Source: Candidatus Nitrosopumilus koreensis AR1
GTDB lineage: Archaea > Thermoproteota > Nitrososphaeria > Nitrososphaerales > Nitrosopumilaceae
NCBI RefSeq assembly: GCF_000299365.1
Contig: NC_018655.1
Coordinates: 90,001 to 122,000 of the forward strand
Length of the DNA stretch: 32,000 bases
Direction of reading: 5' to 3'
Shown: piece after piece, positions 1-32,000 of the stretch
Layout: every line of letters begins with the position of its first letter
Numbering within the stretch: position 1 is the first letter of the stretch
The notes under the pieces: generated by a model
Seen by the model: the letters and a program-made list of their open reading frames with translations, nothing else
Databases searched by the model: none
What the model was told of the DNA's origin: nothing
Position numbers and translations under genes: made by a program

Positions 1-1
1 T

Positions 2-235
2 GATAATTTTTATTATTGTCCTCACACTCCTGCCGAAAATTGTACATGTAGAAAGCCTAAACCTGGATTATTAATTAAAGCAATTGATGATTTTTCTATA
101 GACCCTTTATCTAGTTGGATGGTGGGTGATAGAGATTCTGATGTTGATGCAGGTGAATCTGTTGGTTGTAAAACTATAAAGATTCAAGAAAATTCTTGTG
201 ATTTTGAAAATATTCTTAAAACAATATTATCTTAA
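2..235 (+). CDS. gmhB: HAD-IIIA phosphatase, C-terminal part (GmhB-like D-glycero-D-manno-heptose-1,7-bisphosphate phosphatase); 5' end outside window
   Basis: Frame open from the window edge to TAA at 233-235. It translates ...YYCPHTPAENCTCRKPKPGLLIKA...WMVGDRDSDVDAGESVG.... The CxCRKPxPG and GDxxxD motifs are characteristic of the GmhB/HisB-N HAD subfamily. Confidence 0.6.
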   Translation, partial: DNFYYCPHTPAENCTCRKPKPGLLIKAIDDFSIDPLSSWMVGDRDSDVDAGESVGCKTIKIQENSCDFENILKTILS

Positions 236-281
236 GAATTTTTTTCCAAACCTCAAAATACCTGAAAAAAAGTGAATTAAT

Positions 282-1298
282 ATGAATATTTTAGTTACTG
301 GTGCAGGAGGCTATGTTGGATCTAATTTAATACCTGAACTTGTTAAAGATGGACACTTTGTCAAATGTCTTGATAGGTTCTTTTTTGGAAAAGATTTTCT
401 GTTATCTTTCCAAGACACAAATCAAATCGAATTAATTCAAGATGATATACGTTGGTTTGATCCAAAAATTTTAGATGATGTTGACATTGTTTTTGACTTG
501 GCTGCATTGTCAAATGATCCTGTTGGTGAATTGAACCCTGAGAAAACTTTTGAAATAAATCACTTAGGTAGAGTCCGAGTTGCAACTGAAAGTAAAAAAC
601 ATGGTGTACCTAGATATATTCTTGCATCTAGTGCTAGTGTATATGGCCAACAAGATAATTTAGCAAATGAGGATGTAGAAGTTTTTCCAATAACTGCATA
701 TTCCAAAGCTAATCATAAAGCGGAAATTGATGTCTTGAAATTATCTGATGAAAAATTTTGTGTTTCTGTAATGAGATTTGCTAGTCTTTATGGATTTTCT
801 CCTCGTATGAGATTTGATATTTCAGTTAATAGTATGGTATTGGATCTTTTTAAAACTGGAAAAATTGTTGTTAGAGGAAAAAATAACAAACGACCGTTTT
901 TGCATGTTCAAGATGCTGTTAATGCTTATAAATTAATTTTAAAAGCAGACACGGCCTCCATAAATGGCGAAATTTTCAATGTGGGAAATGAAGAACAAAA
1001 CTATTCCATTGGTCAATTAGCTGAATTGATAGCTCAATCTGTTGGAATAAAATATGAATTAGAATTAGGTGATAATAATGATCACCGATCTTATGCTGCA
1101 TCATTTGATAAAATCCGAAACACTTTAGGGTTCAAACCTGAAAAAAATATCTCATTTGGTGCAAATGAAATTTATGAAAAATTAAAAGCTGGTCAAATTA
1201 CTGATTCTACAAAAACCATTACTCTCAAATGGTATCAACATATTGAATCTGATCCAGAATTATCTAAAATTTTAAAAATAAATGGAAAGTTGCTCTGA
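282..1298 (+). CDS. NAD-dependent sugar epimerase/dehydratase (extended SDR)
   Basis: 338-aa ORF with N-terminal Rossmann motif ILVTGAGGYVGSNL and an AYSKANHKAE catalytic-region pattern. It sits in a sugar-nucleotide gene context. Confidence 0.8.
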   Translation: MNILVTGAGGYVGSNLIPELVKDGHFVKCLDRFFFGKDFLLSFQDTNQIELIQDDIRWFDPKILDDVDIVFDLAALSNDPVGELNPEKTFEINHLGRVRVATESKKHGVPRYILASSASVYGQQDNLANEDVEVFPITAYSKANHKAEIDVLKLSDEKFCVSVMRFASLYGFSPRMRFDISVNSMVLDLFKTGKIVVRGKNNKRPFLHVQDAVNAYKLILKADTASINGEIFNVGNEEQNYSIGQLAELIAQSVGIKYELELGDNNDHRSYAASFDKIRNTLGFKPEKNISFGANEIYEKLKAGQITDSTKTITLKWYQHIESDPELSKILKINGKLL

Positions 1299-1303
1299 TT
1301 AAA

Positions 1304-1834
1304 TCAATCTTTAAAGTTTGTCCAATCTTTATCTTTTTGAGAAATTATTGATGGCGTCATTGGCCATTTAATATTGAACATTGGATCGTCCCATCTTATC
1401 CCATTTGCATTCTCTGGCATGTAATACTGTGACATTTGATAAAATAATTCTGTATTGTCTTCTAATGTTTGAAACCCTAATGCAAATCCTTCTGGTACAT
1501 ATAACTCAAAATTTTCTTCTGAACTTAATTCAACACTTCCCCATTTCTTGAATGTTTCAGAATTTTTTCTCAAATCAATAAACACTTCAAAGACTTTACC
1601 CTTCACACATTTTACAATTTTTGCTTCTTCATAAGGTGATTCTTGATAATGCATTCCACGTATTGTTCCTTTTTTAGAATTAAATGATATATTGCACTGA
1701 ACAATTTCTGGATTCAAATTATTTTTTAAAAACTCATTTTTATCCCAAGTCCTTGCAAAAAACCCTCTTTCATCTTCAATTTTTTCTATTTCAACGATGA
1801 ATACGCCTTTGATCTTTAACTCGTGGAATTTCAT
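1304..1834 (-). CDS. dTDP/NDP-4-dehydro-6-deoxyhexose 3,5-epimerase-like cupin (RmlC family)
   Basis: MKFHELKIKGVFIVEIEKIEDERGFFARTW...IRGMHYQ...KIVKCVKGKVFEVFIDLR is RmlC-like. I place the start at the Met at 1834, giving an ATGA start/stop overlap with the upstream gene (tcat at 1831-1834). The ORF track extends to 1879. Confidence 0.8.
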   Translation of the reverse strand: MKFHELKIKGVFIVEIEKIEDERGFFARTWDKNEFLKNNLNPEIVQCNISFNSKKGTIRGMHYQESPYEEAKIVKCVKGKVFEVFIDLRKNSETFKKWGSVELSSEENFELYVPEGFALGFQTLEDNTELFYQMSQYYMPENANGIRWDDPMFNIKWPMTPSIISQKDKDWTNFKD

Positions 1835-3066
1835 AGGATGACAACCTCTGGAATTAATACAATAAATTTTGCCCCCCATGCTCGAATTTGTTTCATTTGC
1901 TCCATGATCTCTTCCTTAAAATTCCAAGCCAAAATCAATACGTAATCTGGTTTTTTTTCAAAAATTATGTCAATTGGATATACTGGAATATTTGTTCCTG
2001 GCAGGTACAGATTCTGTTTATGGGGATTCTTGTCTACAGTGTATTCGATAAAATCAGTGCCTATTCCACAATAATTTAATAATGTATTTCCTTTGGCAGG
2101 CGCTCCATATCCTGCAATACTTTTTCCCTCTTTTTTGATTTTTATCAACAATTCTAAGATATTTTGTTTTACTTGTTCAGTTTGTTTTTGAAATTGAGGA
2201 TATTTTGAAATTTCTGCAATCCCAAATTTTATTTCTTTGGAAATTTGTTTTTCTACATTATCTGAAATCTCAAAATTTATGTTATTTTCATGTTTAATGA
2301 ATATTCTAAGTGATCCTCCATGAATTGGAATTTCTTGAACGTCAAATATGGTCATATTGTATTTTGTAAAAATTTTTTGAAGTGTAAATAAGGAAAAATA
2401 TGAAAAATGTTCATGATATATTACATCAAATTCATTTTGTTGGATTAATTGTAATAGATAAGCTGAAAATTGTATTGTAATTATTCCTTTATCTGATAAT
2501 AATATTTTTAATCCTTTCATAAAGTCATTTAGATTTGGCACATGTGGCAAAACATTAAACCCAATCAATAAATCAGCTTTTTGCCCCTCCTCAGCTAGTT
2601 TTTTTGCAGTTTCTTCTCCAAAAAATTCATTTATGGTTTTTATTCCTTTTTCATTAGCGATTTTTGCTATATTTGATGCAGGTTCAATTCCTAAAATTGG
2701 TATGTTATTTTTTTTGAAAAATTGCAATAAGTATCCGTCATTACTTGCAATTTCAATAACTTGTTTTTTTTCATCAATTTTCATTTTTTTAATTACTTCA
2801 TCAACATATTCCCTGATATGTTCCACCCATGTTGTTGAATATGAAGAAAAATATGCATAATCTGAAAATATCTGTTTTGGATTTTCAAACTCTTCTAATT
2901 GTACCAAAAAACAATTAGAACATACATATGTTTTTAGAGGATAAAATGGCTCCATTTTGTTTTTGTCTTTTAGATATGAATTTGCCATTGGTGATTTTCC
3001 CAAATCCACAAAAGATGTTTTTAATTCGTTATTACAAAATCTACATTTCATTATATTTTCATCCAA
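1831..3066 (-). CDS. NDP-hexose C-methyltransferase-like SAM methyltransferase with N-terminal zinc ribbon
   Basis: 411-aa ORF. The N-terminus CRFCNN...CSNC is a zinc ribbon, followed by a class I SAM-methyltransferase core (VIEIASNDGYLL) and a long C-terminal domain, as in the TylCIII/EvaC-type family. The start could instead be the Met at 3051. Confidence 0.7.
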   Translation of the reverse strand: MDENIMKCRFCNNELKTSFVDLGKSPMANSYLKDKNKMEPFYPLKTYVCSNCFLVQLEEFENPKQIFSDYAYFSSYSTTWVEHIREYVDEVIKKMKIDEKKQVIEIASNDGYLLQFFKKNNIPILGIEPASNIAKIANEKGIKTINEFFGEETAKKLAEEGQKADLLIGFNVLPHVPNLNDFMKGLKILLSDKGIITIQFSAYLLQLIQQNEFDVIYHEHFSYFSLFTLQKIFTKYNMTIFDVQEIPIHGGSLRIFIKHENNINFEISDNVEKQISKEIKFGIAEISKYPQFQKQTEQVKQNILELLIKIKKEGKSIAGYGAPAKGNTLLNYCGIGTDFIEYTVDKNPHKQNLYLPGTNIPVYPIDIIFEKKPDYVLILAWNFKEEIMEQMKQIRAWGAKFIVLIPEVVIL

Positions 3067-3758
3067 AGAGCTTCATTATTTATCCACATTTTTTCTAATC
3101 TATTTTTATCATTCATTGTATCCATAGGTTGATAAAATCCTGAGTGTTTATACGCCACTAATTGGCCATTTTGAACTAATTCCTTCATCGGAGTTTCTTC
3201 AAAAATTGTTAGGTCATTTTCAATATAATCAAAAATTTTGGGTTCTAAAACAAAATACCCTCCATTAACCCAATTATTATCTCCTTTTGGTTTTTCCATA
3301 AATTTGGTAACAACCTCATTTTCAATTTCTAAAACCCCGAATCTTCCTGGAGGTTGACATGCTGTAACTGTTGCAATTTTTTTATTTTTATGATGAAATT
3401 CTATTAATTTTGAAATATCAAGATCATTTAATGTGTCTCCATATGTAAAACAAAAAGTTTCTGTACAGTATTTTTTAATTTGTTTTAGTCTGCCTCCGGT
3501 CATTGTATCTAACCCTGTATCAATTATTTTTATATTCCAATCTTCTGGAAAATTTTTTTCATCTTCAAAAAATTCTATAATTTTTTCCTTTTTGTACCCT
3601 GAACAAACTATGAATTCTTTCATACCAAATAATGCATATCTGTTCATAATGTGCCATAAAATTGGTTTTCCTCCAATCTCTACCATTGGTTTTGGTTTAA
3701 CTTTGGTTTCTTCACTGATCCTAGTTCCTAATCCTCCCGCTAAAATTACTGCTTTCAA
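3051..3758 (-). CDS. rfbF: glucose-1-phosphate cytidylyltransferase
   Basis: MKAVILAGGLGTRISEETKVKPKPMVEIGGKPILWHIMNRYALFGMKEFIVCSGYK is a near-textbook RfbF N-terminus. It overlaps the downstream methyltransferase gene. Confidence 0.85.
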   Translation of the reverse strand: MKAVILAGGLGTRISEETKVKPKPMVEIGGKPILWHIMNRYALFGMKEFIVCSGYKKEKIIEFFEDEKNFPEDWNIKIIDTGLDTMTGGRLKQIKKYCTETFCFTYGDTLNDLDISKLIEFHHKNKKIATVTACQPPGRFGVLEIENEVVTKFMEKPKGDNNWVNGGYFVLEPKIFDYIENDLTIFEETPMKELVQNGQLVAYKHSGFYQPMDTMNDKNRLEKMWINNEALWMKI

Positions 3759-3806
3759 TATGCTTATTTAACCAACTAAACTCTTATTGCCTCTTTTATT
3801 AGAATT

Positions 3807-5333
3807 ATGATAAACATGGACTCTAAAGATAGTATTCTTTTCTGGATTGATAGTGTGTGGAGTCAATTTGCATTTGCAAAGTTTTTACAAGAGAAACATG
3901 ATGCTGATTTTTATGCTATTTCTGATTTAAGTATAAAAAATACTAATTTTCTAAACAAACAAAAAATTGTTACTTTTAAAAAAATTTGGCATATCCGTGA
4001 TAATCAAGAACTAAAATCTGGAAATTTAATTGATTTAAATTATCTGAAAACTATTGAAGAAAAATTCGGTATAAACATTTGGTCAATAGTATATGCTGAT
4101 CGCTATTTCTACAAGTATAATTTATATCATAATTTTTCACGAAATGAAATTCTTCAATTAGTTCAAGCTGAATGTAAACTATATGAACAAATTATTGATG
4201 AAATAAAACCTTCTTTTTTGATAATCTACCCATTTAATGATTTTAGACAGGAATTACTTTACAAAATGTGTAAAAGAAAAGGTACACGAATTATGACCTT
4301 AAGCTATACAAGAATAAATTACAAATTCATGCTTTCTGAAATCACTGATAAAACTGATCAAAAATTCATTTTTGATTCTACTGATGATGATGTACCTGCT
4401 AAATCCTTTGAAGAATTAAATGAATACTTCAAAAAGTACCCTAAAATTGTAAAACAGTATGTTAAGAATAAAAATCCTTTTAAAGAAAAATTAAAAATTG
4501 GGTTTTCTTTTTTTCTAAAAACTTACAATTCTGAATACAAAAAATTGTATCGAAATATAGGAAGAACAAGATTTAACATATTTAAAAATGAAATTAATAT
4601 AATTTATAATTCTTATTTAGTCAAAAATTTTTTTAAAAAAAATTCATTGACAAAAATTTCTTTTAAAGAAAATTTTATTTATTTTCCAATACATTTTGAA
4701 CCAGAAAGATCAATCACAGATCCTGCACTGTATTATACTAATCAAATTGAATTAATTACCCATATTGCAAAATCTTTACCTGTAGATTATTGCTTATGTG
4801 TGAAAGAACACCCTGCTCAAAGTTTAACTGGTTGGAAAAACCTTGATTTCTATAAACAAATTCATAAATTACCTAATGTCAAATTATTGCATCCAGCATT
4901 TTCTCAAGAAGATATTCTTCAAAAATGCTCTCTTGTAATAACTATTGTTGGTTCTACTGGAATGGAAGCTTTGCTTTATCAAAAACCTGTTATTACTTTT
5001 GGGGATACAATATACTCTGAAATCTCTTCTGTTAACAAAGTTACTGACATCACTACTCTTCCAGAATTAATTCAAAATTCCTTAAAACAAAAAGTCAATC
5101 TTAAGGAATTAAATGCCTTTGTTCAATTTATAGATCAAAATTCATTCGATTATGAATTCTTGGAAATACAAAAATTCATTGAAGATACTATATTTGAAGG
5201 AGGATTTTTAGATTCAGAAATTACCCATGACAAACTTAACCTTCTGTTTAAAACTCATAAATCTTCTTTCGAATTAGTTGCGAATGAATATGTCAAAAAA
5301 ATTGAATATTTTCATGATCTAAATAAAAAATAA
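3807..5333 (+). CDS. capsule-polysaccharide-biosynthesis-like protein (KpsS/KpsC-type, putative glycosyltransferase)
   Basis: 508-aa ORF. The C-terminal half (FPIHFEPERS...CVKEHPAQ...VITIVGSTGMEALLYQKPVITFGD) resembles the Capsule_synth pattern. Assignment is from motif memory only. Confidence 0.45.
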   Translation: MINMDSKDSILFWIDSVWSQFAFAKFLQEKHDADFYAISDLSIKNTNFLNKQKIVTFKKIWHIRDNQELKSGNLIDLNYLKTIEEKFGINIWSIVYADRYFYKYNLYHNFSRNEILQLVQAECKLYEQIIDEIKPSFLIIYPFNDFRQELLYKMCKRKGTRIMTLSYTRINYKFMLSEITDKTDQKFIFDSTDDDVPAKSFEELNEYFKKYPKIVKQYVKNKNPFKEKLKIGFSFFLKTYNSEYKKLYRNIGRTRFNIFKNEINIIYNSYLVKNFFKKNSLTKISFKENFIYFPIHFEPERSITDPALYYTNQIELITHIAKSLPVDYCLCVKEHPAQSLTGWKNLDFYKQIHKLPNVKLLHPAFSQEDILQKCSLVITIVGSTGMEALLYQKPVITFGDTIYSEISSVNKVTDITTLPELIQNSLKQKVNLKELNAFVQFIDQNSFDYEFLEIQKFIEDTIFEGGFLDSEITHDKLNLLFKTHKSSFELVANEYVKKIEYFHDLNKK

Positions 5334-6323
5334 CTATATCAGATTTTCTTTTTTGAGAATTGCTTTGATTTCATTTTTTGTTAATTCTGGTACTAGATCA
5401 GACGAATAATTCTCAGTTAAAATAGTACTTTTGACTTCTTTTATTGAATTATAATCATAATTTTGATTTTGTTTTTCAAAAATTATGTAATCTTTATCAC
5501 TTTCAAATGTATTCCTCAGTTCCTCTTTACTAATTAATGTCTCATGAAATTTTTCACCTGGTCTAACTGGAATTCTCTTCTCATTGTTATTGGCATTAGT
5601 TAATTCCATTATTGCTTCTTTCATTTCTTTTACTCTGTATGCTTTTAATTTTGGAACAAATACTTCTCCTCCTTTTCCATATTTCAGTGTTCTAAGAATT
5701 AGTTCTAATGCTTCATTCATACTAATATTGAATCTTGTCATACTTGGATCTGTGATTGTTATTTCTTCATTATTTTTTATCTGTGATAACATTACAGGTA
5801 AAAGAGACCCTCTGCTACCTAAGACATTTCCATATCTAACACACAAAAATTTTGTTTTACGTTTTCCTTTGTAATAATTTGCAGATACAAAAAGTCTTTC
5901 CATTAGCATTTTAGATGCTCCATAGGTATTTAGTGGTGAAACAGCCTTATCTGTTCCAATTGCTAAAGCAATATCTACATTGTTATCTAAACAACAATCA
6001 ATCAAGTTTTGAGAACCATAAACATTTGTTTTTACAGCTTCAAATGGATTATACTCAGCAGTAGCTATTTGTTTTAGAGCTGCAGTATGAATTACAATAT
6101 CTACTTCTTCAACAGCTCTTGAAAGTCGATCTTTGTCTCTTACATCTCCGATAAAAAACCTTAATCTATCATCTTGAATCTCACTTTGCATTTGTGATTG
6201 TTTCAATTCGTCTCTACTGTAAATTCGAATTGTATCTACATCTTCTTTTAATAATTTCTTTGTTAAGGCTCTTCCTAGTGAACCAGTTCCACCAGTAATG
6301 AGAATCTTTTTTCCTGCAAACAT
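5334..6323 (-). CDS. pseB: UDP-N-acetylglucosamine 4,6-dehydratase (inverting), PseB/FlaA1/CapD family
   Basis: KKILITGGTGSLGRAL...IYSRDELKQSQMQ...RLRFFIGDVRDKDRL...VIHTAALKQIATAEYNPFEAVKTNVYG...YGASK...VRYGNVLGSRGS is the PseB signature throughout. The start is placed at MFAGKKIL (6323). The ORF track allows 6374. Confidence 0.85.
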   Translation of the reverse strand: MFAGKKILITGGTGSLGRALTKKLLKEDVDTIRIYSRDELKQSQMQSEIQDDRLRFFIGDVRDKDRLSRAVEEVDIVIHTAALKQIATAEYNPFEAVKTNVYGSQNLIDCCLDNNVDIALAIGTDKAVSPLNTYGASKMLMERLFVSANYYKGKRKTKFLCVRYGNVLGSRGSLLPVMLSQIKNNEEITITDPSMTRFNISMNEALELILRTLKYGKGGEVFVPKLKAYRVKEMKEAIMELTNANNNEKRIPVRPGEKFHETLISKEELRNTFESDKDYIIFEKQNQNYDYNSIKEVKSTILTENYSSDLVPELTKNEIKAILKKENLI

Positions 6324-6415
6324 GTAATTTTGAACAAATATCCTAGTTTTATGAGTTCTCTTTTTATAGAACACTCTTCAAGAAATTATATATCTTCAAG
6401 ATTGGTATTTCCTTT

Positions 6416-8284
6416 ATGACTTCTGATTTAATCCATATTGGAGGCAACTCTATTTTGTCAGATTTGCCACAAAAAATAACTATCAAAAACCGACCCTACA
6501 TTTTAACTAAAAATCAAAATGGTAATTTGATTTTATACAGTGCGATTTGTCCTCACGCTCAAGGAATTGTTGAGCCTACTGGAAAAAAACAATGGAGATG
6601 TCCTTATCATGGATGGACTTTTGATCCAGAGACTGGAAATTCTATAGTTCCGCCAAATTCGCATTTATCTTCATATGATGTAATTGAAAAAAATGATAAA
6701 TTATTTGCTGATTTAAAATTTGTAAATAATAATATCATATCTACTAATCTACCATATCATAAAAATAATCTTAAAAGTAAATTTCCCAAAATTACATTAA
6801 TCACCCAAGCTTGTTTGTTGGTAGAATGGGATGGATTCAATCTATTAATGGATCCTTGGATTGAAGGACTTGCATTATGTGGTTCATGGACGCATTTTCC
6901 TCCTTCACAATTTACTGTTCAAAATTTACCTAAAATTGATGCAATATGGATTTCTCATGAACATAGTGATCATCTTCATCCATATACCTTATCTTTGTTA
7001 GACAAAAATATTCCAGTTTACGTACCTGATTTTGATAATGAACGACTCGGTAAAATTGTAAAAAAAATTGGATTTAAAAATGTCATATCAATGCCCCCAT
7101 TCCAATCATTTAATTTGACAAAATCTATAGAACTTATTTCATTCAAAGCTTCAATGAATTTTAGTGATAATATTCTCTATTTACGAACTGGGGAATTTAC
7201 AATGTTGAATTTTAATGATAGTGGAATTAACTGGAATATTAAAGATAAAGTTGATCATGTAGATTTGGTTTGTGCTCAATTTTCAAGATTACCCGCTACA
7301 ACTTATCCTAGTAACTGGACTCATCTAAACGAAGAAACAAAAAAACAAATTATTAAAGAAAAAAATCTTGCTTCATTAAAACAATTAAAATTATTGGTAG
7401 ATGTCTTTAAACCAGATTTTTTCCTACCTATGGCATCATTTGTAGCACTCTTCCCTCCTGAACTTTTACCATTTCAAAAAATAAAGAAGGGAATTTCTCT
7501 CAATGATGTAAAAGAACAATTCAAATCTTCAGATGTGAAGGTTTTAGACTTGATTCCTGGAGAATCATGGGATGAAAATAAAAATTTTATTTCAAGAGTT
7601 GATAGTCGAGAGAAATTCTTTGATGACGATTATTTATTATCATATCTAAAAAAAATCAATAATGATGAAACAATGACACAATTTCTCTTAACAAATGACA
7701 ATCTGACACATAATCAATTAAAAAAATATTTTTTAAATTTTAAAAATTTTGACATAGTACGTTTTATTGGAAATATGGATTTTTGTTTAACAACGTTTTC
7801 AGAAAAAAATTCCCTTTATTCTTTAATCTCGTTTAGAGATGGTGATATTATATATCAAGAATTATCAAAACCTGAAAAATGTGAACTTTCAATGTCCATT
7901 CCAATGCCAGTTGTTGCTGAAATTATTAACAATGATCTTTCATGGGATGAGGCTTTCTATTGGACAACTTTTCATAGAGATCCTGACGAATACAATTTAG
8001 CGTTCTGGAAATTTATGCATGCTCCTTGGAGATCTTTTAACAATGCAGAATGGATACAAAGTAATGATCCTAACATGTTGGGGAATGTATCTATAGCAAC
8101 ACTTGTTGAACAAGGAGGAAAATCTGTTTCAGATATTTTAGAAAAATATGGTCTGTTTTGTATAGGGTGTAGCAAATCTATTGGTGAAAATCTAAACGAT
8201 GGATGTGCTATACATGGAATTCCAAATAACAAACGATTAAAATTAATAGATGAAATCAAATCAAAAATTAAATCCTTACAATAA
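6416..8284 (+). CDS. Rieske [2Fe-2S] / metallo-beta-lactamase-fold / DUF1858-like three-domain oxygenase candidate (CMP-Neu5Ac-hydroxylase-like architecture)
   Basis: 622 aa. Rieske ligands are CPHAQG-x16-CPYHGW near the N-terminus. The MBL motif is ISHEHSDHLHP in the middle. The C-terminus (ILEKYGLFCIGCSKSIGENLNDGCAIHGI) resembles the DUF1858 / redox-disulfide domain. Confidence 0.7.
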   Translation: MTSDLIHIGGNSILSDLPQKITIKNRPYILTKNQNGNLILYSAICPHAQGIVEPTGKKQWRCPYHGWTFDPETGNSIVPPNSHLSSYDVIEKNDKLFADLKFVNNNIISTNLPYHKNNLKSKFPKITLITQACLLVEWDGFNLLMDPWIEGLALCGSWTHFPPSQFTVQNLPKIDAIWISHEHSDHLHPYTLSLLDKNIPVYVPDFDNERLGKIVKKIGFKNVISMPPFQSFNLTKSIELISFKASMNFSDNILYLRTGEFTMLNFNDSGINWNIKDKVDHVDLVCAQFSRLPATTYPSNWTHLNEETKKQIIKEKNLASLKQLKLLVDVFKPDFFLPMASFVALFPPELLPFQKIKKGISLNDVKEQFKSSDVKVLDLIPGESWDENKNFISRVDSREKFFDDDYLLSYLKKINNDETMTQFLLTNDNLTHNQLKKYFLNFKNFDIVRFIGNMDFCLTTFSEKNSLYSLISFRDGDIIYQELSKPEKCELSMSIPMPVVAEIINNDLSWDEAFYWTTFHRDPDEYNLAFWKFMHAPWRSFNNAEWIQSNDPNMLGNVSIATLVEQGGKSVSDILEKYGLFCIGCSKSIGENLNDGCAIHGIPNNKRLKLIDEIKSKIKSLQ

Positions 8285-8333
8285 GGTAAATTCTAAAAAT
8301 TTCTTAATATAACTGATAAATTCATGAAAATAG

Positions 8334-9095
8334 ATGATTGGATGCATAATTCAGGCAAGAATGGGTTCAACAAGACTTCCAGGAAAAGTGCTAATGAATT
8401 TAGATAATGAACATAATTTGCTTCATTTTATTCTTAAGCAAATAGGATACTCAAAAAGTATTGATGAAATAATTATTGCAACTACAACTCTACCCGAAGA
8501 TAAACAAATTGTAAGTTTTTGTAAACAAATGAATGTCAAATATTTTTGTGGTTCAATCAATGATGTTTTGTCAAGATATTTTGAATGTGCAAAAAATTTT
8601 TCTTTAGATATTGTTGTTAGAATAACATCTGATTGTCCTCTAATTGATCCAAACATAATTGATTCACTCATAAAAATTTTCGTTGATAATGAATATGACT
8701 ACGTTTCTACTCATTTACCTAGAACTTTTCCTCAAGGAAGTGCAGATATAGAAGTTTTTTCTTTTGAAACACTAAAACATGTACATGAAAAGGCATTAAA
8801 ACCATCAGAACGAGAACATGTGACTCCTTTTATCTATAACAACCCTGACAAATTTTCTATTTATAATTATGAACACGAAACAGATTTTTCAAAATTAAAA
8901 TGGTCTGTAGATAAAAAAAATGATTTACATTTTGTACAAGAAATAGTAAAACGGATCAATGAACGTCCAATTTTAACTGCTGACATTCTTGATGTGTTAA
9001 AAAAAGAACCTGAATTAAAAAAAATCAATAAAGACCACATTCTGAATGAAGGATATAAAAAATCGTTAGAAGAAGACAAAAAATTAGGATTTTAA
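8334..9095 (+). CDS. sugar cytidylyltransferase (SpsF / CMP-nonulosonate synthetase-related, CTP_transf_3-like)
   Basis: MIGCIIQARMGSTRLPGKVL N-terminal motif and ...RITSDCPLIDP.... It lies next to nonulosonic acid synthase genes. Confidence 0.75.
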   Translation: MIGCIIQARMGSTRLPGKVLMNLDNEHNLLHFILKQIGYSKSIDEIIIATTTLPEDKQIVSFCKQMNVKYFCGSINDVLSRYFECAKNFSLDIVVRITSDCPLIDPNIIDSLIKIFVDNEYDYVSTHLPRTFPQGSADIEVFSFETLKHVHEKALKPSEREHVTPFIYNNPDKFSIYNYEHETDFSKLKWSVDKKNDLHFVQEIVKRINERPILTADILDVLKKEPELKKINKDHILNEGYKKSLEEDKKLGF

Positions 9096-9128
9096 AATAA
9101 TCTTTTTCAAAATCTTGTTATATTCAAT

Positions 9129-10043
9129 ATGACTAGCAATTTTATGACCGAATCTCATTCAGGCCGAATTTTAAATGAAATCAAAAATTTTAAAATAATT
9201 GATTGTAAATCTTGTGGATTTATTCACATTTCTCCAATTCCAACAAATAGTGAATTACTGGAACTTTATCAAAAGGAATTCTTTCAACACATAAAACCTA
9301 ATGATATCAAAAAAGATGAATCAGAACTAGATTATTGGAACATTACATATGATGAAAAATTAAAAATTCTTGAAAAACATCTTAACTCTAATACCAAAAA
9401 AATATTGGATATTGGTTGTGGTGCTGGTTTTTTTCTTAAACGAGCTATGAATAATGATTGGGATACAACAGGAATAGAACCATCTGACGAGGCTGCTGAC
9501 TATGCTAACTCTTTAGGTATTAAAGTAATAAAACAATTCTTTCAAAACCTTACATCTAATGATCTTGAAACTTATGATTCAATTCATATGAGATTAGTGT
9601 TAGAACATTCTTCTTCACCTGAAGAAATAATCAAAAAATGTTATTCTTTATTGAATAAAAACGGAATATTGATTGTTGAAGTTCCTAATGATTACAATCC
9701 ATTACAAAAAATTGTTAAAACTGTTTTACAGAAAGATGAATATTGGCTTCATCCACCAATTCACATAAACTATTTCACTTTTTCCAGCCTTAGAAATCTT
9801 CTAGAAAAAAATAGATTTAATGTAATACATCAAGATACTACCTTTCCACTTGAGTTGTTTTTATTAATGGGAAATGATTACATACAAAATGAATCACTTG
9901 GTAAACAAAAACATATTGAAAGAATGAATCTAGAAATTAATTTAAACAAAGGCAATTCTGACTTAAAACAAGAACTTTATTCTAAACTTGCCGAATTAAA
10001 TCTTGGAAGAACTATTATTCTATATGCCAGAAAAATCAATTGA
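9129..10043 (+). CDS. class I SAM-dependent methyltransferase
   Basis: SAM motif I ILDIGCGAGFFLKRA, an N-terminal CKSCGF zinc-ribbon-like element, and ILIVEVPN. Confidence 0.75.
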   Translation: MTSNFMTESHSGRILNEIKNFKIIDCKSCGFIHISPIPTNSELLELYQKEFFQHIKPNDIKKDESELDYWNITYDEKLKILEKHLNSNTKKILDIGCGAGFFLKRAMNNDWDTTGIEPSDEAADYANSLGIKVIKQFFQNLTSNDLETYDSIHMRLVLEHSSSPEEIIKKCYSLLNKNGILIVEVPNDYNPLQKIVKTVLQKDEYWLHPPIHINYFTFSSLRNLLEKNRFNVIHQDTTFPLELFLLMGNDYIQNESLGKQKHIERMNLEINLNKGNSDLKQELYSKLAELNLGRTIILYARKIN

Positions 10044-10093
10044 TTCTAATTAAAAAATAAATTTTATAATACATAAGACATTAATCAAATTGA

Positions 10094-10555
10094 TTGAACA
10101 AAATTGAATTTCGTGATGTACATGATGATGATTGGGATTTTTTAGTAAAAATTAGAAATGCTTCTCATGAACTTCATGGTAATACTTCAATTTTCACCAA
10201 GCAAGAATACAAAAAATATATTGAAAATCAACTTCTTGAAAATAAAAGTAATAGACATTGGATAATTATGTATGAAGACAAAATGATGGGTCATGCTAAA
10301 ATCATTAATCAAGTGATTGGATACATTTTTGCACCTGAATTTCAGGGCAAAGGTTTATTGAAATTTGTATTTGACAAATTTGAAACCGAAGTTGCAAAAC
10401 TTGGATATTTAACTATGTTGGGTAGAGTAAAAATCACACATCCTGTTTCACTTTGGCAATGTATGAAACACGGATGGAAAATGGTTGGTTTGGAAATGAA
10501 TGAAGATCCTGAATTGTCTGAATACAAATTATCAAAAGATATTAAGAATTCTTAA
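10094..10555 (+). CDS. GNAT-family N-acetyltransferase (PseH-like by context)
   Basis: 153-aa ORF with a TTG start. It has GNAT-like size and a ...QGKGLLKFVFDKFE... acetyl-CoA-loop-like segment. The PseH role is inferred from neighbours only. Confidence 0.55.
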   Translation: MNKIEFRDVHDDDWDFLVKIRNASHELHGNTSIFTKQEYKKYIENQLLENKSNRHWIIMYEDKMMGHAKIINQVIGYIFAPEFQGKGLLKFVFDKFETEVAKLGYLTMLGRVKITHPVSLWQCMKHGWKMVGLEMNEDPELSEYKLSKDIKNS

Positions 10556-10655
10556 ATTTTTTTATCCTAACATTGTTTATGTATTATAATTAAATCAGGT
10601 TTGAAAACATATGGAAAATCATAATATGGTTGTAGATAAGTAATTTAATTAGAAA

Positions 10656-11474
10656 ATGAAATCAAATTCTGTTTTTGTAATTGCTGAAGCTGGTTCTAAC
10701 TGGAGAATGGGTACTCCGGAAAGAGATCTAAAAATGGCAAAAACCTTGATTGATATTGCATCTAAATCAGGTGCAGATGCAGTAAAATTTCAAACTTATC
10801 GATCAAAAACAGTTTATGTTCCAAATGCAGGAACAGTAGATTATCTTTCAAAACGAGGAATTAAAGAATCAATTACAAAAATTTTTGATGATTTATCTAT
10901 GCCATATGAAATGATTCCTGTTTTAGCCAAGTATTGTAAATCTAAAAAAATCGAATTCATGTCTACACCATTTTCAATAGATGATGCAAAAGCAATTGAT
11001 CCTTATGTACGTCGTCATAAACTTGCTTCATCTGAAATTACTCACAGTAGATTAATTGAATTTTTAGCTAAAACAAAAAAGCCATTAATTATTTCAACTG
11101 GAGCAGCTAATTTAACAGATATTGAATGGGCAATAAACCACTTTTATTCTCATGGAGGAAAAAAACTCTATTTGTTACAAACAACAATGAAATATCCCGC
11201 ATCTTTGGAAAGCTTAAACCTTTCGGCAATTACTCATTTAAAAAATAAATTTAATTTGCCTGTAGGATTTTCTGATCATAGTGAAGACCCAGTAATTGGA
11301 CCAATTGTTGCAGTAACTCTTGGTGCTGAAATTATTGAGAAACATTTCACATTAAATAAACACTTACCTGGCCCGGACAATTCTTTTGCACTAGAACCAA
11401 ATCAATTAAAGAATATGATTGCTGCAATACATAATGCACAAAAATGTTTTGGAAAAAATAAAAAATTGTTTTAA
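10656..11474 (+). CDS. N-acetylneuraminate/pseudaminate synthase (NeuB/PseI family), catalytic TIM-barrel part; reading frame broken at 3' end
   Basis: VFVIAEAGSNW...GADAVKFQTY...ISTGAANLTDIEWAI...GFSDHS...GAEIIEKHFTL are NeuB-family motifs. The ORF stops at 11472-11474 before the expected SAF domain. Confidence 0.85.
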   Translation: MKSNSVFVIAEAGSNWRMGTPERDLKMAKTLIDIASKSGADAVKFQTYRSKTVYVPNAGTVDYLSKRGIKESITKIFDDLSMPYEMIPVLAKYCKSKKIEFMSTPFSIDDAKAIDPYVRRHKLASSEITHSRLIEFLAKTKKPLIISTGAANLTDIEWAINHFYSHGGKKLYLLQTTMKYPASLESLNLSAITHLKNKFNLPVGFSDHSEDPVIGPIVAVTLGAEIIEKHFTLNKHLPGPDNSFALEPNQLKNMIAAIHNAQKCFGKNKKLF

Positions 11475-11701
11475 AAGAAGAAAAGTATTATCAAAATTTT
11501 TCACAGAGATCACTTCAATGTATAAAACCAATTAAAAAAGGTGAAATTTTCAACGAAGGAAAAAATTTTGATATTTTACGTTCTGGTTTACAAAAGAAGG
11601 GGCTACATCCAAAATTTATTGATGAAATTGAAGGAAAAAAATCTACTAGAAACATTCCTTTAGGTGATGGAATAATGATTGATGATTATGAAAAAATATG
11701 A
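11462..11701 (+). CDS. SAF-domain C-terminal remainder of the NeuB/PseI-like synthase (-1 frame relative to 10656..11474)
   Basis: My own translation of the -1 frame gives KIVLKEEKYYQNFSQRSLQCIKPIKKGEIFNEGKNFDILRSGLQKKGLHPKFIDEIEGKKSTRNIPLGDGIMIDDYEKI*. This has the RSL...I.KGE....N...LRPG..GL......I.GK pattern of the NeuB SAF domain. There is no start codon of its own. Confidence 0.7.
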   Translation, partial: KIVLKEEKYYQNFSQRSLQCIKPIKKGEIFNEGKNFDILRSGLQKKGLHPKFIDEIEGKKSTRNIPLGDGIMIDDYEKI

Positions 11702-12287
11702 ATGGATCTTTATTGATTTTGATGGAACATTAGTTGATAGTTTGAATTCATTGTATAATGTATACTTGAATTTTCTAAAAAAATTCAATATTGTTGGAAA
11801 TAAAAATGAATTTACAAAGTTAAATGGTCCCACATTAACTGAAATTGTTTCATATTTTAAAAAACGATACAATATTAACGAAAACGAATCTGAGTTATTA
11901 AAAACATATGAACATGAAATAGAATTATCATATTCACAAAATGTAAAACCAATTCCAGGTAGAGAAATATTATTAGATTTTTTTAGAAAAAATGGATATA
12001 ATGTGGCGTTAGTAACTTCATGTTCACAGAAAATTATTTTATCGTATTTGAATGATCATAATTGGAATTCCTTTTTTGATGTGATTATTTATGGAGATCT
12101 AGTAACCCATTCCAAACCTGACCCTGAGATATACAATTTAGCTTTAACAAAAGCAAAATGTGATCGAGAGAAAATTTTGGTATTAGAAGATTCAGAAAAT
12201 GGGTATATCAGCGCAAAAAAGGCTGGATTAAATTGTATTGTTGTACATAATAAATCACAGCAAGAGATATTTTCTTTATTTCAATAA
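11688..12287 (+). CDS. HAD-superfamily hydrolase (beta-phosphoglucomutase-like phosphatase)
   Basis: Motif I FIDFDGTLVDS, motif II VALVTSC, and C-terminal LVLEDSENGYISAKKAG. The start could be 11679 (ORF track) or 11688. It overlaps the SAF-domain end. Confidence 0.75.
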   Translation: MKKYEWIFIDFDGTLVDSLNSLYNVYLNFLKKFNIVGNKNEFTKLNGPTLTEIVSYFKKRYNINENESELLKTYEHEIELSYSQNVKPIPGREILLDFFRKNGYNVALVTSCSQKIILSYLNDHNWNSFFDVIIYGDLVTHSKPDPEIYNLALTKAKCDREKILVLEDSENGYISAKKAGLNCIVVHNKSQQEIFSLFQ

Positions 12288-12295
12288 GATTCTCA

Positions 12296-13027
12296 TTGGA
12301 TTATGAAATTATTTCAAAAGGGGAAATTGTACTTTATCATGTAATTGACGAAGATGACATTTCAAAAGAAACTATGGAACAAATCTCAGCATATTGGAAT
12401 GATTATGTAAAATCAAAAAATTCTTCTGCATTTAATGATAAAGTTCTACGATTTGTTAGATTAGATCAAAAAAACAAAAATAAAATCTTCGTTACCTTTA
12501 CAGATTATAAAAATATTATAGTTGATAGAAATTTTTTAAACTCCTCCCTTGGTTTGTATCAAGTTGGTGTCAGTGGATTATTACTTGTTCACGAACAAAA
12601 TGATACTTTTGTATTATTTGCAAAACGAAGTAACAATGTTACAGAATATCCAAATTTTTACGAATTAGTTCCTTCTGGAAATTTAGATAAATCTGTTTTA
12701 GATGAAGATGGAATTATACATTTTGATTCAAAAATTTTAGATGAATTTAAAGAAGAAACTGGCATATCTGATTCATTAATCAGCAATTCACAATCTTTTT
12801 GTTTTGTAAGAGATAACATTAATCATGTTTATGATGTCTGTTGTATACTAGAAATCAATACTGATCGAAGATTGTTTGATGATTCATTTAAAAACGTGTC
12901 AGAATTCTATTCTCCATGCTTTGTCAATATTAAAAATTTAAAAAAATTTCTTACAGACCATGTATCTGAAATTGTACCAACATCTAAAGCAATATTGGAA
13001 TGTTTTTTTGAGAAAAACAACACTTGA
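12296..13027 (+). CDS. hypothetical protein with degenerate Nudix-like box
   Basis: 243-aa ORF with a TTG start. The segment SGNLDKS...ILDEFKEETGI resembles the REUxEExGU core of a Nudix box, but the upstream Gx5E is not canonical. Confidence 0.35.
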   Translation: MDYEIISKGEIVLYHVIDEDDISKETMEQISAYWNDYVKSKNSSAFNDKVLRFVRLDQKNKNKIFVTFTDYKNIIVDRNFLNSSLGLYQVGVSGLLLVHEQNDTFVLFAKRSNNVTEYPNFYELVPSGNLDKSVLDEDGIIHFDSKILDEFKEETGISDSLISNSQSFCFVRDNINHVYDVCCILEINTDRRLFDDSFKNVSEFYSPCFVNIKNLKKFLTDHVSEIVPTSKAILECFFEKNNT

Positions 13028-13088
13028 TCACTAAAGGTAAATTTCAAAATATAAGAAAGGTATTATATCTTAATGTTGAGAAAATTTT

Positions 13089-13748
13089 ATGATATTTTTA
13101 TTTTGTGCCTATAGAGATTGGGCCTTAGAACTTTATACAAAACTTTCAAAAAAATATAAAATGAAACTAATATCTTCCCCTAAAGATTTAACTTTAAAAA
13201 ATGTAAAAAAAATCAATCCTACAATGATTTTTTTCCCTGATTGGTCTTGGATTGTACCAAAAACTATTATTCAAAATTATCCTTGTGTGTGTTTTCATGA
13301 GTCTGATTTACCAAAATTCAGAGGTGGTAGTCCGATTCAAAATCAAATTATTAATGGAATCGTTAAAACAAAAACCACCGCATTTTTCATGGATGAGGGA
13401 TTAGATACTGGAAATATAATTATGAAAAAAGATTTATCATTAAAGGGTTCTATACAAGACATCTTCCAACGAATGATCTCAAATGATTATGATATGATTA
13501 TAAAAATTATCAAAGGGAAATATAAAATTAAAAAACAAAATGGAAAACCAACAGTTTACAAAAGAAGAAAACCTGAAGATAGTGAATTAAAACATTTGAA
13601 TCATTCTACTCAATATTTGTATAATTTTATCAGAATGCTTGAAGATCCATATCCTAATGCTTTCATAAAACTTGGTACAAAGAAAATTATCTTTAAATCT
13701 GTAAAACAAAATAAAGATAAGTTGGAATTTAGAGGTGTTATTGAATGA
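13089..13748 (+). CDS. formyltransferase-domain protein (Fmt/PurN-like N-terminal domain)
   Basis: CFHESDLPKFRGGSPIQNQIINGIVKTKTTAFFMDEGLDTGNII matches the H.S.LP.yRG...G.T...m....DtG.I formyltransferase core. Confidence 0.7.
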   Translation: MIFLFCAYRDWALELYTKLSKKYKMKLISSPKDLTLKNVKKINPTMIFFPDWSWIVPKTIIQNYPCVCFHESDLPKFRGGSPIQNQIINGIVKTKTTAFFMDEGLDTGNIIMKKDLSLKGSIQDIFQRMISNDYDMIIKIIKGKYKIKKQNGKPTVYKRRKPEDSELKHLNHSTQYLYNFIRMLEDPYPNAFIKLGTKKIIFKSVKQNKDKLEFRGVIE

Positions 13749-14053
13749 AGGCTTTAGTTGTAGCAGCACATCCTGATGATGAAGTTCTAGGAATGGGTGG
13801 AACAATTAAAAAACTAACCCGTGCTGGAAATGATATCAAAATAGTTATTATGGCAACGGGAATCACTTCACGACGTTCAACAAATTATAAAAACTCAAAT
13901 TCATATGAAATTGATGAACAAACTTCTAAAACTATGAAAACACAAATTGAAAAGTTACGTCAAGATGCTATACGCTCATCAAAAATTTTAGGTGTAAAAA
14001 AATTGAATTTGAAGATTTTCCAGATAATGAAATGGATATTGTTTCAAATCTAG
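13745..14053 (+). CDS. PIG-L/LmbE-family deacetylase, N-terminal fragment (frameshifted)
   Basis: MKALVVAAHPDDEVLGMGGTIKKL is the PIG-L signature. The frame is lost in an A7 run at 13996-14002. Confidence 0.75.
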   Translation: MKALVVAAHPDDEVLGMGGTIKKLTRAGNDIKIVIMATGITSRRSTNYKNSNSYEIDEQTSKTMKTQIEKLRQDAIRSSKILGVKKLNLKIFQIMKWILFQI

Positions 14054-14463
14054 AAATCACAAAAAGGATAGAAAAATCTATTTTTGATTTTAAACCTGAT
14101 ACTGTTTTCACTCATTCACAATACGATGTTAATGTTGATCATAGAGCAATTTTTAATGCAACAATAACTGCTACACGACCAAAACAGAAATCTACCGTAA
14201 AAGAAGTAATATCATTTGAAGTTCCATCCTCAACTGAGTGGTATTTTCCATCTAGATTTTCACCAAATATCTTTGTAGATATTCACAAAGAACTTCCATT
14301 CAAATTAAAAGCATTAAAAGAATACAAAACTGAATTAGAAAAATTTCCACATCCTAGATCATTAGAATCATTAGAAATTATTTCAAAACGTTGGGGTACT
14401 GTCTCTGGTTATCTTTCTGCTGAAGCATTTTATTTAGTTAGACAATTAAAATCAAAATTTTAA
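14032..14463 (+). CDS. PIG-L/LmbE-family deacetylase, C-terminal fragment (frameshifted)
   Basis: This frame is open from 13951. From 13999 it reads KKIEFEDFPDNEMDIVSNLEI...PDTVFTHSQYDVNVDHRAI, the second conserved PIG-L block (th...D.n.DH). Confidence 0.7.
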   Translation: MDIVSNLEITKRIEKSIFDFKPDTVFTHSQYDVNVDHRAIFNATITATRPKQKSTVKEVISFEVPSSTEWYFPSRFSPNIFVDIHKELPFKLKALKEYKTELEKFPHPRSLESLEIISKRWGTVSGYLSAEAFYLVRQLKSKF

Positions 14464-14465
14464 TT

Positions 14466-15557
14466 TTATACGTATTTTGATTTATTGATATTTTTAATTA
14501 TAAAATCAACATTATTTTCTGTAAGGTTTGGATGCATTGGAATTGACACAATTTCTTTTCCAACTTCTTCAGTAATTTTCAATTTTTGTTTTTGAGCATA
14601 AAATGTCATTTTATGAATCGGATTATAATGAATTCCAGTTTCAATTCCATTACGATTCATTTCCTTCATAAATTTTTCTCTATTTTTTACTCTAATCCAA
14701 AACAAATGGTATGAACATTCATAATTAAATGGCATTTTATTTTCAACTGTAATTTCTTCACAATAACGCTTTGCAATTTTTTTACGAATTTTATTTACTT
14801 TATCTAATTTTTTAAGTTGTTTTAACCCGATTGCTGCTGAAAACTCATTCATGTAGTAATTCCAACCTAATTCCGTGATATCATATGTACTACCTTTTCT
14901 ATTTGATATTCCACACCATCTTTTTGTTAGTAAATTTTTTCTCGATTTTAAACTAGATTTGTTATTTAGAGTAATTGCCCCTCCATTAGGCATTGCCAAA
15001 TTTTTCACAGGATGAAAACTGAAACAAACTGCATCTCCATGAACTCCAATTTTCTTTTTTTTGTATGAAGCACCAGCTGCATGTGCAGCATCTTCTATCA
15101 AAATTATATTATTATCCTTACAAATTTTTTTTATTGTGTCAAGATTGCATGCCATACCACCAAAATGTACTGGTAGTATCACTCTTGTCTTTTTTGAAAT
15201 ATGGCTTTTGATATTTTCAGGATCAATACATAATGTTTTAGAATCAACATCTGCAAAAATTGGTCTCCCTCCATTGTAAACTACTGCATGTGCAGTAGAC
15301 ACAAATGATAATGAGGGTAAAATAACTTCTTTATTTTTTAAATCTATTAATGATAAGGCCAAATGCAATGCAGCAGTTCCACTATTTACTGCCACTGAAA
15401 ATTTTGAACCAATATATTTACTGAATTTTTCTTCAAATCTGTTAACATTTCCAACACCTGAGCCAGATGCCCAAAACCCACTTTTTAAAACCTGGTTAAT
15501 TACATTTTTTTCTTGTTGATCTGAATTTACTTCAAATAGTTTGATTTTTTTCTTCAA
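14466..15557 (-). CDS. DegT/DnrJ/EryC1/StrS-family PLP-dependent sugar aminotransferase (PseC-like)
   Basis: 363 aa with ...AVNSGTAALHLAL..., ...LIEDAAHAAGA..., and ...CFSFHPVKNLAMPNGGA (PLP lysine region). It lies in the cluster with the PseB-like gene. Confidence 0.8.
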   Translation of the reverse strand: MKKKIKLFEVNSDQQEKNVINQVLKSGFWASGSGVGNVNRFEEKFSKYIGSKFSVAVNSGTAALHLALSLIDLKNKEVILPSLSFVSTAHAVVYNGGRPIFADVDSKTLCIDPENIKSHISKKTRVILPVHFGGMACNLDTIKKICKDNNIILIEDAAHAAGASYKKKKIGVHGDAVCFSFHPVKNLAMPNGGAITLNNKSSLKSRKNLLTKRWCGISNRKGSTYDITELGWNYYMNEFSAAIGLKQLKKLDKVNKIRKKIAKRYCEEITVENKMPFNYECSYHLFWIRVKNREKFMKEMNRNGIETGIHYNPIHKMTFYAQKQKLKITEEVGKEIVSIPMHPNLTENNVDFIIKNINKSKYV

Positions 15558-15608
15558 TTTTCGTTCCTGTATGATATTACTAAAATATGTAAGTTCATTT
15601 TTATCATT

Positions 15609-16211
15609 TTACATTTTCCCTTTAACAAAATCTATAGATTTTACTGGTGTTGGATTTGTTTTTAATAATACAGCTTTGTAAATTGAGCAATAATCAAGAA
15701 CATAAATTAGATTAATTAATTTTGATAAAATGTTTCCGTTAACTGATGAAATTTCCCAATAATCAATTTTATTTTTTTTGAAATATTTTTTTACCACAAC
15801 CCATCGCTTCTTTGTTTTAATATAATCATCTCGTCCCTGAATTAAAATTGGTTTAACCTTTGATTTTCTTTCCCAAGATACAATTCCATTATGACATGCT
15901 TCAACTATATCTTCTGCAATAACATGAACTTTTGAATTTTCTTGCAAAGAATTTTTAAATCTAATTGCTGCAGCTTGTAATCCCCATGGATAATATATTA
16001 TGGGTATATCATTTATCCACTTGGCTAAATTTAATGCTGAATTTGTTTTAGTTATATTTTGACTTGAAATATTGTTTCTTGTTTTTTTGAGTTCTCTAAT
16101 TGAATCCACTATGTCTGAATTTTTTATTGGAATTATTGGTTTCATTACATTAAGTATTGAATATAAAAAATGAAGGAAAAGATGCTCTAGGCGAATGAAA
16201 TTTTTCAACAT
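15609..16211 (-). CDS. bifunctional phosphoglucose/phosphomannose isomerase, C-terminal fragment (frameshifted)
   Basis: ...PIIYYPWGLQAAAIRFKNSLQENSKVHVIAEDIVEACHNGIVSWE... is typical of the archaeal PGI/PMI C-terminal domain. The real continuation begins near 16168, not at the annotated Met. Confidence 0.7.
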   Translation of the reverse strand: MLKNFIRLEHLFLHFLYSILNVMKPIIPIKNSDIVDSIRELKKTRNNISSQNITKTNSALNLAKWINDIPIIYYPWGLQAAAIRFKNSLQENSKVHVIAEDIVEACHNGIVSWERKSKVKPILIQGRDDYIKTKKRWVVVKKYFKKNKIDYWEISSVNGNILSKLINLIYVLDYCSIYKAVLLKTNPTPVKSIDFVKGKM

Positions 16212-16617
16212 TTATGTGCATAATTTTATGTTTTTTACAATAAGCATTCATTTTGCCTCCAGAAGAAAATGCAATTATTCTGCAATTTAATTTTCTAGCT
16301 GAATCAAGCACTACAAGAGTTTCTTTTGTATTTCCGGAAATACTTACTGTAATTACTAAAGTCTTTGAATTAACGGTTTGAGGTAACAAAAAGCCTTTAA
16401 CAATACTTACATGCATACTGTTCTTTGAAAAAATTGATGAAATAATATCCCCTATTGCACCAGAACCCCCCATTCCCGCAAAGACAATATGATCTACTTT
16501 TTCAAATTTTATCTTTGCAAATTTCTTTAAAAATGATTTTTCAGCAATTTCAGGCCATTTATCATACACATCATACATTTTTTGTTTATCGTATGTTTGA
16601 AGATCTTTTTTGTTCAA
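16150..16617 (-). CDS. bifunctional phosphoglucose/phosphomannose isomerase, N-terminal SIS-domain fragment (frameshifted)
   Basis: ...HIVFAGMGGSGAIGDII...LVITVSISGNTKETL... are SIS-domain motifs. The frame is lost in a homopolymer at 16165-16170. Confidence 0.7.
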   Translation of the reverse strand: MNKKDLQTYDKQKMYDVYDKWPEIAEKSFLKKFAKIKFEKVDHIVFAGMGGSGAIGDIISSIFSKNSMHVSIVKGFLLPQTVNSKTLVITVSISGNTKETLVVLDSARKLNCRIIAFSSGGKMNAYCKKHKIMHINVEKFHSPRASFPSFFIFNT

Positions 16618-16654
16618 TTGTAACCCTCTTTATTGTATTTCTATAAGTTATTAT

Positions 16655-17581
16655 CTAAATTAGAAATTTTCTTATTCCTTGAGAGAGTTCTATTTTTGGT
16701 TCATAATCAAGTTCTTCTTTTGCTTTTTTAATTGATGCTGTACTATGATCTATTTCCCCAATTCTTTTCTTCTCAAATTTTATTTCTAATTCTTTGTTTG
16801 AAAGTTTTTTAATTAAATTTGCTAATTCTAAAATACTTGTATATTTCCCACTTGCAACATTATAGATTTCACCATTTTTTTTGGAATCTAATGAAATCAC
16901 TTTTACAAATAAATTTACAACATCTTCAATGGCCACAAAATCCCTTGTTTGTTTCCCATCTCCAAATATTGTAAGTGGCAATTTTTTTTTACTGCATTCT
17001 ACAAATTTTGAAATAACTCCTGCATATTCTGGAGATTGACCTTCTCCATAAACATTAAACAATCTAAAGATTTTTGAGTCAAAATCATAATTTTTTGAAA
17101 AATTAATTATTTTTTCTTCCATTTTCTGTTTGCTTTTCCCATATGGTGAAATTGGATGTATGTTTTCACTTTCTATTGAAACATGATTCAAGATATTGTT
17201 GCCATATACTGCAGCGGAGGATAATGCAAAAATTTTTTTAATTTTATTTACATGACATGCTTTTAACACATTTTCAGTCCCATCTACATTTGTTTCAAAT
17301 GTTTCTTGTGGATTTTGAATTGATTCATTTACACTAATCTTTGCAGCAAGATGAATTACGATATCATTATCTATGGAGTTTTTTGAAACGTCATCCAAAT
17401 TTCTGATATCTCCTGTTATTACTTTGCTTTTATTAAAAGGAAATTTTTTTAAATTTTCTTTACTAGAATTTGAAAAATTATCATAAATTGTTATTTCATG
17501 ATTTTGTTTAATCAGTGCTTTCACTAAATGTCTTCCTATAAATCCAGCACCACCTGTTACAAAAATCCTCATTTTCATCAA
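16655..17581 (-). CDS. NAD-dependent epimerase/dehydratase (GalE-like UDP-sugar 4-epimerase family)
   Basis: MRIFVTGGAGFIGRHLVKAL..., ...SSAAVYG..., ...YGKSKQKME... (YxxxK). The start may be the Met at 17572. Confidence 0.8.
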   Translation of the reverse strand: MMKMRIFVTGGAGFIGRHLVKALIKQNHEITIYDNFSNSSKENLKKFPFNKSKVITGDIRNLDDVSKNSIDNDIVIHLAAKISVNESIQNPQETFETNVDGTENVLKACHVNKIKKIFALSSAAVYGNNILNHVSIESENIHPISPYGKSKQKMEEKIINFSKNYDFDSKIFRLFNVYGEGQSPEYAGVISKFVECSKKKLPLTIFGDGKQTRDFVAIEDVVNLFVKVISLDSKKNGEIYNVASGKYTSILELANLIKKLSNKELEIKFEKKRIGEIDHSTASIKKAKEELDYEPKIELSQGIRKFLI

Positions 17582-17687
17582 TATTTAATTTCACTTCTAT
17601 ATTTGGCATTTGTATGATGGTGTTCAAAAATTGATTTTTTATATTTAGAATTTATTTTAAATAAGGCATCTTCTTCAAAAACTCTAA

Positions 17688-18734
17688 ATGTCATCTGATC
17701 CTTCTTCATTACGAACCGTAGATTGGAAAAATAATAAAGTTGTAATGATTGATCAAACCAAATTACCTAATGAACTTGTTTTTGTAGAATTTGATGACTA
17801 TAATCAGGTTGCTGATGCAATTAGAACTCTTGTGGTACGTGGCGCTCCTGCAATTGGAGTATCTGGTGCTTTTGGTTTGGCATTGGCAGTATTACAAAGT
17901 AACGCAACCACAAAAGATGAATTAATTTCAGATTTAGAAAATGCAAAAAAAATTCTTTTTGAAACTAGACCTACTGCAGTAAATTTGGCTTGGGGTTTAG
18001 AAAAAATTATGATTGTTGCAAAATCGAGAGATTCAGTTGAACAAATTAGGGAACAAGTCATATCTGAAGCAAAAAAAATGGCAGATGAAGATATTGAAAT
18101 TAATAAAACTATGGGAAAAAATGGTTCTATTCTTTTTGATGATAATGATACCATAATGACTCATTGTAATGCTGGTGCCTTAGCAACTGTTGCATATGGT
18201 ACTGCATTAGGTGTTATACGTGCAACAAAAGAAAGCGGTAAAAATGTCAAAGTCATAGCTACTGAAACAAGACCTATCCAACAAGGTTCACGATTAACTG
18301 CATTCGAATTAAAACATGATGGATTTGATGTTAGTTTGATTCCAGATACTGCTGTTGGTTATAGTATGGCAAATGGCCTAGTAAATAAAGTCATAGTTGG
18401 TGCAGATAGAATTGTAAAAACAGGTCATGTCTTTAACAAAATTGGAACCTATCAAGTAGCGACAATGGCAAAACAACATGGAATCCCATTTTATGTTGCA
18501 GCGCCATTATCAACAATTGATATGGAAAGTAACGCAGAAGATGTCATAATTGAAATGAGGAAAGGAAGTGAGGTGACTGGAATTGGTGATAAAAAAACTG
18601 CTCCTGATAAGATTAATGTGATCAATCCTGCATTTGACATGACTCCTCCTGAATTGATCTCTGGAATAATTACTGAAAAAGGCATAGCAAAACCACCATA
18701 TGAAGAATCCATTAAAAAATTATTTGAAAATTAA
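17688..18734 (+). CDS. mtnA: S-methyl-5-thioribose-1-phosphate isomerase (eIF-2B alpha/beta/delta-related family)
   Basis: ...VDWKNNKVVMIDQTKLPNELVFVEFDDYNQVADAIRTLVVRGAPAIGVSGAFGLALA... and ...THCNAGALATVAYGTALGVIR... are MtnA-type motifs. Confidence 0.85.
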   Translation: MSSDPSSLRTVDWKNNKVVMIDQTKLPNELVFVEFDDYNQVADAIRTLVVRGAPAIGVSGAFGLALAVLQSNATTKDELISDLENAKKILFETRPTAVNLAWGLEKIMIVAKSRDSVEQIREQVISEAKKMADEDIEINKTMGKNGSILFDDNDTIMTHCNAGALATVAYGTALGVIRATKESGKNVKVIATETRPIQQGSRLTAFELKHDGFDVSLIPDTAVGYSMANGLVNKVIVGADRIVKTGHVFNKIGTYQVATMAKQHGIPFYVAAPLSTIDMESNAEDVIIEMRKGSEVTGIGDKKTAPDKINVINPAFDMTPPELISGIITEKGIAKPPYEESIKKLFEN

Positions 18735-18759
18735 ATTAATCAACCTTTATTCAAAAGCA

Positions 18760-19209
18760 TTATATTTCAAATAAATAAAAAACGTCATACAATTTTTGAT
18801 TTATGTATTTCACTTTTCTTTCTTTTAAGAGATTTAGTTTTGGTTCAATTTTTTGAAAAAGCTTTGGAAAATTCTGTTTCCAATATTTATTATTATTACC
18901 ACGGTATGAAATAGAAGTTAATGTTTCAGAGTATGATTCAAATCCAAAAATATATTTTTTTGATAATTTCAACATCTTTTTAATAATCTCTTCAACTGCT
19001 TCAGGATTGATATGCATTAAAACTCCTGATGTAAATACTAAATCAAATGATTTTTCAGGTAATTCCAAATCTTCTATGCTTGAATTGTAAAATTGTACAT
19101 TGGGATATGTTTTTCTTGCAATATCTATTGCTTTTGAATTAATTTCTACTCCTGATATTTTTGTAAATCCCATTTTTTTAATATGGAAAAATTTTTTCCT
19201 ACATTGCAT
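18760..19209 (-). CDS. SAM-dependent methyltransferase, C-terminal fragment (frameshifted)
   Basis: This frame reads ...KKFFHIKKMGFTKISGVEINSKAIDIARK...FDLVFTSGVLMHINPE..., which is post-motif-I methyltransferase sequence. Confidence 0.65.
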   Translation of the reverse strand: MQCRKKFFHIKKMGFTKISGVEINSKAIDIARKTYPNVQFYNSSIEDLELPEKSFDLVFTSGVLMHINPEAVEEIIKKMLKLSKKYIFGFESYSETLTSISYRGNNNKYWKQNFPKLFQKIEPKLNLLKERKVKYINQKLYDVFYLFEI

Positions 19210-19406
19210 CCCAATTCAAGGATTTCAATATTTTTATCAAGACCGTCTAAAAATTCAATAAAAATGTCGTCAGGATTTTGTCCTGTTATTTTTTTATAAT
19301 CATTGTTGATCTTCTCAACAGAATCGTTCCTCTTTATGTATTCATCTCCAAATTCTCCTGACCAAAACTTTCTTTGTTCAAAATTTAACTTGGAAAAATC
19401 TTTCAT
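19146..19406 (-). CDS. SAM-dependent methyltransferase, N-terminal fragment (frameshifted); resembles pseudaminic-acid-cluster-associated methylases
   Basis: ...EQRKFWSGEFGDEYIKRN...ILELGCNVG (motif I). The frame then breaks in the A/T run at 19187-19197. The FW.GEFG..Y..RN N-terminus recalls the Pse-associated methylase family (from memory). Confidence 0.6.
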   Translation of the reverse strand: MKDFSKLNFEQRKFWSGEFGDEYIKRNDSVEKINNDYKKITGQNPDDIFIEFLDGLDKNIEILELGCNVGKNFSILKKWDLQKYQE

Positions 19407-19610
19407 AAAATTTGTTGAGTTTGTTAGAATTTAGAGCTTGCTGACTGTAATAGATGTTAAAACGCACTAGAATCTTATCGTATAGGTTTGAGAGTAAATA
19501 CTGACTATTTTATTAAAAGAAAAAATAGAACCTATTAAGCAAAAAAACTTGAATTAACTGAAGCTAATTAATAGAAAGTTTTTATTGTTTTTCAAACTGC
19601 TCTTAACAAT

Positions 19611-20249
19611 ATGAGTGCAGTTTCTCCACAAGCAATCGAGGATTCTTTAAAACAATGCATGGATCCGGAAGTTCCTCTAAACATTGTAGAAATGGGACTA
19701 ATCTATGGAATTGATGTGGCAGAAAACAATGATGTCAATATCAAAATGACAATGACGACTCAAGGTTGCCCTCTTCATGAAACTCTCGTTTCTGATGCAA
19801 CAAGATTTGTCAAAAAAGTTCCCGGTGTAAACAATGTCAATATTGACATTGTGTGGGATCCACCCTGGTCCATGGATAAAATGTCTGAAGAGGCAAAAAC
19901 CAAAATCAAAAACATGGGATCTGGTATGAATACCCCTGCACCAATAAACTATGAAACTGCATTACCTCAAGGCGTTGGTAAACTAGTTCAACAAGAGGAC
20001 GGTTCTATGGTATTAGCAAACGAACATGACCAAGGATTCATGGTAAATCAAGCCATAGTTGATTTTTGGAAGTCATGTAATGGACAAAGAAAGGTTACAG
20101 ACTTGGTTGAAATCTTTGCACAACAAACAGGACTACAAAGAAATCAAGTTGAAAAAGAAGTTATGCAATTACTGCAACAATTGCGTGATGGTGGATTAAT
20201 TGCTATTGCTGGACAACCAGATGCTCCAAATGTTGAGTTTAAAAAATAA
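19611..20249 (+). CDS. DUF59/MIP18-family Fe-S assembly-type domain fused to a PqqD-like C-terminal domain
   Basis: N-terminus: DPEVPLNIVEMGLIYGIDV...VNIKMTMTTQGCPL (DUF59). C-terminus: FMVNQAIVDFWKSCNGQRKVTDLVEIFAQQTGLQRNQVEKEVMQLLQQLRDGGLI (PqqD-like pattern). Confidence 0.7.
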   Translation: MSAVSPQAIEDSLKQCMDPEVPLNIVEMGLIYGIDVAENNDVNIKMTMTTQGCPLHETLVSDATRFVKKVPGVNNVNIDIVWDPPWSMDKMSEEAKTKIKNMGSGMNTPAPINYETALPQGVGKLVQQEDGSMVLANEHDQGFMVNQAIVDFWKSCNGQRKVTDLVEIFAQQTGLQRNQVEKEVMQLLQQLRDGGLIAIAGQPDAPNVEFKK

Positions 20250-20251
20250 TT

Positions 20252-20899
20252 TTAGAAAATATAATTTGAATTTGCACCATCAAAGTTTATTGTAACTCCT
20301 GACAAGTACTTTATTTTATTCTGAATGATTGATTTTACAAAATTTCCAATCTCTTCAGGCTCCCCGAGTCTCTTCATTGGTAGAGATTGTTTGTATTCTT
20401 CAACATTTTCTATTAATTCCTGAGTCCTGTCAGTGTTGATTGGCCCTGGTGCAATATTGATACAGCTGACTTGATTTTCAGCATATTCCTTGCTTAATAC
20501 CTTGAAAATTTCAGCAAATGCTGCACGATATGCTGATGAAATTATTAATTTTGAATTTGGTTCTTTAATTACGCTTGAACTGATCAAAAAGATGTATCCG
20601 TTATCGCTGATCTTGATGTTTTGTAGAATAGTAACGAATCCCAAGAATAACTGATTGTGATATAGGTTCCAGTCCTCTTCCGTAATTGTTGCAAATGGCT
20701 TTGGGGAAGGTCCGCCGGTATTCAGAACAAGAATGTCTGTCTGAGTGTTTTTTTCCACAAATCTTCTAACGCTGCTCAAATCTGACGTGTCGATGTCTTT
20801 TCTAGAGGCTGCAAATACCTCTACACCTATGGACTTTAACGATTCTGAGATTGCCCTTCCTATTCCCCTTGAACCGCCCAGTACTATTGCGCTAGCCAT
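20252..20899 (-). CDS. short-chain dehydrogenase/reductase (classical SDR)
   Basis: AIVLGGSRGIGRAISESL cofactor motif, ...YRAAFAEIFKVLSKEY..., ...INIAPGPINTD.... Confidence 0.75.
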   Translation of the reverse strand: MASAIVLGGSRGIGRAISESLKSIGVEVFAASRKDIDTSDLSSVRRFVEKNTQTDILVLNTGGPSPKPFATITEEDWNLYHNQLFLGFVTILQNIKISDNGYIFLISSSVIKEPNSKLIISSAYRAAFAEIFKVLSKEYAENQVSCINIAPGPINTDRTQELIENVEEYKQSLPMKRLGEPEEIGNFVKSIIQNKIKYLSGVTINFDGANSNYIF

Positions 20900-20977
20900 A
20901 TGTTTTTCAAATAATACAAGACAATTAAATCTCTTGTAACGATTTCATCCACGCAAGTTATTTTCCGCATGCCTTTA

Positions 20978-22759
20978 CTATGCACTGATGTAATGCCATT
21001 CTGTGTCTTGTTCAAGTCCTACCAGCCCGTAAATTATGCTCATCATGGAGTCCTTTGGATGATTGAATTCTTTTTTGGCATCCAGTCTGGTATCAAGATC
21101 TTTCTTTAGATCCTTTCTTGTAACAGAGCAGAGCTCTGAGATCAACCATTCAGTCTCATATTCTCTGCTAGCAGAAAAAGGGATCATGAATTTAGATCTA
21201 GGATGGCCGCCTCTTGGATGGTGTCTTGATGTCTCAATCAGGTCGATGAATTTTTGTATCTGCGATGTCTTGTCAATCAAGATTCTGCCCGTCTCTTCCC
21301 CGTGCTCGTCTATCTTGTCACGATGAATCTGCATTGGCTTGCTCTCATTACTGATACTGCGGCATCCGTAGAAATTCTCGCTTCCAACTCCTGGAAACAT
21401 CCTACCGGAAGTTCTATTGGCACCGCCGTCCTGAATTGTCTTGACTTGTATTGCACCGTACCCCAAGTCCCCCACACCGATGTCCCACCTGCTTGCCCGA
21501 AACAACTCATTGATGTGTTCTGTTTGATCTAATTGGTTCTCAGATGGTCGCTTGTCAATGTACGCAAGCTGAATCCTGTCATACTTTTTCCAGTGAATCA
21601 AAATTGATATTACTGTACTTGACGGATTTCCAGAACCAAAGTCCACTCCCATAGATATTTTGATGGAATCTTTCATCACGTCCTTCCACATTGCAATCTC
21701 ATGCGGTTCCATCAACCCAAGATACCTGTAAGGATTCATGCAGGAGAGTACCATCTCCGGCGTGATTGGCCGTCCCTCTGACCTGTAAAATTTACCCATC
21801 ACGTGAGATGTAAAGTAAGACTTTGAATTGTTCTTTTCCTGGTATTCTATGGAGTAGAATGGGGATGTACGATACTTGTTTGTGGAATCGTCAATGGTCA
21901 GCGCGTTTGTTGCAAAAATTGTCTGCGGCAGATGATATCCGTGGTATATTGCATTTTCCGTGTTTTGCGGAACCCACCTTCCACTCAGAACCTCTTCAAG
22001 ATAATCTCCGACAACCAACCCGTTGCTGTCAAACCGTAACATGTCTCTCCAGTTGTGGTTGTCATAAACCCATTCCCGCTGATCAGATCTTTTCCACAGT
22101 TTCTCGTATGGCGAACCGAACTCACCACCCAATCCGAGAATCGACATCTTGCCTTTTGTTGCCATCATTGTCTGCCTTACCTTCTCCAAATGCTCAATGT
22201 CTTGGTACTGCGCCTCGTCCAGTATGCAGTGGTTCAGAGATTTTCCCTCTACGTGAATGTACTGGTTGTTGTCTGTCATGCAGTATATCGTGCTGCCGTT
22301 TTTCAGCGAAATCTCTCCCATGTTTCCAAGCTTATTGCGAGGAAACTTTGACAGTACTGGGTTCTGGCTAAACGTGCCAATCTGAAGTTTCTGTTTGGAA
22401 AAGCCAGTCAAGCTAGATTGGTTAAACGTGACATACCCAACCTGGATGCCGGGACTGGATGTTGCCTCGCATGCAAGCATGTCTGAGATGTATGTTGACT
22501 TGTAAATCTGCCTGCCTCCAACTATGATCTTCGAATGATAGTCGTCCATGTAGATGTCCTTCCAAAAGGGCGCAGTAAGAAACGTCCTTCTTTTCCCTTC
22601 TACTGTGGGCCGAGCCTTTTCTATCCATTCCAAAGGATCTGTTGGCAATGTGATGAGATGTGATGATCTTTTTGCACGTCTTTTCTTTATCTTGTTGATT
22701 GCATCTTTTGCAATCTTTCTGTGTCCCACATTCCAACTACTAAACAGCGCCATTTTCAA
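20978..22759 (-). CDS. terL: terminase large subunit (TerL), ATPase plus RNase H-like nuclease
   Basis: 593 aa. Deviant Walker A VGGRQIYKST and Walker B NHCILDEAQ. Nuclease acidic motifs are ISMGVDFGSG, IGVGDLGYG and HPKDSMMS. It is preceded by, and overlaps, a small HTH gene in a terS-terL arrangement. Confidence 0.75.
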   Translation of the reverse strand: MKMALFSSWNVGHRKIAKDAINKIKKRRAKRSSHLITLPTDPLEWIEKARPTVEGKRRTFLTAPFWKDIYMDDYHSKIIVGGRQIYKSTYISDMLACEATSSPGIQVGYVTFNQSSLTGFSKQKLQIGTFSQNPVLSKFPRNKLGNMGEISLKNGSTIYCMTDNNQYIHVEGKSLNHCILDEAQYQDIEHLEKVRQTMMATKGKMSILGLGGEFGSPYEKLWKRSDQREWVYDNHNWRDMLRFDSNGLVVGDYLEEVLSGRWVPQNTENAIYHGYHLPQTIFATNALTIDDSTNKYRTSPFYSIEYQEKNNSKSYFTSHVMGKFYRSEGRPITPEMVLSCMNPYRYLGLMEPHEIAMWKDVMKDSIKISMGVDFGSGNPSSTVISILIHWKKYDRIQLAYIDKRPSENQLDQTEHINELFRASRWDIGVGDLGYGAIQVKTIQDGGANRTSGRMFPGVGSENFYGCRSISNESKPMQIHRDKIDEHGEETGRILIDKTSQIQKFIDLIETSRHHPRGGHPRSKFMIPFSASREYETEWLISELCSVTRKDLKKDLDTRLDAKKEFNHPKDSMMSIIYGLVGLEQDTEWHYISA

Positions 22760-23210
22760 TCATATACTCCTTGATTTCCCTGGATAGTACTATGTCTGCA
22801 GTAGGAGTGACTGTGAGGTTTGTCTTTTTTAGAATCATGTCTGAAATTTTTTCAATCAGCAAAATACTTGTCTTGTAGATGTTGTTCTCAAGATTTGGTA
22901 TTCCGTTATTTTGCTCAATGCTGTATGTGATTTGTTTTTCTAGCGTTTCTTGTATCTTGTAAAGCTTTGACAGTTGGTTGTCTAGCGCAATATTGGAGTT
23001 TGAGATTATGATCTTTGATCTTTTAACAAAGTCTGGGTGTTCCGTAGATGCGATTTCGTCATACCACTTTTTGTAATATTTTTTTACAGTGTTGTGATTG
23101 ATCTTTGTCTCTCTAGATGCAATAGACACGGTCAACATTTTTTCAAAGTATGGCCGCAACTTTTTTTCAATACGCAATTGGTCTGCTTTGCTTGGCCTAC
23201 CTTTATTCAC
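22740..23210 (-). CDS. HTH DNA-binding protein, terminase small subunit candidate
   Basis: 156 aa. The N-terminus MNKGRPSKADQLRIEKKL...SIASRETKINHNTVKKYYKKW is HTH-like, followed by a coiled-coil-like region. It overlaps the terL start by 14-20 nt. Confidence 0.5.
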   Translation of the reverse strand: MNKGRPSKADQLRIEKKLRPYFEKMLTVSIASRETKINHNTVKKYYKKWYDEIASTEHPDFVKRSKIIISNSNIALDNQLSKLYKIQETLEKQITYSIEQNNGIPNLENNIYKTSILLIEKISDMILKKTNLTVTPTADIVLSREIKEYMIENGAV

Positions 23211-23398
23211 TAGAAACCCTCCTGGATATTTTTTGTAAATGTATTTTCAAATGAAAGTTGCTCATAAATTAAAAAAGCACTGCAAGCTAGAAATGTATTT
23301 GATTTTTTTAAAAGTTTAGTTTCCCCCGCTTTCATTCCTGTAACTGGACAAACGCTGTCCAATTGACTGTCCAATAAGAAAAATTTCCACTCCGCGTA

Positions 23399-23492
23399 GA
23401 GCTCTCTTGGCCTATTTACGCATCACATTAGAGCTCAAAACAGAGCTCAAATGTACAAAATGTGAGCTCAATACGAATAGCATTTTGAGCTC
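23399..23492. repeat. cluster of five GAGCTC palindromic hexamers (iteron-like) in GC-rich non-coding DNA
   Basis: GAGCTC occurs at 23399-23404, 23431-23436, 23443-23448, 23464-23469 and 23487-23492. Related GTGAGCT(A/G) copies lie at about 23598 and 23617. Nearby direct repeats are CTGTCCAAT x2 (23355, 23367) and TTTTGGGATG x2 (23524, 23565). Confidence 0.6.
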
Positions 23493-23759
23493 TGAGATGA
23501 ATCCACTAATGACGCACCATCTTTTTTGGGATGTTTTGCTCGTCTCTTGTCTGTCTCTGGGTTGTTTTGGGATGCACAAAAAACCAGCTACAGTACTTGT
23601 GAGCTATGCATGTGCAGTGAGCTGTTATGCGCATGTCCCAGAATACTTTGGAAAGGGCTCTGCAGTGCTGTGATGACAATCGGTTTTTGTCTAAACTCTC
23701 AAGTTCACACTTTTTTGAAAATCAACGTGATAGTTATATCCAAAAGTACGATACTGTGA

Positions 23760-24824
23760 ATGTTGAATCCAGTAATTTATGCCGGCATAGCGTGCGGTTC
23801 AATCGTAGCCATTTTGGGGATTTTCATTGCACTGGATGCAAATTCCGCATCTCAACTCCAGTTCACTGCAGTAGAAAACGAAGATTTTGATTTCATGTCA
23901 TTGTCAATGGATAGCACTTATGCCGTTTGTAATCCAACAGGCTTTCCAACAAGTTTTGATAAAATCTACGCTCAACTATATTACAAAAATGACGAGGTAG
24001 CTGATTTTACGATATGGGGCTCTTCAATTCCTGCGGGAAAGGCAGTTGACGTTGATGGGAGAATTGACATTAACGCTCAAACTGTCTTGCAAATGTTCTT
24101 GGGAGCGTTTGCTGGCGCTTTTGCAGGCCAGACGCAAGAATTTGATGAAGAAGACGTAACGATAATTCTGAAAGTTGAAAAATCACTTCTTGGTTTCATA
24201 CCGTACACATATGAAAAACAAATGTCCAGCGGGAATTTGGACGACATACAAAAATTCTTTGTCAGCACAACCGATGCAAAATGGGATTGTGATTATTCTC
24301 CAAAACAACAACAAGATTATGAAGAAAGAGGATTTGACACATCAAAACCACTGTCAGAAAACATAGAACGCGAAAGCACGATTACAAAGATTAACCAAAT
24401 CAAGGAAAGCAAGGAGAATTACAGAAAAACAGTTTCTGCTTTGTATGACTGGGATTCCATCTGGTATGATGAAGAAAACAATGTCACGATATCCAACAAA
24501 TTTGATCAAATTTTAGGCGTTTATGAGGATTATCCAACAAGCGTCTGCAAGGGTGATGTGGTGAGTATTCGTGGAAAATTATTAACTTCTGAAGGGATTC
24601 CAATCAGAGATTATCTGATTACTCTTGATGAGGAAATTACTTTAAAACGCCTAGACAATGTTAGGACAGATTCTGATGGAAATTTTGAATTTCTTTGGGT
24701 TGCAGAACATGTTAGACCTGCAGTAACCTATTCGCCATTGGGCAAAATGAGTTTAGAGATGTTAATGGTTGACACTCCGGAAAATTTTATTCCTGTGAAA
24801 GTTATTGAAGTGTGGGATTGCTAG
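23760..24824 (+). CDS. N-terminally membrane-anchored protein with beta-sandwich (CarboxypepD_reg-like) C-terminal domain
   Basis: The N-terminal hydrophobic helix is VIYAGIACGSIVAILGIFIAL. The C-terminus GDVVSIRGKLLTSEGIPIRDYLITL...RTDSDGNFEFLWV resembles carboxypeptidase-regulatory-like folds. The middle region is LEA_2-like (weak). Confidence 0.55.
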   Translation: MLNPVIYAGIACGSIVAILGIFIALDANSASQLQFTAVENEDFDFMSLSMDSTYAVCNPTGFPTSFDKIYAQLYYKNDEVADFTIWGSSIPAGKAVDVDGRIDINAQTVLQMFLGAFAGAFAGQTQEFDEEDVTIILKVEKSLLGFIPYTYEKQMSSGNLDDIQKFFVSTTDAKWDCDYSPKQQQDYEERGFDTSKPLSENIERESTITKINQIKESKENYRKTVSALYDWDSIWYDEENNVTISNKFDQILGVYEDYPTSVCKGDVVSIRGKLLTSEGIPIRDYLITLDEEITLKRLDNVRTDSDGNFEFLWVAEHVRPAVTYSPLGKMSLEMLMVDTPENFIPVKVIEVWDC

Positions 24825-24906
24825 ATTCCAAGATCCCATTTACTATACCGCAAATTATTCAAGAAAAAACAACAAATGCTTAAGTTCATACAAAAATTTT
24901 AGATGT

Positions 24907-25134
24907 ATGGCCGTAACAATTTCAGGCATTGTTGAGAAAACAATTGCAGGTATTTTAGGCGGTTTGGTGGTTTTACTTCTTGGAAATTATGCAAAAATCG
25001 AAACATTACAAAATTTTGTGAATGCAGTTTCCCTTAACGATGCTATTTTAATCACAATCATCATAATTGTCGGGGTAATTTTGGCAATATTGGTGATTAG
25101 AAGGAGAAGAAGGTGGCATTGGGTCTCAGGCTAG
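24907..25134 (+). CDS. small two-helix membrane protein
   Basis: MAVTISGIVEKTIAGILGGLVVLLLGNY...AILITIIIIVGVILAILVIRRRRRW has two hydrophobic helices and a poly-Arg stop-transfer tail. The ORF-track N-terminal extension from 24805 overlaps the previous gene and looks non-coding. Confidence 0.5.
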   Translation: MAVTISGIVEKTIAGILGGLVVLLLGNYAKIETLQNFVNAVSLNDAILITIIIIVGVILAILVIRRRRRWHWVSG

Positions 25135-25186
25135 AAAATTTAGCCGTCTCCAAAATTTAACAATACCTGATTTTAGATATTTGAGC

Positions 25187-26041
25187 CTATTTTACAATAG
25201 AATATTCTGATTTCCCACTAATGATGTCCCATTTTACTAATTTTAATTCCGCAAGACGGCCCATGGTTGCAACCCTTTCTGAAGTTACAGAATATACCTT
25301 ATCTGCTTCGTCAGGATTGTGGATTCTTAGATACTCAATCCATTCTTCTTTGAATACATCATCTAATTCATCAGAAGACATTTTTTTAGTTTCTAGTTCT
25401 TTCATAATCCGTTTAACTACTTTATTCTCAAAATCAAATTTTGAAATTATTTGTTTACGGATTAGTTTTACTTCCTCATTTGAAAAATTAGAATCAAATC
25501 TATCTTCATCTAATATAGGATTTTCTAGTATTGCAAATTCTTTTCCTAAATCAGACAATGTAAGAAAACAGCCATCATCATTAATTTTTGCTCTAACCAG
25601 TCCTAATTCAAAACATGCACCTTTAAAATCCAAATCTTTTTTAAGAAAACGTCCAACGAATTGTTCTTTAAAACGAAGTTCACTTGCAGCTATTTTATCT
25701 AATTTTTTCTTTTTCTTAACTCCCTTCAAATTTTTTGTTTCGGATTTTGGCAAGGGCAATCCTGTCGAGAGTTTTTCATTTCGGCCCAACTCATTTTCAT
25801 CTTCATATGCTTTTAATTGATCTGATACTCTTTCTGCATACTCAAATGATTTTTCTCTTAACTCGTCTAATGAGAACCAAATTTTGTTTGTTGATGTAAT
25901 TAAATTTGCTAATGTCCGTACAATAATTTTAACAGGAAAAAATCTATTGTAAAACGTCCAAATCATAGAACCATATGATAAGATAATTTCATTTTTCTCA
26001 GTTTCAACACCTGTTAGTAATCCATGTAATTCTCTTTGCAT
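25187..26041 (-). CDS. hypothetical protein (no recognisable catalytic motif; possibly winged-helix-containing)
   Basis: 284-aa ORF, Lys/Glu-rich, that I cannot assign to a family. It overlaps the upstream RHH ORF by 38 nt and might be fused to it (see findings). Confidence 0.5.
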   Translation of the reverse strand: MQRELHGLLTGVETEKNEIILSYGSMIWTFYNRFFPVKIIVRTLANLITSTNKIWFSLDELREKSFEYAERVSDQLKAYEDENELGRNEKLSTGLPLPKSETKNLKGVKKKKKLDKIAASELRFKEQFVGRFLKKDLDFKGACFELGLVRAKINDDGCFLTLSDLGKEFAILENPILDEDRFDSNFSNEEVKLIRKQIISKFDFENKVVKRIMKELETKKMSSDELDDVFKEEWIEYLRIHNPDEADKVYSVTSERVATMGRLAELKLVKWDIISGKSEYSIVK

Positions 26042-26243
26042 TTCTTTGATTATTTTTTTTAATTTCTAAATCGAGTGGTTTTGAAGAACCGATACCTTCA
26101 GTTGAAGATTCTGATTGTTCTTCTTGAATTTGATTGTTTAATGCAATTTTGATAAAATCATACAAATCATCATATTTTCCATCTTTTACCAAATCCTCAA
26201 TCTTTTTGTATAGATCGCTATCAATGTCTACCTTGATTAGCAT
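26004..26243 (-). CDS. ribbon-helix-helix (CopG/Arc-like) DNA-binding protein
   Basis: MLIKVDIDSDLYKKIEDLVKDGKYDDLYDFIKIALNNQIQEE fits the beta-strand/helix/helix RHH pattern, followed by an acidic/Ser-rich linker. Confidence 0.6.
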   Translation of the reverse strand: MLIKVDIDSDLYKKIEDLVKDGKYDDLYDFIKIALNNQIQEEQSESSTEGIGSSKPLDLEIKKNNQRNAKRITWITNRC

Positions 26244-26246
26244 GGG

Positions 26247-26383
26247 TGTATTTCGTGCCTGTATTATTTAAAATATATAGTAAAACACTCTAAATATTCA
26301 ATGTATTTCGTGTTATACATAGATCCATATGTTATATCCTTTTTAGATACTCTTTTATACTGTATAATACTCTTTATACTGTA
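26247..26383. promoter_or_regulatory. divergent promoter/operator region with two sets of direct repeats
   Basis: TGTATTTCGTG occurs at 26247-26257 and 26302-26312. The tandem pair ATACTCTTTTATACTGTA (26347-26364) and ATACTCTTTATACTGTA (26367-26383) ends 3 nt before the PIN ATG. Both tandem copies contain TATA-like TTTATA. Confidence 0.5.
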
Positions 26384-26386
26384 GGT

Positions 26387-26815
26387 ATGGCAACCGTACA
26401 GTTTGAATCGATGTTGGCTTTAGACTCTTGTGTAGTAATTGCTACAATCAAGAGTCCAAAAATAGCCAGAAAAATTATCCGCATTTTTAGAGGAAACAAT
26501 AGCAGAGTAATCCTTCAAGATGTAGTCTTAAAGGAAGCATCAAAAATTCTTGGAATTCCAAAAGAAGAAGTCCTAGAAAAAATCAGCGCAATTCTCAGAA
26601 AAGAGGTACAGGTATTTACAACAACTGACTCTATGAGAAATGAAGCAACTAGATATGAAAACCAATATGGGATATGTCACAATCCAGACAGTAAAATTCT
26701 AGCTGCGGCAAAGACATTTTCCTGGACACTTCTTACTATGGATAAGAAGATGCTTCAGACTGCAGAGTTTGAAGGAATTTTAGCACTAAACCCAGTATGG
26801 GTGGGAGGAAAATAA
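26387..26815 (+). CDS. PIN-domain nuclease (VapC-like fold)
   Basis: The conserved acidic positions have the expected spacing: LALDSCVVIA (beta1 Asp), ...LKEASK..., ...NPDSKILAAA..., ...LLTMDKKM.... Confidence 0.65.
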   Translation: MATVQFESMLALDSCVVIATIKSPKIARKIIRIFRGNNSRVILQDVVLKEASKILGIPKEEVLEKISAILRKEVQVFTTTDSMRNEATRYENQYGICHNPDSKILAAAKTFSWTLLTMDKKMLQTAEFEGILALNPVWVGGK

Positions 26816-27360
26816 AATTGCCTCATTATTACTTTGATATTGAGACTACGGGACTAGACCCAAAGGTAGATGAAATCCTAACCATTCAATATCAAAAGAT
26901 TTCAGTTCATACAGGTGAAGCTGTAGGCCCACTGACAATTCTGTCTAGTTGGGAATATTCCGAAGAAGACATTGTAAAAGAGATTGCAGTCAACATGCTA
27001 GATGAATACCCTTGGAATTTCGTTCCGGTTGGAAACAATCTGACATTTGAGTTCAAATTTCTGTCTGAGAAATTTAGAAAATATCTTGGAACAGAAATTG
27101 ATGTAGAGTTTTTTGTTACAAGACCTCACATAGATCTCAAATCAGTAATGATACTTGCAAACTCTGGCAAATTCAAAGGATGTCACCTAGTACTTGGAAA
27201 ACAGGGCAATGGCTCTGAAGTTCCAACATGGTATGAAAACGGAGAGTTTCAAAAAATTATTGAGTATGTAAAAGACGAGGCAAATTGTTTTCTCAACTTT
27301 ACATCAGAAGCACAGAAAGTATTGGGAAATAGATTCACGGGAGGACAAAGAAATGTCTGA
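26797..27360 (+). CDS. DEDD-type 3'-5' exonuclease (RNase H-like fold, YprB/PolB-exo-related)
   Basis: Exo I is YYFDIETTGLD. Exo II-like is PVGNNLTFEFKFL. The C-terminal ...IIEYVKDEANCF is Exo III-like. It overlaps the PIN gene by 19 nt. Confidence 0.65.
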   Translation: MGGRKIKLPHYYFDIETTGLDPKVDEILTIQYQKISVHTGEAVGPLTILSSWEYSEEDIVKEIAVNMLDEYPWNFVPVGNNLTFEFKFLSEKFRKYLGTEIDVEFFVTRPHIDLKSVMILANSGKFKGCHLVLGKQGNGSEVPTWYENGEFQKIIEYVKDEANCFLNFTSEAQKVLGNRFTGGQRNV

Positions 27361-27481
27361 CAATCAAAGAGTTGTAAAACTTCCTTCGCAAGTTATTCTT
27401 TTAGTGCTCAAAACTGAGGCTAGAATGGACGAATTTCTGGCAAAACAGGCACAAAAATTGGAGGTTGAGGGTCTTGTCTAA
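27353..27481 (+). CDS. small 42-aa ORF (hypothetical)
   Basis: My translation is MSDNQRVVKLPSQVILLVLKTEARMDEFLAKQAQKLEVEGLV*. Its ATG overlaps the exonuclease stop (ATGTCTGA), and its 3' end overlaps the next gene's TTG start. It is not in the ORF track because it is under 60 aa. Confidence 0.3.
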   Translation: MSDNQRVVKLPSQVILLVLKTEARMDEFLAKQAQKLEVEGLV

Positions 27482-28001
27482 TTCCAAAATCCAAATTTCG
27501 GTAAATGCAATCAAAGGTAAAATTGCCGAAGAGATTGCAAAACAAGATTATCTAAGAAACGGATTTGAAATTCAAGAAACAGGAATTGGAAGTGACTTTA
27601 TTGCAGTAAAGAAAACAAACGATACCATCTACAAAGAATACGTAGATGTAAAGTCCGGCAATGCAAGACTGACCAAGAAACAAAAAGAAACTAAAAATCA
27701 ATTAAGAAAAGAAAACATCTGTTACTCCATATATCGTGTTACAAACCAACATCTAGAATTCCAAATTCAAAATAATCCTCAATTGCAACAACTTTGCCAA
27801 TACTTGGGATTTGACATTTCTCAATATGCCGGAGTGTTTGTTATTCAGGATCCAACTAGTTGTCCTAATTGCGGGTTAGGCGGTGAAGGCTTGCAAGAAA
27901 TTCTATCAAAGTTTGGACTACGCAACATGGGAAATGGAACTGTCAGAGTTCAATCTTGGTGTAGAAATTGCAGGAACTATTCAAGGAGAGGAAAAAAATG
28001 A
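27465..28001 (+). CDS. PD-(D/E)xK nuclease (VRR-NUC/Hjc-like) with C-terminal zinc ribbon
   Basis: GKIAEEIAKQDYLRNGFEI...GSDFIAVKK...YVDVKSGNARLTKKQKE gives the E...D...(D/E)xK...Q pattern. The C-terminus CPNCG...CRNCRN is a zinc ribbon. The start is TTG. Confidence 0.6.
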   Translation: MRVLSNSKIQISVNAIKGKIAEEIAKQDYLRNGFEIQETGIGSDFIAVKKTNDTIYKEYVDVKSGNARLTKKQKETKNQLRKENICYSIYRVTNQHLEFQIQNNPQLQQLCQYLGFDISQYAGVFVIQDPTSCPNCGLGGEGLQEILSKFGLRNMGNGTVRVQSWCRNCRNYSRRGKK

Positions 28002-28156
28002 GATGCAAACTATGCAATTCAGTTCACAAGAATACTTCTAGATACCAATCATGGATTGAACATCAGATATGTCGTACATGCTCTTATGTATTGGATATCT
28101 TTTCTTGGAACTCAAATTATCTTAAAGAGTATTGGGAGGTATCTTTTGCTTCCTGA
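27998..28156 (+). CDS. small zinc-ribbon protein (52 aa)
   Basis: MRCKLCNSVHKNTSRYQSWIEHQICRTCSYVLD has CxxC...CxxC. It has an ATGA overlap with the nuclease stop (ATG 27998-28000, TGA 27999-28001). Confidence 0.45.
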   Translation: MRCKLCNSVHKNTSRYQSWIEHQICRTCSYVLDIFSWNSNYLKEYWEVSFAS

Positions 28157-28415
28157 ATTAATTCCGTCTGTCTCTAGGCATTTTTTGTATTCTATACTAG
28201 AAGATAATCACAAAAGTGGAATGGCAATAATAGAAACCATGGCAGAAGCCCGTCCTGAAGAAATAGGAGAATTTTTGTCTTCCCTAGCTAATTGCCTTGT
28301 TTCTTATTTCTACCAATTAGAAACAGGCTTTAGTGATTACGAGAAAATTCGAATTCAGGCACTAAAAGCACTAAAGAATCCTGATTATGAGGATAACGTG
28401 GAGGAGTGTAATTGA
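28056..28415 (+). CDS. hypothetical protein (start uncertain; acidic helical C-terminus)
   Basis: 119-aa ORF with a TTG start that overlaps the previous ORF by 101 nt. Only the C-terminal part (MAIIETMAEARPEEIGEFL...) looks protein-like, so the true start may be the Met at 28221. Confidence 0.35.
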   Translation: MNIRYVVHALMYWISFLGTQIILKSIGRYLLLPELIPSVSRHFLYSILEDNHKSGMAIIETMAEARPEEIGEFLSSLANCLVSYFYQLETGFSDYEKIRIQALKALKNPDYEDNVEECN

Positions 28416-28452
28416 ATTCAAACAAAATCAGATCAGATTATGAGGATCATAA

Positions 28453-28460
28453 CTTTATAC
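28453..28460 (+). promoter_or_regulatory. TATA-like box (CTTTATAC) upstream of the GHKL cassette
   Basis: The same CTTTATAC octamer occurs in the PIN-operon promoter repeats (26372-26379). It lies about 25-28 nt upstream of the 28482 start, consistent with an archaeal leaderless transcript. This is inference only. Confidence 0.3.
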
Positions 28461-28481
28461 GCGTAGTATCATCAAAAAATA

Positions 28482-29156
28482 TTGGAGGTTTTAATTTTGG
28501 AAACTAGTTTTTTTGACAAGTTAAAGCCATACAAACCAGAGCAGTACAGTTCGAATATCACATTAGACAAACTTGTAACTGTGGGATTGCTAAAATTGGA
28601 TGAAGCAAAAATCGAAAAAAGCTTTGACAATGTTGTGGTGATATTACATAAACTGTTCCCAGAAAAATTCTCGCTAATTACATATCCTCAATATCCTGAC
28701 TCCATTAGAGTTGATAACACACTTAGACTGGATGCAAAAAAACACAGCAAGTATCTTACAGGCAATAGGGTTCAAGGATACGAATTAACCAGTTTAGGAA
28801 AAATCACAGCTGAAGATACACTTGTACAACTAAGTTCATCTAATTCTAGAATAGTTAACAAAATCTCCGGAACTCAAAGAAATAGAGCAACAAGGGCAAT
28901 TGGAGGCGTAAGTAATTCTGATGCATTTAAAAAATATTCTACAAAACAATTTAAGGAAATTAACAGATTTGATGTATGTAGTTTTCTTCATGGAACATTA
29001 GAAACAGATAACGAGAAATTGTTAGCAAACCTCAAAGTCCTAAAGAGATTTGCAAAAGATATTGGAACTCTAAAAGAGTTTGAAGACATATCAAAACAAA
29101 CTTTAGAATTTTTTGATTATATTGAAAAGAATTGGGAGGAGTATTCTCATGACTAG
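28482..29156 (+). CDS. hypothetical protein, first gene of GHKL cassette
   Basis: 224-aa ORF with a TTG start and no motif I can assign. Its stop overlaps the GHKL gene start (ATGACTAG, 29149-29156). Confidence 0.5.
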   Translation: MEVLILETSFFDKLKPYKPEQYSSNITLDKLVTVGLLKLDEAKIEKSFDNVVVILHKLFPEKFSLITYPQYPDSIRVDNTLRLDAKKHSKYLTGNRVQGYELTSLGKITAEDTLVQLSSSNSRIVNKISGTQRNRATRAIGGVSNSDAFKKYSTKQFKEINRFDVCSFLHGTLETDNEKLLANLKVLKRFAKDIGTLKEFEDISKQTLEFFDYIEKNWEEYSHD

Positions 29157-31383
29157 AACTGGCAAAAAACTAATGGCATTAGATGACCGTCTTGTAAGTA
29201 GAATTCAAGAAAGGGGAACTAGGGGAAATGTAATTAAAAGTCTAGCTGAATTGGTCAAAAATTGTGATGATGCTTATGACAGATTAGAATTACAAGGAGA
29301 AAAGACAAGTGGAATTATAGAAATCGGTTATTGGAAATTACCAAAAGGCAAAGGGTTCAGTGTTTCAGGATTTTTTGTAAGGGACTTTGGTGCAGGAATG
29401 TCAACGGAGCAACTAACAAATGCTTACTTTAGTGAATCTCCAGACAAAGGAAACTATGGAAGTGACACTAGTGGAGATACTAGAAATGGTGCCATAGGGG
29501 TAGGCGGAAAGGACTGTTTCAAAAATATGGTCGATTGCCTAATTATTTCTGTTAAAGATAATCAGTTGACAGTTGCAGATATTGAAACAGATGTACGTAC
29601 AGATCGTCTAGCAAGCGAGATTATCTCAGGAGAAGATGCAACACCGTATTTGCAACAAGTAAATAACATGCTAAAAAATTCTGCCGAGTCAATTGACTTA
29701 TCTAAAAACCAAACATTTGCCATGTTCAGACTTCCTGAACATCATAGTGGTTCAAGAACAGATACTTTGGCCGAACAACTAACCAACTTTTACACTCTTA
29801 GATGGATTATGGAATCAAATATTCGTAAAGTGAAATTAATCGATGTAACAACTGGTCAAACATCAATATTAAAACACATTCCCACTCCAGGAGAAGTAAT
29901 TTTTGAAAAATCATTTACCATTCCGTATTCTAATATCGGTTATGACGTACTAGTACAAATCAAAAAATCTGAAACGGACTTGGATCATAAAAGTGACTTT
30001 GGGGAAAATATTCTGATAAAGGATAATCGAGGTGCAATTTTAGATAACAAACTGTTTGGATATGAATCGGATTCTGGTGCAAATAGAATATTTGGACAAG
30101 TTGTAATTAATGATTGGAAAAAACTTTACAGATTAGAAAAAGGAAAAATTCTAACTGATCAACGTGAAGGGCTAGATTATAATCACAAATTCAACAAACT
30201 TTTAGAACAGATAATCAGAACACACCTAAAACCGATTATTGATGCTGAGAAAGAAAAACAAGGCAGTAATCCTAGGCTTGAACAAGGCTTAGACAAGAAT
30301 ATCAAAAAAGCATTTGCGTTTATCAACAAAATTATGATGAAGGATCCTGATGCGGGAACTCATGAAGAAGAACTTCCTGATGTGCCCCCAGAAGGAATTG
30401 AATTTTCAAAACCATCATTAACAATTCCATTTGAAAAAACAAAAAAACTCAAATTATTGTTAAATCCCGGTAGAGTTCCAACTAATTCTGAAATTGCATT
30501 ACGAGTATTTGGTGAGGCAATCACAATAAGTCCTGAAAATTCCATTAGTGCTCCTGGAACATATGACGTAGATGTCCCATATGTGGAAATTGAAATTACA
30601 GGAAAGAAGTTAAACGCAAGAAGTACTCTAAAGGCCTATTTTGGGGAAATGGTGGCAGAAACAGAAATTTTTGTTGTGCCAGAACAATTTTTCCAGCCAA
30701 AACATGGTTTTGCATTTAAGCCCTCCAAAGCCAATTTGATTCCAAAAAAATCGCGAAAAATTAAACTTGTCATAGATACAAATCTTGTAGATCCGGGCAC
30801 ACCAATAGAGATCTCTTGTGATGATGAGAGAGTTGAATTTTCACCCAAAAAACTTACTGTTACAAATCCTCCAAATCTTGGCAAATATCTCACCGAAGAA
30901 ATAATAGAAATTTCATGTAGTAAACTGGGATTAAAGGCAAAGTTAGTTGCTGAAACAAAGACGAATGCAGGTGAAGACAGACAAGCAATATGTGAACTAG
31001 AAGTTAAAGAAAAAGAGCCTCCAAAACAATTTTTCAAAGACTATGAACTAGATCCTAAAGGAGAAAAAAGAGTTCGTTCAAGATTCAAAGATGGAATTAT
31101 CTATGTTCACGTAAATGCTCCTATTTTGTTATTCACTTTTGGTAGAAATCAAAAGAATCTCAGAGATAAGAAAGCAGAGGCCATCTTTATGTTGGCAGAT
31201 ACAGTTGTTCAGAGAATGGCAATGGAATGGGCAACATGGAAGGCCGATAATAATAAACTCGATATACTATCTGATAGAGCTACAGAAATTCAAGTTGAGA
31301 AAAACAGTATTGAATACGAATACGGTCTTCAAATTCATCAAATGATAGTTCAAGGATTTACAAAAAAACTAGAGGATCTTTAA
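29149..31383 (+). CDS. GHKL (Bergerat-fold) ATPase, MORC/paraMORC-like, with tandem beta-rich C-terminal repeats
   Basis: N-box SLAELVKNCDDAYD, G1 box FFVRDFGAGMS, G2 box NGAIGVGGKDCF. The start is placed at MTRTGKK (29149), preceded by GGAGGA at 29135-29140. The ORF track begins at 29113. 744 aa. Confidence 0.7.
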   Translation: MTRTGKKLMALDDRLVSRIQERGTRGNVIKSLAELVKNCDDAYDRLELQGEKTSGIIEIGYWKLPKGKGFSVSGFFVRDFGAGMSTEQLTNAYFSESPDKGNYGSDTSGDTRNGAIGVGGKDCFKNMVDCLIISVKDNQLTVADIETDVRTDRLASEIISGEDATPYLQQVNNMLKNSAESIDLSKNQTFAMFRLPEHHSGSRTDTLAEQLTNFYTLRWIMESNIRKVKLIDVTTGQTSILKHIPTPGEVIFEKSFTIPYSNIGYDVLVQIKKSETDLDHKSDFGENILIKDNRGAILDNKLFGYESDSGANRIFGQVVINDWKKLYRLEKGKILTDQREGLDYNHKFNKLLEQIIRTHLKPIIDAEKEKQGSNPRLEQGLDKNIKKAFAFINKIMMKDPDAGTHEEELPDVPPEGIEFSKPSLTIPFEKTKKLKLLLNPGRVPTNSEIALRVFGEAITISPENSISAPGTYDVDVPYVEIEITGKKLNARSTLKAYFGEMVAETEIFVVPEQFFQPKHGFAFKPSKANLIPKKSRKIKLVIDTNLVDPGTPIEISCDDERVEFSPKKLTVTNPPNLGKYLTEEIIEISCSKLGLKAKLVAETKTNAGEDRQAICELEVKEKEPPKQFFKDYELDPKGEKRVRSRFKDGIIYVHVNAPILLFTFGRNQKNLRDKKAEAIFMLADTVVQRMAMEWATWKADNNKLDILSDRATEIQVEKNSIEYEYGLQIHQMIVQGFTKKLEDL

Positions 31384-31400
31384 TCGGTAAGGAATAAAAA

Positions 31401-31802
31401 ATGGATGCCAATCAAAAAGATTCTGCATTCCATATTGACATTAGTGATTTAGAGGAAATTGAAAAGAAAGAAAGAAAAAGAAAATACATCAATGAATATC
31501 AAAGAAAATATGCCAAAAGATCATATGTAAAAGATAAACTAAGCAAACAAAAACAAAACAAAACACTAACTGAAAAAATTAAGAAACTAGGAACAGAAGA
31601 TCCACATAGGATTTGTAAAAAATTGGGACGTACTAGAGCATACGGACGACGACATCCAGAATACTTTTACCGATGCTCAAAATGTGATGTGTCTTATTCA
31701 GATAAAGAAAAAGAGCATTTCTATAAAGAAAACAAATGCCCATGTTGCCATTTGATGTTAAGACAAAGGAAAACTGTTACTCAAAAGAAAAGTCTCAATT
31801 AA
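31401..31802 (+). CDS. basic zinc-ribbon protein (hypothetical, probable nucleic-acid binding)
   Basis: 133 aa. The N-terminal half is Lys/Arg/Glu-rich (EKKERKRKYINEYQRKYAKRSY). The C-terminus has CSKC...CPCC cysteine pairs. Confidence 0.5.
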   Translation: MDANQKDSAFHIDISDLEEIEKKERKRKYINEYQRKYAKRSYVKDKLSKQKQNKTLTEKIKKLGTEDPHRICKKLGRTRAYGRRHPEYFYRCSKCDVSYSDKEKEHFYKENKCPCCHLMLRQRKTVTQKKSLN

Positions 31803-31909
31803 AGATCTAGTTATAAGTAACATTCAAAAATATGATATTCATACTTAGAGGCATACTAATAAGAATAGTTTGTAGATACACCTGCAGGAGGAGCCTCATC
31901 TCAAAATAA

Positions 31910-31999
31910 TTAGAATCGAACACTTCCTTGTTCATCAAAATCAAGATTAGAATTTATCTTTGCAATTATAGCTGAAATCAATACCAGAACTACACCTAC
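31910..31999 (-). CDS. 3' end of a minus-strand ORF (hydrophobic C-terminus); remainder outside window
   Basis: The minus frame from 31999 reads VGVVLVLISAIIAKINSNLDFDEQGSVRF* with its stop at 31912-31910. It is too short to classify. Confidence 0.25.
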   Translation of the reverse strand, partial: VGVVLVLISAIIAKINSNLDFDEQGSVRF

Positions 32000-32000
32000 A

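What the first reader, a model, noticed from the sequence alone, without database searches (positions are those of the whole stretch)
6416..8284. CMAH-like Rieske plus metallo-beta-lactamase protein with an extra DUF1858 domain inside an archaeal nonulosonic acid cluster
The sequence directly shows Rieske ligands (CPH-x16-CPYH), an HxHxDH MBL motif (HEHSDH) and a C-terminal CxxC...H domain resembling DUF1858. An N-terminal Rieske domain followed by an MBL-fold domain is the architecture of animal CMP-N-acetylneuraminate hydroxylase (CMAH), which converts Neu5Ac to Neu5Gc. Here the gene is divergently adjacent to pseB and directly upstream of the cytidylyltransferase. That placement suggests hydroxylation of an N-acyl group on a CMP-activated nonulosonic acid. 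The fused DUF1858-like domain could be a built-in redox partner. No such activity has been characterised in archaea, as far as I know.
Basis: partly seen in the sequence, partly recalled or inferred. Interest (0 to 1): 0.65.

Follow-up and report, generated by a model that had tools for sequence, protein, structure and literature searches.

The report
Archaeal CMAH-like sugar hydroxylase gene
This marine archaeon carries a full-length relative of the animal enzyme that turns the sialic acid Neu5Ac into Neu5Gc, with an extra small cysteine-containing domain, and the gene and its microbial relatives sit inside sialic-acid-like sugar gene clusters, so microbes probably hydroxylate these surface sugars even though nobody has shown it.

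Summary
ORF 6416-8284 (+, 622 aa) has a Rieske domain (C45-x-H47...C62-x-x-H65), an MBL-fold domain (H181-E-H-S-D-H186) and a C-terminal DUF1858-like domain (C582-x-x-C585...C597-x-x-H600).

Profile-profile comparison with 12 named vertebrate CMAH proteins gives probability 99.8 %, E 3e-30, collinear over about 490 columns. Vertebrate CMAH ends where the DUF1858 domain begins. The shared invariant residues are the four Rieske ligands plus D146, H181, H183, D185, H186, D251 and D268. The closest solved folds are the diiron MBL-fold hydroxylases CmlA and FrsH.

The link to nonulosonate genes is strong. Of 40 metagenome loci with at least 5 kb of flank, 36 carry NeuB or a CMP-sugar cytidylyltransferase, against 0 hits in 20 control loci. 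The same link holds in a Bacillota flagellin-glycosylation island, a Bacteroidota MAG and two viral contigs.

Most likely it is an O2-dependent hydroxylase of a CMP-activated nonulosonate, converting N-acetyl to N-glycolyl. The chemistry and the DUF1858 role are inferred, not shown.

Prokaryotic and archaeal CMAH homologues were already noted by BLAST (Simakov 2015, Peri 2018), and IMG already names them. The DUF1858 fusion and the conserved gene context were not described in any paper I could search. I rate it a new variant of a known kind, of moderate to high interest.

The parts
6416..8284 (+). CMAH-like hydroxylase gene, 622 aa: Rieske + MBL-fold + CMAH-type C-terminal region + DUF1858-like domain
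   Evidence: ORF and translation. Domains. Homology to vertebrate CMAH. AF2 model with pLDDT 86 and pTM 0.85.
6464..6715 (+). Rieske [2Fe-2S] domain, about aa 17-100. Ligand candidates are C45, H47, C62 and H65. There is no extra disulfide cysteine pair, so it is of the low-potential ferredoxin/oxygenase type.
   Evidence: Pfam PF00355, E 4.6e-10. The best PDB relative is the Rieske ferredoxin T4moC, E 5e-11 with the family profile. The four ligands are invariant in 114 prokaryotic and animal sequences.
6779..7450 (+). Metallo-beta-lactamase-fold domain, about aa 122-345. Conserved D146, H181-x-H183-x-D185-H186, D251 and D268 are the presumed (di)iron site.
   Evidence: Pfam Lactamase_B_3 and Lactamase_B_2. 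These residues are invariant across prokaryotes and animals. Best sequence relatives in the PDB: FrsH 8a90 at 2.4e-9, NAPE-PLD at 2.5e-9, CmlA at 7e-7. Best fold matches: CmlA at 9e-12 and FrsH.
7451..8050 (+). CMAH-specific C-terminal region, about aa 346-545. It contains the family-specific PGESW and DLSWDE motifs.
   Evidence: It aligns with vertebrate CMAH up to residue about 536. Its motifs were specific enough to retrieve 74 family loci from metagenomes.
8081..8266 (+). DUF1858-like domain, about aa 556-617, with C582-x-x-C585, E591 and C597-x-x-H600. It is absent from animal CMAH.
   Evidence: Domain and PDB hits. These residues are invariant in 28 relatives. 55 of 61 full-length metagenome ORFs carry the motif. 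In distant relatives CxxC and the His are kept but the third Cys is often Ala.
5334..6374 (-). PseB-like UDP-GlcNAc 4,6-dehydratase, divergent neighbour
   Evidence: Polysacc_synt_2, E 5.7e-92. TIGR03589 PseB at 369 bits, below the 408-bit cut-off. A PseB-like gene lies within 500 bp of the CMAH-like gene for 22 of the 45 PseB-like genes found in the metagenome loci.
8334..9095 (+). CMP-sugar cytidylyltransferase (CTP_transf_3), 49 bp downstream
   Evidence: Pfam PF02348, E 4.3e-29.
9129..10043 (+). SAM-dependent methyltransferase in the same gene string
   Evidence: Methyltransf_23, E 5.8e-23.
10656..11677 (+). NeuB-family nonulosonate synthase. In this window it is split by a single-A homopolymer indel at 11460. 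It is intact (348 aa, with SAF domain) in the sister assembly.
   Evidence: NeuB, E 5.7e-77. TIGR03569 at 257 bits against PseI at 209 bits, both below cut-off. Frameshift mapped.
13089..13748 (+). Formyltransferase-family protein, a candidate N-formyl or N-acyl transferase of the pathway
   Evidence: Formyl_trans_N, E 2.4e-15. ArnA and Fmt-type matches.
13745..14463 (+). PIG-L-family de-N-acetylase. It is split in the window by a single-A indel at 13996 and is intact (239 aa) in the sister assembly.
14466..15557 (-). PseC/LegC-like sugar aminotransferase (DegT family)
   Evidence: DegT, E 1.3e-101. TIGR03588 PseC at 284 bits, below cut-off.
3807..5333 (+). Capsule_synth / BFO_1060-like protein, a candidate nonulosonate transferase
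   Evidence: PF05159, E 1.8e-10. NF046086, E 7.4e-7. Homologues recur in related loci L001, L031 and L032.

Best explanation
The gene encodes a prokaryotic member of the CMP-N-acetylneuraminate hydroxylase (CMAH) family that works as a tailoring oxygenase of the neighbouring nonulosonic-acid pathway.

Proposed mechanism:
1. The pathway makes a 5,7-diamino-type nonulosonate. It uses a PseB-like dehydratase, a PseC-like aminotransferase, N-acyl tailoring enzymes and a NeuB-family synthase.
2. The cytidylyltransferase encoded 49 bp downstream activates the sugar as a CMP-sugar.
3. The N-terminal low-potential Rieske [2Fe-2S] cluster passes electrons to a carboxylate-rich iron site in the MBL-fold domain. 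The candidate ligands are H181, H183, D185, H186, D251 and D268, laid out as in the diiron hydroxylases CmlA and FrsH.
4. That site activates O2 and hydroxylates the methyl of an N-acetyl group, giving an N-glycolyl nonulosonate. This is the same reaction as CMP-Neu5Ac to CMP-Neu5Gc.
5. Archaea and bacteria lack the cytochrome b5 system used by animal CMAH. The fused DUF1858-like domain (conserved CxxC and His) is proposed to be the entry point or relay for reducing equivalents to the Rieske cluster.

Shown here: homology, architecture, conserved ligand candidates and gene context.
Inferred: O2 dependence, the identity of the substrate, the position hydroxylated, and the DUF1858 role.
For: Homology to CMAH:
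- Full-length collinear homology to named vertebrate CMAH: hhalign probability 99.8 %, E 3e-30, 488 columns; BLASTP E 7e-25.
- IMG annotates many homologues as CMP-N-acetylneuraminate monooxygenase.
- Rieske ligands and D146, H181, H183, D185, H186, D251 and D268 are invariant in 102 prokaryotic plus 12 animal sequences.

Oxygenase-like features:
- The closest Rieske structure is T4moC, a ferredoxin that feeds a diiron hydroxylase.
- The MBL domain is closest in sequence and fold to the diiron MBL-fold hydroxylases FrsH and CmlA.

Gene context:
- A cytidylyltransferase lies 49 bp downstream and a PseB-like gene lies divergently upstream.
- NeuB or CTP_transf_3 is present in 36 of 40 metagenome loci with at least 5 kb of flank, and both in 30 of 40. 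There were 0 hits in 20 control loci totalling 265 kb.
- The same association holds in Alkalicoccobacillus (flagellin, Maf, NeuA, NeuC, NeuB), a Bacteroidota MAG and another MAG, and a 2.7-Mb sulfur-oxidiser-like genome.
- In two viral contigs the cytidylyltransferase ORF overlaps the start of the CMAH-like ORF.

Precedents from papers:
- An N-glycolyl legionaminic acid derivative is reported in Tannerella forsythia UB4, with the modifying enzymes unknown (PMC5420450).
- Mycobacterial NamH, a Rieske plus MBL-superfamily protein, makes N-glycolyl-muramic acid from the N-acetyl form (PMC10050696).

DUF1858:
- CxxC and His are conserved across the DUF1858-bearing branch.
- A CxxU selenoprotein form of DUF1858 exists, which points to redox chemistry at that cysteine (PMC9312934).
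Against: - No biochemical data exist for any prokaryotic member.
- Identity to animal CMAH is only about 25 %, so substrate and regiochemistry may differ.
- The window's cluster looks Pse/Leg-like rather than Neu5Ac-like. All equivalog models score below their cut-offs, so the exact sugar is unknown.
- The most frequent immediate neighbour is the PseB-like dehydratase, not the cytidylyltransferase. This would also fit action on an earlier UDP-sugar intermediate.
- One 50 %-identical thaumarchaeal homologue (L003) has no NeuB or cytidylyltransferase within 10 kb.
- A whole microbial branch (530-580 aa) lacks DUF1858 yet sits in the same kind of cluster. DUF1858 is therefore not essential to the chemistry.
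- The third Cys of the motif is Ala in many members.
- A dithiol is a two-electron donor and an unusual partner for a one-electron Rieske cluster.
- The MBL domain is about equally similar in sequence to the hydrolases NAPE-PLD and SaxA.
Confidence: 0.6

Rival explanations
1. It is an oxygenase of the nonulosonate pathway, but with a different substrate or position. Options include a UDP-linked 6-deoxy-hexosamine intermediate made by the adjacent PseB-like enzyme, hydroxylation of C-9, C-3 or another ring or side-chain carbon, hydroxylation of a non-acetyl N-acyl group, or oxidative N- or O-demethylation.
For: - A PseB-like gene lies within 500 bp for 22 of 45 PseB-like genes in the metagenome loci. 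That is closer than NeuB or the cytidylyltransferase usually are.
- Identity to CMAH is only about 25 %.
- Methyltransferases recur in these clusters.
- Known Pse and Leg derivatives carry diverse acyl groups such as glyceroyl (PMC5420450).
Against: - Both characterised enzymes with this Rieske plus MBL composition, CMAH and NamH, hydroxylate an N-acetyl methyl on a nucleotide-sugar (PMC5767959, PMC10050696).
- In the viral contigs and in this window the gene directly abuts the cytidylyltransferase.
- The CMAH-specific C-terminal region, presumably involved in substrate binding, is conserved end to end.
Confidence: 0.25
2. It is a metal-dependent hydrolase of the MBL superfamily, for example a nucleotide-sugar or phosphodiester hydrolase replacing PseG or a phosphatase step. 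The Rieske and DUF1858 domains would be regulatory or structural, not catalytic.
For: - NAPE-PLD and the isothiocyanate hydrolase SaxA score as well as the diiron hydroxylases in sequence search.
- No PseG homologue was recognised in the window.
Against: - All four Rieske ligands are invariant in 114 sequences across archaea, bacteria and animals.
- The usual motif-3 and motif-5 histidines of Zn hydrolases are replaced by, or lack, conserved counterparts. The site is carboxylate-rich (D251, D268), as in iron oxygenases.
- The top fold matches are CmlA and FrsH.
- The protein is homologous over its full length to a proven monooxygenase.
Confidence: 0.05
3. The DUF1858-like domain is not an electron relay. 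It could be an iron or NO/O2-handling or repair module, like the related ScdA_N domain of RIC/YtfE proteins (my own knowledge). It could bind a metal through Cys2-His(-Glu), or it could be a docking site for an external ferredoxin or thioredoxin-like partner.
For: - Only CxxC, E591 and His are conserved family-wide, and the third Cys is often Ala.
- A DUF1858-less branch occupies the same gene context.
- TIGR03980 links the domain to hybrid-cluster-protein contexts.
Against: - The fusion is stable at the C-terminus across a branch that drops to about 28-32 % identity.
- A CxxU selenoprotein form favours redox chemistry (PMC9312934).
- Animals, which lack the domain, need an external b5 system (established knowledge, EC 1.14.18.2).
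Confidence: 0.35
4. The cluster in this genome is decaying and the gene is a relic without current function.
For: NeuB, PIG-L and the nearby PGI gene are each split by a frameshift in the window.
Against: - The three frameshifts are the only differences from assembly GCA_000328945.1 over 18.3 kb. All are single-A changes in poly-A runs, which is typical of sequencing error.
- All three genes are intact in that assembly.
- The CMAH-like ORF is intact and keeps every invariant residue.
Confidence: 0.03

Closest known systems
Animal CMP-N-acetylneuraminate hydroxylase (CMAH, EC 1.14.18.2)
   Same: - N-terminal Rieske domain, MBL-fold (Lactamase_B_3) domain with an H-x-H-x-D-H motif, and the same C-terminal region of about 200 aa. 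The two are collinear over about 490 columns.
- The same invariant ligand candidates.
- Genetic association with a CMP-activated nine-carbon sugar pathway.
   Different: - About 25 % identity.
- Shorter Rieske spacing (x14 against x18).
- Motif HEHSDH against HMHSDH.
- An extra C-terminal DUF1858-like domain, absent from all 120 listed animal proteins.
- No cytochrome b5 system is expected in the host.
- The neighbouring pathway looks Pse/Leg-like rather than Neu5Ac-like.
- The activity is untested.
Mycobacterial NamH (UDP-N-acetylmuramic acid hydroxylase, Rv3818)
   Same: - A prokaryotic enzyme composed of a Rieske domain and an MBL-superfamily (UlaG-type) domain.
- It converts an N-acetyl group to N-glycolyl on a cell-surface sugar precursor (PMC10050696, PMC2722178).
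   Different: - It acts in peptidoglycan synthesis, not on nonulosonates.
- No DUF1858 is reported for it.
CmlA / FrsH diiron MBL-fold beta-hydroxylases
   Same: - They are the best solved fold and sequence relatives of the MBL domain.
- They have the H-x-H-x-D-H motif plus carboxylates in place of the later histidines.
- They activate O2 at an iron site built on a hydrolase fold.
   Different: - They have no Rieske domain and act on carrier-protein-bound amino acids.
- They have a different N-terminal domain.
- The match covers only about 300 residues, at 17-20 % identity.
Rieske ferredoxin T4moC and canonical Rieske oxygenases
   Same: A low-potential Rieske fold with C-x-H...C-x-x-H. T4moC is the best PDB match for the Rieske domain. 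As in the toluene monooxygenase system, a Rieske centre would feed a diiron site.
   Different: Here the Rieske centre is fused to the catalytic domain. That domain has the MBL fold, not the Bet v 1-like fold with the 2-His-1-carboxylate site of canonical Rieske oxygenases.
DUF1858 (PF08984) / TIGR03980 hybrid-cluster-protein-associated redox disulfide domain
   Same: A helical domain of about 60 aa with G-L-x-C-x-x-C ... G-E ... C-x-x-H-G. It aligns with PDB 2k53 at E 9e-12.
   Different: Those domains are usually stand-alone or next to hybrid cluster proteins. Here the domain is fused to the C-terminus of an oxygenase. The window's copy scores below Pfam's gathering threshold. The function of the domain is unknown in any context.

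Membership tests
CMAH family (CMP-Neu5Ac hydroxylase, KEGG K08080-type) | N-terminal Rieske [2Fe-2S] domain with C-x-H ... C-x-x-H | tested here: met
   PF00355, E 4.6e-10. C45, H47, C62 and H65 are invariant with animal CMAH.
CMAH family (CMP-Neu5Ac hydroxylase, KEGG K08080-type) | Central MBL-fold (Lactamase_B_3) domain with an H-x-H-x-D-H motif | tested here: met
   PF13483, E 1.4e-7. HEHSDH at 181. H181, H183, D185, H186, D251 and D268 are invariant with animals.
CMAH family (CMP-Neu5Ac hydroxylase, KEGG K08080-type) | Full-length collinear homology to characterised animal CMAH, including the C-terminal region | tested here: met
   hhalign probability 99.8 %, E 3e-30, query 23-531 against template 32-559. 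BLASTP E 7e-25.
CMAH family (CMP-Neu5Ac hydroxylase, KEGG K08080-type) | Catalyses CMP-Neu5Ac + O2 + 2 e- to CMP-Neu5Gc | not testable with these tools
   Needs an enzyme assay. The gene context points to a CMP-nonulosonate, but the cluster is Pse/Leg-like.
CMAH family (CMP-Neu5Ac hydroxylase, KEGG K08080-type) | Electron supply by cytochrome b5 and b5 reductase | not tested
   No b5 gene was seen in the window, but the rest of the genome was not examined. The fused DUF1858 domain suggests a different arrangement.
Nonulosonic-acid biosynthesis gene cluster (accessory tailoring gene) | Conserved co-location with the NeuB-family synthase and the CMP-sugar cytidylyltransferase across distant genomes | tested here: met
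   36 of 40 metagenome loci with at least 5 kb of flank, and 30 of 40 with both genes. Control: 0 of 20 loci. Also L001, L004, L005, L006, L030-32, L035, L110 and L111. Exceptions: L003 and four metagenome loci.
DUF1858 / TIGR03980 redox-disulfide domain | Sequence match to the domain model, with a conserved CxxC | tested here: inconclusive
   The window copy is below the curated cut-offs: PF08984 at 20.1 against 32.2 bits, TIGR03980 at 34.9 against 44.95 bits. Homology is nevertheless clear: 2k53 at E 4.9e-7 for the single sequence and 9e-12 for the profile. Many relatives have a precomputed PF08984 hit. CxxC is invariant.
Canonical Rieske non-heme iron oxygenases (alpha subunit) | C-terminal Bet v 1-like catalytic domain with a 2-His-1-carboxylate mononuclear iron site | tested here: not met
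   The catalytic part has the MBL fold. Only the Rieske domain matches oxygenase alpha subunits.
CmlA-type diiron MBL-fold hydroxylases | MBL fold with H-x-H-x-D-H plus carboxylate ligands forming a diiron site | tested here: inconclusive
   They are the top fold and sequence relatives, and the window protein has a 3-His/3-carboxylate candidate set. The alignment beyond motif 2 is weak, and metal content cannot be computed.

The most novel reading that the evidence does not exclude
Marine ammonia-oxidising archaea and many marine bacteria, and some of their viruses, make N-glycolyl or otherwise hydroxylated nonulosonic acids. They would do so with a self-sufficient CMAH whose fused DUF1858 CxxC domain replaces the animal cytochrome b5 system as the route for electrons. 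This DUF1858-bearing microbial enzyme would represent the ancestral stock from which the algal and deuterostome Neu5Gc-forming enzyme was derived. If so, the textbook statement that prokaryotes do not make N-glycolyl sialic-acid-type sugars would be wrong, and DUF1858 would gain its first assigned function.
Probability: 0.25. Interest if true: 0.75.

Novelty: new variant of a known kind. Interest (0 to 1): 0.55.

Why it matters
- Field assumption. CMAH is studied almost only as the animal enzyme behind the Neu5Gc xenoantigen. The field states that prokaryotes do not naturally make Neu5Gc (PMC7845648).
- Size of the microbial family. There are 358 clusters at 50 % identity with E <= 1e-30. The family is embedded in nonulosonate gene clusters of archaea, bacteria and viral contigs. 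This predicts a whole class of hydroxylated microbial sialic-acid-like sugars that mass spectrometry could look for directly.
- Unknown enzymes. It offers a candidate for the enzyme behind reported N-glycolyl Leg derivatives (PMC5420450).
- Experimental access. A soluble microbial enzyme would be a tractable model for CMAH, which has no solved structure.
- DUF1858. It gives a testable function for this domain.
- Evolution. It bears on the proposed horizontal origin of deuterostome CMAH (PMC5767959).

Tried and rejected
1. Genome-contig scan with the full-length alignment. Only 4 full-length homologues were found. I reused the unrelated loci as a context control. For the metagenome scan I switched to an alignment of the family-specific C-terminal region.
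2. The Nocardia locus L013 was checked as a possible NamH. It holds two tandem MBL-only proteins without a Rieske domain, so it was dropped.
3. The idea that the cluster is a pseudogenised relic was rejected. The three frameshifts are single-A homopolymer differences that are absent from a sister assembly.
4. Supplementary table S1 of Peri et al., listing the prokaryotic hits, is not held. I could not check whether this genome was among them.
5. Organism name. A search for the assembly accession prefixes found nothing. There is no tRNA in the window. NCBIfam and Pfam scans of the right-hand ORFs gave no archaeal hallmark. The Nitrosopumilus assignment therefore rests on my memory and on synteny with contig L003.
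6. No model coordinates are available. The distance between the DUF1858 cysteines, the Rieske cluster and the MBL site could not be measured.
7. No paper in the library contains both 'Rieske' and 'pseudaminic'.
It was then replaced by database proteins, which it matched at 97 % identity.
Full report
**The observation**

ORF 6416-8284 (+) is an intact 622-aa reading frame. Pfam finds three domains:
- a Rieske domain at residues 17-86, E 4.6e-10;
- MBL-fold domains (Lactamase_B_3 and Lactamase_B_2) at residues 125-206, about 1e-7;
- a sub-threshold DUF1858 match at residues 571-603, E 6.7e-4.

The C-terminal domain is confirmed by TIGR03980 (E 1.2e-8) and by the solved DUF1858 protein 2k53. The 2k53 match is E 4.9e-7 for the single sequence and 9e-12 for a family profile.

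The motifs are CPH at 45, CPYH at 62, HEHSDH at 181, CIGC at 582 and CAIH at 597. The neighbours are as described. A PseB-like dehydratase is divergent upstream. A CTP_transf_3 cytidylyltransferase starts 49 bp downstream. After it come a methyltransferase, NeuB, a HAD hydrolase, a formyltransferase, a PIG-L deacetylase and a DegT aminotransferase.

**Is it CMAH-like?**

Yes, over its whole length. A database search returned 204 relatives of about 610 aa at 40-86 % identity. Many of them are named 'CMP-N-acetylneuraminate monooxygenase' by IMG.

It matched named rodent CMAH at 97 % identity and returned 120 named vertebrate CMAH proteins.
- A profile of 28 prokaryotic relatives against a profile of 12 vertebrate CMAH gives hhalign probability 99.8 %, E 3e-30. 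It covers 488 aligned columns, from residue 23 to about 536 of the window protein and 33-560 of a 577-aa CMAH.
- BLASTP of the window protein against Sarcophilus CMAH gives 24 % identity, E 7e-25.
- In a joint alignment of 102 prokaryotic and 12 animal proteins the invariant residues include C45, H47, C62 and H65 (Rieske). They also include D146, H181, H183, D185, H186, D251 and D268 (MBL site).
- Vertebrate CMAH stops about 20 residues after the shared region, and none of the 120 carries PF08984. The DUF1858 domain is therefore a real addition.

**What kind of catalyst?**

There is no solved CMAH structure. The evidence points to an oxygenase:
- The Rieske domain is closest to T4moC, the Rieske ferredoxin that reduces a diiron hydroxylase. 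It lacks the extra cysteine pair of high-potential Rieske proteins (read directly from the sequence).
- The MBL domain's best solved sequence relatives are FrsH (8a90, 'non-heme diiron monooxygenase', 2.4e-9), NAPE-PLD (2.5e-9), SaxA and CmlA (7e-7).
- An AlphaFold2 model built on 114 sequences is confident, with pLDDT 86 and pTM 0.85. Its best fold matches in the PDB are CmlA (9e-12), NAPE-PLD and FrsH.
- The conserved ligand candidates are three histidines and three aspartates. None of the later histidines typical of zinc hydrolases is conserved.

This fits an iron oxygenase built on the MBL fold. It is an inference, not a measurement.

**Gene context elsewhere**

- Close and mid-distance relatives sit beside PseB-like, DegT, NeuB and CTP_transf_3 genes.
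- One thaumarchaeal relative at 50 % identity (L003) does not.
- For numbers, I scanned metagenome contigs with an alignment of the family-specific C-terminal region and got 74 loci. I then searched their ORFs with small HMMs for NeuB, CTP_transf_3, DegT and PseB.
- Of 40 loci with at least 5 kb of flanking DNA, 36 have NeuB or CTP_transf_3 and 30 have both. All 40 have at least one of the four families.
- Twenty unrelated MBL loci (265 kb) from the earlier genome scan have none.
- The loci are not all independent, but their identity to the query ranges from 25 to 54 %.

The link also crosses phyla:
- In Alkalicoccobacillus murimartini the homologue (32 % identity, with DUF1858) lies in a flagellin-glycosylation island. 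The island holds flagellin, a Maf-type transferase, a methyltransferase, an ATP-grasp protein, the CMAH-like gene, then NeuA, NeuC and NeuB.
- A Bacteroidota MAG and another MAG show NeuB next door.
- A DUF1858-less homologue in a 2.7-Mb genome ends a NeuB-NeuC-methyltransferase-cytidylyltransferase string.
- Two IMG/VR viral contigs carry NeuB, a cytidylyltransferase and the CMAH-like gene in a row. The last two ORFs overlap.

**The family as a whole**

An exhaustive profile search of 1.84 billion cluster representatives finds 358 with E <= 1e-30. They fall into two tiers:
- Proteins of about 600-650 aa that match the profile to its end and so have the C-terminal domain.
- Proteins of about 530-580 aa that match only to about position 526. 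These have 'CDH...CPLH' Rieske motifs and HNHPDH, and no DUF1858.

Within the first tier the CxxC and the histidine are kept throughout, but the third cysteine is often alanine. In the closer marine relatives 55 of 61 full-length ORFs have the complete CxxC-x(8-14)-CxxH.

**Which sugar?**

The window's dehydratase and aminotransferase score best against PseB and PseC. The synthase scores best against NeuB/NnaB. All are below the equivalog cut-offs. No hydrolysing 2-epimerase is present. The product is probably a 5,7-diamino-tetradeoxy-nonulosonate of undetermined stereochemistry, with formyl, acetyl and methyl tailoring. Other loci have NeuC-type epimerases. The family is therefore not tied to one nonulosonate type.

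**Literature**

- Peri et al. (PMC5767959), citing Simakov 2015, report BLAST hits to CMAH in two green algae and about 60 prokaryotes 'including archaebacteria'. They give no analysis of context, domains or function.
- A Varki-lab paper states that prokaryotes do not naturally synthesise Neu5Gc (PMC7845648).
- Mycobacterial NamH, which makes N-glycolyl-muramic acid, is described as an MBL-superfamily (UlaG) domain plus a Rieske domain (PMC10050696). It is the nearest characterised prokaryotic analogue. I could not compare it by sequence.
- DUF1858 has a CxxU selenoprotein form (PMC9312934), which hints at redox chemistry.
- No paper in the library contains both 'Rieske' and 'pseudaminic'.

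**Verdict**

This is a bona fide CMAH-family protein with an added DUF1858-like domain, and it is embedded in a nonulosonate cluster. The association is conserved far beyond this genome.

The most likely function is O2-dependent hydroxylation of an N-acetyl group on the CMP-activated nonulosonate. Electrons would pass from the Rieske cluster to an iron site in the MBL fold (confidence about 0.6). The DUF1858 domain as electron entry is plausible but weakly supported, and it is dispensable in one branch.

The existence of prokaryotic homologues is already known and auto-annotated. The finding is therefore a new variant of a known kind rather than a new system. It is still worth an experiment, because it predicts an undescribed class of microbial sugars and offers a soluble model for CMAH.

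**Status of this copy**

NeuB, PIG-L and PGI are frameshifted in the window. The only three differences from assembly GCA_000328945.1 over 18.3 kb are single-A changes in poly-A runs at 11460, 13996 and 16165. All three genes are intact in that assembly. The cluster should be regarded as functional.

Noticed in passing
window 11460, 13996, 16165: Three genes are each split into two ORFs: the NeuB synthase, the PIG-L deacetylase and a bifunctional PGI/SIS isomerase. The only three differences from NCBI assembly GCA_000328945.1 over 18.3 kb are single-A indels in poly-A runs at exactly these sites. All three genes are intact in that assembly. GCA_000328925.1 shares the window's version. These are probably homopolymer sequencing errors, though phase variation is not excluded.
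   Followed up: yes
L007 8717-12506 (Helicobacter sp. 10-6591, NZ_NHYK01000031.1): The CMAH-like gene is split into a 119-aa Rieske ORF and a 486-aa MBL ORF. It lies next to a CgtA-type beta-1,4-GalNAc transferase and a CST-I alpha-2,3-sialyltransferase. This looks like a lipooligosaccharide ganglioside-mimicry locus, and raises the possibility of Neu5Gc-type mimicry in an animal-associated Helicobacter. Whether the split is real is unknown.
   Followed up: partly
L110 660-4733 and L111 4617-8696 (IMG/VR contigs UViG_3300029319_000082 and UViG_3300030430_004029): Two contigs classed as viral (35 and 51 kb) carry NeuB, a CTP_transf_3 cytidylyltransferase and a CMAH-like gene with a DUF1858-like C-terminus, in a row. 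The last two ORFs overlap. The module may be carried by viruses or mobile islands.
   Followed up: partly
L004 4447-14734 (Alkalicoccobacillus murimartini DSM 19154): The homologue (617 aa, 32 % identity, with DUF1858) sits in a flagellin-glycosylation island. The island holds flagellin, a Maf-type transferase, a methyltransferase, an ATP-grasp protein, the CMAH-like gene, then NeuA, NeuC and NeuB. This is a culturable aerobic bacterium in which the function could be tested genetically.
   Followed up: partly
proteins P0322-P0388; locus L035 10001-11683: A second microbial branch of the family (530-580 aa) lacks the DUF1858 domain. It has 'CDH' Rieske and HNHPDH motifs. One member ends a NeuB-NeuC-methyltransferase-cytidylyltransferase operon in a 2.7-Mb genome that also encodes SoxY and SoxA.
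   Followed up: partly
proteins P0261 (719 aa) and P0276 (776 aa): Two family members have N-terminal extensions of about 140-155 residues before the Rieske domain, with no Pfam match.
   Followed up: no
window 1304-3758 (-) and 282-1298 (+): A second sugar module holds an RmlC-like 3,5-epimerase, a C-methyltransferase (Methyltransf_13/14), a nucleotidyltransferase and an epimerase/dehydratase. It is conserved with the same order in thaumarchaeal contig L003, even though L003 lacks the NeuB genes. It probably makes a C-methylated deoxysugar.
   Followed up: partly
window 20000-24000 and 26387-31383: GC content rises from about 28 % in the glycosylation island to 40 % at 20-24 kb. Large ORFs there (593, 354, 284 and 756 aa) match no Pfam or NCBIfam family. 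A PIN-domain protein, an RNase H-like protein and a VRR-NUC/Holliday-resolvase-like nuclease lie at 26.4-28.0 kb. This may be a mobile element or an orphan gene island.
   Followed up: no
window 10094-10555 and 12296-13027: Two ORFs inside the nonulosonate gene string (153 and 243 aa) have no family match in Pfam or NCBIfam. One could be the missing nucleotide-sugar hydrolase (a PseG analogue) or an acyltransferase.
   Followed up: no

Follow-up and report, generated by a model that had tools for sequence, protein, structure and literature searches.

The operon that starts at position 26387 of the window, a 32,000-nt stretch of the Candidatus Nitrosopumilus koreensis AR1 genome (window 1-32,000 = NC_018655 positions 90001-122000), encodes three nucleases of different fold and, in a reading that we hold with moderate confidence, makes up the first half of a restriction-like defence module of the MORC/paraMORC type that travels on mobile elements and has its own regulator and an optional effector block of several nucleases. 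A part in restriction-like defence is the most likely role, ahead of virus replication and of plain toxin-antitoxin action, because about 35 loci with this arrangement were found almost always just upstream of a MORC/MutL-like cassette. The conserved order of the module over these ~35 loci and its linkage to GHKL cassettes are new here, while the integrated element that carries the window copy, NitKor-E1, was already known.

Although ammonia-oxidising archaea abound worldwide, little is known about their immunity or their mobile elements, and no function has been assigned to the majority of the genes in their integrated elements. MORC proteins silence transposons in eukaryotes, and predictions that GHKL/MORC ATPases power restriction-like systems are said to go back to 2008. 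To our knowledge there have so far been hardly any experimental tests of prokaryotic MORC-type systems, and we know of no experimental restriction data for archaeal paraMORC operons. The analysis defines a compact, recurrent archaeal module (regulator, three nuclease types, putative GHKL clamp, optional methyltransferase or modified-base reader) and thereby a concrete system for asking how a MORC-like ATPase cooperates with nucleases.

Gene organisation of the operon

Nine or ten tightly packed, co-directional genes follow one another on the + strand from 26387. The earlier note had ended the operon at 28415, which was wrong, as the gene string runs on to 31802 with a 219-aa gene, a 744-aa GHKL gene that overlaps it by ATGACTAG and a 133-aa Zn-ribbon gene. 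An 81-nt gap carrying a TATA-like TTTATA motif separates the nuclease block from the 219-aa gene. The features are as follows.

20866..20874, no strand: left att (CCCTTGAAC) of NitKor-E1 (NC_018655 110866; published table and repeat search)
25187..26243, - strand: div351, split in the AR1 assembly into ORFs of 284 aa and 79 aa
26244..26386, no strand: divergent intergenic region, 143 nt (repeat search)
26387..26815, + strand: VapC-like PIN nuclease, 142 aa (Pfam PIN 1.5e-8; acidic tetrad)
26818..27360, + strand: predicted DnaQ/PolC-like DEDD(y) 3'-5' exonuclease (probable TTG start; longest ORF from ATG 26797)
27353..27481, + strand: 42-aa micro-ORF (GGAGG 9 nt upstream)
27474..28001, + strand: predicted VRR-NUC/Hjc-like PD-(D/E)xK endonuclease, 175 aa, ending in a Zn ribbon with four cysteines
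27998..28156, + strand: 52-aa CxxC...CxxC Zn-ribbon protein (overlaps the gene before it by ATGA)
28146..28415, + strand: 89-aa acidic helical protein (start TTG 28146, not 28056)
28497..29156, + strand: 219-aa protein, gene 1 of GHKL cassette A
29149..31383, + strand: 744-aa MORC/Topo VI-B-like GHKL ATPase (AlphaFold2 and Foldseek)
31401..31802, + strand: 133-aa basic Zn-ribbon protein, final gene of cassette A

Start codons were chosen from GGAGG-like motifs 7-10 nt upstream together with the N-termini of homologues. The favoured start of the exonuclease, TTG 26818, lies 2 nt past the PIN stop where a 19-nt overlap had been claimed, that of the PD-(D/E)xK protein (TTG 27474) gives an 8-nt overlap, and that of the acidic protein (TTG 28146) gives an overlap of 11 nt instead of 101 nt. 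Five overlapping junctions had been proposed; the ATGTCTGA and ATGA overlaps stand, whereas those of 19 nt and 101 nt are artefacts of taking the longest ORF.

Three predicted nucleases and associated small proteins

Profile matches and conserved catalytic motifs bore out the presence of three nuclease folds on one strand, a PIN domain, a DnaQ-like DEDD exonuclease and a VRR-NUC/Hjc-like PD-(D/E)xK nuclease, with the catalytic residues kept in all three. The PIN protein matched Pfam PF01850 (E = 1.5e-8; 35.7 bits, gathering cut-off 23.6), and its residues D13, E50, D101 and D119 were at least 90% conserved in 13 homologues.

The exonuclease matched RNase_H_2 (PF13482; 1.9e-7, above the cut-off) and the PADLOC DEDDh model (7e-6), and its closest solved relatives were the PolC exonuclease domain (2p1j; 8.5e-5) followed by DnaQ (2.9e-3). 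Motifs Exo I (D14/E16), Exo II (N81...E/D85) and Exo III (Y157...E161) are present, together with D113; across 27 sequences D14, E16, N81, D113 and Y157 show no variation and E161 hardly any. By sequence, the protein belongs to the DEDD (DnaQ-like) 3'-5' exonucleases, and the corresponding activity is predicted. In 80 GTDB archaeal genomes, among them DPANN and Bathyarchaeota, members of the exonuclease family had no conserved neighbours, so at family level there is no tie to the module.

The PD-(D/E)xK protein of the window matched VRR_NUC at 9.7e-5, 1 bit under the cut-off; across its family the match was obtained for 12 of 16 members (best 8.2e-7), with Endonuc_Holl matching six of the 16. 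Residues E19, D41, V59-K60 and Q70 are invariant, and a PDB sequence-profile search returned no solved relative. These motifs place it with the VRR-NUC/archaeal Hjc-like type, for which Holliday-junction or other structure-specific cleavage is at most a putative activity. A CPNC...CRNC Zn ribbon forms the C-terminus in about half of the family, and this part of the protein matches PHROGs of unknown function.

Among the small proteins, the 52-aa CxxC...CxxC protein has homologues in 14 loci and the acidic protein, which is preceded by GGGAGG 7 nt upstream and is also 89 aa as the NCBI product, has homologues of 87-96 aa in 11. The 42-aa ORF, found in nine loci and also in locus L173, is kept only in close relatives.

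The GHKL cassette

The AlphaFold2 model of the 744-aa protein (pLDDT 83.9) comprises a Bergerat ATP-binding fold with an S5 transducer (residues ~1-400), tandem Ig-like beta-sandwiches (~415-655) and C-terminal helices. Foldseek matched the model to MORC2 (9cdj; 7e-9), Topo VI-B (2q2e/1mx0) and Hsp90 over ~430-510 columns, and residues E34/N38/D41, D79/G83 (D79xGxG83) and G117/G119/K121 (G117xG119xK121) are invariant. With motifs I-III and the modelled S5 transducer, the protein is assigned to the MORC/Topo VI-B/MutL group. Pfam, HATPase_c_3 included, gave no match for the window protein; some homologues carry PF13589. The strongly conserved 219-aa protein always precedes the GHKL gene, and its GYxLTxxG motif suggests a winged helix; it had no PDB or Pfam match, and no nuclease motif could be recognised in its alignment. 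Homologues of the 133-aa Zn-ribbon protein come after the GHKL gene in L103/L104, L173, L174 and L175-L178.

The downstream cassette can be any of at least four unrelated GHKL families (A-D). An hhalign comparison of families A and B aligned only the motif I-II stretch, at low probability, and the two are therefore treated as unrelated beyond the fold. Cassette B includes, in at least 13 loci, an N6/N4 methyltransferase with a type II/III methyltransferase match (1.6e-70); the GHKL protein of cassette C matches a PADLOC type II REase model (REase_II; 2e-5); and cassette D encodes a 583-aa protein with EVE and AspBHI_N-like domains (an EVE/SRA-like modified-base reader). No linked methyltransferase was found in the cassette A of the window or in NitKor-E1, and no helicase was found within the module in any GHKL locus examined. 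A Topo VIII/mini-A reading of the GHKL partner was set aside, as the ~310-aa partner in cassette B shows no Toprim/5Y-CAP-like conserved acidic or tyrosine motif.

Recurrence in Nitrosopumilales

The order div351 (- strand), PIN, exonuclease, PD-(D/E)xK nuclease, Zn ribbon and acidic protein, in which the PIN, Zn-ribbon and acidic-protein genes are optional, was found at about 35 Nitrosopumilales loci, and the arrangement is beyond chance because these loci are independent. The triad of div351, exonuclease and PD-(D/E)xK nuclease was present in at least 30 loci, so the genes co-occur well outside this one. A GHKL cassette came next on the same strand in about 25 of the 25 loci with enough downstream sequence, and this synteny strongly supports the suggestion in the earlier note that the operon works with the downstream GHKL cassette. 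The nuclease block was never found without a defence-type cassette downstream; in one relative only the div351-PIN pair takes the place of the block. Locus L171 is a compact island of div351, nuclease genes, GHKL cassette and methyltransferase only, set between host TFIIB and CDC48 genes. Neighbouring defence genes at the loci encode OLD-TOPRIM, TIR, TIR-NACHT, SNF2-methyltransferase and EVE-AAA_5 proteins.

Block and cassette may be independent units that share a hotspot, because cassette A is also widespread without the block (L172, L175-L178) and because the 81-nt gap places a TATA-like motif ahead of the 219-aa gene. The block and its regulator would then be a self-contained defence or addiction system beside separate GHKL restriction-like cassettes, with no physical cooperation between them. 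Two further observations fit: L175 is collinear with L173 except that the nuclease block is missing, and the GHKL cassettes show exchange when set against the exonuclease phylogeny. However, a cassette follows the block on the same strand in all of the ~25 informative loci, the block was never seen alone, and the use of four unrelated GHKL families is hard to account for by a hotspot alone. We consider two independent systems unlikely.

In the MORC/paraMORC-type module that we prefer, div351 would bind the repeat-bearing intergenic region and control the operon, and the GHKL dimer would act as an ATP-driven DNA clamp or sensor that licenses the PD-(D/E)xK protein to nick or cut foreign DNA. 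The exonuclease, joined by the PIN nuclease where present, would degrade DNA from the break, a logic that would parallel MutL-MutH-ExoX with Dam methylation. The nuclease block would be an accessory effector add-on to a GHKL cassette able to stand alone, and self-protection could be provided by methylation in the versions that bear a methyltransferase, the window version having none linked. We infer the physical cooperation of the GHKL protein with the nucleases from gene order.

The divergent probable regulator

The ribbon-helix-helix (RHH) protein noted earlier as the only one nearby is indeed divergent, but it is not a lone RHH: its ORF (26004-26243) is the N-terminus of the 351-aa protein div351. 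An extra T at 26050, a 1-nt indel relative to the strain SJ record, splits the gene in the AR1 assembly, whereas the full-length protein is encoded in strain SJ and matched by more than 100 intact homologues (106, of 343-425 aa); the frameshift in the AR1 reference assembly is a point for annotation. An RHH-like N-terminus (first ~45 residues; weak RHH_8 match in seven of 13 members), a helical domain and two winged-helix domains make up the protein. Foldseek searches of its AlphaFold2 model (pLDDT 86.8) against PDB and BFVD gave winged-helix matches only, for example TubR, ArsR/SmtB and MukE/F, and no global structural analogue; a PDB sequence-profile search gave no significant match. The gene adjoins the exonuclease gene in 35 loci, and div351 is a probable DNA-binding regulator of the operon. 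Two pairs of 11-nt direct repeats lie in the intergenic region 26244..26386, TGTATTTCGTG at 26247 and 26302 and TTTATACTGTA at 26354 and 26373. They are candidate operators and promoters, and were not conserved in the other loci carrying the module.

The integrated element NitKor-E1

The operon sits inside the published cryptic integrated element NitKor-E1 (NC_018655 110866-126269, att CCCTTGAAC; Table S2, PMC6563490, Krupovic et al. 2019). The locus thus lies between the published att repeats, and the earlier suggestion of a mobile-element location was correct. The right att falls past the window, at window-equivalent 36261 (NC_018655 126261-126269), and the 9-mer occurs exactly twice in the window plus L169, 15,395 nt apart. 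The TerS/TerL, PD-(D/E)xK nuclease and tyrosine integrase of the element agree with the passages on NitKor-E1 in PMC6563490, which describe no exonuclease, GHKL cassette or multi-locus module. A 405-aa integrase-like gene lies at the right end, and the same integrase family is found in L005 (52% identity); in L002 the integrase adjoins tRNA-His. A tRNA-Arg was rejected as the integration target, being 1.4 kb outside the island with no repeat inside, and the published 9-nt att explains the boundaries.

The block could instead serve the element itself as a recombination, genome-processing or replication module, for example by resolving and trimming replication or integration intermediates, with div351 as an origin- or centromere-binding protein. 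It sits on integrative elements, no recognisable replicase was found in NitKor-E1 or in the L005 element, and the winged helices of div351 resemble the plasmid partition protein TubR at the domain level. Replication modules of archaeal viruses and plasmids also commonly carry Hjc-like resolvases and exonucleases. Yet several carriers have replicases of their own (PrimPol-D5_N-SF3 in L105; PriX in L007 and L101), the L171 island between host genes has neither integrase nor replicase, and the constant GHKL, methyltransferase and EVE cassette partners point to a restriction-like function. The families are, moreover, essentially missing from virus collections and match no known virus replication module: tblastn with div351, the exonuclease and the PD-(D/E)xK nuclease found no match among 50,697 phage and archaeal-virus records, IMG/VR single-protein scans with the two nucleases gave none, and IMG/VR pattern scans, which distant relatives can escape, gave no locus for div351 and one for the exonuclease. 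A module of the element itself is distinctly improbable. Of the two options originally offered, an element module and a multi-effector defence operon, the mobile-element site and the GHKL link each held, and it is genomic context that favours defence.

The PIN gene and the VapBC annotation

The text of PMC6563490 on NitKor-E1 annotates this operon as VapBC plus a PD-(D/E)xK restriction endonuclease. The PIN gene is optional, being present in 17 loci (~40%) and missing or replaced in about as many, and, as the earlier note had remarked, it has no adjacent co-directional antitoxin, the RHH being part of the divergent 351-aa protein. A VapBC pair beside an unrelated restriction endonuclease, as that text has it, is very unlikely. 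In its favour, the PIN domain is VapC-type, the divergent gene encodes an RHH-like N-terminus and PIN recurs as the partner of a distant div351 homologue. Against it, the RHH corresponds to the opening ~45 residues of a conserved multi-domain protein, whose gene is divergent where canonical VapBC genes are co-directional and overlapping; the PIN gene is packed against the exonuclease gene, and about half of the loci that retain the triad of div351, exonuclease and PD-(D/E)xK nuclease lack it. The published VapBC annotation is probably wrong.

Comparison with known systems

PADLOC (PADLOC-DB v2), PHROGs and NCBIfam scans of all operon proteins gave domain-level matches only and no named system, and PADLOC gave no convincing match for the GHKL protein, div351, the 219-aa protein or the PD-(D/E)xK nuclease. 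The PADLOC matches obtained were weak and confined to single domains (DEDDh, and REase_II for the cassette C GHKL protein), apart from the methyltransferases, which score as ordinary type II/III enzymes.

MORC and paraMORC GHKL proteins were predicted to belong to restriction-modification operons that also encode nucleases and methylases (Iyer, Abhiman & Aravind 2008, PMC2292703). As here, those operons combine a GHKL and S5 ATPase with nucleases of PD-(D/E)xK type and often with a DNA methyltransferase (here in the loci with cassette B), in a mobile, patchy, defence-island setting with a proposed MutL-nuclease-like logic; the GHKL gene stands in a conserved operon with nuclease genes in about 25 of the 25 informative loci of the present set. 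An SF-II helicase, by contrast, occurs in about 70% of the described MORC operons (PMC2292703) and is lacking here, where a DnaQ-like exonuclease, an optional PIN and an RHH and winged-helix regulator are added. The lineage here is archaeal (Nitrosopumilales), whereas that survey held only three archaeal MORCs, and the window GHKL is too divergent for Pfam HATPase_c_3. The likeness is drawn at the level of the MORC/paraMORC group.

GHKL-Shedu VcSduA (type I-D Shedu) also joins a GHKL ATPase to a PD-(D/E)xK nuclease and has demonstrated anti-phage activity (PMC12137116). It is, however, a single polypeptide with a DUF4263 nuclease, whereas the module has separate genes, a VRR-NUC/Hjc-like nuclease and other genes in between, and no module protein matched Shedu in PADLOC.

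With mismatch repair (MutL-MutH-ExoI/ExoX-Dam) the module shares a GHKL and S5 ATPase, a small PD-(D/E)xK protein and a DEDD 3'-5' exonuclease; cassette B adds the fourth activity class, an adenine/cytosine-N methyltransferase. It differs in having no MutS-like sensor or UvrD-like helicase and in being mobile and patchy rather than core genome; by this comparison the likeness is one of logic and not of orthology. BrxR/CapW-type regulators are encoded upstream of diverse defence operons, and div351 likewise is a multi-domain winged-helix protein ahead of varied defence-type cassettes (here divergent; four GHKL families and one DISARM-like), but it has no detected WYL domain or sequence kinship with them, and combines an RHH-like N-terminus with no global structural match.

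Several observations count for a defence reading: the intact catalytic motifs of the three nucleases, the MORC2/Topo VI-B-like GHKL fold and the ~35-locus synteny; the methyltransferase, REase-like and EVE/AspBHI_N content of the cassettes and their exchange against the exonuclease tree; and the compact L171 island, the defence-gene neighbours, the related regulator before a DISARM-like cassette and the integrative carriers. Counting against it are the want of a convincing PADLOC match, of a methyltransferase in the window version and of a helicase, as well as cassette A alone in L172 and L175-L178, the 81-nt gap and the losses in L174 and L181.

A further reading, which we put forward tentatively, makes the block a portable, separately regulated "effector booster" ahead of at least five unrelated defence cores, four of them GHKL/MORC-like and one, preceded by a reduced form, DISARM-like. 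Together with GHKL and methyltransferase it could constitute an archaeal restriction pathway on mismatch-repair logic (MutL-like clamp, MutH-like nick, ExoX-like resection), which, if true, would be of a kind not described before. In the DISARM-like case a distant div351 homologue and a PIN gene sit ahead of a helicase/DUF1998/PLD cassette. Nature also provides a "deletion series" of the module, comprising L175 without the block, L174 without the exonuclease and L181, which has lost all nuclease genes and kept the cassette.

Nuclease genes and operon layout

The nuclease block, a string of co-directional plus-strand genes starting at 26387 together with a divergent minus-strand gene for a 351-aa protein (div351), is best explained along with the genes that follow it as a predicted restriction-like defence module on mobile elements, in which a dedicated regulator and an optional block of several nucleases precede a MORC/paraMORC-type GHKL cassette. 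The three nuclease assignments proposed in the earlier note (PIN, DEDD exonuclease and PD-(D/E)xK) were borne out by profile matches and conserved motifs. The PIN protein scored above the Pfam threshold, with four acidic residues conserved. The 187-aa exonuclease passed the PF13482 threshold and gave a DEDDh match in PADLOC, a PDB search with its profile found DnaQ and the PolC exonuclease domain, and its DEDD(y) motifs were invariant across 27 homologues. The E...D...(D/E)xK...Q core of the 175-aa PD-(D/E)xK protein was also invariant, with VRR_NUC matched by 12 of 16 family members and Endonuc_Holl by six of 16, and a C-terminal four-cysteine ribbon was present in approximately half of the family. 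The small ORFs were conserved as well (42-aa micro-ORF in nine loci, Zn ribbon in 14, acidic protein in 11).

The layout first described for the operon was revised at two points. A GGAGG-like motif lies 7–10 nt upstream of each internal start, and these motifs and the N-termini of homologues place the starts at TTG 26818 for the exonuclease, TTG 27474 for the PD-(D/E)xK protein and TTG 28146 for the acidic protein. The supposed 19-nt and 101-nt gene overlaps are therefore artefacts of longest-ORF choice. Nor does the operon end at 28415, as had been thought; beyond the acidic protein come three more genes, of 219, 744 (ATGACTAG overlap) and 133 aa, which extend the string to 31802.

Conservation of the gene order

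Members of the exonuclease family occur widely across archaea, but the genes beside them were not conserved in DPANN, Bathyarchaeota and other lineages. Recurrence of the nuclease gene order outside the window, which the earlier note had left to a neighbourhood comparison, was found in Nitrosopumilales-type contigs, where div351 was encoded divergently beside the exonuclease in 35 loci and the exonuclease was followed by PD-(D/E)xK in 32. The PIN gene was present in 17 loci and missing from about as many, with an unrelated 137-aa ORF instead in three. In the closest relatives of the window exonuclease, PIN was swapped for this type of unrelated 137-aa ORF (L090 663–1076; also L089, L091 and L092), and the same loci carried an extra 122-aa ORF between the micro-ORF and PD-(D/E)xK (1772–2140 in L090). 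Neither ORF had a Pfam match in L090 and its relatives.

GHKL cassettes and modularity

A large GHKL protein was encoded downstream in every locus with sufficient sequence, within one of four types of gene set (cassettes A to D).

GHKL cassette types and the loci in which they were found
Cassette A: 219-aa, 744-aa and 133-aa genes; window, L103/104, L090, L173 and L174
Cassette B: Zn-ribbon-GHKL protein of ~650–710 aa, helical protein of ~310 aa and convergent N6/N4 methyltransferase; at least 13 loci including L171
Cassette C: GHKL protein of ~530 aa and ~190-aa protein; six loci
Cassette D: EVE + AspBHI_N/SRA-like protein of 583 aa, 515-aa protein in which GHKL motifs I and III were identified by eye, and 193-aa protein; L093

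ATP-binding motifs were the sole part common to the GHKL families of cassettes A and B. The 744-aa GHKL protein of the window had no Pfam match. The N-box, G1 and G2 motifs are retained in its family. In the model of this protein (pLDDT 83.9), the first ~400 residues matched MORC2, Topo VI-B and Hsp90, and tandem Ig-like domains and C-terminal helices came after them. On the exonuclease tree cassette A occurred in two clades, cassette D within an A clade and cassette B in several; the cassette types are thus interleaved, indicating that cassettes have been exchanged.

L172 has cassette A but lacks the nuclease block, as does a cluster seen on at least 24 contigs (L175–L178). L175 is gene-for-gene collinear with L173 on both sides of the position of the L173 block, which marks the block as a discrete unit of insertion or deletion. 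Reduced forms were seen in L174, with a truncated PIN and no exonuclease, and in L181, where a frameshifted div351 lies directly against cassette B and the nuclease genes are absent. In L171 the host genes for TFIIB and CDC48 enclose nothing but the module, ~7.4 kb spanning div351 through the methyltransferase. The main rival explanation is that block and cassette are independent neighbours sharing a hotspot.

If they instead form one restriction-like module, gene order and knowledge of the families suggest that the GHKL protein would act as a clamp, PD-(D/E)xK would cut and the exonuclease would resect, with self/non-self discrimination possibly achieved by methylation or by the reading of modified bases. 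Two precedents fit this restriction-like reading: the 2008 prediction (PMC2292703) that MORC/paraMORC ATPases act together with R-M operon nucleases and methylases, and GHKL-PD-(D/E)xK Shedu, for which anti-phage activity has been demonstrated (PMC12137116). The module belongs to the MORC/paraMORC restriction-like kind and is not a separate category. The locus is already published as part of the integrated element NitKor-E1; the literature searched contained no description of the conserved module or its regulator, of an invariant association with exchangeable GHKL cassettes, or of the natural deletion variants.

The block-less cassette A of L172 shares its region (1–22283 of a 2.36-Mb Nitrosopumilales-type contig) with two C5 DNA methylases, fragments of DDE transposases, a second pair of 119-aa and 739-aa genes and a 707-aa HATPase_c_3 protein, and this region has the appearance of a GHKL paralogue cluster.

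The divergent protein, a putative regulator

Comparison of the window (AR1 assembly) with Nitrosopumilus sp. SJ, in which the window exonuclease gene is identical (AJVI01000005.1), revealed only two 1-nt indels in 15.2 kb (19172 and 26050). The extra T at 26050 splits the 351-aa divergent gene into ORFs of 284 and 79 aa; what had been taken for a lone small divergent RHH ORF is therefore part of a split gene. The T missing at 19172 leaves a host methyltransferase of 149 rather than 215 aa. The indels reflect either mistakes in assembly or genuine inactivating mutations.

None of the 106 div351 homologues (~343–425 aa) has a Pfam domain on record. A confident AlphaFold2 model (pLDDT 86.8, pTM 0.78) comprised an RHH-like N-terminal segment, a disordered linker, a helical domain and two winged-helix domains. 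Foldseek returned winged-helix matches only (e.g., TubR, ArsR/SmtB, MukE/F), with no global structural analogue in the PDB or BFVD, and from the model div351 is read as a putative multi-domain DNA-binding regulator. The 143-nt intergenic region contains two pairs of perfect 11-nt direct repeats (26247–26383), TGTATTTCGTG spaced by 55 nt and TTTATACTGTA spaced by 19 nt, the latter stopping 4 nt short of the PIN start codon; these are candidate operators. The published annotation of NitKor-E1 genes as VapBC is unlikely, because the RHH belongs to the 351-aa protein and is encoded divergently from an optional PIN gene.

A distant div351 homologue (423 aa; L179 754–9272) faces a PIN-like 187-aa gene and a 70-aa ORF, followed by a helicase (1302 aa), a DUF1998/MZB protein (624 aa) and a PLD protein (159 aa), a trio that resembles DISARM behind a div351-type regulator.

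NitKor-E1 and other carriers

Table S2 of PMC6563490 places NitKor-E1 at NC_018655 110866–126269 with the attachment repeat CCCTTGAAC. Exactly two copies of this 9-mer occur in the window and its continuation (L169), at 20866 and window-equivalent 36261; the window therefore corresponds to NC_018655 90001–122000, and the operon is inside NitKor-E1.

Features of NitKor-E1 and its surroundings
20866–20874: left att, within the 5′-terminal part of a short-chain dehydrogenase ORF (20252–20899, minus strand)
20978–23210, minus strand: full-length terminase large subunit (TerL, 593 aa) and a 156-aa upstream gene
23760–25134, plus strand: two genes between the terminase genes and div351, of 354 aa (N-terminal hydrophobic segment) and 109 aa (membrane-like segment)
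L169 16282–16356: tRNA-Arg(TCG), ~1.4 kb past the right att

As the left att lies within the dehydrogenase gene, integration was intragenic, and the att repeat may supply the N-terminus of the dehydrogenase. The tRNA-Arg(TCG) was rejected as integration target, lying outside the right att with no repeat within the island. The first 20.9 kb of the window are host DNA (sugar and glycosylation genes, aIF-2B; GC 27–31% to ~20 kb). At the end of the element lies a 405-aa HTH-tyrosine-recombinase-like protein, which shares 52% identity with the first gene of the L005 element. TerL, termed “enigmatic” in PMC6563490, matched phage TerL by tblastn (83% query coverage, best E = 1e-22), and GC over TerL and the 156-aa gene was 36–45% (TerL 44.6%) compared to ~27–37% in the remaining window. 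No virion genes other than the terminase genes were found between the att sites. The 354-aa and 109-aa genes had no homologues in any other module-bearing locus. A terminase-like fragment was also seen in a second module-bearing locus (L099 3421–4341).

The module carriers are integrative elements, with a Pfam integrase adjoining tRNA-His in L002 and a recombinase-like gene adjoining tRNA-Lys in L109. Replicases are encoded by some of the carriers themselves (PrimPol-D5_N-SF3 in L105, PriX in L007 and L101). The module families were essentially absent from virus collections; a virus-replication role for the module was rejected. Genes flanking the module encoded OLD-TOPRIM, TIR, TIR-NACHT, SNF2-methyltransferase and EVE-AAA_5 proteins. 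An adenylate/guanylate-cyclase-domain protein of 381 aa (L101 6794–7939) and a TIR-NACHT-pentapeptide protein of 853 aa (L106 5374–7935) are further defence-type neighbours.

What the first reader, a model, noticed from the sequence alone, without database searches (positions are those of the whole stretch)
28482..31802. Three-gene cassette built around a MORC-like GHKL ATPase: candidate undescribed defence / MGE-conflict system
An unassignable 224-aa protein overlaps (ATGACTAG at 29149-29156) a 744-aa protein. A 133-aa basic CxxC...CxCC zinc-ribbon protein follows 17 nt downstream. The 744-aa protein's N-terminus shows all three Bergerat-fold boxes (ELVKNCDDA, VRDFGAGM, GAIGVGGKD). It has no histidine-kinase, MutL, gyrase/TopoVI-B or Hsp90 hallmark that I can see. 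Its roughly 500-aa remainder includes two tandem beta-rich repeats. Prokaryotic MORC/paraMORC GHKL ATPases are known from comparative genomics to associate with restriction and defence loci, usually next to recognisable nucleases, helicases or methylases. Here the partners are novel, and the cassette has its own TATA-like box (28453). It sits in a mobile region immediately after a nuclease operon. An ATP-driven DNA-clamping sensor with small DNA-binding partners, possibly using the upstream nucleases as effectors, is a reasonable hypothesis. It remains pure inference.
Basis: partly seen in the sequence, partly recalled or inferred. Interest (0 to 1): 0.75.

Follow-up and report, generated by a model that had tools for sequence, protein, structure and literature searches.

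The report
Winged-helix plus GHKL ATPase gene pair
This is an undescribed but widespread two-gene module, a small winged-helix protein plus a large ATP-driven "clamp-type" enzyme, carried here as swappable cargo in a known integrated mobile element of a marine ammonia-oxidising archaeon; it probably acts in conflicts between genomes and invading DNA, but its function is untested.

Summary
The three ORFs, their junctions and the Bergerat-fold motifs are real. The window is Ca. Nitrosopumilus koreensis AR1 (NC_018655:90001-122000). The cassette lies inside the published cryptic integrated element NitKor-E1, whose description never mentions it.

B (744 aa) is a GHKL ATPase with an S5 transducer, two homologous Ig-like repeats and a helical tail. 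It is not a MORC by the family's defining motif, and Pfam (beyond generic HATPase_c_3 in relatives), PADLOC and PDB sequence searches do not place it. A (about 219 aa) is a winged helix plus a helical domain of no known family.

The conserved unit is the pair A-B, not the trio. A sits immediately upstream of B in every locus examined, archaeal and bacterial, once inside an ATP-synthase operon. The Zn-ribbon C is specific to Nitrosopumilus.

The upstream nucleases are a separable element backbone. In sister elements the A-B-C position instead holds a different GHKL-like gene with a DNA methyltransferase, or an EVE-domain protein.

Best reading: an autonomous, mobile defence or conflict module built on an ATP-gated clamp. 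This is circumstantial (confidence about 0.5). The nucleases-as-effectors idea is not supported.

The parts
20866..20874 (+). Left att site (CCCTTGAAC) of the integrated element NitKor-E1. The element runs from here past the end of the window, to window-equivalent position 36269.
   Evidence: The supplement of PMC6563490 gives NitKor-E1 as NC_018655:110866-126269 with att CCCTTGAAC. The motif occurs once in the window, at 20866, which fixes window coordinate = genome coordinate - 90000.
20978..23210 (-). TerL (20978-22759) and TerS (22740-23210) relics of a head-tailed virus. These are context within NitKor-E1.
   Evidence: TerL hits phrog_675 at E 1.3e-36 and TerS hits phrog_4102 at E 1.4e-3. 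GC is 0.43-0.44 against about 0.33 around it. Described in PMC6563490. IMG/VR relatives of TerL are 40-47% identical.
25187..26243 (-). Divergently transcribed backbone gene with what I read as a ribbon-helix-helix-like N-terminus. In this genome it is split into 79-aa and 284-aa ORFs by an apparent frameshift.
   Evidence: It is one 360-423-aa gene in L001, L003, L005 and L006. tblastn maps both window ORFs onto it. No family hit.
26387..28415 (+). Element backbone: PIN nuclease (26387-26815), DEDDh/RNase H-like exonuclease (26797-27360), PD-(D/E)xK Hjc/VRR-NUC-like nuclease with a C-terminal Zn ribbon (27465-28001), a small Zn-ribbon ORF (27968-28156) and an 89-119-aa ORF (28056-28415).
   Evidence: Pfam hits: PIN 1.5e-8, RNase_H_2 1.9e-7, VRR_NUC 9.7e-5 and Endonuc_Holl 1e-3. 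Conserved in order in L001, L003, L005, L006, L023, L026, L027, L029, L030 and L032. Present without A-B-C in L029, L030, L023 and L033.
28444..28460 (+). Conserved promoter-like element GGATCATAACTTTATAC, with the TATA-like box at 28454-28459, upstream of A.
   Evidence: Sequence. Alignment of the regions upstream of A in seven loci shows conservation, including L002 (no nuclease genes) and L008. Promoter function is inferred, not shown.
28482..29156 (+). Gene A (NKOR_00625). Probable start is TTG 28497, giving 219 aa. It has an N-terminal winged helix-turn-helix and a C-terminal all-helical domain, and is the universal partner of B.
   Evidence: ORF. There are 48 close homologues on the same contigs as B. 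AlphaFold pLDDT is 79 with H-H-H-beta-beta topology at residues 23-97. Only weak fold matches to MarR, DtxR, KAT6A-WH, SSV1 F-93 and MukF, none at E<=1e-3. No Pfam or PDB family. 566 representatives at E<=1e-3 among 1.84 billion proteins. Immediately upstream of B in every locus.
29149..29748 (+). Gene B (NKOR_00630), residues 1-200: an arginine-rich N-terminal strap followed by the GHKL (Bergerat) ATP-binding domain.
   Evidence: Invariant E34, N38, D41, D79, G83, G117, G119, K121 and T189; nearly invariant R14, R18, R25. 29 of 46 family members hit PF13589. Fold matches to MORC2, GyrB, Topo VI-B and Hsp90.
29749..30378 (+). B residues 201-410: S5-type transducer domain followed by long helices. 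The conserved loop LTDNREGL carries the invariant R339.
   Evidence: Secondary structure and pLDDT. Foldseek alignments of 385-530 columns to GyrB 43K, Topo VI-B and MORC2. R339, G341 and L342 are invariant in archaeal and bacterial branches. A role for R339 as gamma-phosphate sensor is inferred from its position before the long helix.
30382..31014 (+). B residues 412-622: two homologous Ig-like beta-sandwich repeats.
   Evidence: hhalign of repeat 1 against repeat 2 gives probability 97.6%, E 4.1e-12. Fold matches to ASH/Ig-like domains, transglutaminase C-terminal barrels, intimin and phage Big_2 proteins.
31015..31383 (+). B residues 623-744: a short beta segment and a C-terminal helical domain, a candidate constitutive dimerisation domain.
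   Evidence: Helices 658-735 at pLDDT about 87-94. Weak similarity to the C-terminus of the bacterial branch, E 1e-3. Dimerisation is inferred.
31401..31802 (+). Gene C: a basic 133-aa Zn-ribbon protein, an accessory specific to Nitrosopumilus.
   Evidence: Six conserved Cys, pI 9.3-9.7, four homologues. Present in L001, L003, L005/L006 and L032, degenerate in L002. Replaced by unrelated small ORFs or nothing in bacterial-type loci. No family hit.

Best explanation
A and B form an autonomous, horizontally mobile two-gene module. In Nitrosopumilus it has gained a third small Zn-ribbon gene (C) and rides as exchangeable cargo in the NitKor-E1 family of integrated elements.

B is an active GHKL ATPase of the dimerising MutL/GyrB/Topo VI-B/Hsp90/MORC class. 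An ATP-operated N-terminal gate (strap plus GHKL) is coupled through an S5 transducer (R339 loop, long helices) to two Ig-like spacer domains and a C-terminal helical domain. Together these would close a ring. A is its stoichiometric partner (overlapping genes), contributing a winged-helix DNA-binding surface and a helical B-binding or regulatory domain.

The module most likely acts on DNA in genetic conflict, either host or element defence or exclusion of rival elements. It would do this by ATP-dependent clamping of target DNA, independently of the neighbouring nucleases.

Shown: gene structure, motif conservation, fold class, pair synteny across domains of life, mobility, and the cargo-slot position.

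Inferred: ATPase activity, dimer or ring formation, A-B complex, DNA as substrate, and defence as the biological role.
For: (1) The catalytic GHKL residues and a transducer arginine are invariant across archaeal and bacterial branches. The model is confident at pLDDT 86.7, with GHKL+transducer fold matches.

(2) A sits directly upstream of B, overlapping or within 6 nt, in every locus examined. These include Nitrosopumilus, Bathyarchaeia, Anaerolineales/Chloroflexi, Gammaproteobacteria, WOR-3 and Dehalococcoidales. The close archaeal A and B families are similar in size, 48 and 47 clusters, and there are at least 432 bacterial-type B clusters and 566 A representatives.

(3) The pair is autonomous and mobile. 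It is inserted between atpG and atpD in two Chloroflexi genomes, between secA and a PolX gene, and between POR operons and Spt5/L11 in a Bathyarchaeon. Its phyletic distribution is sporadic. No third gene is shared.

(4) It lies inside the integrated element NitKor-E1 at a variable-cargo position. Downstream of the same conserved backbone gene, sister elements carry either a different Zn-ribbon GHKL-like protein, a partner and a beta-class DNA methyltransferase (L029, L030, L023), or an EVE-domain protein with weak SRA-like similarity to LpnPI and McrA (L033).

(5) Restriction or immune-type neighbours occur in several other loci: an Mrr_cat gene on the same strand shortly downstream (L017), N6_N4 methyltransferase/HNH (L018, L004), TIR (L014), ImmA-HTH and HNH (L011), EVE-AAA_5 McrB-like (L003), and C5 methylases with transposase fragments (L002).

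(6) B evolves faster than its housekeeping neighbour: 82% identity against 97% for AtpD between L009 and L010.

(7) GHKL+S5 ATPases have precedent in restriction-type systems (PMC2292703) and in Shedu (PMC12137116).
Against: - No experiment exists.
- Neither A nor B matches any PADLOC model, in archaeal or bacterial versions.
- The minimal pair has no recognisable effector: no nuclease, TIR or membrane domain.
- About 6 of 10 bacterial-type contexts are purely housekeeping. In L015/L020 the site is conserved while B is 68% and SecA 62% identical, which points to long vertical retention, unusual for defence genes.
- Within Nitrosopumilus, A-B-C diverges no faster than the backbone genes.
- A's DNA binding and the A-B interaction are inferred from fold and gene overlap only. 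A's fold matches are all weaker than E 1e-3.
- The hotspot argument rests on three cargo types from a handful of contigs. One of those cargo assignments, GHKL for the 653-aa protein, is at motif level only.
Confidence: 0.5

Rival explanations
1. Toxin-antitoxin or addiction-type selfish module. A would be a winged-helix antitoxin and autorepressor encoded upstream. B would be a large enzyme toxin whose ATP-driven activity, such as trapping DNA or a client protein, arrests the cell when A is lost. The pair would stabilise the element or spread as a selfish cassette. It might protect against phage only secondarily, through abortive infection.
For: The gene order, a small DNA-binding protein first and the enzyme second with overlapping genes, matches HipBA and AbiE-type systems (my own knowledge of those systems). 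The pair occurs as a bare two-gene insertion in essential operons and housekeeping regions. It sits on an integrated element that also carries a VapBC-type PIN gene. No effector domain is needed under this model.
Against: No similarity to any known toxin or antitoxin family. B is far larger and more elaborate than typical toxins. The conserved synteny over deep divergence in L015/L020 is not typical of addiction modules. Toxicity is untested.
Confidence: 0.2
2. Maintenance function of the mobile element. The GHKL ATPase and its winged-helix partner would work with the backbone PIN, exonuclease and Hjc-like nucleases in replication, recombination, DNA topology or partition of NitKor-E1-type elements.
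For: In Nitrosopumilus the nuclease block and A-B-C lie on one strand with short gaps and are co-inherited at similar divergence. Where A-B-C is missing, three of four sister loci have another GHKL-like gene in the same place, so some GHKL function may be wanted next to the nucleases. B's architecture resembles topoisomerase ATPase subunits, with target TM 0.44-0.45 and the longest alignment to M. mazei Topo VI-B.
Against: A-B occurs without any of these nucleases in all ten bacterial-type contexts and in L002. L033 has the backbone with no GHKL gene in the 1.7 kb held downstream of it. A has no Toprim domain or other catalytic domain that would make a topoisomerase. A-B has its own conserved promoter-like element. 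No relatives were found in IMG/VR, INPHARED phages or PLSDB plasmids.
Confidence: 0.12
3. Cellular housekeeping accessory. B would be an Hsp90-like chaperone or a MutL-like repair factor, with A as co-factor or regulator, acquired sporadically and kept for protein or DNA quality control.
For: The only sequence-level PDB matches of both family profiles are Hsp90-family N-domains (E 0.009-0.05). The conserved NRE/NRA-G-L loop resembles, from my memory, the Hsp90 catalytic-arginine loop. There is stable synteny next to secA and a PolX repair polymerase in one lineage.
Against: The matches are marginal and limited to the ATP-binding motifs. There is no MutL endonuclease motif and no match to an Hsp90 middle or C-terminal domain. 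The distribution is rare and patchy: 47 close clusters despite the abundance of Nitrosopumilus in metagenomes. The location on an integrated element at a cargo slot argues against a core function. PolX is degraded in L015 while A-B is intact.
Confidence: 0.08

Closest known systems
Prokaryotic MORC and paraMORC GHKL ATPases (Iyer, Abhiman & Aravind 2008, PMC2292703)
   Same: An N-terminal GHKL domain with all ATP-binding motifs, followed by an S5-fold transducer carrying a conserved basic residue. Sporadic, laterally transferred distribution in Bacteria and Archaea. Some neighbourhoods with DNA methylases, HNH or Mrr-type nucleases. A probable non-orthologous GHKL replacement in the same neighbourhood, which is the logic that defined the paraMORCs.
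   Different: It lacks the MORC-defining GhXhhpXXRhl motif (0 of 53 sequences). No superfamily II helicase partner was seen. The C-terminal region consists of tandem Ig-like repeats and a helical domain, not an RE-fold nuclease or TIR. It has an obligate winged-helix partner, which the parts of that paper I read do not describe. Most occurrences are bare two-gene cassettes.
Topoisomerase VI subunit B / GyrB 43K ATPase modules
   Same: GHKL plus a transducer ending in long helices, with a conserved basic residue in the loop before them. Foldseek target TM is 0.44-0.45. The longest alignment (669 columns) is to M. mazei Topo VI-B, which from memory also ends in an Ig-like domain. Both are paired with a protein containing a winged helix.
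   Different: The partner A has no Toprim domain, and no cleavage function can be inferred. No significant sequence similarity. I did not identify an H2TH domain. The genomic behaviour is that of a mobile accessory cassette, not a housekeeping enzyme.
Hsp90 / Grp94 / TRAP1
   Same: The best, though marginal, sequence-level match of the ATP-binding domain. GHKL plus middle domain plus C-terminal dimerisation layout. A conserved arginine-containing loop after the middle domain.
   Different: E-values are only 0.009-0.05 and cover motifs I-III alone. Ig-like repeats replace the Hsp90 middle and C-terminal domains. It has a winged-helix partner and a mobile-element context.
GHKL-containing defence proteins: GHKL-Shedu VcSduA (PMC12137116)
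   Same: A GHKL ATPase used as the regulatory or sensor module of a conflict system. That paper predicts an entwined dimer with a clamp-like middle domain for VcSduA.
   Different: That protein fuses the GHKL domain to a DUF4263 PD-(D/E)xK nuclease effector. B carries no recognisable effector, and neither A nor B matches any PADLOC model.
CapK/CapS regulators (PMC13373217) and AbiE/HipBA-type two-gene modules
   Same: A DNA-binding winged-helix or HTH protein paired with a GHKL or other nucleotide-using enzyme, found next to immune genes or on mobile elements.
   Different: CapK is an HTH-STAS-GHKL kinase without a transducer, and CapS is STAS-wHTH. A has no STAS domain, and B is of the ATPase (transducer) class. 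There is no sequence relation to AbiE or HipBA components.

Membership tests
GHKL (Bergerat-fold) ATPase superfamily | Motif I (ExxxNxxD), motif II (DxGxG), the glycine-rich ATP-lid motif III, and the motif IV threonine | tested here: met
   E34, N38, D41, D79, G83, G117, G119, K121 and T189 are invariant in 46 homologues. The equivalents are invariant in the bacterial branch.
GHKL (Bergerat-fold) ATPase superfamily | Profile or fold recognition | tested here: met
   29 of 46 family members hit PF13589 (best E 4e-8) and 4 hit PF02518. The window protein itself gives no Pfam hit. The AlphaFold model matches MORC2, GyrB, Topo VI-B and Hsp90 at probability 1.0.
MORC family (Iyer et al. 2008) | GHKL followed by an S5-fold domain with a conserved basic residue | tested here: met
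   Fold alignments of 385-530 columns cover GHKL plus transducer. R339 is invariant.
MORC family (Iyer et al. 2008) | The family-specific GhXhhpXXRhl motif in the S5 domain | tested here: not met
   A regex search, strict and with R/K relaxed, found the motif in 0 of 46 archaeal-type and 0 of 7 bacterial-type sequences. The motif definition comes from PMC2292703.
MORC family (Iyer et al. 2008) | Closer in sequence to MORCs than to other GHKL proteins | tested here: not met
   Family profiles searched against all PDB sequences, which include the MORC2 chains seen, found only Hsp90-family N-domains (E 0.009-0.05) and no MORC at E<=10.
paraMORC1-5 (Iyer et al. 2008) | Conserved neighbourhood with SFII helicases, DNA methylases, and Vsr, HNH or RE-fold nucleases | tested here: inconclusive
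   No helicase was seen in any locus. Methylase, HNH or Mrr neighbours occur in L002, L004, L017 and L018. The others are housekeeping contexts.
paraMORC1-5 (Iyer et al. 2008) | Family-specific C-terminal modules: an RE nuclease in paraMORC3, TIR in paraMORC4, an HxH domain in paraMORC5, and ExxxH in the S5 domain of paraMORC2 | tested here: not met
   The C-terminal half of B consists of two Ig-like repeats and a helical domain, which excludes the nuclease and TIR modules. ExxxH and HxH were not searched for specifically, and no paraMORC reference sequences were available.
Type IIB topoisomerase (Topo VI) B subunit | A partner A subunit with a 5Y-CAP winged helix and a Toprim domain | tested here: not met
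   A has a winged helix, but its C-terminal 120 residues are predicted all-helical. No Toprim, Spo11 or Topo VI-A fold match was found.
MutL | A C-terminal dimerisation/endonuclease domain with the DQHA(X)2E(X)4E motif | tested here: not met
   The motif is absent. No MutL chain was found in the PDB sequence searches.
Histidine kinase / CapK-type GHKL kinases | A DHp/HisKA (or STAS) domain preceding the catalytic domain, and no transducer | tested here: not met
   The GHKL domain starts at residue ~28, with only a strap before it, and is followed by an S5 transducer. CapK/CapS architecture is from PMC13373217.
Known or candidate anti-phage systems (PADLOC-DB v2.0.0) | A match of any component to a PADLOC model | tested here: not met
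   No hit at E<=1 for the window's A and B, for seven bacterial or other archaeal B proteins, or for three further A proteins. C gave only a weak hit to PDC-S13 (E 0.0033).
Toxin-antitoxin / abortive-infection two-gene modules | Toxicity of the enzyme partner neutralised by the upstream DNA-binding partner | not testable with these tools
   Only the gene order and overlap are consistent with this.

The most novel reading that the evidence does not exclude
The A-B pair is an effector-less immunity or silencing device. An ATP-gated GHKL ring, spaced by Ig-like domains and closed by a C-terminal helical dimer, would be loaded onto foreign or element DNA by a winged-helix partner. That partner might bridge the two protomers in a kleisin-like way. 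The ring would block the DNA's replication or transcription by topological entrapment. This would be a prokaryotic counterpart of MORC-type silencing, exchanged as cargo between archaeal integrated elements and bacterial chromosomes.
Probability: 0.15. Interest if true: 0.8.

Novelty: new variant of a known kind. Interest (0 to 1): 0.55.

Why it matters
GHKL+S5 ATPases were linked to prokaryotic restriction systems by comparative genomics in 2008. They gave rise to eukaryotic MORC silencers, yet few prokaryotic versions have been studied.

This pair is a compact, widespread family: hundreds of clusters across at least seven bacterial and archaeal lineages. It is not named in any source database record I saw, and it has an unusual architecture of Ig-like repeats and an obligate winged-helix partner. 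It can sit alone inside essential operons.

It also shows that the NitKor-E1 family of thaumarchaeal integrated elements has a cargo slot that exchanges restriction-like modules. As far as I know, few immune systems of ammonia-oxidising archaea have been characterised.

If the pair protects without a nuclease, it would be a simple model for how ATP-gated clamps restrain DNA.

Tried and rejected
- **Curated libraries.** Pfam, PHROGs, NCBIfam, PADLOC and PDB sequence searches with the window's own proteins gave nothing for B, A or C beyond noise.
- **CapK/CapS.** This GHKL kinase plus wHTH repressor model was considered and rejected. Their STAS domains and kinase-type GHKL do not fit.
- **MORC membership.** Rejected on the signature motif and the profile searches.
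- **MutL and Topo VI.** Rejected: no endonuclease motif, and no Toprim in A.
- **Viral or plasmid origin.** B has no relatives in IMG/VR, INPHARED phages or PLSDB plasmids. The Hjc-like backbone nuclease has no close relative in IMG/VR. In BFVD the only specific viral relative of B is an uncharacterised giant-virus protein.
- **Alternative cargo related to A or B?** Profile comparisons of the L029 cargo proteins with B and A were negative.
- **RNA genes.** tRNA and Rfam scans of the window were empty.
- **A's fold.** The fold search gave only weak winged-helix and MukF matches, so the kleisin idea stays speculative.

Full report
**1. The observation**

The three ORFs exist as described.
- A runs from 28482 to 29156. 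The more likely start is TTG 28497, giving the 219-aa NCBI protein NKOR_00625, with a GGAGG 8 nt upstream.
- A overlaps B (29149-31383, 744 aa, NKOR_00630) by 8 nt in the string ATGACTAG.
- C (31401-31802, 133 aa) follows after 17 nt.

Their key residues (E34, N38, D41, D79, G83, G117, G119, K121) and T189, which I read as the motif IV threonine, are invariant in an alignment of 46 homologues.

The two beta-rich repeats are genuine homologous repeats. Residues 412-512 against 516-622 give hhalign probability 97.6% and E 4e-12.

C is basic (pI 9.7) with six conserved cysteines.

The TATA-like box at 28454-28459 lies in a GATCATAAnTTTATAC element. That element is conserved upstream of A in most related loci.

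**2. Where this is**

B is 100% identical to a hypothetical protein of Ca. Nitrosopumilus koreensis AR1.

Krupovic et al. (PMC6563490) list a cryptic integrated element, NitKor-E1, at NC_018655:110866-126269 with att CCCTTGAAC. That 9-mer occurs once in the window, at 20866. So the window is genome positions 90001-122000, and the element covers window 20866 to the end and 4.3 kb beyond.

This fits the rest of the window:
- 1-17.6 kb is a low-GC sugar and nonulosonic-acid island.
- 17.7-20.9 kb holds housekeeping genes.
- Then come TerL (phrog_675, E 1.3e-36) and TerS at 43-44% GC.

The paper mentions the terminase relics, VapBC, a PD-(D/E)XK endonuclease and a tyrosine integrase. Its main text has no occurrence of GHKL, HATPase or MutL.

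**3. What the proteins are**

*Protein B.* It gets no hit in Pfam, PADLOC, PHROGs, NCBIfam or PDB sequences on its own. However, 29 of 46 family members hit PF13589 HATPase_c_3.

The AlphaFold model is confident, with mean pLDDT 86.7. It shows, in order:
- an arginine-rich N-terminal strap;
- the GHKL domain;
- an S5-type transducer followed by long helices;
- two Ig-like sandwiches and a short beta segment;
- a helical C-terminal domain.

Foldseek against the PDB matches the first ~400 residues about equally to MORC2, GyrB 43K, Topo VI-B and Hsp90, with target TM 0.42-0.45. The rest matches Ig-like domains.

The MORC-defining motif GhXhhpXXRhl (PMC2292703) is absent from all 53 sequences tested. 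Both family profiles find only Hsp90-family N-domains in the PDB, at E 0.009-0.05. There is no MutL endonuclease motif.

A loop with invariant R339 (LTDNREGL; NRAGL in bacteria) sits just before the long helix. This is where GyrB and Topo VI-B carry their gamma-phosphate-sensing lysine. That comparison is my inference from established knowledge of those enzymes.

B is therefore a distinct GHKL+S5 family.

*Protein A.* The model (pLDDT 79) has a winged helix at residues 23-97 and a helical C-terminal domain. Fold matches are all weaker than E 1e-3: MarR, DtxR, KAT6A-WH, SSV1 F-93 and MukF. It belongs to no Pfam or PDB family.

**4. The conserved unit is A-B**

tblastn of the window's proteins against all fetched loci shows an A homologue immediately upstream of B everywhere. 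This includes five bacterial MAGs whose B is only 23-29% identical. The genes overlap or lie within 6 nt.

The bacterial-type branch has at least 432 clusters at 90% identity. Source names include Chloroflexi, KSB1, Bathyarchaeia and Thermoprotei. The A family has 566 representatives at E<=1e-3 among 1.84 billion proteins.

The third gene is not conserved:
- the Zn-ribbon C occurs only in Nitrosopumilus loci;
- L009, L010 and L020 have an unrelated acidic 70-80-aa ORF;
- L016 has a different four-Cys ORF;
- other loci have nothing.

**5. Autonomy and mobility**

In L009 and L010 the pair, followed by a small 70-73-aa ORF, sits between atpG and atpD of the F-type ATP synthase operon. AtpD is 97% identical between the two genomes and B is 82%.

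Other bare insertions:
- between secA and a PolX gene in L015 and L020;
- between POR operons and Spt5/L11 in a Bathyarchaeon;
- between peptidase and cell-envelope genes in L019.

Other loci have conflict-type neighbours:
- an Mrr_cat gene on the same strand shortly downstream in L017, with a phage-like radical SAM protein between them;
- an N6_N4 methyltransferase fragment and a methyltransferase/HNH gene on either side in L018;
- a convergent methyltransferase in L004;
- a TIR protein in L014;
- ImmA-HTH and HNH in L011;
- an EVE-AAA_5 McrB-like gene in L003;
- C5 methylases and transposase fragments in L002.

That is roughly 4 of 10 bacterial-type contexts, so the association is mixed.

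**6. Relation to the nucleases**

Within Nitrosopumilus the genes form a conserved block. In order: a divergent gene I read as RHH-like, PIN, DEDDh exonuclease, Hjc-like nuclease, two small ORFs, then A, B and C.

I fetched loci through the Hjc-like nuclease and mapped all block genes onto them. The backbone is followed by A-B-C in L026, L027 and L032.

In L029 and L030 the backbone is instead followed by three genes (L023 shows only the start of the first before its contig ends):
- a 653-661-aa protein with an N-terminal Zn ribbon and GHKL-like motifs. It has a weak, collinear similarity to the MutL N-terminal region (E 0.012, using a MutL sequence I supplied from memory) and is not related to B;
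- a ~310-320-aa partner;
- a convergent CcrM/MboIIA-like DNA methyltransferase (E 1e-21).

These are described.

In L033 the position holds a long protein with an EVE domain (PH1033, E 4.5e-6). It also has weak similarity to the readers of LpnPI and McrA.

Conversely, L002 has A-B with only remnants of the two small backbone ORFs and no nuclease genes.

So the nucleases are the element's backbone, and A-B-C is one of several exchangeable cargos at one slot. The alternatives are restriction-modification-like. This is the strongest, though still indirect, argument for a conflict role. It also speaks against the nucleases being dedicated effectors.

**7. Mechanism (inferred)**

By analogy with every characterised GHKL+transducer ATPase, B should dimerise through its ATP-bound N-terminal domains. 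The conserved R14, R18 and R25 in the strap fit this. ATP hydrolysis would be coupled through the transducer to the distal domains.

The C-terminal helical domain is a candidate second dimer interface. That would make a ring with the Ig-like repeats as spacers.

A, made in step with B, would supply DNA recognition.

I commit to an ATP-gated clamp acting on DNA in defence or element-exclusion, at about 0.5 confidence for the biological role and lower for the clamp details.

Rivals are a toxin-antitoxin-like addiction module (0.2), an element maintenance function with the nucleases (0.12), and a cellular chaperone or repair accessory (0.08).

**8. Novelty**

Searches of the paper library found no description of this pair. 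The known GHKL defence proteins, such as GHKL-Shedu, differ in architecture.

It is best filed as a new variant of the known kind 'GHKL+S5 ATPases in conflict systems'. It is not a MORC, and its function is unproven.

Noticed in passing
L009:8961-12103 (also L010:147-3304): The A-B pair, followed by a 70-73-aa ORF, is inserted inside the F-type ATP synthase operon, between atpG and atpD, in two Chloroflexi MAGs. A 113-aa ORF of no known family lies between atpG and A. Between the two genomes AtpD is 97% identical, the 113-aa ORF 98% and B only 82%.
   Followed up: partly
L029:6997-10906 and L030:6943-10935: This is the alternative cargo at the A-B-C slot: a Zn-ribbon GHKL-like 653-661-aa protein, a ~310-320-aa partner and a convergent CcrM-like methyltransferase. 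Between the two loci the methyltransferase is 87% identical, but the GHKL-like protein is 37% and its partner 31%. That is a striking rate difference or a module swap.
   Followed up: partly
L033:817-2559: A third cargo at the same slot: a protein of at least 581 aa, cut by the contig end. It has Cys clusters, an EVE/PUA-like domain (PH1033, E 4.5e-6) and weak similarity to the LpnPI and McrA modified-DNA readers. It looks like a type IV restriction-type protein.
   Followed up: partly
window 25187-26243 (-): The divergent backbone gene is split into 79-aa and 284-aa ORFs that overlap by 38 nt in different frames. In L001, L003, L005 and L006 it is one 360-423-aa gene. This is probably a frameshift, making it a pseudogene or a sequencing error in AR1. 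Its N-terminus reads like a ribbon-helix-helix domain.
   Followed up: partly
window 26349-26382: A near-perfect tandem direct repeat, ACTCTTT(T)ATACTGTA, occurs twice. Each copy contains a TATA-like box, and the repeat lies immediately upstream of the PIN gene's ATG (26387) in the divergent intergenic region. It is a possible promoter/operator for a leaderless transcript.
   Followed up: no
window 27968-28156: A small Zn-ribbon ORF (two CxxC pairs) overlaps both the end of the Hjc-like nuclease gene and the start of the next ORF. It is conserved at 60-81% identity in all backbone loci and called as a 51-52-aa gene in L003, L005 and L006.
   Followed up: partly
window 1-17600: A 17-kb low-GC (24-31%) island of sugar and nonulosonic-acid biosynthesis genes. 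It includes NeuB, a CMP-sugar cytidylyltransferase, a DegT aminotransferase, epimerases/dehydratases and several methyltransferases. It is probably a variable cell-surface glycosylation island next to the integrated element.
   Followed up: partly
window 20978-22759 (-): The terminase large-subunit relic has 43-44% GC against about 33% for its surroundings. It has 40-47% identical relatives on IMG/VR viral contigs of 29-34 kb (L035, L037). The rest of the element has no IMG/VR relatives.
   Followed up: partly
B protein model (window 29149-31383) versus BFVD: The best viral structural match covers nearly the full length: an uncharacterised 702-aa protein of the giant virus Hokovirus HKV1 (A0A1V0SGC9, E 4.6e-18, TM about 0.4). 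Phage RIIA proteins also match the ATPase half weakly.
   Followed up: no
One search hit list (for example P0275, P0308, P0316, P0330, P0349): Some A-family relatives are 280-570 aa long with two or more A-like stretches. These are tandem-duplicated or repeated winged-helix partners.
   Followed up: no
L017:9921-13089: Directly downstream of A-B, on the same strand with short gaps, lie a phage-type radical SAM protein (phrog_9298, E 5e-58), a 370-aa protein of an unknown PHROG family and an Mrr_cat nuclease. This may be an extended system or an adjacent one.
   Followed up: no
L002:1-206 and 19230-21808: The Nitrosopumilus MAG region that carries A-B without the nucleases also encodes a second, unrelated HATPase_c_3/HATPase_c protein (707 aa). 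It also has a 119-aa plus 739-aa gene pair of unknown function, among C5 methylases and DDE transposase fragments.
   Followed up: no
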